Part shown: positions 1 to 64,000 of the stretch, one piece after another
How positions within the stretch are numbered: the first letter of the stretch is position 1
Layout of the letters: every line of letters begins with the position of its first letter
NCBI GenBank assembly: GCA_050951325.1
Contig: JBMNIW010000012.1
Location: 576,001 to 640,000, forward strand
DNA length: 64,000 bases
Origin: Clostridia bacterium
Lineage (GTDB): Bacteria; Bacillota; Clostridia; UBA1212; DUPL01
Direction of reading: 5' to 3'
Notes under the pieces: generated by a model
Seen by the model: only the letters and a program-made list of their open reading frames with translations
Databases searched by the model: none
What the model was told of the DNA's origin: nothing
Program-made: the position numbers and the translations under genes

Positions 1-1
1 G

Positions 2-808
2 GCTGCCGATTTTAACATAGAGCTTGCTCAAAGAGGAATCATATTCATTGATGAAATTGACAAGATAGCCAGACGCGGAGACAATCCATCCATTACAAGG
101 GATGTAAGCGGTGAAGGTGTACAACAAGCACTTTTGAAGATACTTGAAGGTACGGTTGCCAATGTACCTCCCCAGGGTGGAAGGAAGCATCCGCATCAGG
201 AGTTTATCCAGATAGATACAACAAACATATTATTTATATGTTCTGGTGCTTTTGATGGTCTTCCAAAGATCATTGAAAACCGCATAGGAAAGAATACCAT
301 AGGTTTTTCAGGTGTTGTTCGTTCCAGCGATTCTTTGGATACCGACGAACTATTATCAAAAGTACAGCCTCAGGACCTGTTAAAATTCGGTCTGATTCCC
401 GAGTTTATTGGCCGTGTGCCTGTTATAGTAACACTACAGTCACTGGACAAGGAAACTCTTAAGAGGATCCTCACAGAACCAAAGAATGCGATTATCAAGC
501 AGTACAAGAAGCTGTTTGAGTATGACAAGGTAGAGCTTGAATTCAATGATGAGGCTTTGGATGCGATTACTGAAATTGCAATTCAGAGAAAGACCGGAGC
601 AAGAGGATTGAGGGCAATTGTTGAAAAGGCTCTTATGGATGTAATGTACGAGATTCCATCGGAGGAGAATGTGGAGAAGTGCATTATAACCAAGGATGCT
701 ATTGAGAAGAAGGAGAAACCCATCCTGGTCCATGGTAAGGACAAAAAGGCGCTTCCTCCGGGAAAGGGCCCGGGGTCCAAGGGTCAGAGGATGGAGACTG
801 TATCATAA
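2..808 (+). CDS. clpX: ATP-dependent Clp protease ATP-binding subunit ClpX (5' truncated by window edge)
   Basis: Frame is open from base 2: [50 protein letters not shown] loop, [16 protein letters not shown]. Confidence 0.97.
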
Positions 809-879
809 ATTTAACCCGGGAAATATTTCCCAAAAGTTGACACATTATTTTTACAGTGATAACATAAATATTGAAGTAG

Positions 880-908
880 TAACGGGGTCAATTCTATTGA
901 CCCTGTTT
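880..908 (+). terminator. Probable intrinsic terminator after clpX
   Basis: Inverted repeat AACGGGGTCAAT-tct-ATTGACCCTGTT followed by T-rich sequence. Confidence 0.5.
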
Positions 909-946
909 CGATATCTTTTTACATTTTATCTTGAGGAGCAAGCAAA

Positions 947-1969
947 TTGAAAGACATATATATTCTTGGAATAGAGACAAGCTGTGATGAAACAAGTGCG
1001 TCAATCGTCAAAAACGGACGGGAGGTATTGTCGAATATCATCTCGTCGCAGATTGATTTGCACAAGGAATACGGTGGTGTGGTCCCTGAAATCGCCTCGC
1101 GAAAACATGTGGAGCTTATCATACCTGTCATAAATGAGGCAATAAAGAGTTCAGGTATTAAAAAGGAAATGATAAGCGCAGTGGGAGTTACTTTCGGGCC
1201 TGGGCTGATTGGCGCTCTTTTGGTAGGGCTTTCTGCTGCAAAGGCTATGTCATATGCATTGAATGTGCCACTGGTTGGCGTCCACCATATTGAGGGACAT
1301 ATTGCTGCAAATTTCATAGAGCATAAAAGTTTGGAACCTCCGTTTATAAGTCTTGTAGTATCTGGAGGTCACAGCCATATAATCGAATGTACCGACTATG
1401 GAGAATTTAAAATTCATGGAAGAACCAGGGACGATGCTGTTGGTGAGGCCTATGACAAGATCGCCAGAACATTGGGGCTAGGATATCCGGGAGGGCCTGT
1501 AATTGACAAGATAGCCAAAGAAGGAAGTGCTGTCATACAGTTTCCCAGAGTACATTTTGAAAACCTTGATTTTTCCTTCAGCGGGCTAAAGACCGCAGTT
1601 ATCAACTATGTGCATAATGAGAAAATGAGGGGAAACGAGCTTAACATCACTGACGTTTGCGCATCCTTCCAAAGCGCAGCGGTAGACATTCTTGTTGAGA
1701 ATACCATTAAAGCGGCAAAGCTGACAGGCCTTGGTAAAATTGTTCTGGCAGGTGGTGTAGCATCAAATTCATGCCTTAGGGCTAGGATGAATGAGGAAGC
1801 TTCAAAAGAGGGTATGGAAGTATATATTCCGTCTCCCATACTGTGTACGGATAATGGTGCCATGGTGGCGTCTGCTGCATACTTTGCATACATTAAGGGA
1901 AGGAAGTCAAAACTTAATTTGAATGCAATGGCAAATGTGTCTTTGGAGGAAATAGCAAAGCATGCATGA
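947..1969 (+). CDS. tsaD: tRNA N6-adenosine threonylcarbamoyltransferase TsaD
   Basis: [59 protein letters not shown]; GAGGAG RBS with TTG start. Confidence 0.97.
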
Positions 1970-1984
1970 TATTTGGAGGAGGCT

Positions 1985-2299
1985 ATGTATAACTGCAACT
2001 TCTGCAAGCATAAAAGTGTGAATACAATAGGTGGCGGATTTTTATGTAGGATACATGGTCCTGTGTCCTGGGCATGCTTATGCAAGGAATTTGTGAGGGA
2101 TGAGACAAAAATTAAAGGAATAAAATGTAAGGATTGTGTTTTCTTCAAACGAATAGAAAGCGTTGATGATACGGATAATAATGGAGCTAATAATGTATGG
2201 TGGGGCACATGCCTTAAATATTTGCTTAGAGAATTTGATGGCAATAGTAGACAAACCTGTTCCCAATTTATCGAAAAAGCACAGAAATATATTACATAA
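1985..2299 (+). CDS. Small Cys-rich hypothetical protein, probable metal-binding
   Basis: GGAGG RBS before ATG at 1985; two similar Cys-rich units (CNFCKH..C..CKEF and CKDCVFF..C..CSQF). Confidence 0.7.
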   Translation: MYNCNFCKHKSVNTIGGGFLCRIHGPVSWACLCKEFVRDETKIKGIKCKDCVFFKRIESVDDTDNNGANNVWWGTCLKYLLREFDGNSRQTCSQFIEKAQKYIT

Positions 2300-2349
2300 C
2301 TGGCAGAAAAAGCAAAATATGTACTGGCTATATAGTGAATTGTTAGTAG

Positions 2350-2484
2350 TTATACACATTATCCACAGAGTTATCCACAGGTTGATTGTTTAAAATTATA
2401 TAGAAATACAAGCTTTCTGAAAAGTTATCCACATTTTGTTGAAAAAAATTATGCACATGCATCTCCTAAAATTTGTGTGAAAAA
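2350..2484. promoter_or_regulatory. DnaA-box cluster
   Basis: TTATACACA 2350-2358, TTATCCACA 2359-2367, 2371-2379 and 2425-2433, TTATGCACA 2449-2457, plus weaker inverted boxes; AT-rich tract downstream. Confidence 0.85.
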
Positions 2485-2600
2485 TGGTATCAAAAATTAA
2501 TTTTATAGAATACTTGATTTTTTTATTAAAATATGATTTGTGAGGTTTGCATCACGGTTACCTGCATAGTATAATAGCAAAAAGCAATGGAGTGAAAACT

Positions 2601-3092
2601 GTGCGGATAATTCGAAAGCGGCTAATACCTAACGAGGAAGTGGACATATCACAAGATGAGGTTCTTATCAGGAATAGCGACCATATAATCACCAGATGGC
2701 TGCCAATAAAGCCAAGGGGAGATATAGGTTGGGGGATATCCTATCTTGACCTTAACGGAAACCGTAAAATAAGTGCTTTTTACGGGAAGAATGGAAAGTT
2801 AATGTACTGGTATTGCGATATAGTAGATGTTACATATTTAGAGTATTCCGATTTGTATATAATTAAGGATTTGCTTGTGGATGTTAAGCTCGTACCAGGA
2901 CAGCCGCCTGAAATCCTTGACCTGCATGAACTGGAGATGGCTTTAAAACAAGGACTGATTAACAAAGAAGAATATGCTTTGGCTGTTAGGGTGTCAAAAG
3001 CAACTTTGGAATTGTTAAAACATGAAATACCTGATAAAATTAAAGAGATACTAAAGTATGGACCACCGGTTGGGTTTGAAATAGAAACCTGA
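2601..3092 (+). CDS. DUF402 domain protein (nucleoside phosphatase-like beta-barrel)
   Basis: YWYCDIV...DLLVDV...ILDLHELEMALKQGLI pattern; GGAGTG RBS favours GTG at 2601. Confidence 0.75.
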   Translation: MRIIRKRLIPNEEVDISQDEVLIRNSDHIITRWLPIKPRGDIGWGISYLDLNGNRKISAFYGKNGKLMYWYCDIVDVTYLEYSDLYIIKDLLVDVKLVPGQPPEILDLHELEMALKQGLINKEEYALAVRVSKATLELLKHEIPDKIKEILKYGPPVGFEIET

Positions 3093-3131
3093 ACAATAGG
3101 TCCATGTTCATTGTAAAAGAAAGGGCAGGTT

Positions 3132-3599
3132 ATGAAGAAAAACGCAGAAGTAAAGGACAAGTCTAAAAAGGTACACGGTTTATCACTTATTGGAATTATC
3201 GCTTGCACGGTTATTAATATTTTTGTATTCATACTACAGGTAATGGGGATTAATTTTAAGATATATATACCCTACAGTATTCATGCCACCCATTATTTTC
3301 TTCAAATAGGATATTCTTTAAGCGAGAAAACCGGTGCATACATGAAGTTCATGGGAGGCGTTGCCGCATCCATGCTGCTGGTGGGGATTTTTATCCTGCT
3401 TTATTTCTGGTCATTTAAAAATGCTGAGGCTTTCCTTTATGCCTTTATACTGTACCTTTTGGACACGGCTTTTATTTTCTATGTCATTTTCAAGTTTGAT
3501 GACAGTTATGCCTTTGTCGATTTTGTATTTCATTTGTGTGGCCTTCTGGCACTTATTCTGGCATTCAGTGAAGAAAAACACAATAAAAAATATAAATAA
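3132..3599 (+). CDS. Hypothetical membrane protein (about 4 TM)
   Basis: 155-aa ORF with hydrophobic segments, co-oriented with neighbours. Confidence 0.7.
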   Translation: MKKNAEVKDKSKKVHGLSLIGIIACTVINIFVFILQVMGINFKIYIPYSIHATHYFLQIGYSLSEKTGAYMKFMGGVAASMLLVGIFILLYFWSFKNAEAFLYAFILYLLDTAFIFYVIFKFDDSYAFVDFVFHLCGLLALILAFSEEKHNKKYK

Positions 3600-3622
3600 C
3601 AAAAATATATGGAGGAATTGTA

Positions 3623-5158
3623 ATGCAAAAAGTTGAATGGAAGAAGTTACAAAACGGAAGCGACATAAGAGGAGTTGCGCTGGCTGACGGCGGCAATCCC
3701 GTTAATCTTACCACCGATGTTGTAAAGACGATTGGCAGTGCTTTTGCTCTTTGGCTGGCGGATAAGAAGTCAAAGGAGGTAAAGGAACTTTCGATTTCCA
3801 TCGGACATGATTCCAGGCTTACAGCAAAAAGCCTTAGTGCAGCTGCAATTGATGGAATCACAGACTTTGGCGCTGATGTGGTTAACTGCAACCTTTGTTC
3901 AACACCTGCCATGTTCATGACAACTGTAACGGAAGGACATGAATATGACGGTGCTGTCATGCTTACAGCAAGCCATCTTCCTTTTGACAGAAATGGTATG
4001 AAATTCTTTACAAGGGAAGGCGGACTAGAGAAGCAGGACATATCAAAGATACTTGAATTGTCTGAGAAGATATATAATGGTGAAATCAAACCTGATGCCA
4101 ACAAGAAGGGAAGTGTAAAGGATATTGATTTCGTTTCGGTTTACGCAGAGGGCCTGGTTGCAAAGATTAGAGATGCTACAGAAGAAGAAAAGCCCCTTGA
4201 AGGTTTTAAGATTATTGTGGACGCAGGTAACGGAGCAGGCGGATTCTTTGCTGACAAGGTGCTTGAAGTGTTGGGTGCTGATACCAATGGAAGCCAGTTC
4301 CTTGATCCGGACGGAACATTTCCCAACCATATTCCAAATCCCGAGGACAAGGAAGCTATGGAATCCATTTGCGATGCCGTTATAAAGAAAAACGCGGATT
4401 TGGGTATAATTTTTGATACGGATGTGGACAGGGCAGCGGTCGTTGACAGGTTTGGAAGGGATATAAACAGGAATAGAATCATTGCTCTGATTTCAGCGAT
4501 TGTGCTGGGTGAAAGAAAAGGTGCAACCATTGTTACCGACTCCATAACCTCTGAAGGCCTAAAAAAGTTTATAGAAGAGGATTTGGGAGGAGTTCACCAC
4601 CGTTTCAAGAGAGGATACAAGAATGTTATCAATGAGGCCATAAGGCTCAATGAGGAAGGCACATATACGCCTGTGGCTATTGAGACATCGGGGCACTGTG
4701 CTCTTATGGAAAACTACTTCCTTGATGATGGTGCATATCTGATTGCCAAGATATTGATTCAAATGGCAAAGCTCAAGAAGGAAAACAGGACGATTGACCA
4801 GTTAATAGAAAACCTTGAAGAGCCCAAGGAAGAGAAGGAATTCAGGATGAAAATAAATCTTGATGACTTCAAGGAGTACGGTCAAAAGGTTATAGACGGT
4901 CTTGCAGACTATACAAAAGAGCAGGAAGGTTGGATTGTTGAGCCTGTAAACCATGAAGGCATAAGGGTCAAGTGCCACAAGGGCAATGGAGATGGATGGT
5001 TCCTGCTCAGACTATCACTGCATGATCCGATACTGCCTTTGAATATCGAGTCGGATTCCGATGGCGGAGTCAAGGTTATAGCAAAGAGTTTGCTTGAGTA
5101 TCTTGAGCATTACGACAAGCTGGATTTGTCGGGTATTAAGAGTTTTATAGAGGAGTAA
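3623..5158 (+). CDS. Phosphomannomutase/phosphoglucomutase (alpha-D-phosphohexomutase)
   Basis: SDIRG, TASHLP phosphoserine loop, FDTDVDR metal loop, ETSGH. Confidence 0.92.
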   Translation: MQKVEWKKLQNGSDIRGVALADGGNPVNLTTDVVKTIGSAFALWLADKKSKEVKELSISIGHDSRLTAKSLSAAAIDGITDFGADVVNCNLCSTPAMFMTTVTEGHEYDGAVMLTASHLPFDRNGMKFFTREGGLEKQDISKILELSEKIYNGEIKPDANKKGSVKDIDFVSVYAEGLVAKIRDATEEEKPLEGFKIIVDAGNGAGGFFADKVLEVLGADTNGSQFLDPDGTFPNHIPNPEDKEAMESICDAVIKKNADLGIIFDTDVDRAAVVDRFGRDINRNRIIALISAIVLGERKGATIVTDSITSEGLKKFIEEDLGGVHHRFKRGYKNVINEAIRLNEEGTYTPVAIETSGHCALMENYFLDDGAYLIAKILIQMAKLKKENRTIDQLIENLEEPKEEKEFRMKINLDDFKEYGQKVIDGLADYTKEQEGWIVEPVNHEGIRVKCHKGNGDGWFLLRLSLHDPILPLNIESDSDGGVKVIAKSLLEYLEHYDKLDLSGIKSFIEE

Positions 5159-5161
5159 AAC

Positions 5162-5860
5162 ATGCTTAGAATAAATGAACTGACAAAATTCTATGGACAA
5201 ACATGTGCTGTTAACAATGTCAGCCTTGAGGTACCTGCAGGGTGCATTAGCATCCTGCTAGGTCCTAATGGAGCTGGAAAATCCACTGTTATCAAGAGCA
5301 TTGCTGGGCTCTTAAGATATTCTGGAAGGGTAGAAATAAGTGGACATGAAAACAAGTCCGTGGAAGCTAAAAGATACCTTGGCTATGTTGCCGAGTTTCC
5401 AGCCATGTACGAGCTGCTTACAGTAAGGGAGCACCTGGAGTTTATAGCGAGAGCGTACAAGCTCAAGGATTGGGAGGATAGAGCGGAAAGACTGCTTGAA
5501 GGTTTTCAGCTGACGGACAAAGCGGATAAACTGGGTTCGGATTTGTCCAAAGGTATGCAGCAGAAACTTAGCATAATCTGCGGAGTTTTGCCTCAGCCGA
5601 AAGTATGTCTGTTTGATGAGCCTTTGGTTGGGCTTGATCCTCACGCAATCAAGGAGTTCAAGAATCTGGTTGTTCAGATGAGGGACGAAGGCTGTACAAT
5701 TTTAATAAGCACGCATATGATTGACAGCGTGAAAGAGTTCTGGGACAGCACCTATATTATGATGGATGGAAAGATTGCATATCATACCACAAGAGAGATA
5801 GCGGAAGAAATGAACATTGATATCGAGAAAATCTTTTTTGATATAACGGAGAAAAAGTAA
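5162..5860 (+). CDS. ABC transporter ATP-binding protein
   Basis: GPNGAGKST, LSKGMQQK, LFDEP, STH. Confidence 0.93.
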   Translation: MLRINELTKFYGQTCAVNNVSLEVPAGCISILLGPNGAGKSTVIKSIAGLLRYSGRVEISGHENKSVEAKRYLGYVAEFPAMYELLTVREHLEFIARAYKLKDWEDRAERLLEGFQLTDKADKLGSDLSKGMQQKLSIICGVLPQPKVCLFDEPLVGLDPHAIKEFKNLVVQMRDEGCTILISTHMIDSVKEFWDSTYIMMDGKIAYHTTREIAEEMNIDIEKIFFDITEKK

Positions 5861-5861
5861 A

Positions 5862-7415
5862 ATGGGTCCATGCATTTATGTTATAAAACGTAGTTGTATA
5901 AACTGGTTAAAGAAACTGAAGGAAAAGCCTGCAGTCATAGTTGGTATTGCGGTCTTCTTTTTCATATTCATAATGCCTCTTTTGTTTCAAGGAAATAGTG
6001 TTGATACTACCAGAGCCGGCGGCCTCAACATATTGTACCTGATATTCTTCGGGTTATCATTATTCTTTGTAGGTGCTTCATTAATAGCAGGGCTTTCCAC
6101 AGGCACATCCTTCTTCACGATGTCCGATGTAAACCTTATGTTCACATCCCCCATATCTTCAAACAAGATACTGCTTTATGGGATTATAAAGCAAATGGGC
6201 AGGTCTATTGTTGTGTCCGTGTTCATGCTGTTTCAGATTGCAAATTTAAGGGCGAATTTTACCTTAAGCATATTTAAAAGTGTTTATGTGATTATTATAT
6301 ACATGATGCTTGTATTTATATCCCAGATGGTATCTCTTGTTATCTATTCCTTTACGAATGGGAATCAGAGGAGGAAAAGTGCTGTCAAATACACAGCGAT
6401 GATTCTTCTTCTGATTGTTATAGCATACATTGTGTATGGTATGATCAACAGGGGAACTGAGGTAATACAGGAATTTTTTATCTTTGCTGTTCCAGTCTCA
6501 GGATGGCTTTTGGGAATGCTTGTCGGCGTTTTGAGCTCAAATTTCGTTTTGCTCGCCATATCCACAGGGGTGATTATTACGTTTGTCCTTGCGGTTATCG
6601 GTGTCATGATTAAGTACAAACCCGACTATTACGAAGACTGCCTGATAAACTCAGAAAACGCATACCATGCAAGACAGGTAATGAAAGGCGACAGGTCGGC
6701 TCAGGCTAACATAAAGAAGAAGATCAGATACAAGAATGTGAAAACCATTAAGTTTGGTGGTGGATGGGGGGCATCCAGTTTCTTCTACAGGCATATGGTG
6801 GAGATAAAACGGGCTGAGAGGTCGGTATTGTTTGGCACGTCTTCTGTACTGTTCCTTGCTCTGGGAGTTGGTATAGGACTTGTTGCAAAGTCGGATTATG
6901 ATTTTGTATATGCAGGTTTTGGGATAATGTGCTACGTTGGGCTTTTTCTGGTGGGTGTAACAAAACTGACGCAGGAACTTTCGAGGCATTTTATATATCT
7001 TGTGCCTGACAGCCCTTTCAAAAAGCTCCTGTATGCATCCTTGTCCAGCATTGTCAGACCGTTTATAAGCGGCATACTCTTATTCCTGCCGCCTGTATTC
7101 ATAAGTGGATTTCCAATTGTGAGAAGCATAGTGCTGATTCTGTGCTTCGCCTCGGTAAACTGTATATACATTTCAGCAAATATTGTAATGCACAATATTT
7201 TTGGCAAGCACAGCAGCATGTCGATCATAATGTTTATATATTTTCTGTTTGCAGTGCTGTTCTTGAGTCCTGCCGCAGGTTTTGGGGTATTGTTTGGCAT
7301 TTTATTCAGCTCAGTATCAATTGGTTTTCTTATTGCTTCTCTTGTCAACTTTGGCACAACCATGATAGTTCTGTTTATCTGCAGAAATCTAGTGCACAAT
7401 ATTGAGTTTAAGTAG
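5862..7415 (+). CDS. Putative ABC exporter permease
   Basis: Multi-TM protein directly after the ATPase; DVNLMFTSPI and PDYYED motifs. Confidence 0.8.
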   Translation: MGPCIYVIKRSCINWLKKLKEKPAVIVGIAVFFFIFIMPLLFQGNSVDTTRAGGLNILYLIFFGLSLFFVGASLIAGLSTGTSFFTMSDVNLMFTSPISSNKILLYGIIKQMGRSIVVSVFMLFQIANLRANFTLSIFKSVYVIIIYMMLVFISQMVSLVIYSFTNGNQRRKSAVKYTAMILLLIVIAYIVYGMINRGTEVIQEFFIFAVPVSGWLLGMLVGVLSSNFVLLAISTGVIITFVLAVIGVMIKYKPDYYEDCLINSENAYHARQVMKGDRSAQANIKKKIRYKNVKTIKFGGGWGASSFFYRHMVEIKRAERSVLFGTSSVLFLALGVGIGLVAKSDYDFVYAGFGIMCYVGLFLVGVTKLTQELSRHFIYLVPDSPFKKLLYASLSSIVRPFISGILLFLPPVFISGFPIVRSIVLILCFASVNCIYISANIVMHNIFGKHSSMSIIMFIYFLFAVLFLSPAAGFGVLFGILFSSVSIGFLIASLVNFGTTMIVLFICRNLVHNIEFK

Positions 7416-7442
7416 TGTCGAAAAGGGTCGAAAAACGTCGAT
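7416..7442 (+). promoter_or_regulatory. Three tandem Spo0A-box-like repeats at 10-bp period
   Basis: TGTCGAA 7416-7422, GGTCGAA 7426-7432, CGTCGAT 7436-7442 upstream of the Tad genes. Confidence 0.5.
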
Positions 7443-7517
7443 AGGTACATTATTAAAAAATATGGATATGTGTTGTTTGAAATGGTAACCTCCTTGCATA
7501 AGGAGGTGCCATTTTTT

Positions 7518-8687
7518 TTGGATATAAGATATCTAGTCGATATAGTTGACCAATATGTCAACTCGAAGATGGACTTGACAAGGGAATATTCAGATTATGA
7601 ATTGAAGGCGCTGATTGGCGGTTGCGTTGAAAAACTGGCAAAAAGGATACCCATGTCTCTGGAAATGAGGGAGGAGATACTTTTAAGGGTCTTCAACAGC
7701 AAGAGAAAGCTGGGAATCCTTCAACCACTTCTGGAAGACGTTACGATTAACGAAATCATGATAAACGGCACCGATGCCATATTTGTTGAGAGAAATGGAG
7801 TTATGGAGGCAGTCAAGGAAAGATTTGATTCCAAAGATAAACTGTTTAATCTGGTGCAAAACATTGTATCGAGAGTAAACAGGACAGTGAACGAGAGCAA
7901 TCCGATTGTGGACGCAAGACTTGAAGATGGATCAAGGATTAATGTGGTTCTGCATCCGGTGGCAATAAACGGACCTGTCGTTACTATTAGAAAGTTTTCA
8001 GACAAGCCCTTTACCATGGAAAAACTTGTTGATATCGGAAGTATCACTCTAGAAGAGGCTGAGTTTTTGATAAAGGCGGTAAGAAGTCGCATGAACATAT
8101 TTGTGTCAGGAGGCACATCAACAGGGAAAACAACATTTTTGAATGTGATTTCAACTTATGTAGACAAGGATGAGAGGATTGTTACTATTGAGGATTCTGC
8201 GGAACTTATGCTTGCGCATGAAAATATTGTGAGACTTGAGACAAGAGATAAAAACAGTGAGGGCAAGGGAGGGATAAGTATGAGGCAGCTAATTAAAGCG
8301 AGTTTAAGGATGCGTCCTGACAGGCTTATTGTTGGAGAGGTAAGGGATGAAAGTGCTCTTGATATGCTGGTTGCACTGAATTCAGGACATGATGGTTCCA
8401 TGTCCACGGGACATGCCAATTCGCCCTCGGATTTGCTTGTCAGGCTAGAGACCCTTGCCCTGTGGGAGGGAAATGTAAGTTCCGAGGCAATAAAGAGGCA
8501 GATGGCATCAGGTATTGATTTGATCGTTCATCTAAAGAGAAATCATTTGATGGAGAGGAAAGTTTCCGAAATTGCAGAAGTTTGCGGTTACGAGGATGGA
8601 GAGGTTGTTTTAAACACATTGTTCAGAGATGGTAAAAAGGTATCTGGTCTGAAGGTAAAAGGATACAAGGTGGAGGGTACTGAATGA
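7518..8687 (+). CDS. cpaF: Tad pilus assembly ATPase (CpaF/TadA family)
   Basis: PIVDARLEDGSRIN, SGGTSTGKTT, TIEDSAEL, LRMRPDRLIVGEVR, SGHDGSMSTGHAN; AGGAGGT RBS at 7501 favours TTG at 7518. Confidence 0.92.
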   Translation: MDIRYLVDIVDQYVNSKMDLTREYSDYELKALIGGCVEKLAKRIPMSLEMREEILLRVFNSKRKLGILQPLLEDVTINEIMINGTDAIFVERNGVMEAVKERFDSKDKLFNLVQNIVSRVNRTVNESNPIVDARLEDGSRINVVLHPVAINGPVVTIRKFSDKPFTMEKLVDIGSITLEEAEFLIKAVRSRMNIFVSGGTSTGKTTFLNVISTYVDKDERIVTIEDSAELMLAHENIVRLETRDKNSEGKGGISMRQLIKASLRMRPDRLIVGEVRDESALDMLVALNSGHDGSMSTGHANSPSDLLVRLETLALWEGNVSSEAIKRQMASGIDLIVHLKRNHLMERKVSEIAEVCGYEDGEVVLNTLFRDGKKVSGLKVKGYKVEGTE

Positions 8688-9439
8688 ACAAGACAAGGCT
8701 TGTAGATTACAAAAAGTACGTATTTTCTTTTAAGGACTGGTGTGTTTTTGCGTTTGTGTTGACCGCCATTTCCGTTATGTTTGGCCTTGTTTTGTTTGAA
8801 AGTTTAAAGATTGGCATTGTCTTTTCCATTATTTCCTCTCCTTTTGTTTTTGCAAGATTGAAAAAATACTTTATGAGAAAAAGGCTTGAAGAATTGGAAA
8901 GACAGTTTTGTGATGCGTTGCAGCTTATGTCTGCTTCTCTTTCCGCAGGCTTGAGTTTTACAAGCTGCGTAAGTGAAATTGCGAGTGGCGATTTGTCTGT
9001 TGACGGCAACCTAAGGCTTGTGCAAAAGGAGTTCGCAAATATGCAAAGACTCATTGCTCTTAACATATCGCCTGAAGAAGCTGTGGAGGCTTTTGCAAAG
9101 AGGACCGGCAGCAGGGATATACAAAACTTTTCAAACGCACTTTATGAAAGTCTGCAGGCTGGAGGCAATCTTGTGCAACTTGTCCGTAATTCAGCCAGTG
9201 CATTAAGGGTTAAGTATGACTCGGAAGATGAGATAAGGAGCCTTTTGAATCTTCCCCGATTCAATCACAGGATAATGATGGTCATGCCGTTTGTTTTAAT
9301 ACTTATGGTAAAGGCTATAGCGCCAGGATATGTGGAACCTTTATACACGGAAGGAGCAAGGTGGATTTTGTTTCTTGTAGCATTTCTAATTATTTTGTCT
9401 TGGTATATAGGAGAGAGAATATCAGATATCAAGTTCTGA
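8684..9439 (+). CDS. tadB: TadB-like pilus inner-membrane platform protein (T2SS-F domain)
   Basis: QFCDALQLMSASLSAG, GGNL motif, follows cpaF. Confidence 0.82.
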   Translation: MNKTRLVDYKKYVFSFKDWCVFAFVLTAISVMFGLVLFESLKIGIVFSIISSPFVFARLKKYFMRKRLEELERQFCDALQLMSASLSAGLSFTSCVSEIASGDLSVDGNLRLVQKEFANMQRLIALNISPEEAVEAFAKRTGSRDIQNFSNALYESLQAGGNLVQLVRNSASALRVKYDSEDEIRSLLNLPRFNHRIMMVMPFVLILMVKAIAPGYVEPLYTEGARWILFLVAFLIILSWYIGERISDIKF

Positions 9440-9450
9440 GGATGATTGTA

Positions 9451-10176
9451 ATGGGTGTTGTGGAGAGTATAAAAAAGTATTATGAAGGGGTTTGTGAAAA
9501 GTATGTAAGTTTATATGGGAAAAAAAGAGGCAGCCACGAGTTCAGGAAGGCTGTCAATAAAGCAGTTGTTGGTTATGTTGCTTCTTTTATACTTTTTCCA
9601 TTGACTTATGTTTATGGAAAATCTCTTTTTTTGAGCGTAGTTGTGTTTCTTGTTTTAATCATCTCTTTCATACTCTTGCCCAACTCGCTTATTGAAAGCA
9701 AAATGAAGGATTTGAGAAGATCTTTCAGTTTAAATATGCCGGATTTTCTTGAAAGGGTGGCCATTCTTCTCGACAGCGGCCAGAACCTTTGGGCATCCAT
9801 TGAGAAGGCGGCCATGGTTAATGACGATGAGTTTAGTCTGGAAGGTGAGATATCCAGGACAATGAAGGAGATAAATGAATGCAGAGGTTCTGAAAAGGAT
9901 CCTTGCGATGCGTTTTCTGACATGGCAAAACGCCTTGAATCATCGCATGTCAGCTCTTTTGTTTCATTAATTGTTCAGAATTCAAGAAAGGGGCAAGCAG
10001 AACTGGTTGAAATTATTCGAATGCAGGCTGCAATATACAGAAATGACAGAAAGAATGTTGCCAGGAAACTGGGAGAGGAGGCGACCACGCTGATGTTGAT
10101 ACCGACTACCATTGTTTTTATTGGCATTCTAATTATGCTTCTTTCACCTGCATTTTTAGTAATATATTCGATTTAG
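9451..10176 (+). CDS. tadC: TadC-like pilus inner-membrane platform protein
   Basis: MPDFLERVAILLDSG, QNSRKG, ARKLGEEATTLMLIP; exact start uncertain (9442 or 9451). Confidence 0.82.
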   Translation: MGVVESIKKYYEGVCEKYVSLYGKKRGSHEFRKAVNKAVVGYVASFILFPLTYVYGKSLFLSVVVFLVLIISFILLPNSLIESKMKDLRRSFSLNMPDFLERVAILLDSGQNLWASIEKAAMVNDDEFSLEGEISRTMKEINECRGSEKDPCDAFSDMAKRLESSHVSSFVSLIVQNSRKGQAELVEIIRMQAAIYRNDRKNVARKLGEEATTLMLIPTTIVFIGILIMLLSPAFLVIYSI

Positions 10177-10189
10177 GGGGGATTCTGCA

Positions 10190-10381
10190 ATGTTTCTGAA
10201 AGCATACTTTGCCATCAGGAAGATTCTTGACAAAAGAGGTGTGGGCACTGTCGAGATATTGATTATACTTGCGGTACTTGTTGCCCTTGCGCTTATTTTT
10301 AGACAGTTTATTATTGAAGTTGCGGAAAGAATATTTGATAAAATTCGTGAAAATGCCGACAAGGCCATAGAAGGGCTGTGA
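10190..10381 (+). CDS. Flp1-family type IV pilin
   Basis: Class III signal peptide KRG|VGTVE with Glu+5 then a hydrophobic helix; 63 aa. Confidence 0.85.
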   Translation: MFLKAYFAIRKILDKRGVGTVEILIILAVLVALALIFRQFIIEVAERIFDKIRENADKAIEGL

Positions 10382-10383
10382 GT

Positions 10384-11487
10384 ATGGAAAGTGTAGTTCT
10401 GTATGAAGAAAGAAAGAAGATAAATATTAGTCATGACAGAGGTGGTGTGAGAATTACGGTAAGTACACCCGTGTCACCGTCTGAAATAAAGGAAAAGCAT
10501 GCAGTTGTGGCTGATGTGGCAGATAATGTATACATTCCATCCGAGATAACCCAGGAAGCCAAGGCTTATTCCTTTTACATAAGAAAGAGGCAGACGGTAA
10601 AGGATTTTCTTATTCAAAACGAATGCACAATTTCTGATCTTGTGAGTTTGATAAAGTCCGTCAATGAAATCCTTCAACTCGCAGACAGACTGCATTTAAA
10701 CCGATATGACTTTATTTTCGACTACTCTTGTATTTTTACTGGTCAGACCCTTGATACTGCGGAATTTGTTTACGCACCGGGTGCTGATTTGGATAGGGAG
10801 CAAAACAGCATTTCAAACATGCTGCTGATTGCCTCCTTGCATGTTGCTTGCGATGAAAACTCACAAGAGGCAGTGGCATTGAAAGAAGCAACAGGCATTA
10901 TTATTGAATGGGAAGCATCAGGCACTTCTCCTTTTCCATTTGAAGAGGTATTGGCGGTTCTTGATGTTGAAGAGAAAAACGAAGGAATCTTCTTTACTAC
11001 CTGGAAACCATTCTTATGCTTTCAATTCATAATGCTGCTTGTCTTTATTTTTATCGTATCCCTTGTTCCTTTCAGAGAGAACGGAGTTTTCATTTGGATT
11101 GCATTTGTTTTGTTGACAGTATGTGTTGATTATCTATTGATTCCAGGAAAAAAGAAAAACAAGCCTGAATTCAAGTTGTTAAGAAGAAAAGTTTTAAGAG
11201 GCATGGGGGGTTTAAAAGGAAAGATAATTTATGTGGACTGGGATACAATAAAGATTGGAAGGGATGCAGAGTGGGCGGATGTTGTTATTTCAAACATCTT
11301 TGTCAGTAGAAAGCATGCAATTCTTTATTTTAAAGACAATATTCTGTATGTGAAGGATCTGTCGTCAAGAAATGGCACTTTTCTTAATGGTGTGAGGCTT
11401 GAAGCAAATGTTGAGGTGGTAGTTGAAGCAGGAAGTACGGTTGTATTTGGTCATGATAGTGTTATAATAAAGTATTGTTATTTTTAA
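10384..11487 (+). CDS. Membrane protein with N-terminal DUF6382-like region and C-terminal FHA domain
   Basis: IKIGR...VSRKHA...VKDLSSRNGTFLNG FHA signature; two central TM helices. Confidence 0.8.
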   Translation: MESVVLYEERKKINISHDRGGVRITVSTPVSPSEIKEKHAVVADVADNVYIPSEITQEAKAYSFYIRKRQTVKDFLIQNECTISDLVSLIKSVNEILQLADRLHLNRYDFIFDYSCIFTGQTLDTAEFVYAPGADLDREQNSISNMLLIASLHVACDENSQEAVALKEATGIIIEWEASGTSPFPFEEVLAVLDVEEKNEGIFFTTWKPFLCFQFIMLLVFIFIVSLVPFRENGVFIWIAFVLLTVCVDYLLIPGKKKNKPEFKLLRRKVLRGMGGLKGKIIYVDWDTIKIGRDAEWADVVISNIFVSRKHAILYFKDNILYVKDLSSRNGTFLNGVRLEANVEVVVEAGSTVVFGHDSVIIKYCYF

Positions 11488-11573
11488 GCTTTCTATTTTT
11501 TAGTACTTGAATAATTAAATTTTATATGTTATGATTTCAAAGGTTATTTAAATTTATTTCAGGGGGAAATTTA

Positions 11574-12596
11574 GTGGGTTTTTTTAGACAAAACATTGCT
11601 GTTGACCTGGGTACTGCTACTATTCTTGTAAGTGTCGAAAACAAGGGCGTAGTTATTAAAGAACCATCAATAGTGGCAATTAAAGATGCAAGCAACAAGA
11701 TTCTGGCAATAGGTGAAGAGGCAAGGAGCCTGATGGGTAGAACTCCTTTTGATATTTCGACTGTAAAGCCGATTCAAAATGGTGTTATATCCAGCTATTA
11801 TACCACTATGCGCATGCTTAAATATTACTACAAAAAAGCTCTCAGAAACCCGCTTAAGAAAATCCTTAAACCCGATGTGATTATATGTGTTCCAAGTCAA
11901 ACTACTGACGTTGAAAAGAGAGCGGTCAAGAAGGCGTCCCAAGATGCTGGTGCTGCAAGAACCTTTATTATTAGCGAGCCATTGGCTGCTGCAATAGGTG
12001 CCGGAATAGATATTTCAAAGCCTACAGGAAACATGATTGTAGACGTTGGGGGAGGAACCACGGATATTGCAGTAATCTCTTACGGTGGCATTGTAGTAAA
12101 CAAAAGTGTAAAAGTTGCTGGAGATGCCCTGGATGAAACCATAAAGAACTATTTGAAGAAAACTCACAATCTGCTTATAGGTGACAGGACTGCAGAACAA
12201 ATAAAGGTGGAGATAGGATGCGTTTACCATGGAATACGCAATGAATCCTTGGAGATTAGAGGCAGTGACCTTATAACAGGTCTTCCAAACGAAAGAATAA
12301 TTACTTCCGAAGAAATCCTTGAGCCTTTGATGGAGGCGGTAATTCCAATTCTTGATGGAATTCACGCAGTGCTTGAAGAGACACCTCCTGAGCTTGCTGC
12401 TGACATATACAGTAGAGGCATAATCCTTACAGGAGGGGGCGCAATGATAGCAGGTCTTGATGAGTTAATCAGAAAGAGTACCGGTATAGATGCGATAATT
12501 GCGGACGAGCCTCAGTACTGTGTGGCAAAAGGATGCAACATGTTTATTATGTCCATGTCATCTAAAGAGAAAATTGAAGCGGGTAAGATTAGCTAA
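11574..12596 (+). CDS. mreB: Rod shape-determining protein, MreB/Mbl family paralog
   Basis: AVDLGTA, EPLAAAIGAG, VDVGGGTTD, ETPPELAADI, LTGGGA. Confidence 0.9.
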   Translation: MGFFRQNIAVDLGTATILVSVENKGVVIKEPSIVAIKDASNKILAIGEEARSLMGRTPFDISTVKPIQNGVISSYYTTMRMLKYYYKKALRNPLKKILKPDVIICVPSQTTDVEKRAVKKASQDAGAARTFIISEPLAAAIGAGIDISKPTGNMIVDVGGGTTDIAVISYGGIVVNKSVKVAGDALDETIKNYLKKTHNLLIGDRTAEQIKVEIGCVYHGIRNESLEIRGSDLITGLPNERIITSEEILEPLMEAVIPILDGIHAVLEETPPELAADIYSRGIILTGGGAMIAGLDELIRKSTGIDAIIADEPQYCVAKGCNMFIMSMSSKEKIEAGKIS

Positions 12597-12611
12597 AAAG
12601 ATAGCAATTAC

Positions 12612-12640
12612 GGCAGGTATTATTACCTGCCTCTTTTTTT
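12612..12640 (+). terminator. Intrinsic terminator
   Basis: GGCAGGTA-ttat-TACCTGCC followed by a T run. Confidence 0.8.
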
Positions 12641-12692
12641 GTCTTTTAGGTAAATAATTGGTCTGATTGAAGTCTTTAACCGGGTGCTTCAA

Positions 12693-13748
12693 TTATATGT
12701 TTAAGCTCATAGGGTCAAATATCGTCGCCTCAATATGTTGCACGGGTCTTTCTTTTGTAGCTATGTAATATACCACTACACATTTGTCATCCGGTCTTGC
12801 AACAATTCTTGGATATCCCATATCCATGTCTATGGCATCTTGCCTGATGGCCCTGTCACTGTGAAAAGTTAAACCTCCGTCTGTTGATATGCAAACTCTT
12901 AAAGAAGAGTTACCAGGCTCCCGCCTTCCGTATGCAAGAACCAGGGTGCCGTCCGAAAGTTTGCACATTGCAGGCGGATTGCCATTTGTGTTGGCTGCAT
13001 TGTTTATGTTATACGTATCCGCTGCGCGAACCGGAGTGTGCCATGTCCTGCCATTGTCGTTCGATCTTTTAACCTCAATCCAAACATCATCCATGGGCGG
13101 TCTTTTCATTCTTCTTCTTAGTGCGGCGACCAATGTGTTGTCGTCAAGACGGACCACACTTGGCATAACCGATCTTGGCGCATCATCTGTAATATCCCCT
13201 ACAAAACTCCAGCTTTTACAGCCATCTTCTGTTATGGCAACAAAAGCACGGTCGTAAAAGGGTTTGTTTATTGGGTTTTCCAATACATTGTGTGACATAA
13301 AGACCCGCATCTTTTTGTTTCTTTCTATCAGATAGCTGGTTCTTGAGGTGTTTTCTCTGCCAAACGAAGGAAATTCAAAAGGACCATCCCAGGTTTTGCC
13401 TTTGTCGCATGAAACTATGTACACATCTCCCTTGATTGTTATGGCTGGTCGGCCTACTCTCATTACAAAGTTTTCATCAAACTCAAAACCTTCTTCGGGC
13501 ACCTGTTTTAATTCTTTTTCATAAATTGAGTTGTCAAAATCAACTTCTGCCCATGTCAGTCCGCCATCTACACTGCGAGAAAACACGCACTGCATATCTG
13601 ACTCTATAACCCGATGAAATAGATTGTTTTCTTGAAATCTTCCTCTATTGAAGGAAACAAGTATCTCGCTTCCCCAACTCCAGATACCTCCGTTTGCCGG
13701 CCAACCTGAATACTCGTTATCGTTGTAGCAAACCACACTGTGTGTCAT
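12693..13748 (-). CDS. BNR/Asp-box beta-propeller protein (sialidase family)
   Basis: Repeated Asp boxes SVDGGLTW, SCDKGKTW, TEDGCKSW, SNDNGRTW, STDGGLTF; DMGYP. Confidence 0.8.
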   Translation of the reverse strand: MTHSVVCYNDNEYSGWPANGGIWSWGSEILVSFNRGRFQENNLFHRVIESDMQCVFSRSVDGGLTWAEVDFDNSIYEKELKQVPEEGFEFDENFVMRVGRPAITIKGDVYIVSCDKGKTWDGPFEFPSFGRENTSRTSYLIERNKKMRVFMSHNVLENPINKPFYDRAFVAITEDGCKSWSFVGDITDDAPRSVMPSVVRLDDNTLVAALRRRMKRPPMDDVWIEVKRSNDNGRTWHTPVRAADTYNINNAANTNGNPPAMCKLSDGTLVLAYGRREPGNSSLRVCISTDGGLTFHSDRAIRQDAIDMDMGYPRIVARPDDKCVVVYYIATKERPVQHIEATIFDPMSLNI

Positions 13749-13834
13749 GAAACAACCCCTCCAATTCTACATTGAGTTATAAAATTACTAAATTTAATGG
13801 CAGGGACAAATACCCTGCCATACCAAGTAGGTGT

Positions 13835-15253
13835 TTATTCATTTAAAAACGATACTATATCATTCACATTACCAGCGCCTAGAAGCAGGATAGTGTCGTT
13901 TTCTCTTACTTCTTTCTTTAAATACTCAGCTATTTCCTTAAAATCGCTGATGTATTTTGTATTAATACCTTTTGAGAGAAATTTCTCTGCAAGCATTTGC
14001 GAGTTTATGTCTCCCGGGTTTTTCTCCCTTGCAGCATAAATATCTGTTACAACCAGGTTATCTGCATCTAGTAAAGCCTCTGCAAAGTCGTCCCCGAAAG
14101 CTTTTGCTCTGGAATATGTATGGGGCTGGAATACGCAAAGGACTCTTCCTTTGGTAATTTGTTTTGCGGAATCAAGAGTCGCCTTAATCTCAGTAGGATG
14201 ATGGGCGTAGTCGTCAATAATTGGCGCACCGTTTATAAATCCGCGATTTTGAAAACGTCTGTCGGGTGAAACGAAATTCAGAAGCCCTTCTTTTACTGCT
14301 TCTTTTTCGCAGCCTAGGTTTATGCAAACTGCGCAGGTTGCCAGAGCATTCAGAACATTATGTTTGCCAGGTACTTTCAATACCAGGTCAGTAAGAATTC
14401 CGTCATTGTTATACACCTTGAAACGAGTTTCGTTTTCCTTGTACTGTATGTCTTTTGCTATGAAGTCGCAATCGTCGGAAAATCCATATGTATAGACCTT
14501 GCAGTCTGCTGCTTCTGCTGCAAACAACGCAGGTTTGCTTTCCGCACAAACAACCGCAAAGCCTTCTTTGGGAATAAGTTTAATAAATTTTTTAAACGCA
14601 TATATTATATCATCTATATCCTTGAAATAGTCTAGATGTTCTGCTTCAATGTTTAGAATAACGCCTGCATAAGGAGAAAGGTTTAAAAAATTCTCATGAT
14701 ATTCACAGGCTTCCGTAACAAAGTACGGGCTTTTTGATGATCTGACATTTCCTCCAAGAACAGGTAAGTTCCCGCCAATATGTACGCTGGGATCAAGATT
14801 TGCGTGGAGCATGACATGAGCCAGCATTGAAGTAGTAGTTGTTTTTCCATGAGTTCCTGCAATGCAAATGGAGTAATCGTGTTCCCTTGTTAAAAGGCCG
14901 AGAAAATGGCCTCTTTCCATAACCGGGATGCCCTTTTCAATGGCTTTCAAATATTCGGGATTGTCTTTCGAAATTGCAAGAGTATAAACAACCAGATAGG
15001 TGTCGTCGGGGACATTGAGCGCATCGTGCCCTATATATAATTTGGCACCTTTTTGTCTCAGTTTTTGTGTATTGCAGGATTCGACTCTATCGGAACCGCT
15101 TACACGAAAGCCTCGTTCAAGTACGATCTCAGCCAGACCGCTCATGCTGGAGCCGCCTATCCCTATGAAATGTATTCTACATCCTGCTGGCAGGTTGAGA
15201 TCAGATTCCCTGGAAGGGTTCTCGCGCTCTATATGATTGCCTGTCAAGTTCAT
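13835..15253 (-). CDS. murC: UDP-N-acetylmuramate--L-alanine ligase
   Basis: HFIGIGGSSMSGLA, GTHGKTTT, EACEY, DDYAHHPTEI, FQPHTYSR. Confidence 0.96.
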   Translation of the reverse strand: MNLTGNHIERENPSRESDLNLPAGCRIHFIGIGGSSMSGLAEIVLERGFRVSGSDRVESCNTQKLRQKGAKLYIGHDALNVPDDTYLVVYTLAISKDNPEYLKAIEKGIPVMERGHFLGLLTREHDYSICIAGTHGKTTTTSMLAHVMLHANLDPSVHIGGNLPVLGGNVRSSKSPYFVTEACEYHENFLNLSPYAGVILNIEAEHLDYFKDIDDIIYAFKKFIKLIPKEGFAVVCAESKPALFAAEAADCKVYTYGFSDDCDFIAKDIQYKENETRFKVYNNDGILTDLVLKVPGKHNVLNALATCAVCINLGCEKEAVKEGLLNFVSPDRRFQNRGFINGAPIIDDYAHHPTEIKATLDSAKQITKGRVLCVFQPHTYSRAKAFGDDFAEALLDADNLVVTDIYAAREKNPGDINSQMLAEKFLSKGINTKYISDFKEIAEYLKKEVRENDTILLLGAGNVNDIVSFLNE

Positions 15254-15377
15254 TTATCAGATCACCGCATCCTTTATCACACTAAATTGATACATAAATA
15301 TATTATTCCTTGAATTATCAAATTGTCCGGAATCAGAACAATTATATCACATATGTTCGTTTATTGCTGAATATTTT

Positions 15378-15406
15378 TTGACCATGGTATAAAAAAACAG
15401 TATAAT
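15378..15406 (+). promoter_or_regulatory. Sigma-A type promoter
   Basis: TTGACC-17 bp-TATAAT. Confidence 0.65.
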
Positions 15407-15465
15407 TCGAAATATGTATTTTAAAATGCTGTATTAGTAAAATATATTGAGAAGGTAGAGGGTTT

Positions 15466-17781
15466 ATGTTAAAACTTGTAAATGTTACAAAAAGTTATGT
15501 TACCGGCGATTTCAAGCAGGTTGCTTTAAATAATGTGAGTCTTGCATTCAGGGAAAATGAGTTTGTTGCAATTCTGGGTCCTTCAGGAGGCGGAAAGACG
15601 ACGCTATTAAACATCATAGGCGGCCTGGACAGATATGACAGTGGCGAGATGTATATAAACGGCAGACCCACATCCGACTTCAAGGGTGTGGAGTGGGACG
15701 CTTATAGGAACAACAGCATCGGCTTTGTTTTCCAGAATTACAACCTTATTTCCCATATATCTATCCTTGAAAATGTAGAGATGGGAATGACTCTTTCTGG
15801 AATGTCTGCCAGCGAACGAAGGGAAAGGGCCCTTCGATTGCTTGACAGGGTAGGTCTTAAAGACCATGTCAAAAAGAAACCCAACCAGCTGTCAGGCGGA
15901 CAGATGCAGAGAGTTGCGATAGCAAGAGCGCTCGCAAATGATCCTGATATTATTCTGGCGGATGAGCCAACTGGAGCTTTGGATAGCGAAACAGGAGTAC
16001 AAATACTTGACCTTATAAAAGAGATTGCGAAAAACAAACTTGTTATAATGGTTACACACAATCCCGAACTGGCAAACAAGTATGCCACCAGAATTGTCAA
16101 TTTGGTGGACGGACGGATTGTAAGCGACTCCAACCCGTATGAGGAGGAAGAACACAAGCAGTCAGGATACAAACTCAAAATGACTGCCATGAACTTTTTT
16201 ACTGCTTTGAAACTATCCTTTAACAACATAAAGACAAAGAAATTTAGAACAATACTTACCTCTTTCGCAGCAAGCATTGGAATCATAGGGATTGCACTCA
16301 TTCTCGCTCTTTCGAACGGGTTTCAGATAGAAATAGACAAGTTTGAGGAAAACACCATGTCTGGATTCCCCATAATCATAGGACAGCAGGCGACAACTGT
16401 TGATATTGCCGATATGGGTAAAAAGTTTGGAGAGGAGAACAGGAAGTACAAGGAGTTTACAGACAAAAAGGAAGTAATTCCTTTTGACAGGAGCGAAAGT
16501 GAATTAATTCATATGAACAATATTACAGAGGAATATATAGAGTATTTAAAGAGCATTGATCCGAATCTGCTTTTGGGAACCACATATACACGCATGACAT
16601 CTTTGAACTTATTGAAACTTGACAGAGACAATGTGGCAAAGATTGTATCGATGCAAGACCTGGATATGAGTGTGCTTCCAAAAAAGTTTGGTGAAGAAGG
16701 TTTTGTTGAAAAGAACTATGACATACTTTATGGAAAAATGCCAGAGAACAAAAACGAGTTATTGCTGGTTGTGGACAAATTCAATAGACTGGACAAAAGA
16801 GTGCTGGAAACGCTAGGTTTTTCAACTTATGAAAGTATAGCTTTTGAGGACATAATCGGTACCGAGTTAAGAGCCATTCCTAATAATGACTATTACGTGG
16901 AACGGGATGGATTCTTTACACTGGTTGGCAACCCTGCGGACATGACTGAAATATATAATAGGGAAACGGCAATACCTTTAAAAATTGTAGGAATCCTAAG
17001 GATAAAGAAAGACAAGATGCTGGATGTAATCCGTACAGGCGTGGCATATTCTGAAGAACTGATGGAATATATTCTGGAGGATTCGGAAAACAGCGACATT
17101 GCAAAAGCCCAAAGGGAGGCTGATTACAATGTGCTTACAGGCCAACCTTTTGATTTGACAACGGAAAAGGGAAAGGAAGACAAGGAAAATGTTCTCCGGG
17201 TAATTGGAGCAAACTCTGTTCCTTTAATGATAACAATCTTTCCTAGAGATTTTGATTCAAAGGATGACGTATTGGCGTTTTTGGATGCGTACAATGAAGG
17301 CAAAGACAGCAAGGACAGGATAATATATACAGACATGGCCGAGCAGATAACAAAGCTTACGAAAAAGATAATAGATTCAATATCCATTGTCCTTATAGCT
17401 TTTGCTTCAATTTCTTTGTTTGTTTCGTCTATAATGATTGGAATAATTACGTACATTTCCGTACTGGAAAGAACAAAAGAGATTGGAATTCTGAGGTCAT
17501 TAGGAGCAAGAAAATCGGATATTACCTTGGTATTTAATGCAGAAACCTTTATTATAGGGGTGTTTTCAGGATTAATTGGAATAGCCATAGCGTCTTTGCT
17601 GGTCATACCTACAAACATGATAATTGCAAATTATTCAAATCTTGAAAACGTAGCAAAGCTTTCGCCTTTGCATGCAATTATTCTGATTCTTGTAAGCTTG
17701 TTCTTTACAATTGTTGGAGGATTCATACCAAGCCTGATAGCTGCGAATAAGGACCCTGTGGAAGCACTGAGAACCGAATAA
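15466..17781 (+). CDS. MacB-like fused ABC ATPase/FtsX-permease
   Basis: GPSGGGKTT, LSGGQMQRVAIARAL, ADEPTGALD; C-terminal ERTKEIGILRSLGA and DPVEALRTE. Confidence 0.92.
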   Translation: MLKLVNVTKSYVTGDFKQVALNNVSLAFRENEFVAILGPSGGGKTTLLNIIGGLDRYDSGEMYINGRPTSDFKGVEWDAYRNNSIGFVFQNYNLISHISILENVEMGMTLSGMSASERRERALRLLDRVGLKDHVKKKPNQLSGGQMQRVAIARALANDPDIILADEPTGALDSETGVQILDLIKEIAKNKLVIMVTHNPELANKYATRIVNLVDGRIVSDSNPYEEEEHKQSGYKLKMTAMNFFTALKLSFNNIKTKKFRTILTSFAASIGIIGIALILALSNGFQIEIDKFEENTMSGFPIIIGQQATTVDIADMGKKFGEENRKYKEFTDKKEVIPFDRSESELIHMNNITEEYIEYLKSIDPNLLLGTTYTRMTSLNLLKLDRDNVAKIVSMQDLDMSVLPKKFGEEGFVEKNYDILYGKMPENKNELLLVVDKFNRLDKRVLETLGFSTYESIAFEDIIGTELRAIPNNDYYVERDGFFTLVGNPADMTEIYNRETAIPLKIVGILRIKKDKMLDVIRTGVAYSEELMEYILEDSENSDIAKAQREADYNVLTGQPFDLTTEKGKEDKENVLRVIGANSVPLMITIFPRDFDSKDDVLAFLDAYNEGKDSKDRIIYTDMAEQITKLTKKIIDSISIVLIAFASISLFVSSIMIGIITYISVLERTKEIGILRSLGARKSDITLVFNAETFIIGVFSGLIGIAIASLLVIPTNMIIANYSNLENVAKLSPLHAIILILVSLFFTIVGGFIPSLIAANKDPVEALRTE

Positions 17782-17788
17782 ATAATAA

Positions 17789-17823
17789 AAGAATCGGCAC
17801 AAACTCTAATGCCGATTCTTTTC
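17789..17823. terminator. Bidirectional intrinsic terminator
   Basis: AAGAATCGGCA...TGCCGATTCTT with flanking A and T runs between convergent genes. Confidence 0.75.
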
Positions 17824-17905
17824 TCCATATTCAATTTTTTGTTGCGTCCTTGGCAACACTAGTATTATACTCAAAAAAAGACAAATTATTCATTAATTGA
17901 GAAAT

Positions 17906-18088
17906 TTATCTGTCTACCAGTGCCCTGCTCTTATAGCTTGCACACATGCTTTCATCAATATCTTCAGTTGCGCAGTTCATTTTAGGCGTAACCTTTATAG
18001 CTGACAAAGTACAGCTGTTTTCAAGCGTATCGTTAAAAGAGCAGCTTGCCACATCACAAGAAATAGACTGACATTTTTTATGGCTCAT
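17906..18088 (-). CDS. DUF1540-like small Cys-rich protein
   Basis: ISCDVASCSFN...CTLSAIKV...SMCASY; AAAGGTGG RBS. Confidence 0.75.
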   Translation of the reverse strand: MSHKKCQSISCDVASCSFNDTLENSCTLSAIKVTPKMNCATEDIDESMCASYKSRALVDR

Positions 18089-18188
18089 TTTAGTTCCACC
18101 TTTCAAGTCAACCTTTGTACGGAATTACCGTACAGTTGTATTTTGTCCTGAAAAACGTTATTCTTTCATGTAATTTTAGCCTGATATA

Positions 18189-18217
18189 TTGACAATGGTA
18201 ATCGGTTAGTATAAAAT
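18189..18217 (+). promoter_or_regulatory. Sigma-A promoter of the riboswitch-led operon
   Basis: TTGACA-17 bp-TAAAAT. Confidence 0.75.
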
Positions 18218-18263
18218 CTAAATGCTTTGATATTTTTTTAACAATATTAAAGTGAAAAAAATA

Positions 18264-18366
18264 CTGGTTCCGAGTGTTTTCTACCTAAAGCCAAAATGGC
18301 CATGGGGAAACACCGATAGGGTTGAAAGAGAAATTTTTCAGCCTTCCGGAGTTGAAAAGGAACAGG
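18264..18366 (+). ncRNA. Moco RNA motif riboswitch, P3-less tungsten-cofactor (Tuco/Wco) type
   Basis: TCCGAG; P2 GTGTTTTC/GGAAACAC with CCTAAAG..CATGG tetraloop-receptor-like motif; AGGG; P4 GGTTGAAAGA-GAAA-TTTTTCAGCC; CTTCCG...GAAAAGGA; only 4 nt where P3 would be; downstream genes are pterin-related. Confidence 0.88.
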
Positions 18367-18402
18367 AAAGAAATCACCCTTATGGGTGGTAATTTCTTTA
18401 TG

Positions 18403-18439
18403 TTCTCTTGTTCCGGACGGAATCAAGAGAATTTTTTTT
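18403..18439 (+). terminator. Riboswitch expression-platform terminator
   Basis: TTCTCTTGTTCC-ggac-GGAATCAAGAGAA followed by T8, about 30 nt before the first start codon. Confidence 0.85.
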
Positions 18440-18468
18440 GATAAAGAAATTAAAAGGAGAAGAATAAA

Positions 18469-19665
18469 ATGAAAAAGCATCTATTAATCTTGGCGATATT
18501 TGTATTAGTTTTAGCACTGGCTGCTGGGTGTGCAAATAATAACGGTCAGAACACCACACCAACACCTACTGATGCACCCCAGTCCTATGAGGATGACGAC
18601 TATATTCTTGAAATTGTAGGAATCGGGGATGAAACCATCAAAGTGACAAAAGGGCAAATCAGGGAACTTGCCGCAGGTGGCAAACTTGTTGAGTACGGCG
18701 AAGACCAGCCTGCATACGCATCCGACAAGACTGACGATGATGGCAACAAAATTCCACACACATTGAAAGGAGTATATTTCGACGATATACTTGAAGTTTA
18801 TGCAGATGACGCAAAAACTTCCGATTTTACAAGCATGTCTATTTATGCCGAAGACGGTTACGAGACAATTCTTTCAGCTGATGTCTTCAACGTAGAACAA
18901 GGCGGAGTTAAAATGATTGTTGCCTTTGAGTATGACGGCATTGAGCTTAATCCAAATGAGAAGAGCGGAGCTTTGAGAGTTGTTTTTCCTGACAAGCCGG
19001 CAAATACCTGGGCAAAACAGGTTTCCAAGATAGTTTTGGCAAGTGAGGAAGATGAGGAAACAGTTCCGGAAACTGAAAGCGTATACTTCTCAGAATCAAC
19101 CGGAGACAAATATGACGGTAGTTATGAGGTAGACGGCACTACATATTATGGAACAAGCTTCAAAAAAATATTTGACGACGGAATATTGAAGAGCGGTGAT
19201 AAGGCCCAGATGTTCGTATATTCGTGGGATGGAACCGAGTATACAAGCTTGAAGACAAAAGAGTATTACGAGGATGCGTTCTTGGTTTATGCATCAAAGG
19301 ATGCTGACAGTGACGAGTTTGCTCAAGAGAAGGACGCACCGGTATTCAATGGGGCAAACATTTTAAAAGGCATGAAGGTAAAACACACCATGTATGTGAC
19401 TGTTGAAAACACTTCTTTTGCAGTACTTGACAAAGTTTTTGAAAAGCTTGATTCCAAAGGCAAAGGCAGTATTCTTGTTAGTGAGCTGCTTGATGAAATA
19501 AATATGAAAGAAGCGTCAATCTATACCATAACCGGGGTTGACGGCACTGAAAAACAGGCAAAGAAAGAAGATTTAAAGGATATAAGGATTGAGTCAACAG
19601 ATGAAGGATACGTTGTTTCAGTTGATGGCAGTGAGTTTGTAATATTGAGCATACAGGCGAAATGA
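18469..19665 (+). CDS. Lipoprotein with repeated molybdopterin-binding (Oxidored_molyb/SUOX-fold) domains lacking the Mo-ligand Cys
   Basis: Lipobox LAAGC, PT linker; LKGVYFDDIL..YAEDGY..IVAFEYDG..GALRVVFP..TWAKQVSKI; degenerate repeats follow. Confidence 0.75.
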   Translation: MKKHLLILAIFVLVLALAAGCANNNGQNTTPTPTDAPQSYEDDDYILEIVGIGDETIKVTKGQIRELAAGGKLVEYGEDQPAYASDKTDDDGNKIPHTLKGVYFDDILEVYADDAKTSDFTSMSIYAEDGYETILSADVFNVEQGGVKMIVAFEYDGIELNPNEKSGALRVVFPDKPANTWAKQVSKIVLASEEDEETVPETESVYFSESTGDKYDGSYEVDGTTYYGTSFKKIFDDGILKSGDKAQMFVYSWDGTEYTSLKTKEYYEDAFLVYASKDADSDEFAQEKDAPVFNGANILKGMKVKHTMYVTVENTSFAVLDKVFEKLDSKGKGSILVSELLDEINMKEASIYTITGVDGTEKQAKKEDLKDIRIESTDEGYVVSVDGSEFVILSIQAK

Positions 19666-20228
19666 GGAAGGTTATTAAATCATATTCTGTTTTGGATCTG
19701 GTATTAATAGCGATGCTAGCAGCCCTTGCTACAGGCTTCAAGACTGTTGCAAACACACTGGTCAAGTTAATAACAGGTCCTTTGGGAATCCCAGGAGGGG
19801 CTTTGGCAGGCGGATTTTATATGATGTGGCTTGCCATTGGGCATTCGGTAGTTCGTAAATTTGGGGTATCTTTCATGATATCCCTTGTCCAGGCTCTCGT
19901 ACTATTTACAACCAGCGCACCAGGCAGCCACGGCATCTGGACTTTCATAACGTATTTGATTCCCGGACTTTGCGTTGACATTGTGTTTCTCTTTGCAAGA
20001 AAAAACAATGCCAATGTTCTGCATTTCATGATTGCCGTGATGATGGCAAATGTACTGGGCACACTAGGGAGCTTTTTGCTATGGTTCAGGTTATCCTGGT
20101 TGTGGCTTGCGTTTAGCCTGACTGCAGCGGCTTTATCCGGAGCAATTGGAGGGCTTGTGGCATATTCTGTTGATAAGGGAATTAGGAGAATTGGTTTAAT
20201 TTTCAAAGAGGATGGGGCAGATCAATGA
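19662..20228 (+). CDS. ECF transporter substrate-specific S component
   Basis: 188 aa, about 6 TM, N-terminal DLVLIAMLAAL (AxxxA), PG..VD motif; same operon as EcfA/A'/T. Confidence 0.82.
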   Translation: MRKVIKSYSVLDLVLIAMLAALATGFKTVANTLVKLITGPLGIPGGALAGGFYMMWLAIGHSVVRKFGVSFMISLVQALVLFTTSAPGSHGIWTFITYLIPGLCVDIVFLFARKNNANVLHFMIAVMMANVLGTLGSFLLWFRLSWLWLAFSLTAAALSGAIGGLVAYSVDKGIRRIGLIFKEDGADQ

Positions 20229-21670
20229 AAAGAGCACTATTGATACTGACAGTTGTCTTGTTGGTGATTTTTGCAGGATGCACGAACAAGGAAAGTGAAC
20301 CAGGCAAATACATAACCGTAAACGGGGATATAGAAGGCGTCTCTGTAGAAGTGAACTTGAGTGATATTTCAAAAGAAGAGATAGCAATAAAGGATACACT
20401 TTACAAAGGGGTGCGTTTGTCAAAGGTTCTTGAGAAGGTTTCACTACTGGCACCTGTTGATAAGAGCTATGTAATGATAACAGCCATAGACGGAGTGTCT
20501 GCACTAATTGATGCGGAGACTGCCAACTTGTGTCATGTTGTCGAAGTAGAAGGAGTTTTGAACATAAAGGCTCCGGAACATCCGAGGGTTGTTGGTATCA
20601 AGCATGTTCTTGAGATTACAATAGTTGCCCATGAGGATGTGGAAATTTCTGATGAGAATTCTCTAAAAATTGTGGATCAAGAGGGTGACAGACGTATAAG
20701 TTTTGGAAACTGCAAGCTCCTTATGTTTGAGAAATCAGGTGAAAGTAGACAGAACGGAAATCTCGCTGTGAAGTATGTAAAGAAAGCGCCATTAAAGGCG
20801 GAAGAATTCATCGGCGATGATTTCGTACTTTACTTCGACAACTATGACATGCTGAAAGTGGATAGGGATTATGCAGGTGTTTTTGTTTGGGAAAATGGCA
20901 GAATATATTATGAAACGGACGAGAGGTACGATAGTCCTGTTACAGGTATTGTGACAGGCGTCGACACCGTTATATTCGATGCCTTTGACATGATGAAGAT
21001 ATTATTGGATAAGAATGAAATGGTTATGTTTATCCTGCCTGACGGGTTGTCTTACGAGCAGGTGGAATATTACAAGGATAACCTTACAATATTATCAGGC
21101 AATTACAAAAAAGCAGCCAGCGTGAACCCAGCCATATCAAATGTGGCTTTGGCAGCAATAATTACCGGACAATCACCTTTTGCAACAGGCATAACAAAGA
21201 GGGAAGTAAAAGCTCCTAACGTAAAGGACATTTTTGAATACGTTGTCAGTAAAGGGAAAACGGCATCATATATTGAAGGGAATTCAGTATTGGTTGTAAC
21301 CTCGGAAAAGCCAAAACTGAATGTAGCCAACTCGGAAGGATATACTGATAAAGGCGTATTTGAAACAGCCATGTATGAACTGGGCAAAAATCCTGATTTT
21401 TTATTCATACATTTCCACGGCATTGATGATGTAAATCACGAGTACTCTCCTTTGTCAGAGGAAGCCAAGCAGAAGATATATGAAATAGAAGGATATATTA
21501 AAGAGCTGGTTAAAAACTTTTATGGGCATGTGATAATTGTGCCTGACCATGGAGCAGTGACTATAGAAGACACGGATGGGACAAAAAGAGGAAAACACAG
21601 CTTGTTCAAGTATGGAGACATGTATGTGCCCTTCTACTATTTTGAAAGGGGTAGTTTGATTGAAGAATAG
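20225..21670 (+). CDS. Lipoprotein: degenerate SUOX-fold domain plus alkaline phosphatase/NPP-superfamily domain
   Basis: Lipobox IFAGC; YKGVRLSKVL..ITAIDG; ILPDGL, PAISNVALAAIITG, HFHGIDDVNH, VPDHG, GKH. Confidence 0.8.
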   Translation: MKRALLILTVVLLVIFAGCTNKESEPGKYITVNGDIEGVSVEVNLSDISKEEIAIKDTLYKGVRLSKVLEKVSLLAPVDKSYVMITAIDGVSALIDAETANLCHVVEVEGVLNIKAPEHPRVVGIKHVLEITIVAHEDVEISDENSLKIVDQEGDRRISFGNCKLLMFEKSGESRQNGNLAVKYVKKAPLKAEEFIGDDFVLYFDNYDMLKVDRDYAGVFVWENGRIYYETDERYDSPVTGIVTGVDTVIFDAFDMMKILLDKNEMVMFILPDGLSYEQVEYYKDNLTILSGNYKKAASVNPAISNVALAAIITGQSPFATGITKREVKAPNVKDIFEYVVSKGKTASYIEGNSVLVVTSEKPKLNVANSEGYTDKGVFETAMYELGKNPDFLFIHFHGIDDVNHEYSPLSEEAKQKIYEIEGYIKELVKNFYGHVIIVPDHGAVTIEDTDGTKRGKHSLFKYGDMYVPFYYFERGSLIEE

Positions 21671-22208
21671 GAATGTGCTTATTGCACTGGTTATATTGGT
21701 TGTACTTTCCATTCTGTTTGGTGTTATGCTGTTTGTCTTTATGAATGAAAACAAGAAAAACGTGGAGCAGTATGAAAAAAGGGAAATTGCAATTACCATC
21801 AATGGAGAGAGGGAAGTATATACCTTTGAAGAATTGATGGAGATAAGCCAGCCGGTTGATTTTAAGGCAATATACAAGCCTAGCAACAAGGAACCCATAG
21901 AAAAGACCTATACCGGAATAGAATTGAGGGACCTGCTTGAGAAGTTGGGGGCAGACTTGGAGAACATGAAACAGATTACATTTACTGCAAAAGACGGTTT
22001 TCAGAAAGTGTACCGGGCAGAGGATGTAAGGAAGGAAACCAATGTATTTATAACGCATTTGGTGAATGGAAAGCCTTTCAACGAAGGCATTGATGTGATG
22101 GCATATGAAAAGGAACAGGAAGATGGCGGACCTTTTGTGGTAATAAAGGCGGAAGACAAAGTAAGCCAGAACAGAGTAAAAATGCTTGTAGAGATTGTGG
22201 TGGAATGA
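21660..22208 (+). CDS. Membrane-anchored molybdopterin-binding (SUOX-fold) domain protein, no Cys
   Basis: N-terminal TM; YTFEEL..YTGIELRDLL..TAKDGF..VNGKPF..GGPFVVI..VKMLVEI. Confidence 0.78.
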   Translation: MKNRNVLIALVILVVLSILFGVMLFVFMNENKKNVEQYEKREIAITINGEREVYTFEELMEISQPVDFKAIYKPSNKEPIEKTYTGIELRDLLEKLGADLENMKQITFTAKDGFQKVYRAEDVRKETNVFITHLVNGKPFNEGIDVMAYEKEQEDGGPFVVIKAEDKVSQNRVKMLVEIVVE

Positions 22209-22870
22209 AACTTACAGTAGAAAATCTAACAGTAATGTTTAAAAACAGAATTATACTTGATAATGTATCATTACAAGTTGAAGCAGGAGAAATTGTTGCA
22301 GTAGTCGGACCAAATGGCAGTGGAAAATCCACACTTTGTACTGCAATTGCAGGTGTGTCTCAAAATTATGGACTGAGTACTGTTGGCAGAATAAGGATAG
22401 GTGACAAAGAGTTGTCCCAACTCAGTATTCATGAAAGATGCGCCTTGCTTGGTGTCATATTCCAGAATTCTGATAACTTTCTTTTTTCTCAATATGTTGA
22501 GGACGAGCTTCGGTTTGCTCCTGAAAATCTATGTGTTCCCAGGGCGGAAATTGAAACAAGAATAAAAGAAGCTTTGGATTTTACCGGTATTAGCTATTTA
22601 AGACATAGAAAAATTCAGGAGCTTTCGGGAGGGGAGAAGAAGCTGGTTTCAATTGCGTCTGTTTTAACCATGATGAGCAAATTCCTAATAGCGGATGAAA
22701 TAACTTCCGGAGTAGACGAGGACAGGAAGGTTCAGATACGGGAGATTCTAAGAAAACTAGCCAAAGACAATATTGGAATACTAATGATATCCCACAACAG
22801 AAACGATATTGAAATTGCTGACAGAATATATGTATTAAAGGATGGCAAATTGCATGATAGAACTGATTGA
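22205..22870 (+). CDS. ECF transporter ATPase (EcfA)
   Basis: GPNGSGKST, IFQN, VEDELRFAPENL, LSGGEKK, ADE, SH. Confidence 0.88.
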   Translation: MKLTVENLTVMFKNRIILDNVSLQVEAGEIVAVVGPNGSGKSTLCTAIAGVSQNYGLSTVGRIRIGDKELSQLSIHERCALLGVIFQNSDNFLFSQYVEDELRFAPENLCVPRAEIETRIKEALDFTGISYLRHRKIQELSGGEKKLVSIASVLTMMSKFLIADEITSGVDEDRKVQIREILRKLAKDNIGILMISHNRNDIEIADRIYVLKDGKLHDRTD

Positions 22871-23507
22871 CGTATCCTTTGCGTATAACAAGAACAACAT
22901 GGTTCTGAGAAATATTACATATACATTCAAAGAAGGTGTACTGTATGTTTTGGGCGGAAAAAACGGCTCAGGCAAAACCACAATGGGAAAACTAATGTGC
23001 GGCCTTGTAAAGACAAAACAAGGTATTGTCAAGGTAAGCGGAACCAATATATATAAAAAGACTGTTGGCGAGATATCAGAACATGTAGGGTATTTGTACC
23101 AGAATCCTGATTTGCAATTATTTGCACCGACCGTTTATGAAGAACTTGTTTTTCCTTATGAACTGAATGGAACACTGACTTATGAAATAAAAGAGAGGGC
23201 GGAAAAGCTGCTCCAGGTCTTCAAGCTTGAAGACAAAAAGGACACCTTTCCTCTGCTCATGTCCTTGGGAGAAAGACAGAGGCTTGCTCTTGCCACAATA
23301 ATGATGAGGGACACCAAATTCATTATATTTGATGAACCGACATCCTCCATTGATGCGGAATGCAAAGCAATGATACATGAATTTATATTAAGCTTTGTTG
23401 AAAATGGAGGAGGAGCTTTTATAATATCACATGATGAGGATTTCAATTTGAACGGAGTAAACGGCATGAATCTGAGGATGGAAGGTGGAATGCTGTATGA
23501 AAAGTAG
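22854..23507 (+). CDS. ECF transporter ATPase (EcfA')
   Basis: GKNGSGKTT, YQNPDLQLFAPTVYEEL, SLGERQR, FDEPT, SHD. Confidence 0.88.
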   Translation: MIELIDVSFAYNKNNMVLRNITYTFKEGVLYVLGGKNGSGKTTMGKLMCGLVKTKQGIVKVSGTNIYKKTVGEISEHVGYLYQNPDLQLFAPTVYEELVFPYELNGTLTYEIKERAEKLLQVFKLEDKKDTFPLLMSLGERQRLALATIMMRDTKFIIFDEPTSSIDAECKAMIHEFILSFVENGGGAFIISHDEDFNLNGVNGMNLRMEGGMLYEK

Positions 23508-24234
23508 ACTGGATCCAAGAATCACCATGTTGTTTATTGTACTGACATCCACACTGTCCGTCCTTGCCTCAAATGTATATTGGCTGCTGCTGGTCTTTTT
23601 ATTGACCCTGTTGTTAAACATTGTATTCAGATTAAATCCATTGAAGACTCTGTACAGAATGAGAAGGCTTGTGTCAATGATAATCTTCATAGCCTTTTTC
23701 CAAAGCCTCACAACTTCGGGAGGGAGACCAATTATTACTTTGCTCGGTGCAAATATTGTAACTTCCAAAGGACTTGTGGACAGCTTGTCTTTTGTACTCA
23801 GGATGGGCAACATAATGCTGGCCGTCATGCTCGGTACAAAACATGACAGTCGTGATATGATAGACGGACTTGCAAAACTCAAGATTCCTTATGAGCTGGC
23901 CTTTATGACAGGAATAGCACTCAAGTTTATTCCACTGTTTGGTCAGGAGTTTGCCGATAGAATAAAAGCCGTAAGTTTGAGAGGAATAAATATTAAGAAA
24001 CTCAAGCTGTCAAAAAAGATAAAAATCTATTCACACATTTTGGTGCCTGCAATTTCCGGCAGCATTATCAAGAGCAGGGATATTGCCTCATCCATGGAGA
24101 CAAGGGGATTCAGGGCGTATCCTGATAGAACCAATTTAAGAGTATTGAAACTAAAATTAGCAGACTATATCGCAATGATAATTGCATCATCAATATTTTT
24201 ACTAATCATATACTTTATGTTTGCAAGGAGGTAG
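23497..24234 (+). CDS. ECF transporter transmembrane component EcfT
   Basis: LDPR start, IPYE..IALKFIP, SLRG and METRGF coupling motifs. Confidence 0.9.
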   Translation: MKSRLDPRITMLFIVLTSTLSVLASNVYWLLLVFLLTLLLNIVFRLNPLKTLYRMRRLVSMIIFIAFFQSLTTSGGRPIITLLGANIVTSKGLVDSLSFVLRMGNIMLAVMLGTKHDSRDMIDGLAKLKIPYELAFMTGIALKFIPLFGQEFADRIKAVSLRGINIKKLKLSKKIKIYSHILVPAISGSIIKSRDIASSMETRGFRAYPDRTNLRVLKLKLADYIAMIIASSIFLLIIYFMFARR

Positions 24235-24236
24235 TT

Positions 24237-24977
24237 ATGAAAGTATTAACGGTAACGGGGCTTAGCGGAAGCGGAAAGACCACCGTAATAGAGAATTTGA
24301 TAAAAGAACTAAAAAGAAGAGGTTATTCCATAGGAAGTGTAAAGGAGATTCATTATGAGGCGTTTGCCATTGATACTCCTGGAAAGAACACCTACAGACA
24401 CAGACAAGCAGGAGCAGAAATTGTAACAGCAAGAGCTCACAATGAAACAGACATATTGTATCCCGGACACCTGCCGATTTACGAAGTGCTCTCCCACTAT
24501 AATCAGGACTATGTTTTGCTTGAAGGAGTAAGGGACTGTGTGGCTCCGGAGATTGCTGTTTGCAAGGAAGATGCTGAGCCTGAAATAACTCCTCTTACGT
24601 TTGCAGTAAGTGGAAGGTTTGCAAACACCGGTGTTACGGAGTACAAGGGTCTTCCTGTAATATCAGCAGTTGATGACATAGGAAGACTGGCAGACCTTGT
24701 CGAGGAAAAGGTTCCGAGTTTAATGCATGATATAGAGTATGAATGCTGTGGTGAATGCGGTACGGATTGTAGAGGATTTCTTGCAAGGCTTCTGAAGGGA
24801 GAGGTTGTCAGTTCCGATTGCGAACTGAGTCAAAGAGAAGTCAAGTTGATTATCGACGGTCAGGATATTGTAATGGTGCCTTTTGTTCAAAGGATACTGA
24901 AAAACGCAGTGGTGGGAGTTGTATCGGAACTTAATGGGTACAAGGAAGGAAAGAAGATAGTAATAGAGATAGAATGA
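24237..24977 (+). CDS. mobB: MobB-like P-loop protein with C-terminal FeS domain
   Basis: VTGLSGSGKTTVIENLIKEL..VKEIH..IDTPGKNTYRHRQAGA; CGECGTDC..C. Confidence 0.82.
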   Translation: MKVLTVTGLSGSGKTTVIENLIKELKRRGYSIGSVKEIHYEAFAIDTPGKNTYRHRQAGAEIVTARAHNETDILYPGHLPIYEVLSHYNQDYVLLEGVRDCVAPEIAVCKEDAEPEITPLTFAVSGRFANTGVTEYKGLPVISAVDDIGRLADLVEEKVPSLMHDIEYECCGECGTDCRGFLARLLKGEVVSSDCELSQREVKLIIDGQDIVMVPFVQRILKNAVVGVVSELNGYKEGKKIVIEIE

Positions 24978-25627
24978 TGGGCGAAATTATTAAGCGGTTC
25001 GAGAGCAAGAAAAACAGTGTTTTTCTAGTAAGTGTGGAAGGAATCATGCAAGTTGTAAAGGTGCATGAATCAGAGGAAAAAGCCTACTTTGAATCAGAGG
25101 TTTTAAAAAGGCTTTACTTGTATGCTAACGTACCAAAGGTTATTAAGGTAGAATCAAACAGGATCTACATGGAATACATAGAGGGAAAACTTGCTGTTGA
25201 CTACTTTCTCGAATGCGATACTGAAGAAGTAAAAGAACTGGCAAGACAGATGCTATCCTTTTGCCGGGTTTACTCAGACCAATTTGATAACTTCCGTTTG
25301 TCGGATACAAACTTCCGGAATTTTATCGTGGTTGAAATGGACGAAGAAATTGAATTGTACGGTGTTGATTTTGAGGAAAGGGAAGAAGGCACACTGATAA
25401 AAAGTGCAGCTGAACTGTGTGCTTTCTCGTTTTTGTATGATGTTGATGCTTATAAGAAGAAAACCTTTTACAATACAATTGCATCAAATTGCTCCGAGCA
25501 GGAAGTTGACTTTTTAAACGACTATATTTTTAATAGCTTGAATAAGCTTATTAAAAGACGCAGATTGAATTTAAATGTTAAAAGTGTCTTTGAAGAATTG
25601 GTAATTGGCAACGGGCATATGGTATAA
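24974..25627 (+). CDS. Small protein-kinase-fold phosphotransferase (Bud32/RIO/Kdo-kinase-like)
   Basis: VVK, helix-C Glu (FESE), VPKV, YMEYIEG, DTNFRN catalytic loop, VDFE. Confidence 0.72.
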   Translation: MMGEIIKRFESKKNSVFLVSVEGIMQVVKVHESEEKAYFESEVLKRLYLYANVPKVIKVESNRIYMEYIEGKLAVDYFLECDTEEVKELARQMLSFCRVYSDQFDNFRLSDTNFRNFIVVEMDEEIELYGVDFEEREEGTLIKSAAELCAFSFLYDVDAYKKKTFYNTIASNCSEQEVDFLNDYIFNSLNKLIKRRRLNLNVKSVFEELVIGNGHMV

Positions 25628-25673
25628 TATATAATCCATAGAGTTTGAATATGCGAAAAGGGAGTGAGATGGC

Positions 25674-26408
25674 ATGAAGGTAACACTCAAGGACAAGGTT
25701 GTAGTTGTAACTGGTGCGGGAGGCGGCATCGGCAGCGCCATCTGTGAGGGGGTGGCTAAAGAGGGTGCGAGGATTGCACTTTGCGGCGGCAACAACCTGG
25801 AAAAGCTGAATGCCTCAGCGGACATTATTAGGGAATACGGTGTTGACCCATATGTTCTTCCAGGTGATCTTGCCAACATGGATTTTCTGACAACTTGCAT
25901 TGACAAAATAGCACAGCATTTTGGCAGAATTGACATACTTATTAACAATGCCGGAATTGCACACAATGCTCCATTTGAAGAAACAAAAATGGAGGATTTT
26001 GACAGGATAATGAATATAAACGTAAAGGTGCCTTTTGTTTTATGCCAGAAGGTGCTTCCATATTTGCGTGAATCGAATCATGCTACAATTATCAACATTG
26101 CATCTGTTGTTGCCCACAAAGGGTATGTAAATCAGGCAATATACACTGCATCCAAGCATGCCCTGCACGGGTTTACAAAATCGCTTGCAAACGAGGTCTA
26201 TGCTGAAAATATTAGAGTTCATACTGTTTGTCCGGGTGGAGTATTTACCGATATGGTTAAGGTAACACGTCCGGATCTGACTGGTGAGGATATGATTATG
26301 CCTGAAGAGATTGCGGATATTGTCCTATTCCTCCTTACAAGAAGAGGCAATGCTGTCATTGACGATATCTGCGTGCGGAGAGCTGCAAAAAATCCATTTG
26401 ATGTATGA
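25674..26408 (+). CDS. SDR family NAD(P)-dependent oxidoreductase
   Basis: TGAGGGIG, NNAG, YTASK. Confidence 0.92.
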   Translation: MKVTLKDKVVVVTGAGGGIGSAICEGVAKEGARIALCGGNNLEKLNASADIIREYGVDPYVLPGDLANMDFLTTCIDKIAQHFGRIDILINNAGIAHNAPFEETKMEDFDRIMNINVKVPFVLCQKVLPYLRESNHATIINIASVVAHKGYVNQAIYTASKHALHGFTKSLANEVYAENIRVHTVCPGGVFTDMVKVTRPDLTGEDMIMPEEIADIVLFLLTRRGNAVIDDICVRRAAKNPFDV

Positions 26409-26410
26409 AA

Positions 26411-26448
26411 AAAAGAGGAAAAAACCATAATGGAGTTTTTTCCTCTTT
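26411..26448. terminator. Bidirectional terminator between convergent genes
   Basis: AAAGAGGAAAAAA...TTTTTTCCTCTTT inverted repeat. Confidence 0.7.
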
Positions 26449-26452
26449 GCTT

Positions 26453-26704
26453 TTATCCCGCAATTATGACAGGAAATATTTTTATCCTGTCGCCATCTTT
26501 AATCGGATCGTTCCAGTTGTGTTTGACACTGTTTATGGTTGCAAATCCAACTTCTTCATCAGGAATGTTCAATAACGAAACAAGTTCATCCAATAGGATT
26601 TCATCTCTTCCGTCAATTGAGAGTTCAAAACTGTTCTCGTCGTCCTTGAACCTTTCCTTGTTGTACTTTTTCAATGTGTGAAACAGCTCAACAGTTATAA
26701 CCAT
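26453..26704 (-). CDS. MoaD/ThiS family ubiquitin-like sulfur carrier
   Basis: Beta-grasp pattern ending IKDGDRIKIFPVIIAG; downstream of the AOR-family gene. Confidence 0.8.
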   Translation of the reverse strand: MVITVELFHTLKKYNKERFKDDENSFELSIDGRDEILLDELVSLLNIPDEEVGFATINSVKHNWNDPIKDGDRIKIFPVIIAG

Positions 26705-26705
26705 C

Positions 26706-28484
26706 TTAGACAAACTCCTTTATTGACTCATCTTCTTCAGCCAAAATTTCCTCGCAACGCCTTGCATATTCTTCTGCAATCTCGTTTGCCATATACTGAT
26801 CAAGTTTGCCTGTTGTTGTTGGTGTTTCAAAAAATCTCTTGGGAAGCTTTACATCCTGTATTGCAAAGCCCAAGGATTTCTTAATCTCTAGCTTTGTTCT
26901 CAGGATACGCTTTGCAATATCTGTCAGTGTTTCGTCAGTATAGTCAAGCCCAACGCATTTAAGGACCATCCTGATATTTTCCCTGCTGTATACTTTACGT
27001 GCAAACAGGCATATGATTAAAGAATTCAGCAGGCAGCGCTCGATTTCCTCGCTAATAAGGTAGTCTACGAGTTTTTCCTTGTCAAGCTCCTTGTCCCTGT
27101 TGGACTGGTCATATGAATAGCCTGCATTACAGAGGTGAGAATGTCTTGCGCCTACCAATGCGCCTACAAGAGAGCCGTAGCCCGTGTGGTAACCAGGCAT
27201 TTCGTTACCAGCAATCTGCATGCCAAAATCATAACCGCCATACTTCTTGGCTACGTGTTTTACTCCCTTGCCCATATCGGTATAGAGCTGATTGACACCT
27301 TGTGCAATGTAGTCGACAGCTTTAGCAAGGTTTACATAATCGCCCATCTTCAAAGGCAGAATGGTTTGCTCTTCTGTAATGATGCCCCTTTCAAGAGCTT
27401 CACAAGCCCATCCCAGAACAACACCGCAGGACATGGCGTCAAGCCCGTTTCTTTCAACAGCATCGATAACGTATAAAACTCCATCCGTATTATCAACACC
27501 AAGGAATGAGCCAAGTGCATAAATTAGTTCGTAGTCGTATCCGACCGAAATCGCTTCGTACTCATAGCCGTGGTCAAATTCACGTCTGAACTGTCCTATG
27601 TGTATGCATCCAACAGGACATCCTGTGCATGCCATTTTTCTAATCAGGTTGTTCTTCGCAAAGGCCTCTCCTGAAATATTTTCAGCATGCTCAAAAGTTC
27701 CAGAGGTAAGGTTTCGGGTCGGAAGACCTCCCATGGCGCTCAATGGCTCTACGTTTATGGGAGTGCCGGCATCATGATATTTTGCCATTACTTCTGTTTC
27801 GGTTACCTGTTTGTACAGTTTGGAGTAGGTCTTGAAATAGTCCTTGAAATTGGGTATTGGCATGGGAAGATCGCCTGTAACCTGCATTGCTTTCATAAGC
27901 TTGCTGCCAAAAACGGCACCCAGGCCCAGTCTTCCAAAATGTCTGTATGTGTCAACGCAAACACTTGCATAGGAGCACAGATTTTCACCTGCAGGACCTA
28001 TGCGGATGATGGAACGCTTTCCGCTTCCATGCTCCCTGTTTCTGATATATGAGCCTACCTTGTCGGAGTCCATTCCCCAAAAAGCGCGTGCGTCCTTTAT
28101 TTCCACTCCTGTTTGTGTAACTGTAACATAACAAGGTTTTTGAGATTTACCTGTAATTACTATGGCGTCATAGCCTGCATGCAGCATTGTGAAGGCGAGT
28201 CTGCCACCTGCATAGGACTCACCCAGTTCTCCTGTTAGAGGAGAAACAAACATGGCTACAGTCTTGGTTATGACTGGAAATACAGATGAAGCTGCGCCAA
28301 TTGCAAAAATTATAGGTTGATCCTCATGAAGGGGAGGCAAATCAGGATTCATGTTTTCCTGTAGGAGTTTTGAGGCAACTCCCACACCTCCCAAATAGGC
28401 TCTAAGATCCTTTCTCTTGTCAACCCTTATGCGGCCTGTTGAGAGATTTATATTCAAAACTCTTATGTAATCTTTATAAAACAT
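26706..28484 (-). CDS. Tungsten-containing aldehyde:ferredoxin oxidoreductase family (WOR/AOR) large subunit
   Basis: YLGGVG, SPLTG..ESYAGG, GYDAIVITGK, IGPAGEN, GRLGLGAVFGSK, LPTRN, CTGCPVGC; GGAGG RBS before ATG 28484. Confidence 0.93.
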   Translation of the reverse strand: MFYKDYIRVLNINLSTGRIRVDKRKDLRAYLGGVGVASKLLQENMNPDLPPLHEDQPIIFAIGAASSVFPVITKTVAMFVSPLTGELGESYAGGRLAFTMLHAGYDAIVITGKSQKPCYVTVTQTGVEIKDARAFWGMDSDKVGSYIRNREHGSGKRSIIRIGPAGENLCSYASVCVDTYRHFGRLGLGAVFGSKLMKAMQVTGDLPMPIPNFKDYFKTYSKLYKQVTETEVMAKYHDAGTPINVEPLSAMGGLPTRNLTSGTFEHAENISGEAFAKNNLIRKMACTGCPVGCIHIGQFRREFDHGYEYEAISVGYDYELIYALGSFLGVDNTDGVLYVIDAVERNGLDAMSCGVVLGWACEALERGIITEEQTILPLKMGDYVNLAKAVDYIAQGVNQLYTDMGKGVKHVAKKYGGYDFGMQIAGNEMPGYHTGYGSLVGALVGARHSHLCNAGYSYDQSNRDKELDKEKLVDYLISEEIERCLLNSLIICLFARKVYSRENIRMVLKCVGLDYTDETLTDIAKRILRTKLEIKKSLGFAIQDVKLPKRFFETPTTTGKLDQYMANEIAEEYARRCEEILAEEDESIKEFV

Positions 28485-28893
28485 CGTCGACTTCCTCCAT
28501 TGTAAGACATTGATGTGGACAGAATCTTGTGCAGGATCCACAGTGTTTGCAGATTATTGGCAAATTCTCTTCCTCGTCAAAAAACACCGCGCCAACTATG
28601 CAAGCATCAACACACTTTTTGCATCCGGTACACATATCCTTGTTAAGCAGGACACCGCCTCCTTTACGTTCAACCAACGCACCTGTAGGACAAGCTTCAA
28701 GACATGCTCTGTCATCCTTGCATGCGTGGCATACAGTTGCATAGAATCCGTGTTTCAAGCCTCCGTTTGTCTTTATTTTTATTGCACTTTTTGAAATGGA
28801 GAAGTTGTGTTTGTTGACAGCTGCACATACGGTCATGCATGAAAAGCAGCCAATGCACTTCCTCATTCCGTCTGTTCTAAGCGCTCTTGCCAC
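28474..28893 (-). CDS. 4Fe-4S dicluster ferredoxin-like small subunit of the WOR
   Basis: CIGCFSCMTVC, CHAC..CLEACP, CTGCKKCVDAC, CKHCGSCTRFCP; overlaps the large-subunit start. Confidence 0.92.
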   Translation of the reverse strand: MARALRTDGMRKCIGCFSCMTVCAAVNKHNFSISKSAIKIKTNGGLKHGFYATVCHACKDDRACLEACPTGALVERKGGGVLLNKDMCTGCKKCVDACIVGAVFFDEEENLPIICKHCGSCTRFCPHQCLTMEEVDDVL

Positions 28894-28965
28894 TTAAATG
28901 ACTTCCTTTCTAAAAAAATTGTACAGTATCTATCATATCATATATTTTATGTATTTCAATATACT

Positions 28966-28983
28966 TTGTTAAAAAATAATCAA
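28966..28983. promoter_or_regulatory. Possible Rex operator
   Basis: TTGTTAA-AAAA-TAATCAA, 2 mismatches to TTGTTAA-N4-TTAACAA. Confidence 0.4.
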
Positions 28984-29054
28984 TTTCTACATGTCCAATT
29001 TTATTTGTATTATTGAGGGAAAATTAGTATACTAATAATATAGGGGTGAACAGA

Positions 29055-29783
29055 ATGAGTACACACAAATCAAGCAAAAGATATGAAAGGCAGATGAATT
29101 TACAGAGTCTTCCCGACAACTTTCAGGACTTATTGCGTAATAGCAAGGTGTTGATTCTGGGAGCAGGAGGCTTGGGCTGTGCAGCCTCCATTTATGTCGC
29201 TGCAGCTGGTGTTGGAAAAATAACGGTGGTGGACAGGGACACTATAAACGAGCCCGACTTGAACAGACAGATACTCTATACACCGGAGGACATAGGAAAA
29301 AAGAAAGCCAAAACATGTGTGGAGAGGCTACATAAATTCAACCCGGATATAGAATGTGTGGGATTGGCAAAGGAGATAAATGACAAACTACTAAAGGACC
29401 TTGTTCCGAAGCATGATATTGTCATGGATTTATGCGACAACTATTCCACGAGAATAAAAATAGCTGAAGCATGTCAAAAATATGGTAGGCAATGTGTGGT
29501 TGCAGCTGTAAATGGACTTGAAGGATTTGTGATGGTTACAGACAAAGGTTCTGCATGTTTTGGTTGCCTTTATCCTGACGAAGTAAAGCTTTCAGTCAGC
29601 CCGCCGAGGGTTTTGGGAGCAGCAGCAGGAAATGTGGGAGTTCTAGCTGCCATGCGATGCATACTGACTTTATGTAATGTTGGAAAGGTCGGTGTCATGT
29701 ATTGTCTTGATTTTATAAACATGATTATTGACGAGATAGAGATAACGAAAAGCACCAATTGTCATGTTTGCTGCAAGGCTTGA
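29055..29783 (+). CDS. MoeB/ThiF family adenylyltransferase
   Basis: RYERQ, GAGGLG, DRD..DLNRQ, CDN, CFGC and CHVC zinc motifs. Confidence 0.9.
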   Translation: MSTHKSSKRYERQMNLQSLPDNFQDLLRNSKVLILGAGGLGCAASIYVAAAGVGKITVVDRDTINEPDLNRQILYTPEDIGKKKAKTCVERLHKFNPDIECVGLAKEINDKLLKDLVPKHDIVMDLCDNYSTRIKIAEACQKYGRQCVVAAVNGLEGFVMVTDKGSACFGCLYPDEVKLSVSPPRVLGAAAGNVGVLAAMRCILTLCNVGKVGVMYCLDFINMIIDEIEITKSTNCHVCCKA

Positions 29784-29854
29784 CGCCTTGTTTTTTAGTC
29801 TTAAAAGTGGGATAATATATATCTCACCGTAAAGTTGATAAAGCGGAGGTTGTT

Positions 29855-30829
29855 ATGAATTATAGAGAATTGAAGATATTTGCAGGGAACTCGAACATAC
29901 CTTTGGCCAGGTCGATTGCCAAAAGACTTGGAAGAGACCTGGGGAAATGTACGGTGGGAAAATTCAGCGATGGAGAGACCAGCATAGATATTGCAGAAGC
30001 GGTGAGAGGAGATGACGTCTTTATCGTACAATCTACCTCAAGACCTGTAAACGATCATCTGGTTGAACTTCTTATTCTTATTGACGCAATGAAGAGAGCA
30101 TCTGCGGGAAGGATTACTGCGGTAATACCCTATTTTGGCTACGCACGCCAGGACAGAAAGGCAAAGAGAAGGGACCCCATATCAGCAAAGCTGGTTGCAA
30201 ATATGATTACCTGTGCAGGTGCCGACAGGGTACTTTCCATGGATCTGCATACAGCACAGATTGAAGGTTTTTTTGATGTGCCTGTGGATCATCTGTCTGG
30301 TGCTCCAATACTGGCAGACTACTTCATGAAAACCTTTGGTGATGAGGAATTTGTAGTTGTAGCCCCGGATGTGGGAGGCGTGGCAAGGGCAAGGAAGTTT
30401 GCCCAGAAGCTTGATGCATCGCCTCTTGCAATTATAGACAAGCGTCGTCAGGCGGCCAATGAATGTGAGATTATGAATATAATTGGAGATGTAAAGGGAA
30501 AACACTGCATAATGATAGACGATATAATTGACACGGCAGGCACTGTATGCAAAGGCGCCGAACTTTTGATGGAGAAGGGAGCGAAGACGGTATACGCATG
30601 CTGTACTCACGGTGTGTTTTCAGGAAACGCAATTGAGAATATAAATAATTCTGCGATAAAGGAACTGATTATGCTGGATACCATTAATACTAACCATGAT
30701 ATTTCTCCAAAGATTAAGATTCTTTCATCCGCACCTTTCTTTGCATGGGCAATAGAAAGAATATCCGGAGACAAATCGCTGAATCAATTCCATGACACGG
30801 ACTGGCAGGAAGATATATTTATACTTTGA
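29855..30829 (+). CDS. prs: Ribose-phosphate pyrophosphokinase
   Basis: FSDGE, PYFGYARQDRK, DLH, PDVGG, DDIIDTAGT. Confidence 0.97.
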   Translation: MNYRELKIFAGNSNIPLARSIAKRLGRDLGKCTVGKFSDGETSIDIAEAVRGDDVFIVQSTSRPVNDHLVELLILIDAMKRASAGRITAVIPYFGYARQDRKAKRRDPISAKLVANMITCAGADRVLSMDLHTAQIEGFFDVPVDHLSGAPILADYFMKTFGDEEFVVVAPDVGGVARARKFAQKLDASPLAIIDKRRQAANECEIMNIIGDVKGKHCIMIDDIIDTAGTVCKGAELLMEKGAKTVYACCTHGVFSGNAIENINNSAIKELIMLDTINTNHDISPKIKILSSAPFFAWAIERISGDKSLNQFHDTDWQEDIFIL

Positions 30830-30840
30830 CGGGGGATGCG

Positions 30841-31443
30841 ATGTTAAGAAAGATTTTTGGAAATACAAGCAGTGAAAACACCTATGTTGTGATAGGTTTG
30901 GGCAACATAGGTGACGAATATGCCAACACTAGACACAATATGGGCTTCATGGCCATCGATATTTTAGCCAGCAGACTGGGCATAAATATTTCTAGACGGA
31001 AATATCAAGGCTATTACGGTGAAGGCAGGTATGAAGGGAAAAAGGTTGTATTGGTAAAGCCTGCTACGTATATGAACAGAAGCGGCGACTGTGTTGCCCA
31101 ATTACTAAACAGATACAAGATTTCTCTGGACAAACTGATTATTCTCTATGACGATGTGGATATAAAGGCGGGAAGTATAAGAGTAAGGGCTAAAGGCAGT
31201 GCGGGAAGCCACAACGGAATGCGTTCGGTATTGAAAGCGACAGGAAGTGAGGAGTTTCCAAGAATAAGGATAGGTATCGGAAAAAATCCGCCGGATGTGG
31301 ATATTGTCCAATACGTACTTGGAAGAATAGGAAAGGAAGAAGCCTCTGTATTGCGAAAAGGTATTGAAAAAGCGTCGGAAGCTGCATTGCTGATTATGAG
31401 TGAAGGAATTGAAAGGGCAATGAATATATGCAACCAAAACTGA
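30841..31443 (+). CDS. pth: Peptidyl-tRNA hydrolase
   Basis: GLGN..YANTRHNMGF, KPATYMNRSG, GSAGSHNG, RIRIGIG. Confidence 0.96.
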   Translation: MLRKIFGNTSSENTYVVIGLGNIGDEYANTRHNMGFMAIDILASRLGINISRRKYQGYYGEGRYEGKKVVLVKPATYMNRSGDCVAQLLNRYKISLDKLIILYDDVDIKAGSIRVRAKGSAGSHNGMRSVLKATGSEEFPRIRIGIGKNPPDVDIVQYVLGRIGKEEASVLRKGIEKASEAALLIMSEGIERAMNICNQN

Positions 31444-34400
31444 ACCTTTTGTTTGAACCGGTCAGACAATGGGAAGACCTAAAAAGATTGGTCGGTTCAA
31501 TTAAGAATAAGGACAAAACAACAGTGACAGGCCTTTCTGAATCAAGAAAGGTCCATTTTGCGTGCCTGTTGGCAAGAGAAACAGGCAAAAAGATTCTGTA
31601 TGTCGCGTCAAATGAATATGCTGCGTTAAGGGCATATGAGGATTTTTCCTTCTTTGCACCTGACAAGGTTGTTTTGTTTGAACCTAATGAATACATGCTC
31701 TATGATGTGGAAGCCAGAAGTACTGATGTTGGAATCAGGAGAATGATGGCGCTGGAGAAAATCGTCAAGGGAGAATGGGAGATGGTTGTTGTCAGCGTAA
31801 ATGCGTTAATGCAGTGGATGCCTTCTCCCAAGGACTTTGTAAACTCCTTTTTATTTATAAAAAAAGACGATATATTTGAAACAACAGAGATTGCTGAAAT
31901 GCTTGTACAAAGGGGATACGAAAGAGTAACCCAGGTCCTTTCAAGGGGACAGTTTTCCTTGAGGGGAGACATACTTGATGTTTACCCAGTATCTTCAGAG
32001 CAGGCATACAGGATTGAGTTTTTTGACAACATAATAGACCAGATAAGGATAATGAATGTAAACACCCAAAGGTCTGGTGATACTGTCGATAGTCTGAAAA
32101 TACTTCCTGCAAGGGAGAATCTTCTTTTTGATGTTTACCATGAACTAAAGGTGCTGGACAAGATACAAAGATCGCTTGAAAGACTAACAACGTCTTTGAA
32201 AGAAAGAGGAAAAACAGGCAATGCCAGAAGGATTGAACTCCAGGTAAAATCCGATATGGAAAAACTGTCGTCAAGGGGTACTTTTCCCGGCTATGACAGA
32301 TATATCCCGTTCATTATCGGTCATGAATACACTCTTCTTGACTATATGGAAGAAGTGCTTGTATTCATGGATGATCCGGATAGAATGGAGGATACTGTCA
32401 ACACAATAATTGAAGACCATGCAAGGATATGCGACTCCATAAGCGAGAAAAAAGGCCTTCTCTCAGAAACTTATGACATGCATATGGATTTTCCAACGTT
32501 GGATAGGAAGACAATCAAATTTCCTAAAGTGGAACTAGTTTCAACCGACAGTGCAGATTTCACCATTCCATCGAAGCAGGTTCTGTCTTTTGTCAGGAAT
32601 CCTTCATTGTTTCTTGAGCAGATTAGTACATGGATTGATGACGGTTACCTTGTTGTGATTTTGGTAGGTTCCGAGAGCAAAGTACGACGCATGGCGGAAA
32701 TGCTTGCTGAAGACGGTATTGATCCTTCCAGGGTTAACATAATGGTGGGAGGACTTCAATCGGGATTTGAATATCCGGACTTCAAGCTTGCTGTTATCAG
32801 CGACAGTTCATTGCTGAAAGGAAGAACTGCAAAAAGACGAGCATCCCTTAAGGATGGAAAACCCATAGCAAGTTTTGCAGAAATAAAGCCTGGGGACTAT
32901 GTTGTCCATGATACTTATGGAATAGGAGTATTTACGGGTCTTGAGACAATAGAAATAGATAATGTAAAAAGAGATTATATCAGAATAAAATATGCAGGCA
33001 GCGATTCATTGTTCATACCCACAGACCAGCTGTCTGCGATACAAAAATATATTGGACCTGAAGCGGGTTCTTTAAGACTTAACAAGCTTGGTGGAAGCGA
33101 GTGGAAGAATACCACCGGCAAAGTAAAGGAATCACTGAGGGTATATGCAAAGGAATTGGTTGAGCTTTATGCTAAAAGGGCAAATACAAAAGGGTATGCC
33201 TTTTCAAAGGATACGGTTTGGCAAAAGGAGTTTGAAGACAGCTTTATATACGAAGAGACTGAAGACCAGCTGAAATGCGTGGAAGAGATAAAGGCCGACA
33301 TGGAAAAGTCCATGCCAATGGAAAGGCTTCTTTGCGGAGATGTGGGTTATGGAAAAACAGAAGTTGCTTTAAGAGCTGCATTTAAAGCAATATGCGATGG
33401 CAAACAAGTGGCATTTTTAGTACCAACAACCGTACTTGCACAGCAGCATTACAAGAACTTTGTAGAAAGATTCAAGGATTTTCCTGTAAAAGTTGAGCAT
33501 TTGAGCAGATTCAGGACAAGCGCCGAGAAAAACAAAATATTAAGAGAATTAAAAAAAGGCAGTATAGATCTATTGGTTGGAACCCACAGTATTATACAAC
33601 GAAACATAGAATTTAAGGATTTGGGTCTGTTGATTATAGATGAGGAGCAGCGTTTTGGTGTCATGCACAAAGAAAAGCTCAAGCAAGACTGGCCGGGTGT
33701 GGATATTTTGACATTGTCTGCAACACCAATACCAAGAACTCTTCACATGTCCCTTTCCGGCATAAGGGATATCAGCATCATACAGGATCCTCCCGAAGCC
33801 AGATATCCTGTGCAAACATATGTCATTGAGTGGGAAGAGCCTGTTATACGTAATGCAATATACAGGGAGATGAGCCGAAAGGGTCAGATATTCTACCTGT
33901 ACAACAGGGTAAGGGGTATTGAAGAAAAAAGAAGACAGCTGTCAGAGCTTGTTCCTGAAGCAAGGATTGTAGTTGCCCATGGTCAGATGTCGGAAAGGAC
34001 CCTCGAGGAAACCATGCTGGCCTTTGGCAGGGGTGATTATGATATCCTTTTGTGTACCACAATAATTGAATCAGGACTTGATATGCCAAACGTCAATACT
34101 GTAATTGTGGAAGACGGTGACAAGCTTGGACTTGCCCAGTTGTATCAGATAAGGGGAAGAGTAGGAAGATCGGACAGACTTGCCTATGCTTATATCACCT
34201 ACAAGAAAGACAAGGAACTGAATGAGATTGCCGAAAGAAGACTTAGGACCATTAGGGAGTTTACCGAGTTTGGATCCGGATTCAAGATTGCATTGAGGGA
34301 CTTGGAAATAAGGGGAGCTGGAAGTGTTCTTGGTGAAAAACAGCATGGACAGCTGGCAGCGGTCGGTTACGACATGTATTGCAAGCTGCTTGCAGAGGTT

Positions 34401-34820
34401 GTTCAGGAAGAGCGAGGTATCGAGCCTTCTGAAATCAAGGAGGAAATCAGTGCCAAAGTAGAGTTTCAGGTGGATGCATATATTGACTCTGCGTACATTG
34501 AAGACGAAGAGGCAAGACTTGTAATGTACAAGAAAATTGCAGGCATACAAAGCAGGGAAGATATTGGAGAGGTTGTAGACGAACTCATAGACAGGTTTGG
34601 AGATGTGCCTGAGAGCGTTTACAATCTTATTCAAATCTCATATATCCGCTATCTTGCCGGAAAGTGCAAATTTGCATCCGTTGTATGTAAGAACACTCAT
34701 GTTGCCTTTGTTGATGCAAACAACAAAACTGCCTTTACCCTTCCTGCCAAAAACAAAAAGCCTGAGGAGCTTTTAAAGGAAACTGTTGACGTGCTTGAAG
34801 GAATAGTTGGTAATAGATGA
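31428..34820 (+). CDS. mfd: Transcription-repair coupling factor
   Basis: GDYVVH..GIG, CGDVGYGKTEVA, DEEQRFG, SATPIPRT, QIRGRVGR, C-terminal TRCF domain. Confidence 0.97.
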   Translation: MQPKLNLLFEPVRQWEDLKRLVGSIKNKDKTTVTGLSESRKVHFACLLARETGKKILYVASNEYAALRAYEDFSFFAPDKVVLFEPNEYMLYDVEARSTDVGIRRMMALEKIVKGEWEMVVVSVNALMQWMPSPKDFVNSFLFIKKDDIFETTEIAEMLVQRGYERVTQVLSRGQFSLRGDILDVYPVSSEQAYRIEFFDNIIDQIRIMNVNTQRSGDTVDSLKILPARENLLFDVYHELKVLDKIQRSLERLTTSLKERGKTGNARRIELQVKSDMEKLSSRGTFPGYDRYIPFIIGHEYTLLDYMEEVLVFMDDPDRMEDTVNTIIEDHARICDSISEKKGLLSETYDMHMDFPTLDRKTIKFPKVELVSTDSADFTIPSKQVLSFVRNPSLFLEQISTWIDDGYLVVILVGSESKVRRMAEMLAEDGIDPSRVNIMVGGLQSGFEYPDFKLAVISDSSLLKGRTAKRRASLKDGKPIASFAEIKPGDYVVHDTYGIGVFTGLETIEIDNVKRDYIRIKYAGSDSLFIPTDQLSAIQKYIGPEAGSLRLNKLGGSEWKNTTGKVKESLRVYAKELVELYAKRANTKGYAFSKDTVWQKEFEDSFIYEETEDQLKCVEEIKADMEKSMPMERLLCGDVGYGKTEVALRAAFKAICDGKQVAFLVPTTVLAQQHYKNFVERFKDFPVKVEHLSRFRTSAEKNKILRELKKGSIDLLVGTHSIIQRNIEFKDLGLLIIDEEQRFGVMHKEKLKQDWPGVDILTLSATPIPRTLHMSLSGIRDISIIQDPPEARYPVQTYVIEWEEPVIRNAIYREMSRKGQIFYLYNRVRGIEEKRRQLSELVPEARIVVAHGQMSERTLEETMLAFGRGDYDILLCTTIIESGLDMPNVNTVIVEDGDKLGLAQLYQIRGRVGRSDRLAYAYITYKKDKELNEIAERRLRTIREFTEFGSGFKIALRDLEIRGAGSVLGEKQHGQLAAVGYDMYCKLLAEVVQEERGIEPSEIKEEISAKVEFQVDAYIDSAYIEDEEARLVMYKKIAGIQSREDIGEVVDELIDRFGDVPESVYNLIQISYIRYLAGKCKFASVVCKNTHVAFVDANNKTAFTLPAKNKKPEELLKETVDVLEGIVGNR

Positions 34821-34934
34821 TTTTTAATCATTATTCAAAGTTTATAAAATATTTATTGATATATTCGTTTTTAAGTAGTATAATCTTAAAGGCAATTCTG
34901 CATTAAATAAGTTTAGAGGGCGGTAGAGAATATA

Positions 34935-36161
34935 ATGGCTACGAATGTAAAGGTCAAAAAGAAAAAAGGAACATATGACAATCCCAAACTCTTTACGTAC
35001 ATTACGATTGGTTTGGCTGCAATTATCATACTAATAACAGTTATTGCTATTGTAATATATACGACGGGAAATTATGTAGGATACGTTAATGGAAAGAAAT
35101 TATACGATTATGAATATGAATACTATTTATATCTTGAGTTGTCTGAGATGCAGGCGGAAATTGACGTGGAAGGTTTGTCAGACCAGGAGAAGACCGAGAA
35201 ATACAGGGAGTTCTGGAACACCCCTGATGAAAATGGAGTATATCCTGAAGAAAAAGCAAAGATGAATGCACTGGAAGAAGCAAGAAAGTTCAAGGCGTTC
35301 TATCTCTTGGCTAAAAAAGAAGGGTACAAGCTGTCCAAAGAAGAGCAGAGCAATATAAAGACAAATATAGATTTTACGCTTCAGCAGTGGATGAGTCAGT
35401 ATGCCAACATGGGAATGAGCGTGCCAAGAGAAGCTCTCATTAGAAATCTGTGCGGCACAATGACTTTGAACCAGTACAAGAAGTACATGATTCAGTATGC
35501 AACCATTGAGAAGTACAAGGATGCTCTCAAGGAGACATACACAATTAGCGATGAAGAAATTAGAAACATTTACAATGAAGACAGGGACAAGTACAGAGTC
35601 GTTGATATTAGAGTTTTGTTCATGGAAGCTGTTAATGAAGAAGGCGAAGACATGACAGAGGAAGAATACGAGGAACTCCTTGAAAAGGCAGAGGAAATTG
35701 CCAAGTCCTTCAATGAGACAGGAAAGTATGATGATAAGGAGTTTCCAGAGTATGTGAAGGAAAACACCGATGAGTATACAACCGATGGTATCCACAGAAT
35801 TATTAAAGAGAGCAGGGAGCACAACGTCGAAAAGATAAATGAATTTGCTTACGAGCTCGAAAAGGAAGACTTTAATGAAGACGGCGTTACAGAACATGTT
35901 GTCATTGAAGACGAGGATAAAAAAGGAGTATATATAGTTCGCGGTGAGAAGATTATTGATATTGACACCGAAAAGGATGAGGAAGACGAAAACGAGGTGT
36001 CTGGTCAGGATATTAAAGACAGGATTATTGCTGAAAGAAAAGAAGAAATCGCCGTTGAAGACCTCGAAAAGGCTGTTGACAATGAAACTTACGCAGTCAA
36101 AAAGGTTAAAGACAAGGTAATGCAGAAATACGTTGACGAATGGGATTTGAGAAATCAGTAA
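34935..36161 (+). CDS. PrsA/SurA-like membrane-anchored foldase (divergent)
   Basis: N-terminal TM, VGYVNGKKL, ISDEEIRNIY pattern, conserved position after mfd. Confidence 0.6.
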   Translation: MATNVKVKKKKGTYDNPKLFTYITIGLAAIIILITVIAIVIYTTGNYVGYVNGKKLYDYEYEYYLYLELSEMQAEIDVEGLSDQEKTEKYREFWNTPDENGVYPEEKAKMNALEEARKFKAFYLLAKKEGYKLSKEEQSNIKTNIDFTLQQWMSQYANMGMSVPREALIRNLCGTMTLNQYKKYMIQYATIEKYKDALKETYTISDEEIRNIYNEDRDKYRVVDIRVLFMEAVNEEGEDMTEEEYEELLEKAEEIAKSFNETGKYDDKEFPEYVKENTDEYTTDGIHRIIKESREHNVEKINEFAYELEKEDFNEDGVTEHVVIEDEDKKGVYIVRGEKIIDIDTEKDEEDENEVSGQDIKDRIIAERKEEIAVEDLEKAVDNETYAVKKVKDKVMQKYVDEWDLRNQ

Positions 36162-36164
36162 ATA

Positions 36165-36190
36165 AAGCCCCTCCAGAAATGGAGGGGTTA
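36165..36190 (+). terminator. Probable intrinsic terminator
   Basis: GCCCCTCCA-gaaa-TGGAGGGGT hairpin. Confidence 0.65.
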
Positions 36191-36258
36191 ATTATTGGGC
36201 TTGTACAAACCTTTGTTTTGTGTTAGTATTAAGATAGTTCATGACAAAGGGGTGCCTT

Positions 36259-38067
36259 ATGAACATTGTTCGATTTAATAAATGCCTATTAATGTTGCTT
36301 GGCGTTATTTTCTTTTTTCAGACTGTTCATGCCAATTTAAAAGACTACGAAACCATCTACGTAGATGACATGGCTTACGCAATGGAGAATACATATATAA
36401 AAGAAGAAATTAGATTTGAAGTTCCCTATGCTCTTTCAAAGTACAATGTGACAAGAACAGATGATGGGGGCTATTTGTTTCTTCATGTTGATGGGAATAG
36501 ATTAAGCTCTGTTAAATATGACGCAGAGGGAAAATGTGTGTTTGGAGACCCTCTTGATTCTGGCAACTACAAACTTATACTCGAGGATGAAGAAAAACAA
36601 GTGGAAGTTTTAAAGTCAAGATTTAATCTTGCTGATATGCAGGAGTATAATCTTGTTAATCATGTGGCTTGTTTTGACGATGAATATTTCTATCTGCCGA
36701 TAATTTCAACTGACGAAAGTATTGTCATATCAATGGTTAGGTTCAGTTTGGTTGACGGAATGCCTGACTATGCATACAAGGAAGATTTGTTTGAAACTGA
36801 GAAAGACAATTGCTTTTCCTTTGGAGCTGTTCATGCAGGAGATGGTATTGTTGTGGTGAATATAGACAAATATGTTTATGAAGAAGACAACCTTGTTTCC
36901 CTAATGCATGAGATTTGGCTTGCTGGTTTGGGTTTTGAAAAGAAGCTTGTTTACTCTGAGGAGAAAAGGATAGATGAGCTTGAGGAGGGAGCGATTGTCA
37001 GAAAGTCAGCAGTTTCCCATATGGCAGTTTCTTATGAAAACGACGTATATTTTGTAGAAGGTGTTATGTATGGTGAATATAATAAGGATGGCGAACATGA
37101 AGTGGAATGCCGGGTGTACAGGCTTGGAGAGGATTCTTTTGCAGCAAGCGTAAACGAGCTTGTTGAGATGGATTATACTTTGGAAAATGGTGAATACTAC
37201 TCCGTAAACCTGCTGCCGTCCAACAAGGGTCTTGGATGCATATTCAACTTCTGCGACGTCCAAAGCGATCTGGACAGCATATATACATATTATTCGGCAA
37301 TTATTCTTTTATCGTATGAGGATATGAGCGTTCAATTCATAGCATATTATCCAGAAAGTGAATTGGTTGATGTAAATGACACTGAAATGCTGAGATATCA
37401 GAATTACCTTGACCTTCTAGAAATTAATGATGAGCTGACTACTGTTTGGGAGTACAGAATGCCGACAGAAGATGTCATCTTTTTGGGAGAGTTGAAGAGT
37501 TTAAGTTTTGTTATGCTGGATGATGAGGGTAATGTAAAGGATACCCTTATCATGAAAGAGTCATTGACAAACGCAGAAGCCATCTATGGATGTGCAGGGA
37601 CAAACAGATTGTATGTATTTGATGACATACCTGAGTACGACAAATACACACAGGTTCTTTCTCCGGATACGATTGTATCTTTTGTATCTATGGGTTACGG
37701 AGTTGCTTACACTGTAACGGGACTAACTGCAGTGGTAGTTGAAGTTGATGAAGAAGCAAACGTAATTGAAGGTTTAAGAATAAACAATATAAATATTGAT
37801 GAATTGTCAGAAGAAGTTTATGTGGAATTTGAAGAACAAAGGCTTGAAAATTGCATGTTTTCCCACGATAAGGAAGGAGATTACATCGTCACTATTGTAG
37901 TTGTTTCAAGTGATGGTAGAGAGTTCAGGTTTGAAAGAGAAGTAACTGTAATTCCGTCAAGTGTTGTGAATCCTCCTACCGGGGAGCCATGGCTGGCATT
38001 GTCACTGGTTGTGGCTATTGTCATGCCGCTTGTGTTATGCAAAACGGAGAGGAGAAAACATGCCTAA
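36259..38067 (+). CDS. Secreted acidic surface protein with NPxTG-type sorting signal
   Basis: Signal peptide ending VHA; C-terminal NPPTGE + hydrophobic stretch + ERRKHA tail. Confidence 0.65.
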   Translation: MNIVRFNKCLLMLLGVIFFFQTVHANLKDYETIYVDDMAYAMENTYIKEEIRFEVPYALSKYNVTRTDDGGYLFLHVDGNRLSSVKYDAEGKCVFGDPLDSGNYKLILEDEEKQVEVLKSRFNLADMQEYNLVNHVACFDDEYFYLPIISTDESIVISMVRFSLVDGMPDYAYKEDLFETEKDNCFSFGAVHAGDGIVVVNIDKYVYEEDNLVSLMHEIWLAGLGFEKKLVYSEEKRIDELEEGAIVRKSAVSHMAVSYENDVYFVEGVMYGEYNKDGEHEVECRVYRLGEDSFAASVNELVEMDYTLENGEYYSVNLLPSNKGLGCIFNFCDVQSDLDSIYTYYSAIILLSYEDMSVQFIAYYPESELVDVNDTEMLRYQNYLDLLEINDELTTVWEYRMPTEDVIFLGELKSLSFVMLDDEGNVKDTLIMKESLTNAEAIYGCAGTNRLYVFDDIPEYDKYTQVLSPDTIVSFVSMGYGVAYTVTGLTAVVVEVDEEANVIEGLRINNINIDELSEEVYVEFEEQRLENCMFSHDKEGDYIVTIVVVSSDGREFRFEREVTVIPSSVVNPPTGEPWLALSLVVAIVMPLVLCKTERRKHA

Positions 38068-40281
38068 ATGAGGATAAATGAATCGATCAAGGATAATCTC
38101 ATACTTCTTGAAAAACTTACACTGGGGGAAAAGGTTTCGCTATTATCATCCGATACCCCCTCCAAACTGAAGGGGGTTGCCAGACTTGGCGTGCCGTCCA
38201 TATCCTTTACTACTCCAACCAAAGGATATTTAAGAGCTGGTCAGGGTGGATTTGCTAGTTTCGACAAACTGGATTTTACTTGTTTTCCCTCATTCAGCCT
38301 TGTCAGTTGCAGCTTTAACAGAGAGCTTCTTATTGAAATGGGTGAAGCTGTGGCAAAGGAATATCTTGCTAACGAGATTTCTACTTTTATTGTATCGTGT
38401 TCTGTTCTTGATTCTCCGTATTATGGAAGAGGATATGAATTGTTCGGGGAGGACCCTTATGTTGTCGGGGAACTGGTTTCCGCATTCGCTGTAGGACTTC
38501 AAACCTATGGAATAGGGGCAATTCTTTCCGACTTTGTCATTTATTCAGGAGAAAAGCAATATAAAAATATACATATAGATGATTTTTACTTGCACGAAAG
38601 ATATCTAAAACCATTCAAAACAGTCATAACCAAAACACAACCGTTAGGAATAATGGTAAATTCTCAAGTTATTAATGATACACAACTATACACCAGTCCA
38701 ATGTTGAAAATGTTAAATAATGAATATTCTTTTAATGGTATTGTTCTGAGCGAATGGGGCGGTATTATGGATAGAATGGAATCTTTAAAGTCGGGAGTTC
38801 ATATCGAGCTTCCTGGTTCCGGCTGCTTTGATGATGAAATCCTGGAGGCAGTTGAAGATGAAACATTGGATGTTCAAGTAATTGATTCATTGGTTTTGGA
38901 TATCCTAAATTTTATAGACATTACCAAAAAGAACAGGGTTAACGGTTATCAGTATGACAGAACATATAACCACAAACTGGCTGAGAAAGTTGCAGAAGAA
39001 TCTATATGTCTGCTAAAGAATGAGGAAAACATACTGCCTCTTGATCCAAATGATAAAATTGCAGTGATTGGCAATGCCCAAATGCCAATGATACAGGTTG
39101 CAGGTTCTTCCTACGTGCCTGTAAGCATAATCGACGACCCGCTTTATTGCATGAGGGAGGTGTCTCCAAGCCTGACTGGCAGCAATATTCTACATTCAGA
39201 AGGCTATGACAAAACCACCGAGGAAATACGCAATGAGCTTGTTTATGAGGCGTTAAGAACTGTTATGGATGCAAAGGCGGCTGTAATGTTCCTGGGATTT
39301 GACAATTCTCAAGTCAGCGAATGCAGCGATTTTGAAAGTCTCGAATTGCCTGCAAACCAGCTGGATTTAATAGATTCAATTCTTCGGTATAACAAGAATA
39401 TTGTGGTTGTGTTGAATACTCCAATATGTATCAAAATGCCCTGGCTTGACAAGGTAAAAGCGGTTGTTGACGCAAAAGTTCCGGGAGAGGCTTTTGGGCC
39501 TGCTGTTGCAAACATATTGTTTGGCATAGTGAATCCTTCAGGAAAGTTGTCTTGTGCATATCCGGCACTGTTTCCTTTTGGACACGGTTTGTCTTACACA
39601 AGATTTGAGTACAGCGACATATATCTGGAATACGATGATGATGCGTATATGATTAGTTTTGTTCTTGAGAATACAGGGGAGGTGTCCGGCAAGGAGGTTG
39701 TATTTCTTTATGTTGAAACAAACAGACACAAAAAGCCGTATAAAAGACTTGTAGGATTTTGCAAGCCTGGTCTTGCCCCAGGAGAGAAAAAGAAAGTTAC
39801 TTTCAGGGTGGCAAGTGAGGAACTTTCTATTTACGATAGGGAGAGAAAATGTGAAACATTATTCTCCGGAGACTACACTTTTCATATATGTGCATCCGAG
39901 CAGGATGTAAGATTAAGTATAACCACATATATTGAAGGGGAAAATCCAATAGAGAAGGATTTTCTGATTCCTGACAAAAGAGTTGAGTTTGAGGAAGTGG
40001 AAAAAAGGGATTTATACACACTTGATTCCACTCTAAAAGAGCTTATGGACTCGCCTGCAGGTAAAAGGCTGTATCACTGGTGTTACAAACGGGCAAAAAA
40101 GCGAATGGGACTTGATGCCGAGAATCCCGTTTTCGCTTTGAATCTGGATATGTTTCTCAATACTCCTTTGAGGAAGCTAGTGCTGTTTAGTGAAGGTAAA
40201 CTCACATTTAAGAAGGCCCAAGGTTTGATAGACATATGTAATGGAAAGCCTATCAGGGGAGTGTCCAAAGTACTGTTTTAA
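38068..40281 (+). CDS. Glycoside hydrolase family 3 homologue with altered catalytic motifs
   Basis: LTLGEK, GEDP, SICLLKNEENILPL, LELPANQ, NPSGKL, FPFGHGLSYTRFEYS, Fn3-like domain; SEW in place of SDW. Confidence 0.85.
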   Translation: MRINESIKDNLILLEKLTLGEKVSLLSSDTPSKLKGVARLGVPSISFTTPTKGYLRAGQGGFASFDKLDFTCFPSFSLVSCSFNRELLIEMGEAVAKEYLANEISTFIVSCSVLDSPYYGRGYELFGEDPYVVGELVSAFAVGLQTYGIGAILSDFVIYSGEKQYKNIHIDDFYLHERYLKPFKTVITKTQPLGIMVNSQVINDTQLYTSPMLKMLNNEYSFNGIVLSEWGGIMDRMESLKSGVHIELPGSGCFDDEILEAVEDETLDVQVIDSLVLDILNFIDITKKNRVNGYQYDRTYNHKLAEKVAEESICLLKNEENILPLDPNDKIAVIGNAQMPMIQVAGSSYVPVSIIDDPLYCMREVSPSLTGSNILHSEGYDKTTEEIRNELVYEALRTVMDAKAAVMFLGFDNSQVSECSDFESLELPANQLDLIDSILRYNKNIVVVLNTPICIKMPWLDKVKAVVDAKVPGEAFGPAVANILFGIVNPSGKLSCAYPALFPFGHGLSYTRFEYSDIYLEYDDDAYMISFVLENTGEVSGKEVVFLYVETNRHKKPYKRLVGFCKPGLAPGEKKKVTFRVASEELSIYDRERKCETLFSGDYTFHICASEQDVRLSITTYIEGENPIEKDFLIPDKRVEFEEVEKRDLYTLDSTLKELMDSPAGKRLYHWCYKRAKKRMGLDAENPVFALNLDMFLNTPLRKLVLFSEGKLTFKKAQGLIDICNGKPIRGVSKVLF

Positions 40282-40290
40282 CAAATTAAA

Positions 40291-40320
40291 TTGCATATGG
40301 CAGTTATTGTATGATATAAT
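40291..40320 (+). promoter_or_regulatory. Sigma-A promoter of pepF
   Basis: TTGCAT-18 bp-TATAAT with extended -10 TG. Confidence 0.55.
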
Positions 40321-40357
40321 GCATTGAATTTAAGTATAAAACGTGTAGGAGGCACTT

Positions 40358-42160
40358 ATGAATACTGATAAATTACTCGAGAGATCTGAGATTGATGACG
40401 GGTATAAATGGAGAGTTCAAGACATTTATGCCGATGATAATCTATGGGAAAAAGATTTTGAAAAGGTTAAGAACGCAATTGACTTACTCGCTTCTTTTAA
40501 AGGAAAGATAAGTGAAAGTGGAGAGAGTTTGCTTGAATTTTTGAAAAAAACGGATGAGGTTTCCCAACTGTTGGAGAAAATGATTGTTTATGCAATCATG
40601 CGTCGCGATGAAGATACAAGAGAAAGCTTTTATCAGAAGATGTATGATAGATGTGGCTCTTTGTTTACAGACATAAATGCTGCGTTGGCTTTCTTTGAGC
40701 CCGAGCTTTTGGCAATGGACAAAGAAAAAATTGACGCCTTTTTTGAAAACACTGAGGGATTGTCTCTGTACAGGTTTAAGATAGATGAAATAATGAGGAA
40801 AAAACCTCACATTTTGTCTGAAGCTGAAGAGAGAATAATGGCTCTTTCCGGCGATGCAATAGATACTGCCGACAATGTGTTTTCCATGTTTAACAATGCC
40901 GACTTGAAGTTCCCTGAAGTCAAGGATGAAGACGGCAATATGAAGGAGCTTACACAGGCCAGATACATTTCCTTCCTGATGTCTGAAAACAGGGAAGTCA
41001 GAAGGGGTGCATTTAAGGCATTGTATGAGACTTATGGCAAATGGAGAAACACTCTGGCTTCATGTCTTTCAGGGCAGGTCAAATCCAACAGATACGTTGC
41101 AAGAGCAAGGAATTACGACTCCTGTATTGAAATGTACTTGGATAATGATTTTGTAAAGACGGATGTATACAACAACCTGATTGAGACTGTTGAAAGCAAT
41201 TTGGACAAGTATCAGGAGTATATGGAGTTAAAAAGGAAAGCCATGGGGCTTGATGAGATTCACATGTATGATATATATGCTCCTATTGTGAAGGTTCCTC
41301 AAAAGAAATACACCTTTGAAGAAGGAAAGGAAATCGTCATTGAAGCATTGAAACCCTTGGGAGAGGATTATCTTAAACTGGTAAAGAAAAGCTTTGACGA
41401 AGGCTGGATAGATGTTTATGAGAATGTGGGGAAGAGATCCGGTGCTTACTCAATAAGTTGTTATGGAGTGCATCCATATGTGCTTCTAAACTGGCAGGGC
41501 ACTTTAAATGATGTGTTTACACTTGCTCACGAATTGGGACATGCAATGCATTCATATTTGAGCAACAAGAATCAGCCTTTCGTATACGCAAGATACAAAA
41601 TCTTTGTTGCAGAAGTTGCCTCAACAGTCAATGAGAATCTCCTTATAGATTACCTTATGAACAATACTGATGACGAAAACATCAAGGCTTATCTCGTAAA
41701 TCACTATCTGGAGGAGTTCAGGGGTACTGTATACAGACAGGTCATGTTTGCACACTTTGAAAGGGACATGCACGCTCTTTACGAATCAGGACAAGCTTTG
41801 ACACAGGAAACTCTGTGCAAGCTTTACTATGACCTCAACCTCAAATATTTTAGTCCTGCGGTGGTTGTGGACAAGGATATTGAGATGGAGTGGGCTCGTA
41901 TTCCGCACTTCTATTCATCCTTCTATGTATACAAGTATTCCACAGGATTTTCAGCAGCGGTCGCTTTTGCCAAGAACATCCTGAGTGGAGATAAAACTCT
42001 TGCTGACAAATATTTGAATCTTCTCAAGAGCGGAGGCAATAATTATCCTATAGAGCAACTTAAACTTGCAGGTGTTGATTTGTCAAAACCTGATCCTATA
42101 GAAGACGCACTTAATGTATTTGGTGAAAATGTGAAAAAACTGAGTGCGTTAATTGTATAG
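40358..42160 (+). CDS. pepF: Oligoendopeptidase F (peptidase M3B)
   Basis: WIDVYEN.GKRSGAYS, HPYVLLN, TLAHELGHAMH, AEVAST, WARIPHFY. Confidence 0.95.
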   Translation: MNTDKLLERSEIDDGYKWRVQDIYADDNLWEKDFEKVKNAIDLLASFKGKISESGESLLEFLKKTDEVSQLLEKMIVYAIMRRDEDTRESFYQKMYDRCGSLFTDINAALAFFEPELLAMDKEKIDAFFENTEGLSLYRFKIDEIMRKKPHILSEAEERIMALSGDAIDTADNVFSMFNNADLKFPEVKDEDGNMKELTQARYISFLMSENREVRRGAFKALYETYGKWRNTLASCLSGQVKSNRYVARARNYDSCIEMYLDNDFVKTDVYNNLIETVESNLDKYQEYMELKRKAMGLDEIHMYDIYAPIVKVPQKKYTFEEGKEIVIEALKPLGEDYLKLVKKSFDEGWIDVYENVGKRSGAYSISCYGVHPYVLLNWQGTLNDVFTLAHELGHAMHSYLSNKNQPFVYARYKIFVAEVASTVNENLLIDYLMNNTDDENIKAYLVNHYLEEFRGTVYRQVMFAHFERDMHALYESGQALTQETLCKLYYDLNLKYFSPAVVVDKDIEMEWARIPHFYSSFYVYKYSTGFSAAVAFAKNILSGDKTLADKYLNLLKSGGNNYPIEQLKLAGVDLSKPDPIEDALNVFGENVKKLSALIV

Positions 42161-42176
42161 TTTCATAGGAGGAAAT

Positions 42177-44279
42177 ATGCAAAAAAAGTTTATTGCCGTA
42201 TTGTTGATACTGTTAGTATTCGCCTTTCCTTTGTTTTCATTTGCCGCCAGCAAGGTCATTGTTTCGGCGGATTTCAACACAAAGGAGAATAAAGGCTTTG
42301 TTGAAGATGCTTATTTCAAAGATGAAGCCAAATACTATTGGAGTGAAAACGAGGGAAGGGATGGTAGCGGGTGTCTTGTTGTAGAGTGTACAACGGAGAA
42401 TGATGCAAGATATGCATATACTGTAAAAGCCAAGAAAAACACCTACTACAGGATTTCTGCGTACATTAAAACCGAAAACGTTTCCTATAAGGATGAGAAC
42501 GCAAAAGGCGCAAACCTTTCTATAAAGGATCTGTTTGATGTACATGGCAACATATTTGGAACCCAGGATTGGACATATGTGGAGTTTTACGGTCTAACTG
42601 GTTCCTCCCAGACTTCATTTACTGTTTTTCTGCGCCTGGGCGGCTATGGGGGAACCAATACCGGAAAGGCCTATTTTGATGACTTCAAGGTAGAGGAGCT
42701 GGATTCCCTGCCTGTGGGTGCGGAGGTAACAGCTCTTTACAAGGAGTCTTCTGCAAATAACGATTTTCCGCCCATGTACACGGACCCCATGAGGGTGGCT
42801 GGTTTGCTCACCTTTTTCAGCGCTATAGTTTTCATTATTTACTACAGATACGTAACCCGGCATAAAGATGCGGTGCAGGAAGGGCTCTCCACACTGCAAA
42901 AAGTGGTGCTGCTGCTCTTCATTGGTCTTTTCTTGAGACTTATCCTCTCTATAACTGCACCACAGTGCTCCATAGATGTAAATCTTTTTTCCTATTGGGC
43001 AACGAATGCTGCGAAACACAATTTTAACATATATAACCAGGTGGATGGAATAGATTATCCTCCCGGGTATATGACAATCCTTATGCTGGTTGGAAAGATA
43101 ATGAACCTTTTTAATGCTTATGGAACGCTTCTGGGTAGAATGCTTATAAAAATGCCTGCCATTTTATGTGATATTGCTATAGCGTACATTATATACAAGC
43201 TGGCTGTTAAGAAACTGAGCAGCAAATGGACCATTTTCTTGGTTTGTGCGTGGTTGTTCAATCCTGTTGTCCTTATTGACTCGGCAGCCTGGGGGCAGGT
43301 TGACTCAGTGCTGACATTGGCGATGGTGTTGTGCATTTATTACATTACACAGGAAAAGTATGCGACGGCAGGAGTATGGCTTGCGGTGGCTGTTATGTTG
43401 AAGCCTCAGGCACTGTTCATTTCCCCAATACTGTTTTACGCACTGGTAAAACATTTTACTGTTTCAAAAGAACCGATTGTAGACAAGTTGTTGCATTTTG
43501 TCAAAACGTTGTGTGCGTTTTTGGTGACTTTTCTTTTGATTGCTCTTCCTTACTGGGTAAACATGAAGTCAATATGGCTATATGAACTGTTTCTCGGAAC
43601 AGCAGATCATTATGACTACATTACGGTAAACGCGCTTAACTACCACTTCCTTAAAGGAAACAATTGGGTTAGAGATAGCACTCCGTCTGTTTTTGGATGG
43701 TCACTGTTTGCCTGGGGCATGTTGGCAATTGTTGCTGCTTCCGTGATAACCTGGGTGGTGTACCAGATTAACAAGAAGGAAAAGTCTGTTCCATATCTTA
43801 TGTCCGCAGTACTTATATACCTTGTGGTCAACTTCGGGCCTAGAATGCACGAAAGATACTTTTTCCCGCTTATTGCGCTCATGTTGATTGCGTTGATATA
43901 TATAAACAACAAATGGTTGCTTTATCTGTTTGCGGTTACCTCCGGAGTAAATTTCCTTATTGTGATGGAAATCATGACGGATCTGACAGTAGGAGGATCT
44001 GGTGGTAAATACAGACATTTCAACTGGCCACACGTGACAACGTTCAGAGGGACATTGGCGTTTATTAACGTGACGTGTTCGGTATTGCTGCTTGTCTTTG
44101 CAGTCATGCATACCATGAAATTATTCAAAGGTGATAGTCATTTGTTGTGGAAAGATAAAACGGAAGAGATGATTGTGCCTGTCAGTGGTGGATTTATTGA
44201 TAGAATAAAAAATAAGATGGCACGATTCAAGAGAAGCGATATTCAAGAGTGGAGTGTGGACAATGAAAAGAAGAATTAG
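42177..44279 (+). CDS. GT-C membrane glycosyltransferase (GT87/PIG-M-like) with N-terminal CBM4/9-like domain
   Basis: Signal peptide, jelly-roll domain ending YFDDFKVE; DYPPG, KMPAILCD, FNP..DSAAWGQVDS, KPQ, MHERY. Confidence 0.8.
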   Translation: MQKKFIAVLLILLVFAFPLFSFAASKVIVSADFNTKENKGFVEDAYFKDEAKYYWSENEGRDGSGCLVVECTTENDARYAYTVKAKKNTYYRISAYIKTENVSYKDENAKGANLSIKDLFDVHGNIFGTQDWTYVEFYGLTGSSQTSFTVFLRLGGYGGTNTGKAYFDDFKVEELDSLPVGAEVTALYKESSANNDFPPMYTDPMRVAGLLTFFSAIVFIIYYRYVTRHKDAVQEGLSTLQKVVLLLFIGLFLRLILSITAPQCSIDVNLFSYWATNAAKHNFNIYNQVDGIDYPPGYMTILMLVGKIMNLFNAYGTLLGRMLIKMPAILCDIAIAYIIYKLAVKKLSSKWTIFLVCAWLFNPVVLIDSAAWGQVDSVLTLAMVLCIYYITQEKYATAGVWLAVAVMLKPQALFISPILFYALVKHFTVSKEPIVDKLLHFVKTLCAFLVTFLLIALPYWVNMKSIWLYELFLGTADHYDYITVNALNYHFLKGNNWVRDSTPSVFGWSLFAWGMLAIVAASVITWVVYQINKKEKSVPYLMSAVLIYLVVNFGPRMHERYFFPLIALMLIALIYINNKWLLYLFAVTSGVNFLIVMEIMTDLTVGGSGGKYRHFNWPHVTTFRGTLAFINVTCSVLLLVFAVMHTMKLFKGDSHLLWKDKTEEMIVPVSGGFIDRIKNKMARFKRSDIQEWSVDNEKKN

Positions 44280-46749
44280 TAGGATTGTTACTTTTGTCGC
44301 AATTTGTTTGTTTGCAATCATATATCTTGCAGGATGTGCAAAAACTGTTAACCTTAAGCACACCGGTTTTGAAGAGGGCAGCAAGGACTCCATAAAGGGC
44401 TGGATTTTGTACGATTATCATGAACTGCATGGTGATCCTTTGAGAACCATATTTGACATTGTTCCTGGTGGAGTTTCAGGCAACTGCCTCAAGATTGAGA
44501 GTAAAAACCTCAATGATGCCAGAGTGTATCAGGAGATCAAGGTAAAGAGAAATACCACATACAAGATAACCGTATATGTCAAGACGGAGAATGTTGAGGA
44601 AGGAGCAGGTGTCAACATATCCGCCATTGATTGCGCCGATGTTCCAACAGAAAGTGTTTTTGGAACAAACTCTGAATGGCAGGAACTTACGGTTTATGCC
44701 AAAACAGGACCCAAGCAGAGGAGTTTGCAGCTCAGCCTTGGATTGGGCGGTTATGGGTCGGAGTCTTCTGGTGTAGCATACTTTGATAATGTTTCCGTTG
44801 AGGTTGCTAAAAAGGTTCCTCAAGGAGCAAGAGTGTTGAATGTGGAGCCGAGAAAGTCAAGTGATGATAAAGATGGCAAAACCAAACATGAAACATTAAT
44901 GCAATTTTTGTTTATAACCGCACTGGCAAGCCTTTTGATTTACATTGTAGCATTGTGTCTCAAGAGCGATAAGGAGAATTTTACAAATAAAGAAGCTTTG
45001 TCGTATGAAATAACCAGACCGGGCAAGAGAGACTGGATTATTATTGGAGTTATGACCTTGGTTTGTGCTTTGTTTTCATACTACAAACTGGGCGATATGA
45101 AAGCTGCGTCAAATTACTGGAAGGCAACAGAGGCCGGAGAGTATGTTATTGTAGAATTTGATTCTGTCAAAAATGTCAGGAGAATTGCATATTCCTGCAA
45201 CATACCTGCCACAGCTTCTTACAGGGTTTTGTATGAGGATGAGAATGGAGAGTTCAAACAGACATCGACATTGACTCAAAAGGCTTTCTTTGAGTGGGAG
45301 GTTTTCAAAACCAACTTTACAACAAAAAGAGTCAAGATAGAAGCAAGAAGCACAGGGCTTGGAATAAATGAGGTTGGCTTCTTTGAAACTGATGAAGATG
45401 GCAATCTTAAACAGATACCAGTCAAGGTGGTTGAGCAAAAGTATACGGAAGTTGAAGGCTATGGCAAGCCTGAGTATCTGTTTGACGAACAGGATACTGT
45501 ACCTGTTGCAAGAACATACATGAATGGAACATATTTCGACGAAGTTTATTTCCCAAGAACCGCTTATGAGCATATTCATGGATTGAAGATTTACGAAACC
45601 ACACATCCACCCATGGGCAAGAACTTTATTGCGCTAGGGATAAAGATTTTTGGCATGAATCCTTTTGGATGGAGATTCATGGGAACGCTTGCAGGCGTGC
45701 TTTTAGTTCCAATTATGTATCTGTTTGCACTTAAACTGTTTAAAAAGAGATTCTACGCATTTATTGCAGCTTTCCTTATGATGTTTGACTTCATGAGGCT
45801 GGCTCAGACAAGACTTGCGACAATAGACTCGTACTCGTGTTTGTTTGTACTACTAATGTACTACTTTATGTACGACTACTTTGTCGTAAAATCCTACGAT
45901 TTGACCTTTAGAAGGTCGTTAAGGCCGTTAATCTTCGCAGGTCTTGCCTTTGGTTTAGGAGCTGCAGCAAAGTGGACATCTCTCTATGCAGGTGCGGGAC
46001 TTGCCCTACTGTTCTTCTTGGCAAAATATGCGGAGGCGGAGGACTATATAGCAAAGAGAACATCATCCCCGGATAATACAAAGACCTGGTGGTTAAAAAA
46101 CAACTTCCTGCCAACATGCCTTGCCTGCGTTGTGCTGTTTGTAGTAATTCCTGGAATAATATATGTTCTATCATACATCCCATATATTCCATCTAGTGGT
46201 GGAAAGGGACTTTGGGATATCGTGATTGACAACCAGAAACACATGTATAAATATCATGCAAACCTGAATGCAAAACATAGCTTTGGTTCTCCATGGTGGT
46301 CATGGCCGATAATGGTGAGACCCATCTGGTATTTTATAAAAGATGGTTCATCGCCTATGAGAAGCACTATTGTTTCATTTGGCAACCCGGCCATCTGGTG
46401 GGTTGGCATAGTGGCAATTGGATATACTGCTTTTATGGCATGGAAGAAGAGGGACAAATACATGATTCCTGTCATAGTGGGTTATGGTCTTCAGTACTTC
46501 CCGTGGATACTGGTAACCAGAGTTGCCTTCATTTATCACTACTTCACAGCAGTACCTTTCATGATTCTTATGATTGTGTATGCAATCAAGAACCTGCTTG
46601 AAGATGGAATAATAAAGAAGTCTACTGTATGGTTGTATCTGGGAGTTGTACTTGTTTTGTTTGTCATGTATTACCCAGTACTAACAGGTCTTGAGGTCAA
46701 GAGAAGTTTTGTTGACATGTTGAAAATATTCTCAACCTGGGTATTTTAG
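44263..46749 (+). CDS. Protein O-mannosyltransferase (PMT/GT39)-like glycosyltransferase with CBM4/9-like domain
   Basis: YFDEVYF, THPPMGK, FGMNPFGWR, QTRLATID, AKW, HSFGSPWWSWP, FIYHY. Confidence 0.87.
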   Translation: MKRRISRIVTFVAICLFAIIYLAGCAKTVNLKHTGFEEGSKDSIKGWILYDYHELHGDPLRTIFDIVPGGVSGNCLKIESKNLNDARVYQEIKVKRNTTYKITVYVKTENVEEGAGVNISAIDCADVPTESVFGTNSEWQELTVYAKTGPKQRSLQLSLGLGGYGSESSGVAYFDNVSVEVAKKVPQGARVLNVEPRKSSDDKDGKTKHETLMQFLFITALASLLIYIVALCLKSDKENFTNKEALSYEITRPGKRDWIIIGVMTLVCALFSYYKLGDMKAASNYWKATEAGEYVIVEFDSVKNVRRIAYSCNIPATASYRVLYEDENGEFKQTSTLTQKAFFEWEVFKTNFTTKRVKIEARSTGLGINEVGFFETDEDGNLKQIPVKVVEQKYTEVEGYGKPEYLFDEQDTVPVARTYMNGTYFDEVYFPRTAYEHIHGLKIYETTHPPMGKNFIALGIKIFGMNPFGWRFMGTLAGVLLVPIMYLFALKLFKKRFYAFIAAFLMMFDFMRLAQTRLATIDSYSCLFVLLMYYFMYDYFVVKSYDLTFRRSLRPLIFAGLAFGLGAAAKWTSLYAGAGLALLFFLAKYAEAEDYIAKRTSSPDNTKTWWLKNNFLPTCLACVVLFVVIPGIIYVLSYIPYIPSSGGKGLWDIVIDNQKHMYKYHANLNAKHSFGSPWWSWPIMVRPIWYFIKDGSSPMRSTIVSFGNPAIWWVGIVAIGYTAFMAWKKRDKYMIPVIVGYGLQYFPWILVTRVAFIYHYFTAVPFMILMIVYAIKNLLEDGIIKKSTVWLYLGVVLVLFVMYYPVLTGLEVKRSFVDMLKIFSTWVF

Positions 46750-46779
46750 ATAAAAAATATAAATGAAAGGGTTAGTTAA

Positions 46780-47745
46780 ATGGAAAAGATAGTTTGTTCA
46801 GTGGTTGTGCCTGTGTACAATGAAGAAGAAGTAATTAATGTAACATACAAACGGCTGAAGGACGTCATGGACGGTCTTGATATTACCTACGAAATTATAT
46901 TTGTCAATGACGGCAGCCGTGATAGAACAAGAGAACTTGCAATGGAAATCTGTAAAAACGACAAGAATATCAAGTTTATAGATTTCTCAAGGAACTTTGG
47001 ACACCAGACTGCAATAACTGCGGGAATGGACTATGCATCCGGCGATGCAGTGGTCGTTATTGATGCTGACCTTCAGGATCCGCCGGAAGTTATTCCTGAA
47101 ATGCTGGAAAAATGGAGAGAAGGATATGATGTAGTTTACGGACAGAGAGTTAAGAGGCAAGGGGAAACCTTTTTCAAGAAGGTTACAGCAAAGATTTTCT
47201 ACCGCACATTAAACAGGTTGACGGATGTGGAAATACCAGTTGATACAGGCGACTTTAGACTTATTGATAGAAAGGTATGCGATGCACTTAAAAAAGTGGA
47301 TGAAAAGAACAGGTACATCAGGGGAATTATCAGCTGGTTGGGCTTCAAGAGCATAGCTGTGCCATTTGTTAGAGAGAAAAGGTTTGCAGGAACAACCAAG
47401 TATCCACTCAAGAAAATGCTCAAGTTTGCAAGCGATGCAATAATATCCTTTTCTCACAAGCCCTTGAAACTAGCAACATATTTTGGATTCTTTTTATCCT
47501 TTGCAAGCTTTGCATACCTGATAGTCACGATAATTTTGAAAGTATTCAGTATTATCCAGACCGTACCGGGTTGGGCATCAATAGTTGCCATAAATCTGTT
47601 CTTCAACGGTATAATCCTGTTAATTCTAGGAATCATTGGAGAGTATATTGGCAGGATTTACGATGAGGCAAAAAACAGGCCGCTTTATGTTATACGCGAA
47701 CTAGTCAATTTTGACGAATCTAAAACCATAAACGGAGAAAGATAA
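46780..47745 (+). CDS. GT2 polyprenyl-phosphate glycosyltransferase (GtrB/CsbB/YkoT-like)
   Basis: VVPVYNEE, VNDGSRD, SRNFGHQ, DADLQDPP, GDFRL, two C-terminal TM, GEYIGRIYDE..RPLY. Confidence 0.92.
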   Translation: MEKIVCSVVVPVYNEEEVINVTYKRLKDVMDGLDITYEIIFVNDGSRDRTRELAMEICKNDKNIKFIDFSRNFGHQTAITAGMDYASGDAVVVIDADLQDPPEVIPEMLEKWREGYDVVYGQRVKRQGETFFKKVTAKIFYRTLNRLTDVEIPVDTGDFRLIDRKVCDALKKVDEKNRYIRGIISWLGFKSIAVPFVREKRFAGTTKYPLKKMLKFASDAIISFSHKPLKLATYFGFFLSFASFAYLIVTIILKVFSIIQTVPGWASIVAINLFFNGIILLILGIIGEYIGRIYDEAKNRPLYVIRELVNFDESKTINGER

Positions 47746-47764
47746 TTACCTTCAAAAATTTCTT

Positions 47765-47797
47765 AAAAGGTTCCTTTCATAAAAAGGAACCTTTTTT
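47765..47797 (+). terminator. Intrinsic terminator
   Basis: AAAAGGTTCCTTT...AAAGGAACCTTTTTT. Confidence 0.8.
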
Positions 47798-47912
47798 CGT
47801 TTGCTTGCTGGCTTTGTATGTATCTTTGTTTACTCGGACCAATTATTTGCAAGAATATGTTTTTTTCTATCGGGAAGAATAAGGATGTCAAATTCATAAA
47901 GGAGAAGGCATT

Positions 47913-48179
47913 ATGGAACTAAACAGTATAAATTACAAAGGGAAAAATTTCAGATTGGTTAGTGATGTCAAATCTGATGATGGCGATACATCAATGTACA
48001 AGGCAAAAGCTGTTGATGACACAGGCAATGCCTATGAAATCTATTGGGAAACTACTGATGAATGGGAAGATGCTCTTTTGGACGGACTGGTTGAGCCTGA
48101 ATATGATTTTAGTCAGGCTTGCGACTGGCAAAACCCTTTAATGGTAAAGAGGATTCAACAAGAAAAATATATTCAATAG
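47913..48179 (+). CDS. Small acidic hypothetical protein
   Basis: AAGGAG RBS, 88-aa ORF with its own terminator; YKAKAVDDTGNAYEIYW..ACDWQNP. Confidence 0.7.
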   Translation: MELNSINYKGKNFRLVSDVKSDDGDTSMYKAKAVDDTGNAYEIYWETTDEWEDALLDGLVEPEYDFSQACDWQNPLMVKRIQQEKYIQ

Positions 48180-48211
48180 CAAGAAGGCAAGTCTTATGAC
48201 TTGCCTTCTTG
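48180..48211. terminator. Terminator between convergent genes
   Basis: CAAGAAGGCAAGTC-ttat-GACTTGCCTTCTTG. Confidence 0.8.
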
Positions 48212-48238
48212 GTTTGCTATGTACAAAAAGGCCAGGAA

Positions 48239-48757
48239 TTATATTATCCTTTCCTCCTTAAGCTTGGAAACAGTTTGCTTGGCAAGAGTGTTGACTTCCT
48301 GCTCGTTTAAGCGATATTTACTGATGGTTTGGGGAGTAGGCTTTGGTTCGGGTGGTAGAAGGTCTGCAATATGCAGTTCAATTACTTTTGTCGCCTCATA
48401 GCCTGTTATGTGTTTGAGTTTACTGGGTAATTCCGGGTTAGCATATCCACTTAAGGATATGTATGCATATTTTTGAGGATGTTTCTTTAACTCATTAAAG
48501 TATGGCCTTAAAGGAAATGCGGGTTGCCCCATCCATACTGGTGCGACAAATATAATTAAATCATAATCAGACATAACTTGTGGACTTGGCTCTGTCTGTG
48601 GTGTCCTGTGTAAAACAAAGTCTGCTATTATAGTACCGATGGTTCGTTTCTTATTCTCGGTTATGCATATATGTTCCATGTTTAACTTTTCGGCAATACT
48701 TTTAGCAAAAATCTCGTTATTGCCTGTGTAGGAATAGGACATAATTAATAACTTCAT
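48239..48757 (-). CDS. Flavodoxin-like protein
   Basis: SYSYTGNN..AKSIA, YDLIIFVAPVW. Confidence 0.75.
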   Translation of the reverse strand: MKLLIMSYSYTGNNEIFAKSIAEKLNMEHICITENKKRTIGTIIADFVLHRTPQTEPSPQVMSDYDLIIFVAPVWMGQPAFPLRPYFNELKKHPQKYAYISLSGYANPELPSKLKHITGYEATKVIELHIADLLPPEPKPTPQTISKYRLNEQEVNTLAKQTVSKLKEERII

Positions 48758-48786
48758 AAATACACACTCCTGTTTAGAAAAAATAT

Positions 48787-49827
48787 TTATAATGTGAAGC
48801 TATCCCAAGGAATATTTACCGCCTTTTTCTCAGTAAGTATTTCATCAATGTGTAACAGCAGCGGAAATTCCTCTTTCTTTAAAATTCCTTTCTCAATATT
48901 CAACTTTACTACCCTTGCAACTCTTTCAGATATGACCAATGATTCCAATGTCACTCCATCTAATTCTGCCTTGGCTTCGTCAATATCAAGTCCTCTTCCG
49001 AGTAAAATGCCGATCATTCTTGTACGTCCACCGTAAACAGTAACATATAAATCGCCCACACCTACACACAAATTGTCCAAAGTCAAGGCATTCTGAAATT
49101 CCAGCAAACGATACATTTCCTTTACTGCATGACCAAAGACTGCCGCCTGTGAATTAAAATGTATTTCACTGTCCAAACCAAACACCCTCTGATTCAATCC
49201 GATTGTTAATGCAATTCCCAAAGCGTATGCATTTTTTAGGGCAACTGCACTCTCGATGCCAGTTATATCCGTTGAAAGACGAATGTGGTAATAGTCTGTC
49301 TGCAATACTTCCTTTAAATACTTAAGGTCGGCCATGTTTTCTCCACAAAAAGCAACTACTGTCTGATCTTGTGCTACCAGCTCATAACTGGTACATGGTC
49401 CACCAATCGCATTTAAAGAAACATTCTTGCCAAGTTCGTTCAGTTTATCCTTCCAAAAATCAAGATATGTTATCAGTTTGCCATCAGGGCTATCTATAAG
49501 ACCCTTTGTTACAGCAAGCATTTTCACATTCTCTGGCAAAACTGGCAGTACTTTTTCTGCAAACCACGTCACTCCAAAACTACTCACGCCGCAGATAACA
49601 ACATCAGTTCCCAAAAGGGCACTTTCCAGCTCTTCTATCTGATAAAAGTCAATTCCTTCAGGAAACTCTTTGTTAAATTTTGGATGTTTGTTTTCTATCT
49701 TGCAGCGGTTGATAATTTCTCTATCGAGATGTGTTCCAACAATTCTTACCTCATTGCCATTCTCCCTTGCAGGGAACGCAAGTGCAGAACCCATCATGCC
49801 AGAACCTACTATTGTTACTAATGCCAT
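48787..49827 (-). CDS. NAD(P)H-dependent glycerol-3-phosphate dehydrogenase family protein (divergent GpsA-like)
   Basis: GSGMMGSAL, TKGL, GGP, ALKNAYA, GVGDLYVT, GGR. Confidence 0.78.
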   Translation of the reverse strand: MALVTIVGSGMMGSALAFPARENGNEVRIVGTHLDREIINRCKIENKHPKFNKEFPEGIDFYQIEELESALLGTDVVICGVSSFGVTWFAEKVLPVLPENVKMLAVTKGLIDSPDGKLITYLDFWKDKLNELGKNVSLNAIGGPCTSYELVAQDQTVVAFCGENMADLKYLKEVLQTDYYHIRLSTDITGIESAVALKNAYALGIALTIGLNQRVFGLDSEIHFNSQAAVFGHAVKEMYRLLEFQNALTLDNLCVGVGDLYVTVYGGRTRMIGILLGRGLDIDEAKAELDGVTLESLVISERVARVVKLNIEKGILKKEEFPLLLHIDEILTEKKAVNIPWDSFTL

Positions 49828-49898
49828 TTCATCACCATCTAATTTATATTTTACAAATATTGTAGAATCAGCTGAAAACTATGTCAATAAAGTTATAT

Positions 49899-50732
49899 TC
49901 ATTTTGACACTTCTTCAAAATGAACGACATATACCACACCACAGCCGTTTTTCCAGTCATTACCCATGATGTATGTTTTACCTTTAACTATATTAATATT
50001 TTCAGGTTCAACTCCGTCAGGCACATCCAAAGGTATGGCCCAAACCAAATTGCAATCAAAGTCGTAAACGCGTATTTCTGCTTGGTATCCGTTTTGCGAG
50101 GACCTTACAAAGTAGATATACTCATCGTCGCAATAAACTCCTTGGGAAAGGCTTCCCGGTGCCTCTACCGATACGGATTTTACAAGATTCAGATCCCCAT
50201 CCCATATATCCAGAGTTTCTCCTGCCCATTCACCGGAAGCATACATGTCTCTGCCTTCACTGTATGCCATGGCAAAGAAAGGTTTGGGCAGATCCGCAGT
50301 TTCAATAATTTCAAAGGTGTCTGGATCAACAAAGGAATATCTGTAATAATGATCATCGGGGGACTGACAGTGAGATACAAGAAACATTTTCTTCTTTGAG
50401 TTGTATGTAATATTGTTTGCATGATCCAATTCCAGAATGTCACTTACCTTGATTATCTTACCCTTCTTGTCAAGAACGTGAATTTTAGTAAGTTCATATC
50501 CTTGCGAATCTTTTTTAATCATGGCTACATAGAATTTCTCGCCGTCGAAATATCCGCCCTGCATTATATAGTAGCCTGGATCTTCAGGGATAAAGATAAA
50601 GAGTTTTTCTACTGTCGCTCTGTACTCTTGGTCTTTAGAAAGCTTTTGTATTCCCAGCTCTTTACTGCAGCCAACTGTAATAATCGAAAAGAAGCCTAGA
50701 AGTACAGCTGTCATAACTTTTATAGTTTTCAT
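49899..50732 (-). CDS. Lipoprotein, probable beta-propeller
   Basis: Lipobox TVGC; MQG, LDHANNITY, SQG, EPE repeats. Confidence 0.65.
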   Translation of the reverse strand: MKTIKVMTAVLLGFFSIITVGCSKELGIQKLSKDQEYRATVEKLFIFIPEDPGYYIMQGGYFDGEKFYVAMIKKDSQGYELTKIHVLDKKGKIIKVSDILELDHANNITYNSKKKMFLVSHCQSPDDHYYRYSFVDPDTFEIIETADLPKPFFAMAYSEGRDMYASGEWAGETLDIWDGDLNLVKSVSVEAPGSLSQGVYCDDEYIYFVRSSQNGYQAEIRVYDFDCNLVWAIPLDVPDGVEPENINIVKGKTYIMGNDWKNGCGVVYVVHFEEVSK

Positions 50733-50805
50733 AGTAAAAATCACTCCTGAACCAAACTGCATGTCAATTTTATCACATGTTCATGTGTATTACTATTAAA
50801 GAATA

Positions 50806-50835
50806 AAAAAAAAGGCCATATAAAATTGGCCTTCT
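50806..50835 (-). terminator. Terminator downstream of tRNA-Lys
   Basis: AAGGCCA..TGGCCTT hairpin with long T run on the minus strand. Confidence 0.7.
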
Positions 50836-50838
50836 TCC

Positions 50839-50914
50839 TGGTGCACCTTCAGGGACTCGAACCCGGGACCCACTGATTAAGAGTCAGTTGCTCTACCATC
50901 TGAGCTAAAGGTGC
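50839..50914 (-). tRNA. tRNA-Lys (anticodon CTT)
   Basis: GCACCTTTAGCTCAGATGGTAGAGCAACTGACTCTTAATCAGTGGGTCCCGGGTTCGAGTCCCTGAAGGTGCACCA: cloverleaf with encoded CCA. Confidence 0.97.
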
Positions 50915-50939
50915 ATGTGCTGTTCAAACAGCAAAATAA

Positions 50940-50968
50940 ATTATACACCTAAAATAAGCTTGTGTCAA
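50940..50968 (-). promoter_or_regulatory. Consensus sigma-A promoter of tRNA-Lys
   Basis: TTGACA-17 bp-TATAAT on the minus strand. Confidence 0.85.
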
Positions 50969-51017
50969 TAACTTTTTTTAAAATGCTGTCCTTACTAGGT
51001 TGTAAATTTTCTAATAC

Positions 51018-51051
51018 AAAAAAAGCAACACCATGGTTACCATGGTGTTGC
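51018..51051 (-). terminator. Terminator of the ABC operon
   Basis: GCAACACCATGG-tta-CCATGGTGTTGC with T run on the minus strand. Confidence 0.8.
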
Positions 51052-51070
51052 ATCTGGATTGTCTGTAGGT

Positions 51071-51826
51071 TTACAGTTCCTGTTTTTCAAAGGAGACAAT
51101 ACCAAGGACAAGAAATAATACAGTACATCCAATACATGTAAGCAGAGGGATGAGAAGATTTTCATAATTTCCGGAGAGTGCCGTAATTGAATTGTCCAAA
51201 AGCATTGCTGGTGTAAACTTGTTTACATATGGTATGGCAGCCAGAATAAATACGGCTATATATACTCCAAAACCAATCAAACAGGAGACAATAGTGTTTT
51301 TTCCAATACAACTTGCAAAAATTGCTCCGGCGGCAAACATAATACCTATAAGATAAAACAAACCAAATGATGCTATTGTATGTTTGTTTATGCTTTCGTT
51401 AATCAAAACTTTAATCATTGCAGCAAAGGCTGCAGAGGAAACAACATATACAACAGTGTACCAAATTACATATGAGATGTATTTTGCAAGAACAAAAGTT
51501 GGTCTTGATATGTTCTTGGTCAGTGTAAGAATCGCAGTCCCTTTCTTCTTTTCCCTTACAACTGCAAGGCACGTAATGAAAATTAATGCCAGAAACCCTG
51601 ATTGAAATTGATTTCCGTAGTACTGTGTATAGTATGACGCTAATGACATGTCAAACTGTTCAGCAGCACCAGGCAAACCAGACAACTCAAGGAGCTTTGG
51701 CATATAGTAGTAAAGAATAGGGGACATAAAACTGTTGACAATAAACAGGGCAAGCAATATCAATAGCTTCCATGTTTTTACGAATTCCTTCAGTTCTTTT
51801 TTCAGGAAAACAATAAAGTTATTCAT
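51071..51826 (-). CDS. ABC-2 type permease
   Basis: KKELKE start, EKKKGT..LTK..SR..FVLAK, FEKQEL end. Confidence 0.85.
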   Translation of the reverse strand: MNNFIVFLKKELKEFVKTWKLLILLALFIVNSFMSPILYYYMPKLLELSGLPGAAEQFDMSLASYYTQYYGNQFQSGFLALIFITCLAVVREKKKGTAILTLTKNISRPTFVLAKYISYVIWYTVVYVVSSAAFAAMIKVLINESINKHTIASFGLFYLIGIMFAAGAIFASCIGKNTIVSCLIGFGVYIAVFILAAIPYVNKFTPAMLLDNSITALSGNYENLLIPLLTCIGCTVLFLVLGIVSFEKQEL

Positions 51827-52748
51827 GTGACACAACCTCCAGGAATATTGATTCAAGTCTTCTTGTCTGCACGTTGTAATTCATAAGCGCCAATGAGTGC
51901 TCATTGATTAATGCTGGTATTTCACGGCCTGCCAACATGTCGTCCAATGCAACAATCTGAATAATTCCGTTCTGATTTCTCCCTACAGACTTTATATACT
52001 CTTTGTTTTCAAGGGTGGAGACGAGTGTATTAATAGATTCATCTTCTCCCTTGACTGACATATTTATAATATGCTCTGCTTGTTTCGCAGTCAGTTCGTT
52101 TATTTCTGTGTTTACTTTCAGCACTCCTTTATCCATTATTAAAACAGTATCACAAACCCTTTCAACGTCTGCTATGATATGTGTTGAGAATAAAACAGTA
52201 ACTTTACCCTTCAATGATAGAATCAAATCAAAAATCGCTTTTCTTCCTATAGGGTCCAATGCGGATGCGGGTTCGTCAAGCAGCACAACGGATGGATCTC
52301 CAATAAGAGCCTGGGCAATACCAAGCCGTTGCTTCATACCTCTTGAATAACCCTTTATCTTTGTCTTAACACCACTCAGCCCAAAACGTTCAAGTAATTC
52401 AGCAGTTCTTTTCCTTATGTCTTCTTTGTCCATTTGTAACAGTTTGCCGCAAAAATGTAGATACTGTTCTGCTGTCATCCAATCATAAAACCCTGGCACG
52501 TCAGGCAAATATCCTACATGCAGCTTTCTTTCAAGTCCGCTTTTAACCTTCACTCCATTTACAAAAAGCTCACCTGACGTAGGCTTGATAAGTCCCATTA
52601 GCATTTTTATTGTTGTAGTTTTGCCAGCACCGTTTGGTCCTACAAAACCGCAAATCGTTCCTTTTGGCAACTTTACTGACAAGTTGTCAACAGCAGTCAC
52701 ATCGCCAAATTTTTTTGTCACGTTGTTTATCTCAATTGCATATTCCAT
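51819..52748 (-). CDS. ABC transporter ATP-binding protein
   Basis: GPNGAGKTT, YSRGMKQR, LLDEP. Confidence 0.92.
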   Translation of the reverse strand: MEYAIEINNVTKKFGDVTAVDNLSVKLPKGTICGFVGPNGAGKTTTIKMLMGLIKPTSGELFVNGVKVKSGLERKLHVGYLPDVPGFYDWMTAEQYLHFCGKLLQMDKEDIRKRTAELLERFGLSGVKTKIKGYSRGMKQRLGIAQALIGDPSVVLLDEPASALDPIGRKAIFDLILSLKGKVTVLFSTHIIADVERVCDTVLIMDKGVLKVNTEINELTAKQAEHIINMSVKGEDESINTLVSTLENKEYIKSVGRNQNGIIQIVALDDMLAGREIPALINEHSLALMNYNVQTRRLESIFLEVVSHE

Positions 52749-52752
52749 AAAC

Positions 52753-54021
52753 TCACTCCTTTGTTCTTAAAACTTTGATAAGTTCTTTTATCTTTGGTGG
52801 CTTGCCGTACATTAAGACACCAACCCTGTAAATTTTAGCAGCAATATAACCTGTAAGAAGAATTGTTGCAATTAGGATGGCAATTGAAAGAGCTATTTCC
52901 CACATCGGTACCGATGTCATAATAATTCTAAGAAACATACACATAGGTGAGAAGAAAGGTATGAAAGAGAATACTCTGACAACGATGCCTTTTGGATTAA
53001 CAAGGTTTACCATACTCACAAGAAAACCTGCCATATACAGGAATGTTACAGGCAAAATACTTGTGTTAACATCTTCAATCCTGCTTACAAGCGAGCCTAC
53101 AGCGCCATAGATAAAGGCATACAGGAAGAAGCCGAGCAGGAAAAACAGTATTGTGTAAAACAGTACATCAGCGGGCATGTCAAACAATGATGTTACCAAT
53201 GGGTACTTGCTCCATGTACTCTCATTTATTTTATAGAATCCAAAGGAAACACCCATTATGGCAACCAGTTGCGTAAGACCTGCAGTACCTGAGCCAAGAA
53301 TCTTGCCAAACATGAAGTTGAGAGGTTTGGCTGATGATATTAGCAGCTCCATTGCCCTTGAGCTCTTCTCGGTGGCAACAGAAGTAGCTACAAGCTGTCC
53401 GTAAAGATTCACCGCAATATACAGGAACATAAGCAGGATGTATGCATAAAGGAAGGTTTGTTCAGCACTTTTGCCAAGTTCAATCAAATTGGATTTCACG
53501 GTACTTGCCAAAATTCTTTGGATTTCTTCCAATGATACCCCTTGATTTTGCAGTTCGGTAATCTTGTAGTTGTACTCAAGAACGCTTGCTATCTGCTGCG
53601 TCAAGGTGTTGGTAATCACATAATCCTTTACATAAAGGTCAAACTCAAGTGGTTTTGACATAACCAAAGCTGCGTAATATTCCTCTTTGTTAACCTTGTC
53701 TTTAAGTTCATCCAGATTGCTGTCTTCGGCAATAAAGTCATAATTAGGCAGGCTCAAGTTCAGAACTTCTTCTATCTGCACCCCTGAATTATTAATAACA
53801 GCAACCTTCAATTTATCAGTACCAACAGGATCCGTACCAGGCTCATCGCCGGGTATGTCTTCGCTTTTGAACATACCAATAACTGTCGGAGTTGTTAAAA
53901 CAACCGCTATAACCACCATGATTATGATTGTGGTGATTAAATACACTTTATTCTTAAGTATTCCCATATACTCATAGGAAAATATGGTCTTGAACTGTTC
54001 CCAATCCCGTTTTTTTATCAT
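52753..54021 (-). CDS. ABC-2 permease, NatB/YhaP-like
   Basis: EKSSRAMELLISS, GKILG, SFIPFFSP, YRVGVLMYG. Confidence 0.87.
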   Translation of the reverse strand: MIKKRDWEQFKTIFSYEYMGILKNKVYLITTIIIMVVIAVVLTTPTVIGMFKSEDIPGDEPGTDPVGTDKLKVAVINNSGVQIEEVLNLSLPNYDFIAEDSNLDELKDKVNKEEYYAALVMSKPLEFDLYVKDYVITNTLTQQIASVLEYNYKITELQNQGVSLEEIQRILASTVKSNLIELGKSAEQTFLYAYILLMFLYIAVNLYGQLVATSVATEKSSRAMELLISSAKPLNFMFGKILGSGTAGLTQLVAIMGVSFGFYKINESTWSKYPLVTSLFDMPADVLFYTILFFLLGFFLYAFIYGAVGSLVSRIEDVNTSILPVTFLYMAGFLVSMVNLVNPKGIVVRVFSFIPFFSPMCMFLRIIMTSVPMWEIALSIAILIATILLTGYIAAKIYRVGVLMYGKPPKIKELIKVLRTKE

Positions 54022-54953
54022 ATGGCGTCACCTGCCTTATCCACAAATATCTCCTCCAAGGTGGGCTCAATAACATGAAAATCATCTATTTCGTAGTTTG
54101 CATCAACAAACATTCTAAGCATTGCATCCTTGGAGACATCGTCCTTTAGCTTCATAATAAATGAATAAGCTTCCTTCTCTGTATTTGCGCCAGCTTTTTG
54201 AGCCTCGAATGACATCACATGGTCGTCTACAAAGTTCTTAATACTCTCAATATTTTGAGGTTTGGTAAAGGATACAAAAACATTGTCGTTCGGATAACTC
54301 TTCTTAATATTGAAAATGCTGTCGTGCAATACAATCGTACCACGGTTCAAAAGAGCTATCCTGTCACAGAATTCCTCTACATAATTCATCTGATGGCTTG
54401 AGAAGATCACAATTTTGCCGTCATCAACAAGCTCTTTAACAATGTTTTTTAGCAATACGGCATTTACCGGATCAAGTCCACTAAAAGGCTCATCAAGAAT
54501 CACAATATCCGGATCATTAACAAGGCTAGCTGCCAGCTGTATTTTCTGCTGGTTTCCCTTTGAAAGGGTATTTAACTTTTTGCTAAACTGATCCTCCAAA
54601 CCAAGTCGTTCAAGCCACTTTACTGTATTAGCCTTTGCATCCTTCGTACTGAGACCTTTTAGTCTTGCCAGATAAATAAGCTGGCTTCCAATTGGCTTTT
54701 TGGGGTAAAGACCTCTTTCCTCCGGCAGATAGCCAATGCTGTAATTCTCTGGATAAAATGTCTTGTTGTCAAGAAGGATACTGCCTTCGTCAGCGTTGAA
54801 GAACCTCATTATAATTCTCATAATGGTGGTTTTCCCGGCTCCGTTCCTGCCTAGTAGCCCTAATGCAGACCCACTGCTTGCAGAAAAGCTCACATCTTTC
54901 AAGACTCCTTTGGTTCCAAAGCTCTTGTATACGTTCTTAACTTCTAATGTCAT
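54018..54953 (-). CDS. ABC transporter ATP-binding protein, YhaQ-like
   Basis: GRNGAGKTT, GYLPEERGLYPK, LSKGNQQK, DEPFSGLDPVN. Confidence 0.92.
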   Translation of the reverse strand: MTLEVKNVYKSFGTKGVLKDVSFSASSGSALGLLGRNGAGKTTIMRIIMRFFNADEGSILLDNKTFYPENYSIGYLPEERGLYPKKPIGSQLIYLARLKGLSTKDAKANTVKWLERLGLEDQFSKKLNTLSKGNQQKIQLAASLVNDPDIVILDEPFSGLDPVNAVLLKNIVKELVDDGKIVIFSSHQMNYVEEFCDRIALLNRGTIVLHDSIFNIKKSYPNDNVFVSFTKPQNIESIKNFVDDHVMSFEAQKAGANTEKEAYSFIMKLKDDVSKDAMLRMFVDANYEIDDFHVIEPTLEEIFVDKAGDAI

Positions 54954-55028
54954 GAGAGGCTCCTTTCTGTGTTTTAGAATATTTTACACAATAAGTGGAA
55001 AATTGTCCATAATATAATAGAAGCAAAA

Positions 55029-55057
55029 AGAAAGGCAGCCAATCAGGCTACCTTTCG
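55029..55057 (-). terminator. Probable terminator
   Basis: GAAAGGCAGCC..GGCTACCTTTC hairpin. Confidence 0.6.
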
Positions 55058-55090
55058 GTTGAGTTTATTACATTTTTTTCAGGTAGGTAT

Positions 55091-55996
55091 TTATTGGTCC
55101 TTTTTTCTTGTTACAAAGTAAACAACAACAGCTGCAACGATGATAACACCTATAACGATTGCGGCAATTACTGGTGCGCCAACGCCACCCTTGTCAGTGT
55201 CGTCATCCTTGTCTTCGTCCTTGTCGGTTGGAGCAGGAGTTTCTTCTGGCTCTGGGGTAGTTTCCTCCTCAAGGGTGATAGTGCCGAGCTTCAAGCTGCC
55301 GATATGGAATGGATTTTCTACATCAGATACAAAATTATCTGGAGCTCCGATTTGTGCCCATCCCTTGTTGTCACGGATAAGGAATGCGGAGAGACCCCAG
55401 GTTTGTCCAGCTTCAAGTTTCTTATCGGAAGCATCAATGTCTCCATCTTTTACTTGCAGATATTTTACGGGTATCATGAACTCGAGAACAGTAGAGCCGT
55501 CATCTTCGACTTCGATCGCATAATCAATATCTTCAAGATCTGCTTGCGAACCGCTGGCTTCTGAGTTGCCCACTGTGCCATGGTTGTGGATTGTAAATCT
55601 TATTTTATCCGTTGCATCGAAGAAGAATGAGAAGAACAAACCTTGTTGGTCGTCTCCCAGTACATCCCAAGGGTTCATGTCGAACTGTGGGAATAACTTG
55701 TTGTCACCCCAGTCGCCTTCTTCAACCTTAAGCTCGTAAGCAATATACAGACCTTCTTCAGTCCAGTTTATGTAGAAGCTGAATGGAAGTGGGTCTACAT
55801 CGTATGATGAACTAAATGCGACGGTGTTGTCCTTGTTGAATTCATACTTTGTTCCGTATTCACCTTCAGAAATCTTGCCATCAATAGTAGCAGCACCTGC
55901 TTTTGCCTTGTATGCTGGAGCTTCAGCATGCACAGACATTACAGCCATCGAAAGAATCAATGACAAAACCATTAAAACTGTCAATAATTTTCTCAT
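55091..55996 (-). CDS. Secreted, C-terminally anchored protein with DOMON/CBM9-like domain
   Basis: Signal peptide ending VHA; ATIDGKISEGEY..INWTEEGLYIA..LEFMIP; P/T/E/D linker; C-terminal TM + RKK. Confidence 0.7.
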   Translation of the reverse strand: MRKLLTVLMVLSLILSMAVMSVHAEAPAYKAKAGAATIDGKISEGEYGTKYEFNKDNTVAFSSSYDVDPLPFSFYINWTEEGLYIAYELKVEEGDWGDNKLFPQFDMNPWDVLGDDQQGLFFSFFFDATDKIRFTIHNHGTVGNSEASGSQADLEDIDYAIEVEDDGSTVLEFMIPVKYLQVKDGDIDASDKKLEAGQTWGLSAFLIRDNKGWAQIGAPDNFVSDVENPFHIGSLKLGTITLEEETTPEPEETPAPTDKDEDKDDDTDKGGVGAPVIAAIVIGVIIVAAVVVYFVTRKKDQ

Positions 55997-56221
55997 TTAA
56001 TTTACCTCCTGTAACTAATATTCGGTCTAATATTAACACAGCGACATATACATGTCAAATAAAATATAATTTATTGAACTTAAAAAAACATTATGATATG
56101 ATATAGAAAAAATAAACAATTGATAAAATTCAAGCAATGGAGTTACTAGCCATTATATACTAAAAACAGCTTGAATCAAGCAGGGTTTAGAGCAATATTT
56201 GCGGAAGAGGTTGTCTGCCAA

Positions 56222-58153
56222 ATGTACATAAGACGAAGCAATTTGAATGTGGCTGTCCAATATTTATTCGTTATAACTTTTATACTGGCTTTTGTGTTTG
56301 TTCCAAACAAGGAAGAGAACATAAAGGCTACTAACTTGGTGCTTGTTTTGGATCCAGGTCATGGTGGTAGCGACCCGGGAGCAGTATACTACTACGACGG
56401 TATCCCCATTAAAGAAGCCGAATTGGATATGAAAATTGCACTGGCAGTAAGACAGGAGCTTTTGAAATATGAAGGAGTTTCCGTATTCTTGACGAGAGAA
56501 GACAACTCCAAATACCTTACATTGGACGAACGCGTCAATATCGCATCATCATTGAATGCCGATGCCATAATAAGCATACATAACAACGCATCAACAAACC
56601 AGCAAGCTCATGGTGCAGAGGTAATGGTCCCCTCGGGTAACGACGGATCTGGCCTTCACTTAATATCAAAAGCCCTGGGTGATTCAATACTTGATGAATT
56701 GACAAATCTGGGAATACATAGAAGAGGGCTGATGCAAAGAATATCCTCTACATATAAATATAAAAATGGAAAACCTGCTGATTACTATGGGATAATAAGG
56801 CACAGCATGAATAACTCCCTTCCAGGAATCATTGTCGAATGTGCATTTCTTAGCAATGAAAACGACTATAGAACGTTTCTTAATACCGATGAGAAACTTG
56901 AAAAGATTGGACAAGCAGTGGGCAGGGGTATCGCCAATTATTACGGTCTCATAGAAGGAGACAACCAAATGAACTCATTGGGCGATCTAAATCAGGACAC
57001 CTTCATTTCCGCTTATGATGCATATTTGCTAAACAAGCAAATAGGTCTTGGCCAGGTAGGAGATGCTGCCATATCAGACGTGAACTCTGACGGAGTAGTG
57101 AATATTCTTGATGTAAAGGAGATTCTTGAGTTCTCTGCTGGCCTTAGAAATGATTTCTCAGGTGGTGTTACCCGGGCCATATTAAAGCCTGGACAAGTGG
57201 CAGCAGGAATAATCATGACCCAGGAGGATGATCCTTACCTGAATGTAAGGACTGGTCCTGGTGTTTCCTATCCTGCAATCGGAGCATACAACAAAGGCAC
57301 ATATATCTACATTACCAGCGGACTGGGTGACAAGTGGTGCTATGCAAGAGGCACATGCGTGTTCTCTGGCAAAATCATTGAAGGCTACAGCAGCATGGCA
57401 TACATTGATGTTATTGAAAAGGAAGTAGAAGACACTGATTTTGAAGTGCAAATAAGTGGACCGAGCATTTCATTAAGCAATGATGAAGTTACCTCCGGTT
57501 GCATTGCAATACAGTTTAACTCGGACCATATTGAGATTGAGAGTATCGAAACAGATATGGAATATGTTACAACATTCGGCGAAAGTGGTGTTTTGAAGAT
57601 ATATTTCATTAATTCAAGCAACTTAAGCGATACAATTAACATATGCTTTGCAAGCATGGATTCAAGTGTGGATAAGGCGGATGTGACTTTAAGTTTTGCT
57701 GAATTGACTGATATTGAAGGGAAAGAGCTGACGACAGAGCCAGAGACAATAACGCTGACTTTTGCAGAACCCATGCCCTTTGATCTAGAGATAAAAGATA
57801 GCTATGTGTATGGCTTTGAATGTGGTTTTACTGTCGGTGAAATACTTGAAAAATGCAAAGTTGTAGAAGAAGTATTTCTGGAAAACGGTGAGAATGCACA
57901 AGAGGATACGTTGCTTGCTACCGGGATGAAAGTTTCTATGGACGCCTCTGTTTATATTGTAGTAATTTTTGGAGATGTAAATGGTGATGGAATAGTAGAC
58001 ATATGCGACATTGAAAGCATTCAAAAACACCTGCTTGAAGCAAGTGTTCTTGATGGAGCGTATTACAATGCAGCTGATATAAATTGCGACAGTGCTATCA
58101 ATGCCTTGGACATAGGTGCATGTCAAAAGTTCATCTACGAATCCTCACCGTAA
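56222..58153 (+). CDS. N-acetylmuramoyl-L-alanine amidase (Amidase_3) with SH3b and two dockerin-like domains
   Basis: LDPGHGG.DPGA, E, SIHNN, IVECAF; LNVRTGPG; GDLNQD/DVNSDG and GDVNGDG/DINCD pairs. Confidence 0.87.
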   Translation: MYIRRSNLNVAVQYLFVITFILAFVFVPNKEENIKATNLVLVLDPGHGGSDPGAVYYYDGIPIKEAELDMKIALAVRQELLKYEGVSVFLTREDNSKYLTLDERVNIASSLNADAIISIHNNASTNQQAHGAEVMVPSGNDGSGLHLISKALGDSILDELTNLGIHRRGLMQRISSTYKYKNGKPADYYGIIRHSMNNSLPGIIVECAFLSNENDYRTFLNTDEKLEKIGQAVGRGIANYYGLIEGDNQMNSLGDLNQDTFISAYDAYLLNKQIGLGQVGDAAISDVNSDGVVNILDVKEILEFSAGLRNDFSGGVTRAILKPGQVAAGIIMTQEDDPYLNVRTGPGVSYPAIGAYNKGTYIYITSGLGDKWCYARGTCVFSGKIIEGYSSMAYIDVIEKEVEDTDFEVQISGPSISLSNDEVTSGCIAIQFNSDHIEIESIETDMEYVTTFGESGVLKIYFINSSNLSDTINICFASMDSSVDKADVTLSFAELTDIEGKELTTEPETITLTFAEPMPFDLEIKDSYVYGFECGFTVGEILEKCKVVEEVFLENGENAQEDTLLATGMKVSMDASVYIVVIFGDVNGDGIVDICDIESIQKHLLEASVLDGAYYNAADINCDSAINALDIGACQKFIYESSP

Positions 58154-59394
58154 ACTGCAAGATACATTTCTCTTGCGGTTTCTGCAGAGTCGATGCCTGT
58201 TTTGTTTTTCACTGGTGCAAACTCTTCCTCTCTTTCGATTCTGAAAATGCCCATATCATCCAGCATGCTGAAAGAATCGAATAAGAATGTTTCGAACTTG
58301 TAACTGTCAGGTTTTTTCGACTCAACATATTCTCCATTAATGTAGGCAGTAACGGATTTTATTTGTGTGTGGTAGGGAAGACCTACACTTGCTATGTCTT
58401 CTGCAACGTCAATGTCAAAAATGTAATTTAACACATTCGTGTCACCATACACATAATCACCATTCTCATCCTTGAGTTCGGCATATTCCTTAGGTATCTC
58501 GGTATACTCAATAACGTATGGTCTGCCGTCTTTGTAACAAAATACCCCTGCCTTTTCGCCTGCATCTCTTTTCAAGAATGATTTTGCCGATGCCTTGTAT
58601 TTGCTTTTAATTGTGAATCCGAGAAAATATGGATCCGCCATTTTAACAAGCACATTGTCAATGCCGCATATAAAGATCCATTTGATACCTCTCTTGTGCA
58701 TGTCGCTGAATATGCTATTTTCCTTTAAAGAGCTGAACAGGCCACCGTTTCCGTTCGGGCTTTTTAGAATCTTTGCAGGAGTCTCCAGCAGAACCCTTCC
58801 TTGTCTGTCCATTACCGGAATCATGCTCTGTTTAAAAAACATTATGTCTTCCTTTGGGTATCCAAAGTAGTTGTTCTTTTCAAAAAATGCAACGGAGTCA
58901 TCGTGGTTCGTTTCGCTTGTCATTATATACCAAGGAATTGAAATATTGGCCTTTTCCGATATTTTTTTAAGACCATCGCATTGTATTTCAAACAGCGATT
59001 TGTGGGATGGCAAACCTATGTCGTATGTTCCTTTGGGACCTTCGTGTCCAAGTCTTGAACCCTGACCTCCTGCCATTGTTACAGCACAAAGATTGCCTCT
59101 TGATATTTCCGCAAGCCCAATCTCATATATCTCCTCAAGTTCTTTCTGGTTCATAGTGCTTTTGGGAACACCAACAGCTGGTTTCAAGTCCAAGGATTCT
59201 GCACATATTTCCTTGTCTGCATTTTTGTAAAGTTCAAGCAAAAAATGAAAGTCAATATTTAATATGTCATCCAGTAAACGTTCCTTTTCATTAACGTCAA
59301 GAAAATCAATATATTCAAGAAGATGCTCCTGTTTGTATTCAGCCACTTTCTTCCTAGCAAATTCAAGTTTTCTTTCATAATTAATTCCGCTCAT
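58135..59394 (-). CDS. UDPGP-family (eukaryotic UAP1-like) UDP-N-acetylhexosamine pyrophosphorylase
   Basis: MAGGQGSRLG..GPKG, WYIMTS, SPNGNGG, IDN, IEYTE, KFETFLFD, EFAPVKN. Confidence 0.88.
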   Translation of the reverse strand: MSGINYERKLEFARKKVAEYKQEHLLEYIDFLDVNEKERLLDDILNIDFHFLLELYKNADKEICAESLDLKPAVGVPKSTMNQKELEEIYEIGLAEISRGNLCAVTMAGGQGSRLGHEGPKGTYDIGLPSHKSLFEIQCDGLKKISEKANISIPWYIMTSETNHDDSVAFFEKNNYFGYPKEDIMFFKQSMIPVMDRQGRVLLETPAKILKSPNGNGGLFSSLKENSIFSDMHKRGIKWIFICGIDNVLVKMADPYFLGFTIKSKYKASAKSFLKRDAGEKAGVFCYKDGRPYVIEYTEIPKEYAELKDENGDYVYGDTNVLNYIFDIDVAEDIASVGLPYHTQIKSVTAYINGEYVESKKPDSYKFETFLFDSFSMLDDMGIFRIEREEEFAPVKNKTGIDSAETAREMYLAVYGEDS

Positions 59395-59468
59395 TTTTCA
59401 ACCCCTGAATTTTTCTAAAAATTATATCACACATTAAGCCAATTAACAATGTATTCCTGATGTTTCTA

Positions 59469-59497
59469 TTGCCCCTTGGGTACAATAGTGTTATAAT
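59469..59497 (+). promoter_or_regulatory. Sigma-A promoter
   Basis: TTGCCC-17 bp-TATAAT with extended -10 TG. Confidence 0.55.
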
Positions 59498-59533
59498 TAA
59501 AAAGCTGTTTAAACTAATATTGAGGTGAAACTG

Positions 59534-61070
59534 ATGACATTCAAGGCAGCCGTTGCATCATGTCCGGGCAAGACATACAGTCACAACAATGACAACTTTT
59601 ATTTTAACTCCAAGATAATAACTGAAGAACTGTCCACTAGTCAGATACTATTATCACACAAGAAGGGACAAAAAGGCTTGCAGATTTATGCTGTAAGCGA
59701 TGGCAGTGGTATAAACACATATAAGGATAGCCCTTCTATGCTTGTAATGAGCATGTTGCTTAAATATCACAAAAAGATACTGAGTGATGAAAGTTACGAC
59801 CTAAGGGTCTGCCTGCATGATTACATTAAGACAGCCAACCGTGCTGTGCTGGACAAGTCAAGAGAAACAGGCAAGAAGCTGAAAGCAACCCTTGCAATGA
59901 TTTTTGTTGAAGAAAACGCAGGAATTTGCTGCAATATTGGTCACAGCAGAATATATAAATTCAATCATGGCAATTTGGAGAAGATGTCTGTTGACCATAC
60001 ACAGGCAATGCGGATGGTCAACCTTGGTCTTTTAACTGAAGAGAAAGCTAAAGTCCATCCAAAACGAGGAAAGCTTCTACAGAACTTGGGTCCGATGCCT
60101 GAAGGTATAGAACTTGAGCCAAATATCGAACTTTTTCCGATTGAGGAAAACGATGTATTCATACTTGGTACTTTTGGTTTCTATGACAATGTCAGCGATG
60201 AGAAAATTATAGAGATCCTTTCCCTTGGCAAAAGCCCTGCGGAAACAGTCGAGCTTTTGATGACAGAGGCAGTACATAAGGGACTGGAAGATGATGCTAC
60301 GGTGCTGGTGGTAAAGGCATATGGAGATGATGCTGTTGCACCTGTCAGGAAGGAAAAGGTAGCTGCACCTCCACCAAGACCGAAATCCACGAACAAGGCA
60401 GCAATATACACTCCGGCTGCTGAGGAAGAACCAAGAAGAGAAACTGGAATAGATGATGAAAGAACTAGCGATGAACCGGTAACGCTTGCAGGTGCGTTTA
60501 GGGATCTGTGGAGAAGCCTTGGCAGGTCGAAGGATGCCAACACCATTCACTGGCCGGCATTTACAGTGTTTGTTCTTTGTATTGTGCTGGTCGGTATTAT
60601 GAGCATGTTTGGAGTAAAGCTGTTTAACAGATACGCAAATGAGCATAATCTGTTTCCAACAGCAACGTACTCGACAATAGCGCCGGGTGTGGTTACGCCA
60701 ACGCCTGGTCCCTCGGATACGGAACCAGTAGAAACGCCAACTCCTGTACCGAGTGAGACCCCGACAGAAGGTCCAACAGAGGAGCCTACAGAAGAGCCTA
60801 CAGCGGAACCAACAACAGAACCAACCCAGGGACCAACACCGGAGCCGACAACGGAACCAACAACGGAACCTTCGCCGGAGCCGACAACGGAACCAACAGG
60901 GACCAACACCGGAGCCGACAACGGAACCAATAACAGACCCACACCGGAGCCGACAACGGAGCTCAACACCGGAACCGACAACAGAGCCCACACCGGAGCC
61001 TACACCGGAACCAACAACAGAACCCACACCGGAACCAACTCCGGAGCCTGTAGAAACAGAAGAGCAATAA
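59534..61070 (+). CDS. PP2C-like (degenerate) domain + TM + extracellular Pro/Thr/Glu repeat; frameshifts in the repeat
   Basis: NDNF, AVSDG, NIGHSRIY, SVDHT, DDATVLVV; PTTE/PTPE repeats alternate between two frames, the second ending PVETEEQ-stop at 61070. Confidence 0.7.
60694..61060 (+). repeat. Coding low-complexity tandem repeat (12-nt units encoding PT[T/P/E]E)
   Basis: Recurrent CCAACACCGGAG / CCGACAACGGAA units. Confidence 0.9.
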
Positions 61071-61108
61071 TTAATTTATACATAGCCAATCAGGGGGATA
61101 ATAAATAG

Positions 61109-61594
61109 ATGAAATGTGCACATGAAACGATAGATTTTGCCAAACTTGATGAAGTGTTGGACAGATATGGCAATGTGGCAGGAAGCCTCATAACCATACT
61201 CCAGCAAACTCAGGAGCTATATGGGTATTTGCCAGTAGAGGCAATGTACAGAATTTCGGAAAGAACAGGTATCAAACCTGCAAAAATACTTGGAGTTGCC
61301 ACATTCTACACACAATTCAGATTCAAACCAGTTGGTAAATACCTTGTAATGATTTGCCAGGGTACAGCCTGCCATGTTAATGGATCATCGGAAATCTATG
61401 ATGCTCTTGTGGAAGAACTCAATATTGCAGATGGTGAAACCACAGAAGACGGTCTTTTCACCATCAAGAACGTTGCATGCCTGGGCTGTTGCAGTCTATC
61501 TCCTGTAATGATGATAAATGAGGAAACTTACGGTTCTCTGACACCGGCAAAGGCAAAGAAAATTATTCGTATGTTAAAGGAGCAGAATATATGA
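61109..61594 (+). CDS. NuoE/HydC-like 2Fe-2S subunit
   Basis: GVATFYTQF, CQGTACHV, CLGCC. Confidence 0.92.
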   Translation: MKCAHETIDFAKLDEVLDRYGNVAGSLITILQQTQELYGYLPVEAMYRISERTGIKPAKILGVATFYTQFRFKPVGKYLVMICQGTACHVNGSSEIYDALVEELNIADGETTEDGLFTIKNVACLGCCSLSPVMMINEETYGSLTPAKAKKIIRMLKEQNI

Positions 61595-63348
61595 GAATAA
61601 TGGTGGGACAGGGCAGCTGTGGTATAGCTGCCGGTGCTGAGAAGGTTTATGATGCCCTTGAAAGCGAAATTGGCAAGGGTTTAATGGATGCTGATTTGCA
61701 AATAACCGGGTGCATTGGAATGTGTTTTTTGGAACCCATAGTTGATGTGTATGTGGAAGACGAATTGCATAGATATGTGAAAGTTAGTGAAGAAGAAATA
61801 CCCGGGTTCGTAGAAGCTTTGAAGAGGGGTCTGTTTGATGGAGAAACACTCAAAAAGCTTGAAATAAAGCAGGGAGACACTGAGATATTAAGAAAGCAAA
61901 CAAGGATTGCGCTCAGAAACTGCGGACAAATAAATCCAGAAAGCATAACTGATTATGAGGCAAAAGGCGGATATGAGGCTCTTAGGAAAGTTCTTACTGA
62001 AATGACTCCCGAGGAAGTTATTGAAGAAATAAAGAAGTCGGGTCTCGGAGGGAGAGGAGGAGCCGGATTTCCAACTTGGTTCAAATGGAATGCTGCAAGA
62101 AGTTCCATGGAAGAGCCCAAATACCTTATCTGCAATGCGGATGAGGGCGATCCGGGAGCGTTCATGGACCGAGCCATTATTGAAGGTGACCCACATACAT
62201 TGATTGAAGGCATGCTCATTGGTGCGTATGCGATAGGAGCAGCAGAAGCGGTTGTGTATGTAAGGGCTGAGTATCCTTTGGCAATAATCAGACTCAATAA
62301 AGCAATAAGCCAGGCTGTGGAGAAAGGCTATCTTGGAAGGAATATCTTTGGAACAAGCTTCAGCTGTCACATAAGGATTAAAGCAGGCGCAGGTGCGTTT
62401 GTCTGCGGTGAGGAAACTGCTCTGATTGAATCCCTGGAAGGGCAGAGGGGGATGCCAAGATTGAAACCTCCCTTCCCCGCTGCAAAAGGTTACTGGCAGA
62501 AACCAAGCAACATAAACAATGTAGAAACATTTGCAAATGTCGCTTGGATAATCCTCAATGGTGGGGATGCCTTTTCAGCCATGGGAACGCAGGACAGTAA
62601 AGGCACAAAAGTATTTGCTTTGACTGGAAAGATAAACAAAGGTGGTCTTGTTGAAATTCCCATGGGCAAAACCCTGAGGGATGTAATATATGATATTGGT
62701 GGAGGAATCAAAGAGAATAAGAGATTCAAGGCAGTGCAGATGGGCGGACCTTCAGGAGGATGCATCCCTGAAGACTATTTGGATACTGTAATAGATTACA
62801 AGAAGCTTTCTCAAACCGGAGCCATCATGGGATCCGGCGGCATGGTTGTAATGGATGAAACCAACTGCATGGTAGATATGGCCAGGTTCTTCCTGGACTT
62901 TACTGCAAAAGAGTCCTGTGGTAAATGCATCCACTGCAGAATTGGAACAAAGAGAATGCTTGAGATTTTGAACCGCATTGTAGTCGGAGAAGGAAAAGAT
63001 GGAGATATAGAGCTCCTCGAGGAAATGTGCTACTCGATAAAGGATGGCTCTCTTTGTGGTCTTGGCCAGACTGCGCCAAACCCCGTACTTACGACCATTA
63101 AGTATTTTAGAAATGAGTATGAAGCACATATATACCATAAAAAGTGCCCGGCCAAACAGTGCAAATCACTAATTACATACAGAATCGACGAAGACAGATG
63201 TATTGGCTGCAGGGTCTGTGCGAGGAACTGTCCAGTCAATGCTATTTCAGGCAACCTTAAAGAAGTGCATGTAATTGACAGCGAAACATGCACAAAATGC
63301 GGGAAATGCATGGAAGTTTGCCGTTTCAAGGCAGTTGTATGCGAGTAG
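61591..63348 (+). CDS. NuoF/HydB-like FMN/NADH-binding subunit
   Basis: GRGGAGFP, CNADEGDPGAFMDR, GAFVCGEET, GGPSGG, ESCGKCIHCR, C-terminal 2x[4Fe-4S]. Confidence 0.95.
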   Translation: MRIMVGQGSCGIAAGAEKVYDALESEIGKGLMDADLQITGCIGMCFLEPIVDVYVEDELHRYVKVSEEEIPGFVEALKRGLFDGETLKKLEIKQGDTEILRKQTRIALRNCGQINPESITDYEAKGGYEALRKVLTEMTPEEVIEEIKKSGLGGRGGAGFPTWFKWNAARSSMEEPKYLICNADEGDPGAFMDRAIIEGDPHTLIEGMLIGAYAIGAAEAVVYVRAEYPLAIIRLNKAISQAVEKGYLGRNIFGTSFSCHIRIKAGAGAFVCGEETALIESLEGQRGMPRLKPPFPAAKGYWQKPSNINNVETFANVAWIILNGGDAFSAMGTQDSKGTKVFALTGKINKGGLVEIPMGKTLRDVIYDIGGGIKENKRFKAVQMGGPSGGCIPEDYLDTVIDYKKLSQTGAIMGSGGMVVMDETNCMVDMARFFLDFTAKESCGKCIHCRIGTKRMLEILNRIVVGEGKDGDIELLEEMCYSIKDGSLCGLGQTAPNPVLTTIKYFRNEYEAHIYHKKCPAKQCKSLITYRIDEDRCIGCRVCARNCPVNAISGNLKEVHVIDSETCTKCGKCMEVCRFKAVVCE

Positions 63349-63367
63349 TTGAAGGATGAGGGAAAAC

Positions 63368-64000
63368 ATGTTGAAAGTAAAGATAAATGGCAATGAATAT
63401 ATTGGAGAAAAAGGCCAGACCATTCTGGATATAGCGAAATCAAATGGTGTGGAGATTCCGACACTATGCCACCATGAGAAAGTAAAACCATATGGTGGCT
63501 GCGGACTTTGTGTAGTAGAAATCAAGGGATTTGGTAAGCTTGCGAGAGCTTGTGCGACAGAAGCGGCAGATGGCATGGACATTAATACCGTGTCTGACAG
63601 GGTGGTGCAGGCGAGGAAAATAGCTCTGGAGTTCTTACTGTCAGACCATGTTGGGGACTGCAGACCTCCCTGCATGCTTGCATGTCCTGCAAACACGGAC
63701 TGTCAGGGATATGTCGGCCTTATAGCAAACGGTATGTACAAGGAGTCCGGAGACCTAATCAATGAAAGGCTACCCATGCCGGCATCCATAGGAAGAGTAT
63801 GTCCCCATCCCTGCGAAACTGCATGTAGAAGGGGAGCGCTTGATGAGCCTGTTGCCATAGCATGGCTTAAGAGATTTGTAGGTGATGTGAATCTTGCCAA
63901 CAAACAAGTCGATTTCAAGTCAAAAGCAACAATCGGTACTGGCAAGAGGGTGGCAGTTATAGGTGGAGGCCCTGCTGGCTTGTCGTGTGCGTATTTTCTT
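63368..64000 (+). CDS. HydA-N-like 2Fe-2S domain fused to GltD/NfnL-like FAD oxidoreductase (3' truncated by window edge)
   Basis: Manual translation: MLKVKING..IPTLCH..GGCGLCVVE..RAC..DCRPPCMLACP..GRVCPHPCETACRR..KRVAVIGGGPAGLSCAYFL. Confidence 0.88.
   Translation, partial: MLKVKINGNEYIGEKGQTILDIAKSNGVEIPTLCHHEKVKPYGGCGLCVVEIKGFGKLARACATEAADGMDINTVSDRVVQARKIALEFLLSDHVGDCRPPCMLACPANTDCQGYVGLIANGMYKESGDLINERLPMPASIGRVCPHPCETACRRGALDEPVAIAWLKRFVGDVNLANKQVDFKSKATIGTGKRVAVIGGGPAGLSCAYFL

What the first reader, a model, noticed from the sequence alone, without database searches (positions are those of the whole stretch)
18264..25627. Candidate pyranopterin (Moco/Wco) cofactor scavenging system: capture, dephosphorylate, ECF import, re-phosphorylate
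Seen: one riboswitch-led operon of nine overlapping or abutting genes. It encodes a SUOX-fold lipoprotein, an ECF S component, a SUOX-fold/alkaline-phosphatase lipoprotein, a membrane-anchored SUOX-fold protein, EcfA, EcfA', EcfT, MobB-FeS and a kinase-fold protein. It lies beside a tungsten WOR with MoaD/MoeB-like genes. No moaA/moaC/moaE/moeA and no Mod/Tup/Wtp oxyanion transporter are in the window. Known: ECF importers carry vitamins and cofactors and are usually controlled by a riboswitch for that cofactor; tungstate and molybdate use ABC systems with soluble binding proteins; phosphorylated cofactors are commonly dephosphorylated outside and re-phosphorylated inside. Inference: this imports intact molybdopterin/W-pterin or a precursor, treating it as a vitamin. 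I know of no characterised bacterial transporter for this cofactor, so it would imply pterin-cofactor cross-feeding among anaerobes.
Basis: partly seen in the sequence, partly recalled or inferred. Interest (0 to 1): 0.93.

Follow-up and report, generated by a model that had tools for sequence, protein, structure and literature searches.

The report
Candidate tungsten/molybdenum cofactor scavenging importer
A riboswitch-controlled nine-gene transporter operon in an anaerobe that has a tungsten-type enzyme but no genes to make its pterin cofactor looks like the first bacterial uptake system for the finished molybdenum/tungsten cofactor, which would make that cofactor a shared vitamin.

Summary
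A P3-less Moco/Tuco riboswitch (18256-18378) with a terminator leads nine abutting + strand genes (18469-25627). They encode two predicted lipoproteins and one membrane-anchored protein with Cys-less SUOX-fold domains, and one of the lipoproteins also carries an intact NPP/alkaline-phosphatase domain. The rest are a YkoE-family ECF S component, EcfA, EcfA', EcfT, MobB fused to a Cys-rich domain, and a small kinase-fold protein.

The window's genome (96% complete) has no MoaA C-domain, MoaC, MoaE, MoeA, DMSO-reductase-family or XDH-family gene, and no Tup/Mod/Wtp-type binding protein. It has one Moco riboswitch (this one) and one pterin enzyme, the AOR next to the operon.

The cassette is conserved in 80 fetched loci, 60 of them with the riboswitch upstream. 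In a class sample all 16 carriers have an AOR. Of 50 carrier genomes, 22 lack MoaC, MoeA and the MoaA C-domain, yet all 22 hold a pterin enzyme; the other 28 have MoaC.

The SUOX domain resembles PruR pterin-binding proteins and is predicted to dock on the S component.

Best reading (about 0.62): salvage import of a pyranopterin (W/Mo) cofactor. No step has been shown biochemically. My literature searches found no description of such a system.

The parts
18189..18217 (+). promoter-like site TTGACA-17-TAAAAT
   Evidence: matches 11 of 12 positions. The number of such sites in the region is not above the shuffles, so this is only a candidate.
18256..18378 (+). Moco/Tuco riboswitch aptamer, P3-less type
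   Evidence: RF01055, 66.7 bits (gathering score 36), with the P3 positions deleted; it is the only match in the genome; the same element lies upstream in 60 of 80 related loci.
18402..18439 (+). intrinsic terminator of the riboswitch (expression platform)
   Evidence: the hairpin folds at -14.8 kcal/mol and is followed by U8. It forms when P1 is forced. In the free MFE fold the 5' strand of P1 pairs with its 3' half instead. From this an OFF switch is inferred.
18469..19665 (+). predicted lipoprotein (398 aa) with an N-terminal Cys-less SUOX-fold domain and a second domain
   Evidence: PF00174, 26.7 bits; hhalign 99.2% to the gene 4 family; the only nearly invariant Cys is the one after the leader.
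19662..20228 (+). ECF S component (188 aa), a distinct branch of PF09819/YkoE-like proteins
   Evidence: 58.2 bits; the only PDB relative is YkoE (5edl) at E 0.029; 139 relatives, named only 'ECF transporter S component'.
20225..21670 (+). predicted lipoprotein (481 aa): partial SUOX-like N-domain plus an NPP/alkaline-phosphatase-superfamily domain
   Evidence: PF01663, 42.7 bits. D273, D401, H405, D441, H442 and H458 are invariant, and a T/S sits in the PVTNAG motif; nearest solved relatives are bacterial NPP (2gsn) and ENPP5/7/4. N-domain matches at 95.7%.
21660..22208 (+). membrane-anchored Cys-less SUOX-fold protein (182 aa), PruR-like
   Evidence: model pLDDT 95.2; Foldseek top hits are SorA (2ca3), PruR (7kom, 7kos), chicken sulfite oxidase and YedY; best sequence hit is 7kom; predicted to bind the S component.
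22205..22870 (+). EcfA-type ABC ATPase
   Evidence: ABC_tran, 101.8 bits. The best NCBIfam hit is TIGR04520 ECF_ATPase_1 at 177.7 bits, below its cut-off of 315.
22842..23507 (+). EcfA'-type ABC ATPase
   Evidence: ABC_tran, 97 bits. The best NCBIfam hit is TIGR04520 at 145 bits, below its cut-off.
23485..24234 (+). EcfT (CbiQ family)
   Evidence: PF02361, 92.9 bits.
24237..24977 (+). MobB P-loop NTPase fused to a Cys-rich domain
   Evidence: PF03205, 86.4 bits; TIGR00176, 83.6 bits (cut-off 76.2); MobB/FeS models below their cut-offs. Walker A and C170, C171, C174, C178, C195 are invariant in 31 sequences. Foldseek hits MobB first, then HypB, MeaB and UreG.
24974..25627 (+). small kinase-fold protein (217 aa)
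   Evidence: K29, D111, N116 and D132 are invariant, and E40 nearly so; weak PDB hits to Bud32/RIO2 and amicoumacin kinase. APH in 18 of 35 relatives and RIO1 in 18 of 35.
25674..26408 (+). SDR oxidoreductase, possibly co-transcribed; not part of the conserved cassette
   Evidence: generic SDR; no terminator-like site between 25627 and 25674; an SDR is seen beside the cassette in only a few loci, mostly on the other strand.
26412..26448 (.). hairpin between the convergent units (terminator-like)
   Evidence: a 15-pair stem listed on the - strand, lying between the end of the SDR gene and the end of the 86-aa ORF.
26453..26713 (-). 86-aa ORF after the AOR; MoaD/WorX-like by position only
   Evidence: translation ends ...IIAG; no family hit. 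PMC13328260 (passages) describes worX and thiF beside Class I WORs.
26706..28541 (-). AOR/WOR-family pterin enzyme, the only one found in the genome
   Evidence: AFOR_N 205.6 bits and AFOR_C 214.4 bits; one match in the genome; no PF00384 and no PF02738.
28474..28893 (-). 4Fe-4S ferredoxin upstream of the AOR
   Evidence: Fer4 families.
29046..29783 (+). ThiF/MoeB-like adenylyltransferase
   Evidence: PF00899, 193 bits; best NCBIfam hits are MoeB models, below their cut-offs.

Best explanation
The operon encodes a dedicated ECF importer that salvages an exogenous pyranopterin cofactor: tungsten or molybdenum cofactor, or a trimmed form of it. This lets the cell load its AOR without making the cofactor.

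**Proposed course. Only the parts list is shown; every step is inferred.**
1. When the cofactor is scarce, the P3-less riboswitch lets transcription read through.
2. Outside the membrane, Cys-less SUOX-fold domains on two lipoproteins and on a membrane anchor capture the pterin, as PruR binds pterins.
3. The NPP-type phosphoesterase trims it. It removes either the nucleotide of MGD/MCD forms or the terminal phosphate.
4. The anchored SUOX protein sits on the S component and hands the ligand over.
5. EcfAA'T drives uptake.
6. Inside, the kinase-fold protein restores a phosphate if one was removed.
7. The MobB/Cys-rich NTPase passes the cofactor to the apo-enzyme.

Because the genome has neither MoeA nor a Tup/Mod/Wtp binding protein, the metal most likely enters already bound to the pterin.
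For: **Own genome (96.09% complete, 12 contigs)**
- No match to the MoaA C-domain, MoaC, MoaE or MoeA_N.
- The single PF00994 hit lies in a 422-aa ORF; I read this as CinA-like by recall and did not test it.
- There is one AFOR_N gene, adjacent to the operon, and one RF01055 match, this one.
- No PF00384 and no PF02738.
- The only PF13531/PF12849 hits are PotD, a LysR-type regulator and the PstS of a pstSCAB-phoU operon.

**Conservation**
- 472 species genomes encode a relative of the S component, and 80 loci were kept.
- Around the S component:

| Neighbour | Loci, of 80 |
|---|---|
| SUOX-type gene upstream | 62 |
| NPP gene | 72 |
| anchored SUOX gene downstream | 75 |
| MobB/Cys-rich gene | 66 |
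| kinase-like gene | 53 |

- Many of the remaining contigs are cut short.
- The riboswitch lies upstream on the same strand in 60 of 80 loci and in 7 of 7 loci by Rfam.

**Link to the enzyme**
- In 301 class genomes, all 16 strong carriers have AFOR_N, against 23 of 284 others.

**Auxotrophy**
- 22 of 50 carrier genomes lack both MoaC and MoeA_N, and none of the 22 has the MoaA C-domain above cut-off.
- 20 of these 22 have an AOR. The other two have PF00384, and one of those also has PF02738.
- On the S-component tree this label needs 8 changes, 6 of them forced by supported branches. The window sits in a 13-row clade with 12 auxotrophs.
- In the order of G001, 7 of 10 carriers lack MoaC.

**Parts**
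- The SUOX fold is confirmed, and no Cys is conserved in 40 sequences.
- The nearest sequence relative in the PDB is PruR (7kom). PruR is a Cys-less SUOX-fold periplasmic pterin binder (PMC11194511, passages).
- The NPP metal ligands are invariant.
- The kinase motifs are invariant.
- The riboswitch reads as an OFF switch, as expected for supply genes.
- Predicted complex of the S component with the anchored SUOX protein: score 0.68, best of 3 controls 0.00. That mark was reached by 58 of 80 solved complexes and 2 of 110 mismatched pairs. The runs agree in at least 81% of contacts and the partner pLDDT is at least 81. My own alignments were used, so these counts hold only roughly.
- Contigs from RNA libraries of digester metagenomes span 18246-21916 and 18247-20997. 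DNA carry-over is not excluded.
Against: - 28 of 50 carriers have MoaC and 27 have MoeA. All 15 other carriers in the class sample have MoaC. The operon therefore does not mark auxotrophy.
- Completeness was not reported for the 50 genomes reached through loci, nor for the order sample. MoaC and MoeA often lie in one cluster, so their joint absence is not two independent observations.
- Three complete genomes (G109, G192, G268) have an AFOR_N ORF but no MoaC, no S component at E <= 1e-10 and no Moco riboswitch. An AOR-like gene without MoaC can therefore exist without this system.
- Free Moco/Tuco is known to be labile (recalled), and no extracellular pool has been shown.
- AOR needs a bis-pterin tungsten centre (recalled). 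How imported units would be assembled without MoeA is unknown.
- The S component's family also holds YkoE, a thiamine/HMP component, so the ligand cannot be read from sequence.
- No binding, transport, phosphoesterase or kinase activity has been measured.
Confidence: 0.62

Rival explanations
1. The system imports the oxyanion (tungstate or molybdate), not the pterin. The SUOX-like domains would bind the oxyanion outside the cell and the ECF module would carry it in, as Mod/Tup/Wtp systems do under the same riboswitch class.
For: - Moco RNAs are known upstream of molybdate/tungstate transporters (PMC2408646, passages).
- The window's genome has no Tup/Mod/Wtp-type binding protein, although nearly all holders of Class I-IV WORs are reported to have TupABC (PMC13328260, passages).
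- 28 of 50 carriers make their own pterin and could use a metal importer.
Against: - In the window's genome and 22 others there is no MoaA C-domain, MoaC or MoeA to use an oxyanion.
- An extracytoplasmic NPP phosphoesterase with intact metal ligands and a conserved cytoplasmic kinase have no role in oxyanion uptake.
- The nearest relatives of the binding domain bind pterins or Moco.
- By recall, no ECF system is known to carry an oxyanion.
Confidence: 0.1
2. The ECF module exports self-made cofactor to load extracytoplasmic SUOX-fold oxidoreductases, as EetB/FmnA export flavin in Listeria. The operon would then be an enzyme-maturation system, not a salvage system.
For: - ECF complexes that export a cofactor exist (PMC9973259, abstract).
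- In the long form of the operon, the stretch between riboswitch and S component encodes SLH-anchored SUOX-fold proteins, a SUOX + FMN_bind protein and a NapH-like Fer4_5 + FMN_bind membrane protein. This is an extracytosolic electron-transfer set (8 proteins of 2 loci examined).
Against: - The window's genome and 22 carriers cannot make the cofactor.
- No Cys that could ligate Mo/W is conserved in the SUOX domains.
- The leader reads as an OFF switch.
- The kinase and the phosphoesterase are left unexplained.
- The S component is YkoE-like. Whether it resembles EetB was not compared.
Confidence: 0.07
3. The system imports a different pterin (neopterin, monapterin or a folate-type pterin). The SUOX domains would work as PruR does, and the link to AOR would be indirect.
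For: PruR-type SUOX domains bind non-Moco pterins such as neopterin in crystals (PMC11194511, passages). The anchored domain is about the size of PruR and lacks the Cys.
Against: - The riboswitch belongs to the Moco/Tuco class in 60 of 80 loci.
- A MobB homologue is part of the cassette in 66 of 80 loci.
- 16 of 16 carriers in the class sample hold an AOR.
- By established knowledge of the pathway, non-pyrano pterins are not precursors of Moco.
Confidence: 0.07
4. The system imports an early, more stable intermediate (cyclic pyranopterin monophosphate or a degraded pterin). This would be rebuilt inside by unrecognised enzymes, perhaps with the MoaD-like and MoeB-like genes beside the AOR.
For: - A ThiF/MoeB-like gene and a small ORF lie beside the AOR.
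- By recall, cPMP is the most stable pathway intermediate.
- The MobB/Cys-rich protein is the best conserved protein of the cassette, at 59% mean column identity, and its role is open.
Against: No MoaE and no MoeA are found in the genome, so the known route from cPMP to the metal cofactor is missing. worX/thiF pairs also accompany Class I WORs in organisms with a full pathway (PMC13328260, passages).
Confidence: 0.1

Closest known systems
Riboswitch-controlled ECF vitamin importers with salvage enzymes (thiamine YkoEDC/ThiT, riboflavin RibU and the like; recalled, apart from the YkoE structure 5edl)
   Same: It has an S component of the YkoE Pfam family, EcfT and two EcfA ATPases in one operon behind a riboswitch for the finished cofactor. 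A cytoplasmic kinase-fold protein is also encoded, as in vitamin salvage.
   Different: - The riboswitch is of the Moco/Tuco class.
- The S component matches YkoE only at E 0.029.
- Three extracytoplasmic SUOX-fold proteins and an NPP phosphoesterase belong to the cassette.
- One of the SUOX-fold proteins is predicted to sit on the S component. ECF importers are known for working without binding proteins (recalled).
PruR, periplasmic pterin-binding protein of Proteobacteria (PDB 7kom, 7kos, 7kou; PMC11194511)
   Same: Both are small secreted SUOX-fold domains without the Mo-ligating Cys. PruR is the best sequence hit in the PDB and ranks 2, 14 and 23 in the fold search.
   Different: - PruR is soluble, pairs with the DcpA diguanylate cyclase and signals. 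Here the domain is lipid- or helix-anchored in Bacillota and pairs with a transporter.
- PruR's PW motif was not looked for.
- Identity is 15-18%.
ModABC / TupABC / WtpABC oxyanion importers under Moco RNAs
   Same: Both share control by the same riboswitch class and the same purpose, supplying Mo/W enzymes (PMC2408646, passages).
   Different: Those are binding-protein-dependent type I ABC importers for oxyanions and need the full pterin pathway. This is an ECF system that also occurs in genomes lacking that pathway.
EetB/FmnA ECF flavin exporter of Listeria (PMC9973259, abstract)
   Same: Both are ECF complexes that serve extracytosolic cofactor-binding proteins. The long form of this operon carries FMN_bind proteins.
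   Different: The direction is proposed to be inward here, because many carriers cannot make the cofactor. The S components were not compared.
Dietary Moco uptake by Caenorhabditis elegans (PMC9793310 and others, search listing only)
   Same: In both, an organism uses Moco made by others.
   Different: That case is an animal with no transporter identified in what I saw. This is a bacterial system with a candidate transporter.
SUOX-family molybdoenzymes (sulfite oxidase, SorA, YedY/MsrP)
   Same: The fold is shared: TM-score to query 0.58-0.64.
   Different: No conserved Cys ligand is present, the domain is truncated to about 130 residues, and there is no haem or dimerisation domain. I do not file it as an enzyme of this family.

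Membership tests
ECF transporter (dedicated, group I type) | small integral-membrane S component | tested here: met
   PF09819, 58.2 bits. Its relatives are named 'ECF transporter S component'.
ECF transporter (dedicated, group I type) | EcfT plus two ABC ATPases encoded with the S component | tested here: met
   CbiQ at 92.9 bits and two ABC_tran proteins whose best NCBIfam hits are ECF ATPases, though below those models' cut-offs. The same gene order is seen in the related loci.
ECF transporter (dedicated, group I type) | substrate bound by the S component and carried inward | not testable with these tools
   This needs binding and uptake assays.
Moco/Tuco riboswitch (RF01055) | score above the curated gathering threshold | tested here: met
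   66.7 bits against 36. 7 of 7 related loci also pass.
Moco/Tuco riboswitch (RF01055) | P3-less subtype linked to tungsten cofactor use | tested here: met
   The P3 positions are deleted in the cmscan alignment. Only 2-4 nt lie between P2 and the AGGG in 8 of 8 aligned copies. The subtype is described in PMC2408646 (passages).
Moco/Tuco riboswitch (RF01055) | ligand binding and direction of control | tested here: inconclusive
   Folding shows an antiterminator/terminator alternative that fits an OFF switch.
SUOX-family molybdoenzyme | SUOX Moco-binding fold | tested here: met
   Foldseek E 3e-07 to 1e-05 against SorA, sulfite oxidase and YedY.
SUOX-family molybdoenzyme | conserved Cys that ligates Mo | tested here: not met
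   There is no invariant or nearly invariant Cys in the domain among 40 sequences. In the lipoprotein family the only conserved Cys is the one after the leader.
PruR-type pterin-binding protein | small secreted SUOX-fold domain lacking the Cys | tested here: met
   The definition comes from PMC11194511 (passages).
PruR-type pterin-binding protein | operon with a DcpA-type diguanylate cyclase/phosphodiesterase | tested here: not met
   No such gene is found in the operon or in the 80 loci as mapped with the window's proteins. I did not search the loci for GGDEF domains.
PruR-type pterin-binding protein | pterin sandwiched by conserved Tyr/Trp, and the PW motif | not tested
   No residue-level superposition was made.
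NPP / alkaline-phosphatase superfamily | two-metal site ligands and a Thr/Ser nucleophile | tested here: met
   D273, D401, H405, D441, H442 and H458 are invariant, and a T/S sits in PVTNAG. Nearest solved relatives are NPPs. Assigning these residues to the metal sites is from recall.
MobB | P-loop NTPase matching the MobB models above cut-off | tested here: met
   PF03205, 86.4 bits (cut-off 26.6), and TIGR00176, 83.6 bits (cut-off 76.2). Walker A is invariant. Top Foldseek hits are MobB.
MobB | occurs with MobA for MGD synthesis | not tested
   I did not search for MobA (PF12804).
Protein-kinase-like / APH small-molecule kinases | catalytic Lys, Glu, DxxxxN loop and metal-binding Asp | tested here: met
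   K29, D111, N116 and D132 are invariant, and E40 nearly so. The window protein is below the Pfam cut-off (21.6 against 22). APH matches 18 of 35 relatives.

The most novel reading that the evidence does not exclude
Finished tungsten/molybdenum cofactor is a traded vitamin among anaerobes. A dedicated ECF importer takes up the metal-loaded pyranopterin, fed by tethered, non-catalytic SUOX-fold capture proteins and an ecto-phosphoesterase that trims dinucleotide forms. Whole lineages have therefore dropped MoaA/C/E, MoeA and even the tungstate transporter, and obtain both pterin and metal from their neighbours' enzymes. The tethered capture protein docking on the S component would also be the first binding-protein-assisted ECF importer.
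Probability: 0.4. Interest if true: 0.95.

Novelty: new variant of a known kind. Interest (0 to 1): 0.87.

Why it matters
- Moco is usually treated as a cofactor that cells must make themselves. The start of one abstract in my search listing says that in most organisms it cannot be taken up (PMC9026282). The only uptake I found in print is dietary Moco in nematodes.
- A bacterial importer would name the first transporter for this cofactor.
- It would explain how genomes with AOR, formate-dehydrogenase-like or XDH-like genes can lack the whole pathway.
- It would add the tungsten/molybdenum cofactor to the vitamins that structure anaerobic communities such as digesters and guts.
- It would change how Mo/W enzyme capacity is inferred from genomes.
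- It would offer a tool for delivering the labile cofactor.
- It makes an open question directly testable with a defined nine-gene cassette.

Tried and rejected
**Literature**
- Searches covered PMC open-access papers and bioRxiv only. None found a description of a bacterial Moco/Tuco importer or of this operon.
- Hits read and set aside as irrelevant: PMC11477304, PMC3197636, PMC13119186 (cobalt ECF).
- Subscription journals and supplements were not searchable. Table 1 and the supplementary figures of PMC2408646 may list this operon type under 'sulphite oxidase' genes of Syntrophomonas wolfei. I saw only the text passage and did not check that locus.

**Own-genome binding proteins**
- I rejected the idea that the PBP_like_2 hit is TupA. 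It is the PstS of a pstSCAB-phoU operon.
- The SBP_bac_11 hit is PotD.

**Unexplained exceptions**
- I looked for another riboswitch-led system in the three AOR-like-positive, MoaC-negative, operon-negative genomes. None of the 3 has RF01055, so they stay unexplained.

**RNA libraries**
- The bin 17868-18301 upstream of the operon had little or no contig cover in the four RNA libraries.
- Contig starts at 18246/18247 in X1 and X2 cannot show a transcript start.

**Limits of the genome counts**
- The SDR gene after the operon is not conserved beside the cassette, so I left it out of the system.
- Completeness was not reported for G001-G050 or for the order sample, although min_completeness 90 was asked for.
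- Only 50 of the 80 loci were used for genome-wide counts.
- MobA, MoaE in other genomes, TupA in other genomes and GGDEF domains were not searched.

Full report
**What is there.**
- Rfam finds a Moco/Tuco riboswitch at 18256-18378 on the + strand: 66.7 bits against a gathering score of 36. The P3 hairpin is deleted.
- A strong promoter-like site lies at 18189-18217.
- A hairpin at 18402-18432 followed by eight U lies between the aptamer and the first start codon.
- In the free fold of the leader, the 5' strand of P1 pairs with the 3' half of that hairpin. When P1 is forced, the terminator forms. I read this as an OFF switch, which is an inference.
- Nine + strand ORFs follow from 18469 to 25627, overlapping or 2 nt apart.

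**The nine proteins.**

| Gene | Product | Key evidence |
|---|---|---|
| 1 | 398-aa predicted lipoprotein | PF00174 domain |
| 2 | 188-aa S component | PF09819 |
| 3 | 481-aa predicted lipoprotein | C-terminal NPP domain (PF01663) |
| 4 | 182-aa membrane-anchored protein | sub-threshold PF00174 match |
| 5, 6 | two ECF-type ATPases | ABC_tran |
| 7 | EcfT | CbiQ |
| 8 | MobB with a Cys-rich tail | PF03205 |
| 9 | 217-aa protein | sub-threshold RIO match |

**Checking the weak calls.**
- Profile-profile comparison ties the gene 4 family to the gene 1 family (99.2%) and to the N-terminus of the gene 3 family (95.7%, partial).
- A model of gene 4 (pLDDT 95.2) hits sulfite dehydrogenase, PruR, sulfite oxidase and YedY. 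PruR (7kom) is the best sequence hit in the PDB.
- Forty aligned domains share no conserved Cys. The defining Mo ligand of SUOX enzymes is therefore absent, and these are not enzymes of that family.
- PruR is a periplasmic, Cys-less SUOX-fold protein that binds pterins (PMC11194511, passages). It is the closest precedent.
- The NPP domain keeps invariant Asp/His ligands and a Thr/Ser in a PVTNAG motif across 36 sequences. Its nearest solved relatives are nucleotide pyrophosphatases/phosphodiesterases.
- The kinase-like family keeps Lys, Glu, DxxxxN and Asp, and 18 of 35 members match Pfam APH.
- MobB/Cys-rich is the best conserved protein of the set, with an invariant Walker A and five invariant Cys. 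Its model resembles MobB and then the G3E chaperone NTPases HypB, MeaB and UreG.
- The S component has only YkoE as a solved relative, at E 0.029.

**The genome.**
- The window lies in a 3.08-Mb genome in 12 contigs, 96.09% complete.
- It gave no match to the MoaA C-domain, MoaC, MoaE or MoeA_N.
- It has one PF00994 hit, in a 422-aa ORF that I take for CinA by recall.
- It has one AFOR_N gene, the AOR 1 kb from the operon, and one Moco riboswitch, this one.
- It has no DMSO-reductase-family gene and no XDH-family gene.
- The only candidates for an oxyanion-binding protein are PotD, a LysR regulator and the PstS of a pstSCAB-phoU operon.
- A recent survey says that virtually all holders of Class I-IV WORs have TupABC, and that a small worX gene and thiF commonly flank Class I WORs (PMC13328260, passages). 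The second point matches the 86-aa ORF and the ThiF-like gene here.
- None of 29 same-order relatives has the S component. None of the 11 same-order genomes in the class sample has AFOR_N or MoaC. The AOR and the operon thus look like a unit foreign to this lineage, which is an inference.

**Relatives.**
- 472 species genomes encode a relative of the S component, and I kept 80 loci.
- The cassette is conserved around the S component:

| Neighbour | Loci, of 80 |
|---|---|
| SUOX-type gene upstream | 62 |
| NPP gene | 72 |
| anchored SUOX gene | 75 |
| MobB/Cys-rich gene | 66 |
| kinase-like gene | 53 |

- Many contigs end inside the cassette.
- A covariance model built from eight copies finds the riboswitch upstream on the same strand in 60 of 80 loci.
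- Of the 20 loci without it, about 11 have under 500 nt before the first gene and about 6 are of the long form with too little upstream sequence. L016, L065 and L083 have room but no hit.
- In the long form (Sedimentibacter, Tissierellales, C. ultunense group) the riboswitch lies 7-9.8 kb upstream. The intervening genes encode SLH-anchored SUOX-fold proteins, a SUOX + FMN_bind protein and a NapH-like Fer4_5 + FMN_bind membrane protein (two loci examined). There the NPP protein lacks the SUOX-like N-domain.

**Phyletic pattern.**

*Class sample of 301 genomes (at least 90% complete)*
- 16 have a strong S-component match, and all 16 have AFOR_N, against 23 of 284 others.
- All 15 carriers other than the window's genome also have MoaC.

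- MoaC is found in 28, MoeA_N in 27 and AFOR_N in 47.
- 22 lack both MoaC and MoeA_N, and none of the 22 has the MoaA C-domain above cut-off.
- 20 of the 22 have an AOR. The remaining two have PF00384 proteins, and one of them, an isolate, also has three XDH-family hits.
- 13 of the 22 have an AOR as their only pterin-enzyme family.

*Tree and order sample*
- On a tree of the S components the auxotroph label needs 8 changes, 6 forced by supported branches. The window falls in a 13-row clade with 12 auxotrophs. This is a gene tree, and kin are not independent.
- In a sample of the order of G001, 10 of 121 genomes carry the S component and 7 of those 10 lack MoaC.

*Against the reading*
- Completeness was not printed for these genomes.
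- MoaC and MoeA are often neighbours, so their joint absence is not two independent observations.
- Three complete genomes have an AOR-like ORF without MoaC, without the S component and without the riboswitch.

**Mechanism.**
- A cell with an AOR, a cofactor-sensing OFF switch, no pathway and no oxyanion importer needs the cofactor from outside.
- The parts fit a salvage route: pterin-binding folds outside the cell, a phosphoesterase outside, an ECF importer, and a kinase and a MobB-type NTPase inside.
- The predicted complex of the S component with the anchored SUOX protein scored 0.68, against 0.00 for the best of three controls. That mark was reached by 58 of 80 solved complexes and 2 of 110 mismatched pairs. 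The runs agree in at least 81% of contacts and the partner pLDDT is at least 81. My own alignments were used, so these counts hold only roughly.
- In the model, the helix anchor packs on residues 118-165 of the S component. The conserved DG loop of the SUOX domain (residues 111-116) touches the loop at residues 31-44 of the S component. This supports, but does not show, a hand-off.
- I cannot tell whether the esterase removes GMP/CMP from dinucleotide cofactors or the terminal phosphate. The kinase favours the second, and the NPP relatives the first.
- The lack of MoeA and Tup suggests that the metal enters bound to the pterin.

**Expression.**
- The stretch is held by RNA libraries of biogas and digester metagenomes, with 0.94 and 0.90 of the sampled words in the two best.
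- Contigs from two such libraries span the leader and the first genes.
- DNA carry-over is not excluded, and contigs cannot show a transcript.

**Rivals.**
- *Oxyanion uptake* fails in the auxotrophs and leaves the esterase and kinase idle.
- *Export for maturation of extracytosolic enzymes* has a precedent in flavin export (PMC9973259, abstract) and fits the electron-transfer genes of the long form. It fails where no cofactor is made, lacks a Mo-ligating Cys and sits badly with an OFF switch.
- *Import of another pterin* fits PruR but not the riboswitch, MobB or the AOR link.
- *Import of cPMP* lacks MoaE and MoeA for the known onward steps.

**Novelty.**
- My searches found no description of a bacterial cofactor importer.
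- Regulski et al. noted P3-less Moco RNAs before putative sulphite oxidase genes in S. wolfei and took them for Moco-using enzymes (PMC2408646, passage). Relatives of the S component occur in Syntrophomonas MAGs, but I did not check that locus.
- I rate the system a new variant of a known kind (riboswitch-led ECF vitamin salvage), with a new substrate class and tethered capture proteins.

Noticed in passing
L027:1686-9487 and L087:674-9469: In the long form of the operon, the stretch between the riboswitch and the S component encodes SLH-anchored SUOX-fold proteins (one of 1323 aa with Reg_prop repeats), a SUOX + FMN_bind protein and a NapH-like Fer4_5 + FMN_bind membrane protein. This is an extracytosolic electron-transfer set that might keep a captured pterin reduced.
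   Followed up: partly
G048 (genome of L086, an isolate): This genome carries the operon and riboswitch, two PF00384 proteins (one with an in-frame TGA) and three XDH-family hits. It has no MoaA C-domain, MoaC, MoeA_N or AFOR_N match. It would be a culturable test case if the assembly is complete.
   Followed up: partly
G109, G192, G268 (class sample): These are complete genomes with an AFOR_N-containing ORF but no MoaC, no S-component match and no Moco riboswitch. They are unexplained. Two of them hold only the divergent 715-721-aa AOR-like form.
   Followed up: partly
window 25674-26408: An SDR oxidoreductase gene follows the operon after 46 nt, with no terminator-like site between them. The next hairpin, at 26412-26448, lies between the convergent units. 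Pteridine reductases are SDRs (recalled), but this SDR is not conserved beside the cassette.
   Followed up: partly
window 17906-18106 (- strand): A small Cys-rich DUF1540 protein (66 aa) is encoded divergently just upstream of the riboswitch promoter.
   Followed up: no
L089:4796-5674 (own genome, contig C11): The PstS of the pstSCAB-phoU operon matches the PBP_like_2 profile in swapped order. Its N-terminal part matches profile positions 131-266 and its C-terminal part matches 5-127. This looks like a circular permutation or a truncated tandem.
   Followed up: no
window 15466-17781: A 771-aa fusion of an ABC ATPase with an FtsX-type permease lies just upstream of the locus.
   Followed up: no
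window 18246-18247: Contigs from two RNA libraries both begin here, about 10 nt before the aptamer and about 30 nt after the promoter-like site. Contigs cannot show a transcript start.
   Followed up: no
L019, L030, L035 record titles: Three MAGs whose titles say Bacteroidaceae carry S components that sit inside the Christensenellales-like clade of Bacillota. This may be mislabelled bins or transfer.
   Followed up: no

Follow-up and report, generated by a model that had tools for sequence, protein, structure and literature searches.

The transport mechanism of the ECF family is established, and in the cobalt and nickel importers CbiMNQO and NikMNQO the S component has a dedicated A/T module and, next to it, a small accessory subunit anchored in the membrane. 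A Moco class is reportedly not among the ECF classes of Rodionov et al. from 2009. YkoE, the S component of the thiamine/HMP-related YkoEDC system (5EDL), shares with the protein studied here the PF09819 family, a six-helix fold and a dedicated A/T module (group I). It differs in that our S component has a riboswitch for Moco or the tungsten cofactor (Tuco) instead of one for TPP, its own invariant loop motifs, and pterin-binding partners, which YkoE lacks. The A/T module and anchored accessory of CbiMNQO and NikMNQO also have counterparts in our locus, but here the S component is of a different family and the accessory is of a pterin-binding type.

These partner proteins resemble PruR, a periplasmic protein of Proteobacteria (7KOM, 7KOS, 7RKB), in their small, cysteine-free, SUOX-like fold and their extracytoplasmic position. 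In the available part of its description, PruR is a regulator of a GGDEF-EAL signalling protein, and the pterins that it binds are not Moco (PMC11194511). In contrast, the partners described here are lipid- or membrane-anchored proteins of Bacillota that occur in several copies or as a fusion with a pyrophosphatase, and they are coupled to a transporter. A Pfam search found no DcpA-type GGDEF-EAL domain in any of the nine operon proteins.

The regulatory RNA belongs to the family, and to the P3-less, tungsten-linked subclass, of Regulski et al. 2008. In the portions of that paper available to us, P3-less switches track tungsten-cofactor use and the regulons hold biosynthesis genes, molybdate/tungstate transporters and enzymes, whereas a salvage role is proposed for the operon here (PMC2408646). 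The use of finished cofactor from other organisms, as proposed here, is paralleled by dietary Moco in Caenorhabditis elegans, an animal with no known transporter for it. Textbooks and reviews hold that Moco has to be synthesised de novo; in the accessible text of a 2021 review, C. elegans is the sole exception known (PMC9026282). A genome note, as far as its available part goes, names a three-gene 'molybdopterin import cluster' and gives no evidence (PMC4511579). Our literature search found no bacterial Moco or Tuco importer; the genes described here may already appear in Fig. S4 and the Table 1 gene lists of Regulski et al. or in the additional files of Sun 2013. The terms molybdenum, tungsten and ECF do not occur in a flavinylation survey (PMC8238504).

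A riboswitch-controlled operon with its own ECF module

The window is a stretch of 64,000 nucleotides from a Clostridia bacterium (GCA_050951325.1, contig JBMNIW010000012.1, positions 576,001 to 640,000), and all coordinates given here are positions within it. It contains an operon of nine to ten genes that lies behind a P3-less Moco riboswitch and a terminator. A consensus scan gave a promoter-like pattern match (TTGACA, 17 nt, TAAAAT; 11 of 12) at 18189..18217 on the plus strand. The aptamer follows at 18256..18378 (plus strand) and scored 66.7 bits with RF01055, above the gathering score of 36, which confirms the riboswitch named in the initial annotation. The model positions of the P3 stem are deleted in the RF01055 alignment of this copy, and a direct CCG-AUAGGG junction is common to all eight of the P3-less aptamer copies aligned. 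This is the single RF01055 match in the whole host genome, and no TPP riboswitch was found in the window. An intrinsic terminator at 18405..18439 (plus strand; hairpin 18405-18429, then eight T at 18432-18439) starts 27 nt past the aptamer as its expression platform. The hairpin is present in the predicted fold of this region (MFE -31.6 kcal/mol, z -4.5), and visual inspection of the sequence showed an alternative pairing that involves the 3' strand of P1. Judged from the sequence, this arrangement is that of an OFF switch.

The ECF S component gene (19662-20228, plus strand) has an ATG start and encodes 188 aa. The protein scored 58.2 bits with PF09819 (ABC_cobalt, the YkoE-type S-component family), for which the cut-off is 25.2, at E 1.2e-15. 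This was its sole match in the Pfam profile search, with no CbiM/NikM-family domain, and NCBIfam gave no match. Its AlphaFold model (mean pLDDT 85.6) has six long helices, and Foldseek ranked YkoE 5EDL at the top (TM 0.72), followed by ThiT, RibU, FolT and PanT. The protein is thus S-component-like, as had been suggested from the letters alone. The distinctive loops pointed out at the same time are also present: GPLGIPGGALAGGFYMMW spans residues 39-56 and APGSHG residues 86-91, both read from the translation. In a 25-sequence alignment I43, P44, G46, G50, G51, Y53, M54, G88, H90 and G91 are invariant; since the motifs are conserved across homologues, the loops are family signatures and not chance features. 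S components dock on EcfT through an AxxxA-type small-residue face on helix 1. At least 90% of the 25 sequences have Ala at 17, 21 and 25, and the window copy has A17, A21 and G25. We rejected a YkoE-like specificity for thiamine because no TPP switch was found in the window or in 29 related loci and the sequence relation is remote, with the family profile reaching E 0.065 and 19% identity against 5EDL.

The dedicated A/A'/T module claimed for this S component was found at 22205-24234, all on the plus strand. It consists of two ATPases, EcfA (22205..22870; TIGR04520 E 3e-52) and EcfA' (22842..23507; TIGR04520 E 3e-42), both matching PF00005, and the transmembrane coupling component EcfT of the CbiQ family (23485..24234; PF02361, 92.9 bits). 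Two genes for putative cytoplasmic steps follow on the same strand. One encodes a cytoplasmic MobB fused to a Cys-rich (FeS) domain (24237..24977; PF03205, 86.4 bits), which matched NF011064 'MobB/FeS domain-containing protein' with E 3e-39, under the cut-off of that model. The other encodes a small protein-kinase-like protein of the RIO/APH type (24974..25627; 217 aa) with a weak RIO1 match. K29, D111, N116 and D132 are invariant among 40 homologues of this kinase, APH and RIO1 each matched 18 of the 40, and its profile found Rio2 (1e-7) and Bud32 (1e-6) in the PDB. About 1.1 kb downstream of the operon, on the minus strand, lie a gene for a tungsten-type aldehyde:ferredoxin oxidoreductase of the AFOR family (26706..28541; AFOR_N 205.6 bits, AFOR_C 214.4 bits) and, upstream of it, one for a 4Fe-4S ferredoxin-like protein (28474..28893; Fer4 families). 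The AFOR enzyme is the presumed client of the proposed cofactor import.

Pterin-binding-fold partners of the S component

Three exported or membrane-anchored proteins of the operon carry, or in one case probably carry, a cysteine-free PruR/sulfite-oxidase-like pterin-binding domain, and in this last case it is fused to a nucleotide-pyrophosphatase domain. The first is smMo (21660..22208, plus strand), a membrane-anchored protein of 182 aa whose model (pLDDT 95.8) has an N-terminal anchor helix at residues 4-39. Foldseek placed PruR pterin-binding proteins first (E 3e-7), among them the complex with neopterin, 7RKB, and then the Moco domains of sulfite oxidase, SorA, YedY and SoxC (E 4e-7 to 5e-4). 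The sequence identity to PruR is 13-18%, and a search of PDB sequences with smMo gave chance-level matches only (best E 0.07).

The second partner, LipoMo (18469..19665, plus strand), is a lipoprotein of 398 aa with the PruR/SUOX-like domain at its N terminus. PF00174 scored 26.7 bits on LipoMo and 23.3 bits as the second value in the LipoMo/smMo test for the SUOX fold. Residues 35-190 aligned to the smMo profile in hhalign (96%, E 4e-9), and PDB sequences gave no match. Its lipobox is LAAGC and the mature protein has no further Cys. Since smMo has no Cys at all and none is invariant in 42 homologues, a Mo-ligating Cys was not found; smMo and LipoMo have the fold of SUOX-family Moco domains and lack the Cys of a molybdoenzyme.

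The third, PDE (20225..21670, plus strand), is a lipoprotein of 481 aa with the lipobox FAGC. PF01663 (type I phosphodiesterase/nucleotide pyrophosphatase) scored 42.7 bits against a cut-off of 23 and covered only residues 383-449. DG, S/T-N, D..H and DHG-like motifs, as candidates for the metal-binding and nucleophile residues, were picked out by eye in the translation. Based on the match of its N-terminal residues 58-111 to the smMo profile (69.8%, E 4e-5), PDE probably carries the same pterin-binding-like domain.

The predicted complex of S with smMo reached an ipSAE of 0.69 (0.68, 0.71 and 0.69 in three runs), compared to 0.00 for the best of three controls. Of 80 solved complexes 58 attain this mark, whereas only 2 of 110 mismatched pairs do. 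The runs agree to at least 78%, the partner pLDDT is at least 82, and in the predicted complex the conserved smMo segment 111-117 contacts loop-1 residues 39-44 of S.

Related loci and loss of cofactor biosynthesis

The locus survey covered the best 80 of 442 related loci. A custom covariance model placed a Moco-type riboswitch upstream and on the same strand as S in 58 of the 80, and RF01055 was upstream in all seven loci first scanned with Rfam. A full Rfam scan of the 22 remaining loci gave no riboswitch of any class; a contig end appears to cut off the upstream side in 19 of them. One locus, L040, has the full operon and no switch detected by either the covariance model or Rfam. Across the 29 loci for which the complete set of Rfam models was run, no TPP, cobalamin or SAM riboswitch was found, so the homologues do not sit mostly behind these classes. 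Among the 58 loci with at least 6 kb of sequence downstream of S, A' and T were present in 56, smMo in 53, MobB in 52, PDE in at least 46 and the kinase in 37. Adjacency to an AOR gene was rejected as a general rule, with an AOR-like gene within only 4 of the 80 loci.

The host genome is 96.09% complete in 12 contigs. Profile searches of it gave no match for MoaC, MoaE, the MoaA C-domain or MoeA_N, and none for PF00384 or PF02738. AFOR_N had a single match, and this is the only pterin-cofactor enzyme found there. MogA was considered and rejected, the sole MoCF_biosynth match being CinA. Neither TupA nor TupB was found by tblastn, the ModA/WtpA search returned only weak SBP_bac_11 matches (37 and 27.7 bits), and the MobA search gave four weak NTP_transf_3 matches (best 50.5 bits).

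Fifty of the 80 locus genomes were picked by hand for a wider comparison, favouring long contigs and isolates; most are MAGs of unreported completeness. MoaC and MoeA are both missing in 22 of the 50, and 19 of these 22 retain at least one AFOR. The two absences are not independent observations because the genes often lie on one contig. MoeA is retained in 27 of the 50. A class sample comprised 300 evenly drawn genomes, each at least 90% complete. AFOR is present in all 16 genomes with a strong S match versus 23 of the 284 others, and MoaC in 15 of the 16; therefore, most carriers are not auxotrophs. In MoaC-bearing carriers the system may instead serve biosynthesis, for example by supplying tungstate. 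The complete genomes G109, G192 and G268 have pterin enzymes but lack MoaC, MoeA, S and the riboswitch.

The genome G216, which is 100% complete and has no match for MoaC, MoeA, AFOR or the XDH family, contains exactly one Moco riboswitch, of the P3-containing type. Behind this switch lie genes for homologues of S (29% identity) and of smMo (hhalign 96.8%) and for a MobA-like transferase, and the operon adjoins the sole PF00384 enzyme of the genome, a lone molybdopterin enzyme. G216 represents a distant branch and an independent repeat of the logic of switch, S component and pterin partner.

Proposed cofactor salvage and other explanations

The initial annotation had read the riboswitch as pointing to a pterin cofactor as the substrate class. 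This is supported by the switch linkage, the pterin-binding-fold partners and the predicted contact of S with smMo, as well as by the P3-containing replicate system and the fact that the host, like 22 of the 50 related genomes, has lost cofactor biosynthesis; the substrate itself is inferred. On this evidence, S is probably the substrate-specific part of a dedicated ECF importer for the salvage of extracellular W/Mo pyranopterin cofactor, and the form imported here is most likely Tuco or a close metal-loaded derivative. The chances are about even that this is the first dedicated transporter of an intact metal-loaded pyranopterin cofactor (Tuco, with Moco in a sister branch), combining PruR-like capture, auxotrophic lineages and cross-feeding.

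Free Moco and Tuco are labile. At low cofactor the P3-less switch, whose anatomy is seen here and whose ligand would be the cofactor, would let transcription through the terminator. The lipid- or helix-anchored, cysteine-free SUOX/PruR-like proteins, with their observed fold, would then capture cofactor at the surface, from the environment or from released proteins. The PDE lipoprotein may trim dinucleotide forms (MGD/MCD) or take off a phosphate. In the prediction, helices 5 and 6 of S pack with the helix of the single-pass smMo, whose pterin site faces the conserved loop 1 of S, and S with its own EcfA/A'/T would carry the cofactor inward by the mechanism of the family. In the cytoplasm MobB-FeS and the small kinase may process the cofactor or chaperone it to apo-AOR. 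The system would supplement synthesis in genomes that make molybdopterin, and would be the sole source in the host and many close relatives.

The MoaC-bearing carriers of the class sample, the three complete genomes with pterin enzymes but without S, and locus L040 count against salvage. So do two properties of known molecules: the lability of Moco and Tuco when free, given in the available part of PMC9026282, and the binding by PruR of small non-Moco pterins, without the deep Moco cleft, in that of PMC11194511. The latter, with PruR being the nearest structural relative of smMo, also favours an importer of another pterin or a metal-free precursor (molybdopterin, cPMP, neopterin or monapterin), which we consider unlikely. 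Such a substrate would suit the operon kinase, whose presence points to uptake of a dephosphorylated species and its later re-phosphorylation, and metal-free molybdopterin would fit the carriers that keep MoeA. The riboswitch class, MobA/MobB and the client enzymes, however, all indicate Moco or Tuco. Lacking MoaE, the host could not use cPMP, and as it lacks MoeA, MogA and apparently any known tungstate or molybdate uptake, molybdopterin would not be metallated by known routes. We know of no pathway from neopterin-type pterins to molybdopterin. The same losses would make the metal unusable if the system were an importer of tungstate or molybdate, possibly in chelated form, that serves cofactor synthesis, like the Co/Ni ECF systems with their extracytoplasmic accessories. 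The host has no MoaA, MoaC, MoaE or MoeA, and likewise for G216, and MoaC and MoeA are missing together in the 22 relatives. We regard metal uptake as improbable also because the sole Pfam match of S is to a YkoE-like family for organic substrates, the fold of the partners is a pterin-binding one, and the pyrophosphatase, kinase and MobA/MobB would have no role in ion uptake. In its favour, a second P3-less copy controls tupABC at locus L063, which is also in line with the tungsten link of this switch class, nearly all strong S carriers of the class sample have MoaC, and operons of the L036 type also encode DUF364/DUF4213 'heavy-metal chelation' proteins, FmdE and a FecCD-type ABC system. The association with AFOR suits tungsten supply equally well as cofactor supply.

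Variant operons also encode SLH/propeller surface proteins as well as FMN_bind domains and NapH-like Fer4_5 membrane proteins, some of the latter two being fused to the SUOX-like domain, and the redox role of these additions is beyond what a simple importer explains. FMN_bind and NapH-like Fer4_5 commonly occur where electrons are passed to extracytoplasmic reductases, so the SUOX-like lipoproteins could be tungsto- or molybdo-enzymes in a surface redox system that an ECF-like module supplies by exporting or loading the cofactor. The Sec-type signals of the lipoproteins would fit such a supply, since proteins with these signals are unable to take the cofactor out with them. This explanation is very doubtful, because the window copies have no metal-ligating Cys and none is invariant in the homologues, the domain is a truncated PruR-like version, and the host is unable to make any cofactor for export. 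To our knowledge, ECF systems are known solely as importers.

If salvage is correct, bacteria take up ready-made W/Mo pterin cofactor, which was previously undescribed in them, and entire anaerobe lineages are cofactor auxotrophs that depend on community cross-feeding, with the cofactor as a cross-fed 'vitamin' of anoxic communities. An importer would account for genomes that have tungsten or molybdenum enzymes but have lost the biosynthetic pathway. With it, the known range of the PruR pterin-binding fold would grow to include transport in Gram-positive bacteria, and vitamin-type ECF transporters would gain a substrate-capture subunit. The importer would also correct the routine labels 'cobalt permease', 'thiamine/HMP permease' and 'sulfite oxidase', and provide a gene set for tests of cofactor delivery, as the movement of Moco between cells matters to the therapy of Moco deficiency. 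Finally, the importer would give a function to P3-less riboswitches ahead of 'sulfite oxidase-like' genes. The P3-less switches that precede 'putative sulphite oxidase' genes in Syntrophomonas wolfei are treated as an exception in the available portions of Regulski et al. (PMC2408646). They probably belong to the operon type described here, since two of the related loci, L072 and L076, are from Syntrophomonas.

The S component and its operon

The initial annotation had described an S-component-like protein with distinctive loops and its own A/A'/T module, and this observation was confirmed. The ECF S component (S; 19662-20228, + strand; 188 aa) matched PF09819, the YkoE-type S-component family in Pfam, with 58.2 bits (cut-off 25.2), while an NCBIfam search returned no match. 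The two motifs quoted in the annotation were found in the translation at residues 39-56 and 86-91, and they correspond to the invariant core of the family (I43, P44, G46, G50, G51, Y53, M54, G88, H90, and G91). An AlphaFold model (25 homologues in the alignment, pLDDT 85.6) has six long helices and places the first motif in loop 1 and the beginning of helix 2, and the second in loop 3. When the model was compared with PDB structures, YkoE was the best match (5EDL, TM 0.72), followed by ThiT, RibU, FolT, and PanT, all of which are ECF S components. YkoE was also the sole match of the family profile among PDB sequences (E 0.065). S and YkoE share PF09819, but S is not a YkoE orthologue.

The operon is headed by a Moco/Tuco aptamer (RF01055; 18256-18378, +; 66.7 bits) in which the P3 stem is absent. 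A promoter-like site (18189-18217, +; pattern match) precedes the aptamer, and a hairpin with eight consecutive U (18405-18439, +) lies 3' of it, the arrangement of an OFF switch acting on transcription. Behind it are ten + strand genes, and in most cases the stop codon of one overlaps the start codon of the next. S is preceded by the lipoprotein LipoMo, which matches Oxidored_molyb weakly, and followed by PDE, also a lipoprotein, which has a domain of the type I phosphodiesterase/nucleotide-pyrophosphatase family. Next are smMo (182 aa, helix-anchored, Oxidored_molyb-like), the ECF module proper (EcfA, EcfA', and EcfT), a fusion of MobB with a Cys-rich domain, and a 217-aa kinase-like protein. 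Past an SDR gene 3' of the operon, an aldehyde:ferredoxin oxidoreductase (AFOR) and a ferredoxin are encoded on the - strand.

Several other features were recorded. Immediately upstream of the riboswitch are genes for a small Cys-rich DUF1540 protein (17906-18106, -) and a fused ABC ATPase-permease of 771 aa (15466-17781, +). A 245-aa ThiF-family gene (29046-29783, +), either MoeB-like or a tRNA-modification enzyme, is divergent from the ferredoxin-AFOR pair, with prs and pth downstream of it, and a tRNA lies at 50842-50914 (-). The host genome holds a second EcfA-EcfA'-EcfT set (G000:C3:70850-73240, -; 28-35% identity), presumably a shared module for other S components.

Riboswitch linkage and variant operons

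S homologues formed 139 protein clusters. Relatives were encoded in the genomes of 442 species, and the 80 best loci among these were surveyed. In a first Rfam scan, a Moco riboswitch was found upstream on the same strand in 7/7 loci. A covariance model trained on these seven and the window placed a riboswitch upstream of S, on the same strand, in 58 of the best 80 loci, at a distance of 70 to 9960 nt (median 2362). The 22 loci without a model match were all scanned with Rfam, and none showed a riboswitch, whatever the class. Seventeen of these have less than 1.7 kb of sequence 5' of S, and the contigs of two (L027 and L048) begin within the long operon type described below, as judged by gene layout. 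The other three, L040, L069, and L080, have about 10 kb upstream; L040 has a full operon with no detected switch, and in L069 and L080 the A/T module is missing as well. L080 is a Thermoleophilia MAG in which the S match lies within a 604-aa frame and the surroundings are unrelated. The annotation had proposed that S defines a pterin-cofactor substrate class, and had named close homologues lying mostly behind TPP, cobalamin, or SAM riboswitches as evidence against this. No such riboswitch was found in the 29 Rfam-scanned loci, the remaining 51 having been scanned with our own covariance model only. Together with the switch-bearing loci this supports the proposal.

Gene order around S is strongly conserved. 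In the long operon type (L018 785-9431, L077 2398-9719, and also L015, L021, L025, L029, L033, L035, L037, L041, L050, L053, L056, L060, and L067), the stretch from the riboswitch to S holds additional genes. These encode SLH-anchored surface proteins, a propeller (Reg_prop) protein of 1177-1915 aa, an FMN_bind and SUOX-like fusion, further SUOX-like domains, and a membrane protein with NapH-like Fer4_5 and FMN_bind domains, and they suggest capture at the surface and a redox step outside the cytoplasm. In another variant (L036 2876-9958, also L043, L048, and L071), FMN_bind, DUF364/DUF4213 "heavy-metal chelation", and FmdE genes and an ABC system of FecCD permease, ATPase, and Peripla_BP_2 binding protein are added, all behind the same riboswitch.

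Smaller differences were also seen. EcfA and EcfA' are joined in one 476-aa ORF in L038. A conserved ORF of 170-450 aa lies between LipoMo and S in L002 (9052-9972; no Pfam match), L003-L004, L008-L011, L014, and L016, and has no counterpart in that interval of the window's operon. In L063 (Anaerovirgula multivorans), a second P3-less riboswitch copy (18661-18784, -) heads tupA-, tupB-, and tupC-like tungstate transporter genes (16152-18784, -), which converge with the ECF operon, tail to tail. A weak match to the riboswitch model (32.5 bits) lies directly 5' of an AFOR gene in L067 (15540-17845, +); this genome has four AFOR matches and neither MoaC nor MoeA.

Cofactor biosynthesis and client enzymes in carrier genomes

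The host genome (3.08 Mb, 12 contigs, 96.09% complete) gave no match to MoaC, MoaE, the MoaA C-domain, or MoeA_N, and CinA was the sole MoCF_biosynth match. Neither a DMSO-reductase-type Molybdopterin domain nor a xanthine-dehydrogenase MoCoBD domain was found, and tblastn with the L063 TupA and TupB queries found neither transporter protein. Exactly one Moco riboswitch, that of the S operon, and exactly one AFOR gene, inside the window, are present.

Among 50 locus genomes, hand-picked in favor of long contigs and isolates and with completeness values not reported, MoaC was found in 27, MoeA in 27, and AFOR in 44. MoaC and MoeA were both missing from 22, both present in 26, and discordant in 2; their genes often share one contig. 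AFOR was kept in 19 of the 22 genomes lacking both. The absences of MoaC and MoeA are concentrated among the nearest relatives of the window (L001-L014), which favors genuine loss. In an evenly drawn class sample (301 genomes, with a requested completeness of at least 90%), S matched in 18 genomes, strongly in 16. All 16 strong carriers had AFOR, compared to 23 of the other 284 scored, and 15 of the 16 had MoaC. Most high-quality carriers have the system side by side with biosynthesis, as is the case for many vitamin importers. Three 100% complete genomes of the sample (G109, G192, and G268) have AFOR-like enzymes, and G268 also a Molybdopterin-family enzyme, with no match for MoaC, MoeA, S, or a Moco riboswitch. 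They may use another cofactor route, or matches may have been missed by the searches.

Of the two weak S matches, one (29% identical) belongs to a sister system (L083, G216:C2:6000-22000; 3300-9647) in a 100% complete genome, G216. A P3-containing Moco riboswitch (7893-8029, 87.6 bits), the only Moco riboswitch in this genome, precedes the S homologue, whose loop-3 motif reads GSMG rather than GSHG. An smMo homologue (hhalign 96.8%) and a MobA-like transferase follow, and a Molybdopterin-family enzyme (917 aa) and an FeS flavoprotein (610 aa) are encoded by neighboring genes on the opposite strand. No MoaC, MoeA, AFOR, or XDH-family match was found in G216. Regulski et al. assigned the two riboswitch types to Tuco and Moco (PMC2408646). 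The window and G216 together thus indicate that the S and smMo pair has two branches, behind Tuco-type and Moco-type switches, and each adjoins a client enzyme that fits its cofactor, in a genome unable to make that cofactor.

Partner proteins and the probable substrate

The smMo model (42 homologues, pLDDT 95.8) was closest to the PruR "pterin-binding proteins" (7KOM, 7KP2, 7KOS, and the neopterin complex 7RKB; E about 3e-7), followed by the Moco domains of sulfite oxidase, SorA, SoxC, and YedY. Its profile aligned to LipoMo residues 35-190 (96%, E 4e-9) and more weakly to the PDE N-terminus (69.8%, E 4e-5). PruR is described as a small periplasmic SUOX-fold protein that is without the Mo-ligating cysteine and binds non-Moco pterins (PMC11194511). 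The translations of the window's smMo and mature LipoMo contain no cysteine, and none is invariant among 42 aligned smMo sequences, which does not fit SUOX enzymes. The partner proteins would work like PruR, although the operon context of PruR was not found here. The complex prediction for S and smMo scored 0.69 (best of three controls, 0.00; run agreement at least 78%, partner pLDDT at least 82), and the mark for this score was reached by 58/80 solved complexes and 2/110 mismatched pairs, rough counts since our own alignments were used. The smMo anchor helix is predicted to pack against S helices 5 and 6, and the conserved smMo segment 111-117 to contact S residues 39-44 in the loop-1 motif. 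The prediction supports binding of smMo by S. The kinase-like protein resembles Rio2 and Bud32, and its catalytic Lys, Asp, Asn, Asp set is kept in 40 homologues; APH (small-molecule kinase) and RIO1 each match 18/40 members.

The best-supported reading is that the system is probably an ECF salvage importer for a pyranopterin cofactor, working like the group I ECF vitamin importers. Since the host is without MoeA, MogA, and a tungstate transporter, it would need the cofactor metal-loaded. The main alternative to metal-loaded import is that the MobB-FeS protein and the kinase fill this gap by unknown chemistry. For the salvage importer, PDE could trim MGD or MCD or dephosphorylate the cofactor, the kinase might put the phosphate back, and MobB may act as a cofactor chaperone. 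The FMN_bind and Fer4_5 redox partners of the variant operons are not accounted for by import. Uptake of another pterin or a precursor is unlikely. There is also only a small chance that the ECF system takes up tungstate, and export of the cofactor to surface enzymes is highly improbable.

In full-text literature searches, no importer of Moco or Tuco came to light for bacteria. Sun et al. (2013), where riboswitch-controlled coenzyme uptake systems are covered, include no Moco transporter, and according to a 2021 review Moco uptake is known only from C. elegans (PMC9026282). Regulski et al. treated as an exception the P3-less switches of S. wolfei that stand 5' of "putative sulphite oxidase" genes (PMC2408646); these are probably the same operon type as that of S.

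Follow-up and report, generated by a model that had tools for sequence, protein, structure and literature searches.

In the 64,000-nt stretch of DNA analysed here (the window, to which all coordinates refer), three genes for surface proteins with sulfite oxidase (SUOX)-like domains, ORF1, ORF3 and ORF4, belong to a single operon of nine genes, preceded by a terminator and by a Moco/Tuco riboswitch without P3. Its other genes encode a full ECF importer (S, A, A′ and T components), a MobB/Fe-S protein and a small kinase resembling RIO/APH. It probably serves the riboswitch-controlled salvage uptake of a metal-loaded pyranopterin cofactor (tungsten cofactor, possibly Moco), with the SUOX-like proteins capturing and relaying the ligand and ORF3 trimming nucleotide or phosphate. 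If so, a bacterium unable to make the W/Mo pterin cofactor takes it ready-made from its neighbours. No bacterial system of this kind turned up in the literature searched, where the closest known relative is PruR. Folds, motifs, gene order, the regulatory element and the phyletic pattern were computed; from these we infer the ligand and every biochemical step.

Operon layout, riboswitch and importer

The features of the locus are as follows.

18189..18217, + strand: promoter-like site (TTGACA, 17-nt spacer, TAAAAT; 11 of 12 consensus positions matched)
18256..18378, + strand: Moco/Tuco riboswitch aptamer, type without a P3 stem (RF01055, 66.7 bits, E 7e-14)
18403..18439, + strand: intrinsic terminator, the expression platform (hairpin 18403-18431, then eight U at 18432-18439)
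18469..19665, + strand: ORF1, 398-aa lipoprotein; Cys-less SUOX-fold domain (residues 40-193), then two more beta-rich domains
19662..20228, + strand: ORF2, YkoE-type ECF substrate-specific (S) component (PF09819, 58.2 bits, cut-off 25.2)
20225..21670, + strand: ORF3, 481-aa lipoprotein; SUOX-like N-terminal domain (~28-137), middle domain, NPP/alkaline-phosphatase core (262-481)
21660..22208, + strand: ORF4, 182 aa, TTG start; one membrane anchor, one SUOX-like domain (34-182)
22205..22870, + strand: ECF ATPase A (TIGR04520, 177.7 bits, under the equivalog cut-off of 315; PF00005, 101.8 bits)
22842..23507, + strand: ECF ATPase A′ (TIGR04520, 145 bits, under cut-off; PF00005, 97 bits)
23485..24234, + strand: ECF T component (PF02361 CbiQ, 92.9 bits)
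24237..24977, + strand: MobB GTPase fused to a Cys-rich C-terminal domain (TIGR00176 mobB, 83.6 bits, cut-off 76.2)
24974..25627, + strand: small RIO/Bud32/APH-type kinase (family profile against A. fulgidus Rio2, E 3.8e-6)
26453..26713, - strand: ThiS/MoaD-like small protein ("WorX"), downstream of AOR (PF02597 17.9 and PF14451 20.8 bits, both sub-cut-off)
26706..28541, - strand: aldehyde:ferredoxin oxidoreductase (AOR), a tungsto-/molybdo-pterin enzyme (PF01314, 214 bits; PF02730, 206 bits)
29046..29783, + strand: MoeB/ThiF-family adenylyltransferase, divergent from AOR (PF00899, 193 bits)

The aptamer, scored against an RF01055 gathering score of 36, aligns with the P3 positions deleted and is the single copy found genome-wide by the RF01055 search. 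The terminator region (18366-18452) folds at -33.1 kcal/mol (z -5.4), a stability equalled by none of 200 shuffles; a consensus scan for terminators detected just a small hairpin at 18373-18390. Metatranscriptome contigs from three studies start at 18246, 18247 and 18264, leaving 17879-18245 uncovered, a faint indication that transcription starts near the promoter-like site. Contigs from biogas-fermenter and digester metatranscriptomes, which speak for presence only, cover the operon and AOR. Thirteen of 19 related loci carry an RF01055 aptamer upstream of the ORF1 homologue, and two of the six without one have less than 130 nt of upstream sequence. Among the 14 loci that reach past ORF1, the set ORF1-S-ORF3-ORF4-A-A′-T-MobB is retained in 12 and the kinase in 11.

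ORF2 homologues share 40-58% identity across 13 loci, and YkoE-type S components are known for organic heterocycles. Prediction of the complex between ORF4 and the S component scored 0.72 in three runs, against 0.01 for the best of three controls. Of 157 solved complexes 116 score this high, as do 2 of 215 mismatched pairs; these counts apply only roughly here as our own alignments were supplied to the prediction. The runs have at least 82% of contacts in common, with a partner pLDDT of at least 85, and place the ORF4 D112-G loop and residue 170 against the invariant loop 31-44 of the S component. The prediction thus docks ORF4 onto the S component.

Riboswitch-controlled ECF vitamin importers with their own A, A′ and T genes include YkoEDC, for a thiamine precursor, and CbiMNQO with its accessory CbiN. 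The present system resembles them in transporter architecture (its S component being PF09819), in an OFF riboswitch sensing the end product, in retention by auxotrophs and in a small membrane-anchored accessory protein, here predicted on the S component. It differs in its proposed substrate class, which would be new, in placing several proposed capture proteins and a putative phosphoesterase on the cell surface, and in carrying MobB and a kinase in the same operon.

SUOX-like domains on secreted proteins

The starting point was an earlier note, which had claimed a shared SUOX-type pattern in the three ORFs. A relaxed form ([YL].G[VI].[LF]..[LIV]L, 10-45 residues, A.DG) matches exactly these three (18469, 20225 and 21660) among 6328 six-frame ORFs of at least 80 aa genome-wide; as the pattern was derived from the same ORFs, this shows specificity and is no independent discovery. 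ORF1 matches PF00174 (Oxidored_molyb) at 26.7 bits (cut-off 24), ORF4 falls slightly below cut-off at 23.3 bits and ORF3 reaches 13.7 bits (E 0.065). Profile-profile comparison links the ORF4 family (194 representatives at E<=1e-3 in a library of 1.84 billion proteins) to ORF1 residues 40-198 (probability 94.6%, E 6.5e-8) and to ORF3 residues 26-137 (92.5%, E 4.9e-7). The earlier observation is confirmed, but the two degenerate copies also proposed for ORF1 are only weakly supported: residues 312-398 match ORF3 domain 1 at 59.5% and residues 199-318 match ORF4 at 9.5%, and the structure search scarcely covered them.

The SUOX Moco-binding fold itself was confirmed by Foldseek and VIA-align for residues 40-193 of the ORF1 AF2 model (pLDDT 85). 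By VIA-align, the best match is PruR (Z 14.3, rmsd 2.8, 129 of 138 residues aligned; a second PruR match scores 13.5), followed by SorT, SoxC, SorA, nitrate reductase, sulfite oxidase and YedY (Z 14.1-9.7), with the next fold after this group at Z 4.7; Foldseek likewise matches PruR and sulfite dehydrogenases. PruR (PDB 7kou, 7kom, 7kp2 and 7rkb, from Agrobacterium, Vibrio and Klebsiella) is described as a periplasmic pterin-binding protein with a secreted small SUOX-fold domain, no Mo-ligand Cys and no catalysis, a precedent for pterin binders that have the SUOX fold without the Cys (PMC11194511). According to the same text PruR binds small non-Moco pterins, regulates a c-di-GMP enzyme and has a truncated hairpin with a P-W motif (PMC11194511); the hairpin region of ORF1 contains an invariant S-D-K-x-D loop, and the present system has an ECF importer as partner, a Moco/Tuco riboswitch as its control and Clostridia-type anaerobes as hosts. 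No sequence-level link between ORF1 and PruR was found when the ORF1-domain profile was compared with PDB sequences. The SUOX-family molybdoenzymes (sulfite oxidase/dehydrogenase, MsrP/YedY and assimilatory nitrate reductase) share the Moco-binding fold, and the core motif aligns weakly with SorA (E 0.9). Unlike them, the proteins here have no conserved Cys ligand, no dimerisation or heme domain and Sec/lipoprotein rather than Tat export, in a host whose genome gave no Moco-pathway match.

Residue inspection agrees with the claim that ORF1 contains the lipobox Cys only (C21) and ORF4 none; the cysteines of ORF3 are C19 (lipobox), C103 and C163. Across the three domain families, no alignment column shows a conserved Cys (maximum 44% of rows). 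The invariant residues of ORF1 include S85, D86, K87, D89, Y131, R170 and W181, and in 10 of 25 ORF1 relatives the position of A82, three residues before S85-D86-K87, is occupied by Cys. The N-termini are of the Sec/lipoprotein type, as had been stated (MKKHLL...AAGC in ORF1, MKRALL...FAGC in ORF3, a membrane anchor in ORF4), and none has an RR pair. TatC has no match in the genome (96% complete). Given the lack of a Tat signal, of a TatC match and of any Moco-pathway match, the three proteins must leave the cell empty, which upholds this part of the earlier proposal.

ORF3 adds a putative enzyme. It matches PF01663 at 42.7 bits, and the core of its model (pLDDT 92.9) aligns with Xanthomonas NPP (Z 20.0, rmsd 3.0, 209 residues), a match also found by Foldseek. 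D273, H396, H398, D401, D402, H405, D441, H442 and H458 are unchanged in all 36 aligned rows, which retain every NPP metal ligand, and the Ser/Thr nucleophile, position 305, is S in 35 and T in one; the NPP domain is intact. Alkaline-phosphatase-type sites bind tungstate well, and the domain taken alone is therefore compatible with an oxyanion role too. The kinase likewise retains its catalytic residues, K29, D111, N113, N116 and D132 being invariant, in a family of which Pfam RIO1 matches 3 of 12 members and APH 2 of 12. The MobB protein scores 134.9 bits with the MobB/FeS models NF011064, under their cut-off, and has Cys residues at 170, 171, 174, 178 and 195.

Cofactor biosynthesis and AOR in the host and its relatives

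In the host genome (96% complete) MoaC, the MoaA C-domain, MoaE and MoeA_N have no match, and tblastn with E. coli MoaB, MoaC, MoaD, MoaE, MobA and ModA found nothing. The only MoCF_biosynth match in the genome is CinA, no bis-MGD enzymes were found there, and ModA and TupA are absent from the genome matches, the binding proteins matched being PotD and PstS. The tungsten-type AOR adjoining the operon is the sole such match in the genome, and the adenylyltransferase at 29046..29783 is the only tblastn match of E. coli MoeB (E 3e-33). In relatives, the gene after AOR encodes a ThiS-family protein of 82-87 aa ending in GG; a ThiS-like gene is present in all seven AOR loci inspected in cassette genomes, and 10 of 18 AOR loci have a ThiF-like gene after AOR.

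This pattern extends to the 19 other genomes with a close cassette (completeness not stated), of which 18 have AOR, one MoaC, two MoeA and one a TupA-like protein. A single genome (G016) accounts for the MoaC, the TupA and one of the two MoeA; across the 19, TupA is lost along with MoaC and the cassette stays. In the host's order (45 species genomes) MoaC is found in none, and AOR and the cassette occur once each, both in this genome.

A class sample comprised 300 genomes of 90% completeness or more. Fifteen of them have the S component (E<=7e-49), all within the 38 that bear AOR, and every one of these 15 has MoaC; the cassette is thus not confined to organisms without biosynthesis. A TupA-like tungstate-binding protein is already present in 13 of the 15, so the cassette is not simply their tungstate transporter. 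The rule that AOR without MoaC implies the cassette failed: the ORF4 family and S component are in none of the four AOR-positive, MoaC-less genomes of the sample (G120, G200, G273 and G157, the last with a 28-bit AOR fragment containing a stop).

More distant cassettes include further genes, for FMN_bind proteins, an FMN_bind-Oxidored_molyb fusion, a NapH-like Fe-S protein and ApbE, as well as DUF364/DUF4213 ("heavy-metal chelation"), FmdE and an ABC transporter of the FecCD type. These partners hint at extracellular chemistry involving redox or metals. A MOT1-type gene also lies near the cassette in relatives.

A proposed salvage route and its alternatives

In the salvage route that we favour, Sec would export ORF1, ORF3 and ORF4 unfolded and empty to the surface, as two lipoproteins and one membrane-anchored protein, where their Cys-less SUOX-type domains would capture the pterin cofactor that other anaerobes release. 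The NPP domain of ORF3 would cleave dinucleotide forms or take off phosphate, and ORF4, docked on the S component, would pass the ligand to the ECF importer. In the cytoplasm the kinase (by re-phosphorylation) and the MobB/Fe-S protein may finish the cofactor and deliver it to the neighbouring AOR; plentiful cofactor would cause the riboswitch to terminate transcription. The interpretation in the earlier note is partly supported. Its "binding or relay" role fits the importer operon and the predicted ORF4-S interface, but it had missed the riboswitch, transporter, NPP domain, kinase, MobB, AOR and absent biosynthesis, with which a loose relay idea becomes a salvage pathway. Against salvage stands the fact that free Moco is very labile.

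Haemophilus NAD salvage employs a surface pyrophosphatase/nucleotidase, an importer and a cytoplasmic kinase, and FAD and TPP are also salvaged. By analogy only, as the proteins are not homologous, ORF3 and the kinase may act similarly, nucleotide or phosphate being stripped outside, the core imported and re-phosphorylated inside. Finished Moco is also taken from bacteria by C. elegans, a eukaryote for which no transporter is known; the present operon is put forward as a concrete candidate from bacteria.

Import of an unfinished pterin (cPMP, metal-free MPT or a dephosphorylated or oxidised breakdown product), with sulfur from the ThiS-like and ThiF-like proteins and phosphate from the kinase, is unlikely. 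The AOR-ThiS-like(GG)-ThiF-like trio is kept in MoaC-less cassette genomes, both small-protein and adenylyltransferase genes lie in this window, and such neighbours could mean sulfur transfer and hence this kind of import; the conserved kinase and extracellular phosphoesterase also suit a route that strips outside and rebuilds inside. However, with MoaE, MoeA and TupA not found here, and MoeA in 2 and TupA in 1 of the 19 relatives, there is no known route for cPMP sulfuration or for metal import and insertion. "WorX" genes are not specific to salvage either, accompanying AORs in organisms with full biosynthesis as well (PMC13328260).

A new ECF-type uptake or mobilisation of tungsten (or molybdenum) itself, with the SUOX-like domains and NPP site binding oxyanion or thiometallate, is quite improbable, even though the strict linkage to AOR-bearing genomes in the class sample, the chelation-type, FmdE, FMN_bind and MOT1-type neighbours in relatives and the missing ModA and TupA matches would all suit it. 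The metal would be useless without MPT synthesis and MoeA, unfound here and in 17-18 of 19 close relatives; the cassette coexists with TupA-like proteins where biosynthesis is present and persists where TupA and MoaC are lost together; its S component is of the type known for organic heterocycles; and the kinase and MobB are left without a role. Also in its favour, P3-less riboswitches of the class found here precede tupABC in other bacteria (PMC2408646, PMC11725836).

That the proteins are extracellular redox enzymes, with a Cys-free pterin or metal centre (for example on Ser/Asp of the S-D-K-x-D loop) loaded outside and electrons from surface flavoproteins, is very unlikely. The label "non-catalytic" given to them earlier gains from the absence of a conserved Cys, but a redox step is possible, as the domain lies beside or is fused to FMN-binding, ApbE and NapH-like proteins in distant cassettes; an FMN_bind gene adjoins the cassette in one close relative (L040), and the Cys of some ORF1 relatives lies near the loop. 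The operon in the window, by contrast, has no extracellular FMN_bind, heme or Fe-S partner, and its genes are embedded among importer and cytoplasmic cofactor-handling genes. PruR-like sensing of excreted small pterins, signalling to a membrane partner, is hardly credible despite the structural match to a protein that is likewise secreted and Cys-less (PMC11194511): sequence profiles do not reach PruR (0 PDB sequences for the ORF1-domain profile), there is no DcpA-type cyclase/phosphodiesterase or kinase partner, and the partner here is a transporter under Moco/Tuco riboswitch control.

Exported proteins with a sulfite-oxidase-type domain

The earlier note on this DNA had described a common sequence pattern in three ORFs, and all three were found to carry it. 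Slightly relaxed, the motif matched 3 of 6328 six-frame ORFs genome-wide, exactly ORF1, ORF3 and ORF4; as it was derived from these ORFs, this count shows specificity only. The genes are as follows.

18469-19665 (+), ORF1, 398 aa, lipoprotein signal at the N-terminus
20225-21670 (+), ORF3, 481 aa, lipoprotein signal at the N-terminus
21660-22208 (+), ORF4, 182 aa, TTG start, single membrane anchor at the N-terminus

Catalytic molybdoenzymes of the sulfite oxidase (SUOX) type are exported folded and cofactor-loaded through a Tat signal or are cytoplasmic, and neither was seen for the three proteins. As the note had stated, there is no twin-arginine motif: an RR pair is absent from all three N-termini, which bear lipoboxes (ORF1 and ORF3) or a membrane anchor (ORF4). 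TatC had no match in the host genome (96% complete). The claimed scarcity of Cys also holds, as the only Cys of ORF1 is that of the lipobox, leaving none in the mature protein, and ORF4 has none at all; ORF3 has C103 and C163 besides its lipobox Cys. The conserved Mo-ligand Cys of the catalytic enzymes has no conserved counterpart, with the best Cys column in three domain alignments filled in at most 44% of rows. Cys does occur at the position of ORF1 A82 in 10 of 25 ORF1 relatives, three residues ahead of an invariant S85-D86-K87-x-D89 loop.

Scores against the Oxidored_molyb family (PF00174, gathering cut-off 24 bits) were 26.7 bits for ORF1, 23.3 for ORF4 and 13.7 for ORF3, while relatives in other genomes reached 33-57 bits. 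Profile-profile comparison linked ORF1 residues 40-198 (94.6% probability) and ORF3 residues 26-137 (92.5%) to the ORF4 family, and on the basis of these profiles ORF4 and the first domain of ORF3 probably share the SUOX-type domain. The note had counted one clear domain copy in ORF1 and two degenerate ones; the clear copy stands, and the other two drew weak profile-profile matches (59.5% and 9.5%). Against PDB sequences the ORF1 family profile found nothing at E ≤ 1 and the ORF4 profile reached SorA only at E 0.9; the ORF1 family did not match E. coli MsrP by hhalign.

An AlphaFold model of ORF1 (pLDDT 85) was compared against all representative solved chains. Ten chains were set apart (Z 14.3-9.7), all of the SUOX fold, with the next fold at Z 4.7. 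Their alignments cover ORF1 residues 40-193, some extending to 250-261, and Foldseek concurred (E about 1e-6). The fold that the note had proposed for checking by AlphaFold and Foldseek is thus established for ORF1 residues 40-193 in the model; structure-search coverage was mainly residues 40-200 for ORF1 and, for the whole of ORF3, residues 262-481 only.

Structural matches of the ORF1 model

PruR (V. cholerae), Z 14.3, rmsd 2.8, 129 of 138 residues
SorT, Z 14.1
SoxC, Z 13.6
PruR with neopterin, Z 13.5
SorA, Z 13.3
Nitrate reductase, Z 12.2
Sulfite oxidase, Z 11.1
YedY, Z 9.7

PruR is described as a secreted, Cys-less protein of the SUOX fold, which binds a pterin and regulates a c-di-GMP enzyme (PMC11194511). 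The proteins of the window resemble it in being secreted, Cys-less and SUOX-like, but differ in operon partners: PruR is encoded with a DcpA-type partner (cyclase/phosphodiesterase or sensor kinase), whereas ECF transporter genes, MobB and a kinase accompany ORF1, ORF3 and ORF4. In PruR the truncated hairpin carries a P-W motif, and Tyr and Trp sandwich the pterin; ORF1 has an invariant D129-G-Y131 and W181, which may be counterparts of the sandwich residues.

The riboswitch-led operon

A riboswitch aptamer for the molybdenum/tungsten pterin cofactor (Moco/Tuco), the only one in the genome, lies ~90 nt upstream of ORF1 with the following control elements.

18189-18217, promoter-like site upstream of the aptamer
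18256-18378, Moco/Tuco riboswitch aptamer RF01055, 66.7 bits (gathering cut-off 36), P3 columns deleted in the alignment
18403-18431, hairpin of a strong terminator, followed by eight U, −33.1 kcal/mol, z −5.4, 3′ of the aptamer

Absence of the P3 stem has been tied to tungsten cofactor use (PMC2408646), and from its sequence the aptamer would belong to this P3-less, proposed tungsten-cofactor class. The stretch was found in 14 DNA runs (digesters, bioreactors, landfill and sludge) and six metatranscriptome runs, and contigs of four RNA runs cover the operon and the aldehyde:ferredoxin oxidoreductase (AOR) gene. Metatranscriptome contigs from separate studies start at 18246, 18247 and 18264 (three studies), and also at 18277; these starts are ~30 nt past the promoter-like −10 box, the spacer 17879-18245 is uncovered, and one contig spans the riboswitch into ORF4. 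Since contigs record presence only, their common start hints just weakly at where transcription begins and at read-through.

After ORF1 the operon encodes a YkoE-type ECF S component (ORF2), ORF3, ORF4, two ECF ATPases (A and A′), an ECF T component, a MobB GTPase whose tail is rich in Cys and, last, a small kinase. The S component (PF09819, 58 bits), the T component (PF02361, 93 bits) and the two ATPases (PF00005/TIGR04520) thus lie together as an ECF transporter with a dedicated energising module, a set kept in 12 close and 12 distant loci. The S-component profile found no PDB sequence at E ≤ 0.1.

Complex prediction for ORF4 with the S component scored 0.72 in three runs, against 0.01 for the best of three controls; of 157 complexes with solved structures 116 reach this score, and of 215 mismatched pairs 2 do, counts that apply only roughly, since alignments were self-supplied here. 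The runs had at least 82% of contacts in common, with a partner pLDDT of at least 85. In the predicted complex the ORF4 anchor packs on the S-component helices, and an invariant loop (31-44) of the S component lies opposite the D112-G loop and residue 170 of ORF4. These models support a putative docking of ORF4 on the S component.

The C-terminal half of ORF3 was modelled as a compact nucleotide-pyrophosphatase (NPP) core (pLDDT 92.9, Z 20.0 to Xanthomonas NPP), and its best Foldseek matches were NPP and ENPP1/3. The Ser/Thr nucleophile, together with residues that we take from familiar motifs to be metal ligands, is kept in 36 of 36 relatives. With this fold, bimetal site and nucleophile, ORF3 is a putative NPP of the alkaline-phosphatase superfamily. 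The kinase family profile reaches Rio2 (E 3.8e-6), and the family keeps its catalytic Lys, Asp and Asn without variation. Other cofactor salvage routes trim outside the cell and re-phosphorylate inside. By analogy, the pairing of NPP domain and kinase suggests the same division of labour, in which the NPP domain would trim outside the cell and the kinase would re-phosphorylate inside.

Distribution of the cassette and of cofactor biosynthesis

The host assembly is 96% complete in 12 contigs. MoaC, the MoaA C-domain, MoaE and MoeA were not found in it, tblastn with E. coli MoaB, MoaC, MoaD, MoaE, MobA, ModA and MsrP gave no matches, and a search of the genome for bis-MGD enzymes found none. The single MoCF_biosynth match proved to be CinA, and candidate molybdate/tungstate binders of the SBP_bac_11/PBP_like_2 type proved to be PotD, PstS and a LysR regulator. 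Judged by its gene content, the host would combine an enzyme that depends on the pterin, a riboswitch that senses the cofactor and MobB, without recognisable pterin synthesis, metal uptake or metal insertion. Across 45 species genomes of its own order MoaC was found in none, and AOR and the cassette, meaning the gene set of the operon, occur in the host genome only.

With each species represented by a single genome, a pattern scan returned 19 loci with a close ORF1 homologue, mostly from Christensenellales or other Clostridia MAGs, with one Actinomycetota MAG. The order ORF1-S-ORF3-ORF4-A-A′-T-MobB is kept in 12 of the 14 loci that extend past ORF1, and the kinase too in 11; a riboswitch lies 5′ of ORF1 in 13 of 19, and 12 loci have an extra lipoprotein with one to three more domain copies. 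AOR is present in 18 of these 19 genomes, MoaC in one, MoeA in two and a TupA-like protein in one, the sole MoaC genome being also the TupA one. Within this close subfamily TupA, MoaC and MoeA are lost together while AOR and the cassette are retained; joint loss of the de novo branch including metal uptake, with importer and user enzyme kept, is what a salvage route usually leaves behind. In the close-cassette genome with biosynthesis (G016:C24, locus L045) a TupA-like gene, AOR, ThiS-like and ThiF-like genes, MoaB, two MoeA, MoaA and MoaC form a block on a single contig, which may show what the other close-cassette genomes lost.

Wider sampling took in 300 genomes from the class, all with a completeness of 90% or more. 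Besides the host, 38 have AOR; among these, 34 have MoaC and 19 have a member of the ORF4 family. The S component (E ≤ 7e-49) was found in 15 genomes, with two far weaker matches in genomes lacking AOR. All 15 carry both AOR and MoaC, so the cassette is linked to AOR and not to biosynthesis loss, and the idea that it is specific to organisms without biosynthesis was rejected. The prediction that AOR-positive, MoaC-less genomes carry the cassette failed likewise (0 of 4, one of the four having a fragmentary AOR match only), which argues against a simple rule of either biosynthesis or cassette. Three sampled genomes (G120, G200 and G273, at least 90% complete) have AOR and no MoaC, ORF4-like or S-component gene.

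The distant regions retrieved have ECF genes in 12 of 12, and MobB, ORF3-like, ORF4-like and kinase genes in most; a riboswitch lies upstream in seven of the nine scanned. Larger distant operons add FMN_bind proteins (one fused to a SUOX-like domain), a NapH-like Fe-S protein, ApbE, DUF364/DUF4213, FmdE, a FecCD-type ABC transporter and giant S-layer proteins with several SUOX-like domains. In locus L070 (1564-8646; also L066 and L071, with Moco biosynthesis present) a FecCD/ABC/Peripla_BP_2 transporter, DUF364/DUF4213 and an FmdE-like gene lie amid SUOX-like lipoproteins in a riboswitch operon. In E. limosum, P3-less riboswitches are reported to precede WOR1, tupABC, two 'iron' ABC transporters and focA (PMC11725836), and these 'iron' transporters may serve cofactor or tungsten economy rather than iron uptake.

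Proposed cofactor salvage, its alternatives and flanking genes

We consider it rather probable that the three proteins work at the cell surface within an ECF salvage system under riboswitch control, where they would capture, process and hand over the tungsten/molybdenum pterin cofactor. The earlier interpretation, that Cys-less SUOX-type proteins are exported empty as pterin binders or relays, is partly supported and thereby sharpened: the fold (for ORF1), the lack of a conserved Cys and non-Tat export stand, and the capture or relay role is re-cast as cofactor salvage. Among the readings, only the import of a metal-loaded pterin leaves nothing essential missing from the host genome.

A possible alternative is that the cassette imports an unfinished pterin, to which the retention of a ThiS-like/ThiF-like pair beside AOR would lend weight. 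The only AOR gene of the genome and the ThiS-like gene converge on the operon, with a MoeB/ThiF-like gene beyond; within 26453-29783 the last residues of the ThiS-like protein are AG, and the ThiF-like gene runs divergently. The host nevertheless has no MoaE, MoeA or metal uptake with which it could complete an unfinished pterin. Relatives at L036, L039, L040, L045, L046, L050 and L052 have AOR followed by a ThiS/MoaD-like protein of 82-87 aa with GG at its end, and after it a short ThiF-like enzyme, an arrangement present even in genomes without MoaA, MoaC, MoaE or MoeA. A 2026 survey reports ThiS-like WorX genes adjoining Class I WORs, and TupABC in nearly all such organisms (PMC13328260).

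A redox role for the SUOX-like domain is possible in FMN-linked relatives. Two distant loci (L069:3984-5561, L069:6395-10942 and L068:9780-17084) encode three related proteins, namely an FMN_bind-Oxidored_molyb fusion and two S-layer-anchored proteins (1515 and 2434 aa) that contain SUOX-like domains, adjoining NapH-like and ApbE genes; this points to flavin-fed surface chemistry at the domain in some relatives. The main text of a flavinylation survey (PMC8238504) does not mention the SUOX-like domain. That the cassette is simply a tungstate transporter is countered, for the cassette genomes with biosynthesis, by a TupA-like tungstate-binding protein in 13 of 15, mostly beside moa genes.

Returning to salvage of a finished cofactor, its broader form is that anaerobic communities exchange the cofactor as they would a vitamin, the cassette being the first transporter of this cofactor from any organism; the digester host and many Christensenellales-type genomes would have dropped MoaA, MoaC, MoaE, MoeA and TupA and run their tungsten enzyme on cofactor caught by Cys-less SUOX-fold surface proteins. 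We hold this broader proposal to be evenly balanced between true and false. As to movement of the Mo/W cofactor between cells, the sole uptake known from the sources consulted is in C. elegans, without a known transporter, and no bacterial importer of Moco or the tungsten cofactor was found in the incomplete literature collection searched. The cassette is the first testable candidate transporter for the cofactor, a defined gene set open to assays of the binding proteins, the importer and a riboswitch reporter. If correct, the proposal would account for genomes that keep a tungsten enzyme after losing the entire biosynthetic pathway, and would add the cofactor to the cross-fed micronutrients of digesters and guts. 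It would also account for 'sulfite oxidase' genes behind P3-less riboswitches: in Syntrophomonas wolfei, the 2008 riboswitch paper found 'putative sulphite oxidase' genes preceded by two P3-less RNAs, an exception that it left unexplained (PMC2408646). Proteins that hold a labile cofactor outside the cell could serve as stabilising tools.

Other genes flank the operon. A short-chain dehydrogenase (SDR) gene (25674-26408) separates the cassette from the AOR pair; tblastn in related loci gave weak opposite-strand SDR matches only, in L014 and L023, at a different position. Just 5′ of the operon, a gene in the same orientation encodes a fused ABC ATPase-permease of 771 aa (15466-17781) and has a terminator to itself. 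Between it and the operon promoter, a small Cys-rich ORF of ~60 aa (about 17906-18088, −) was spotted by eye.
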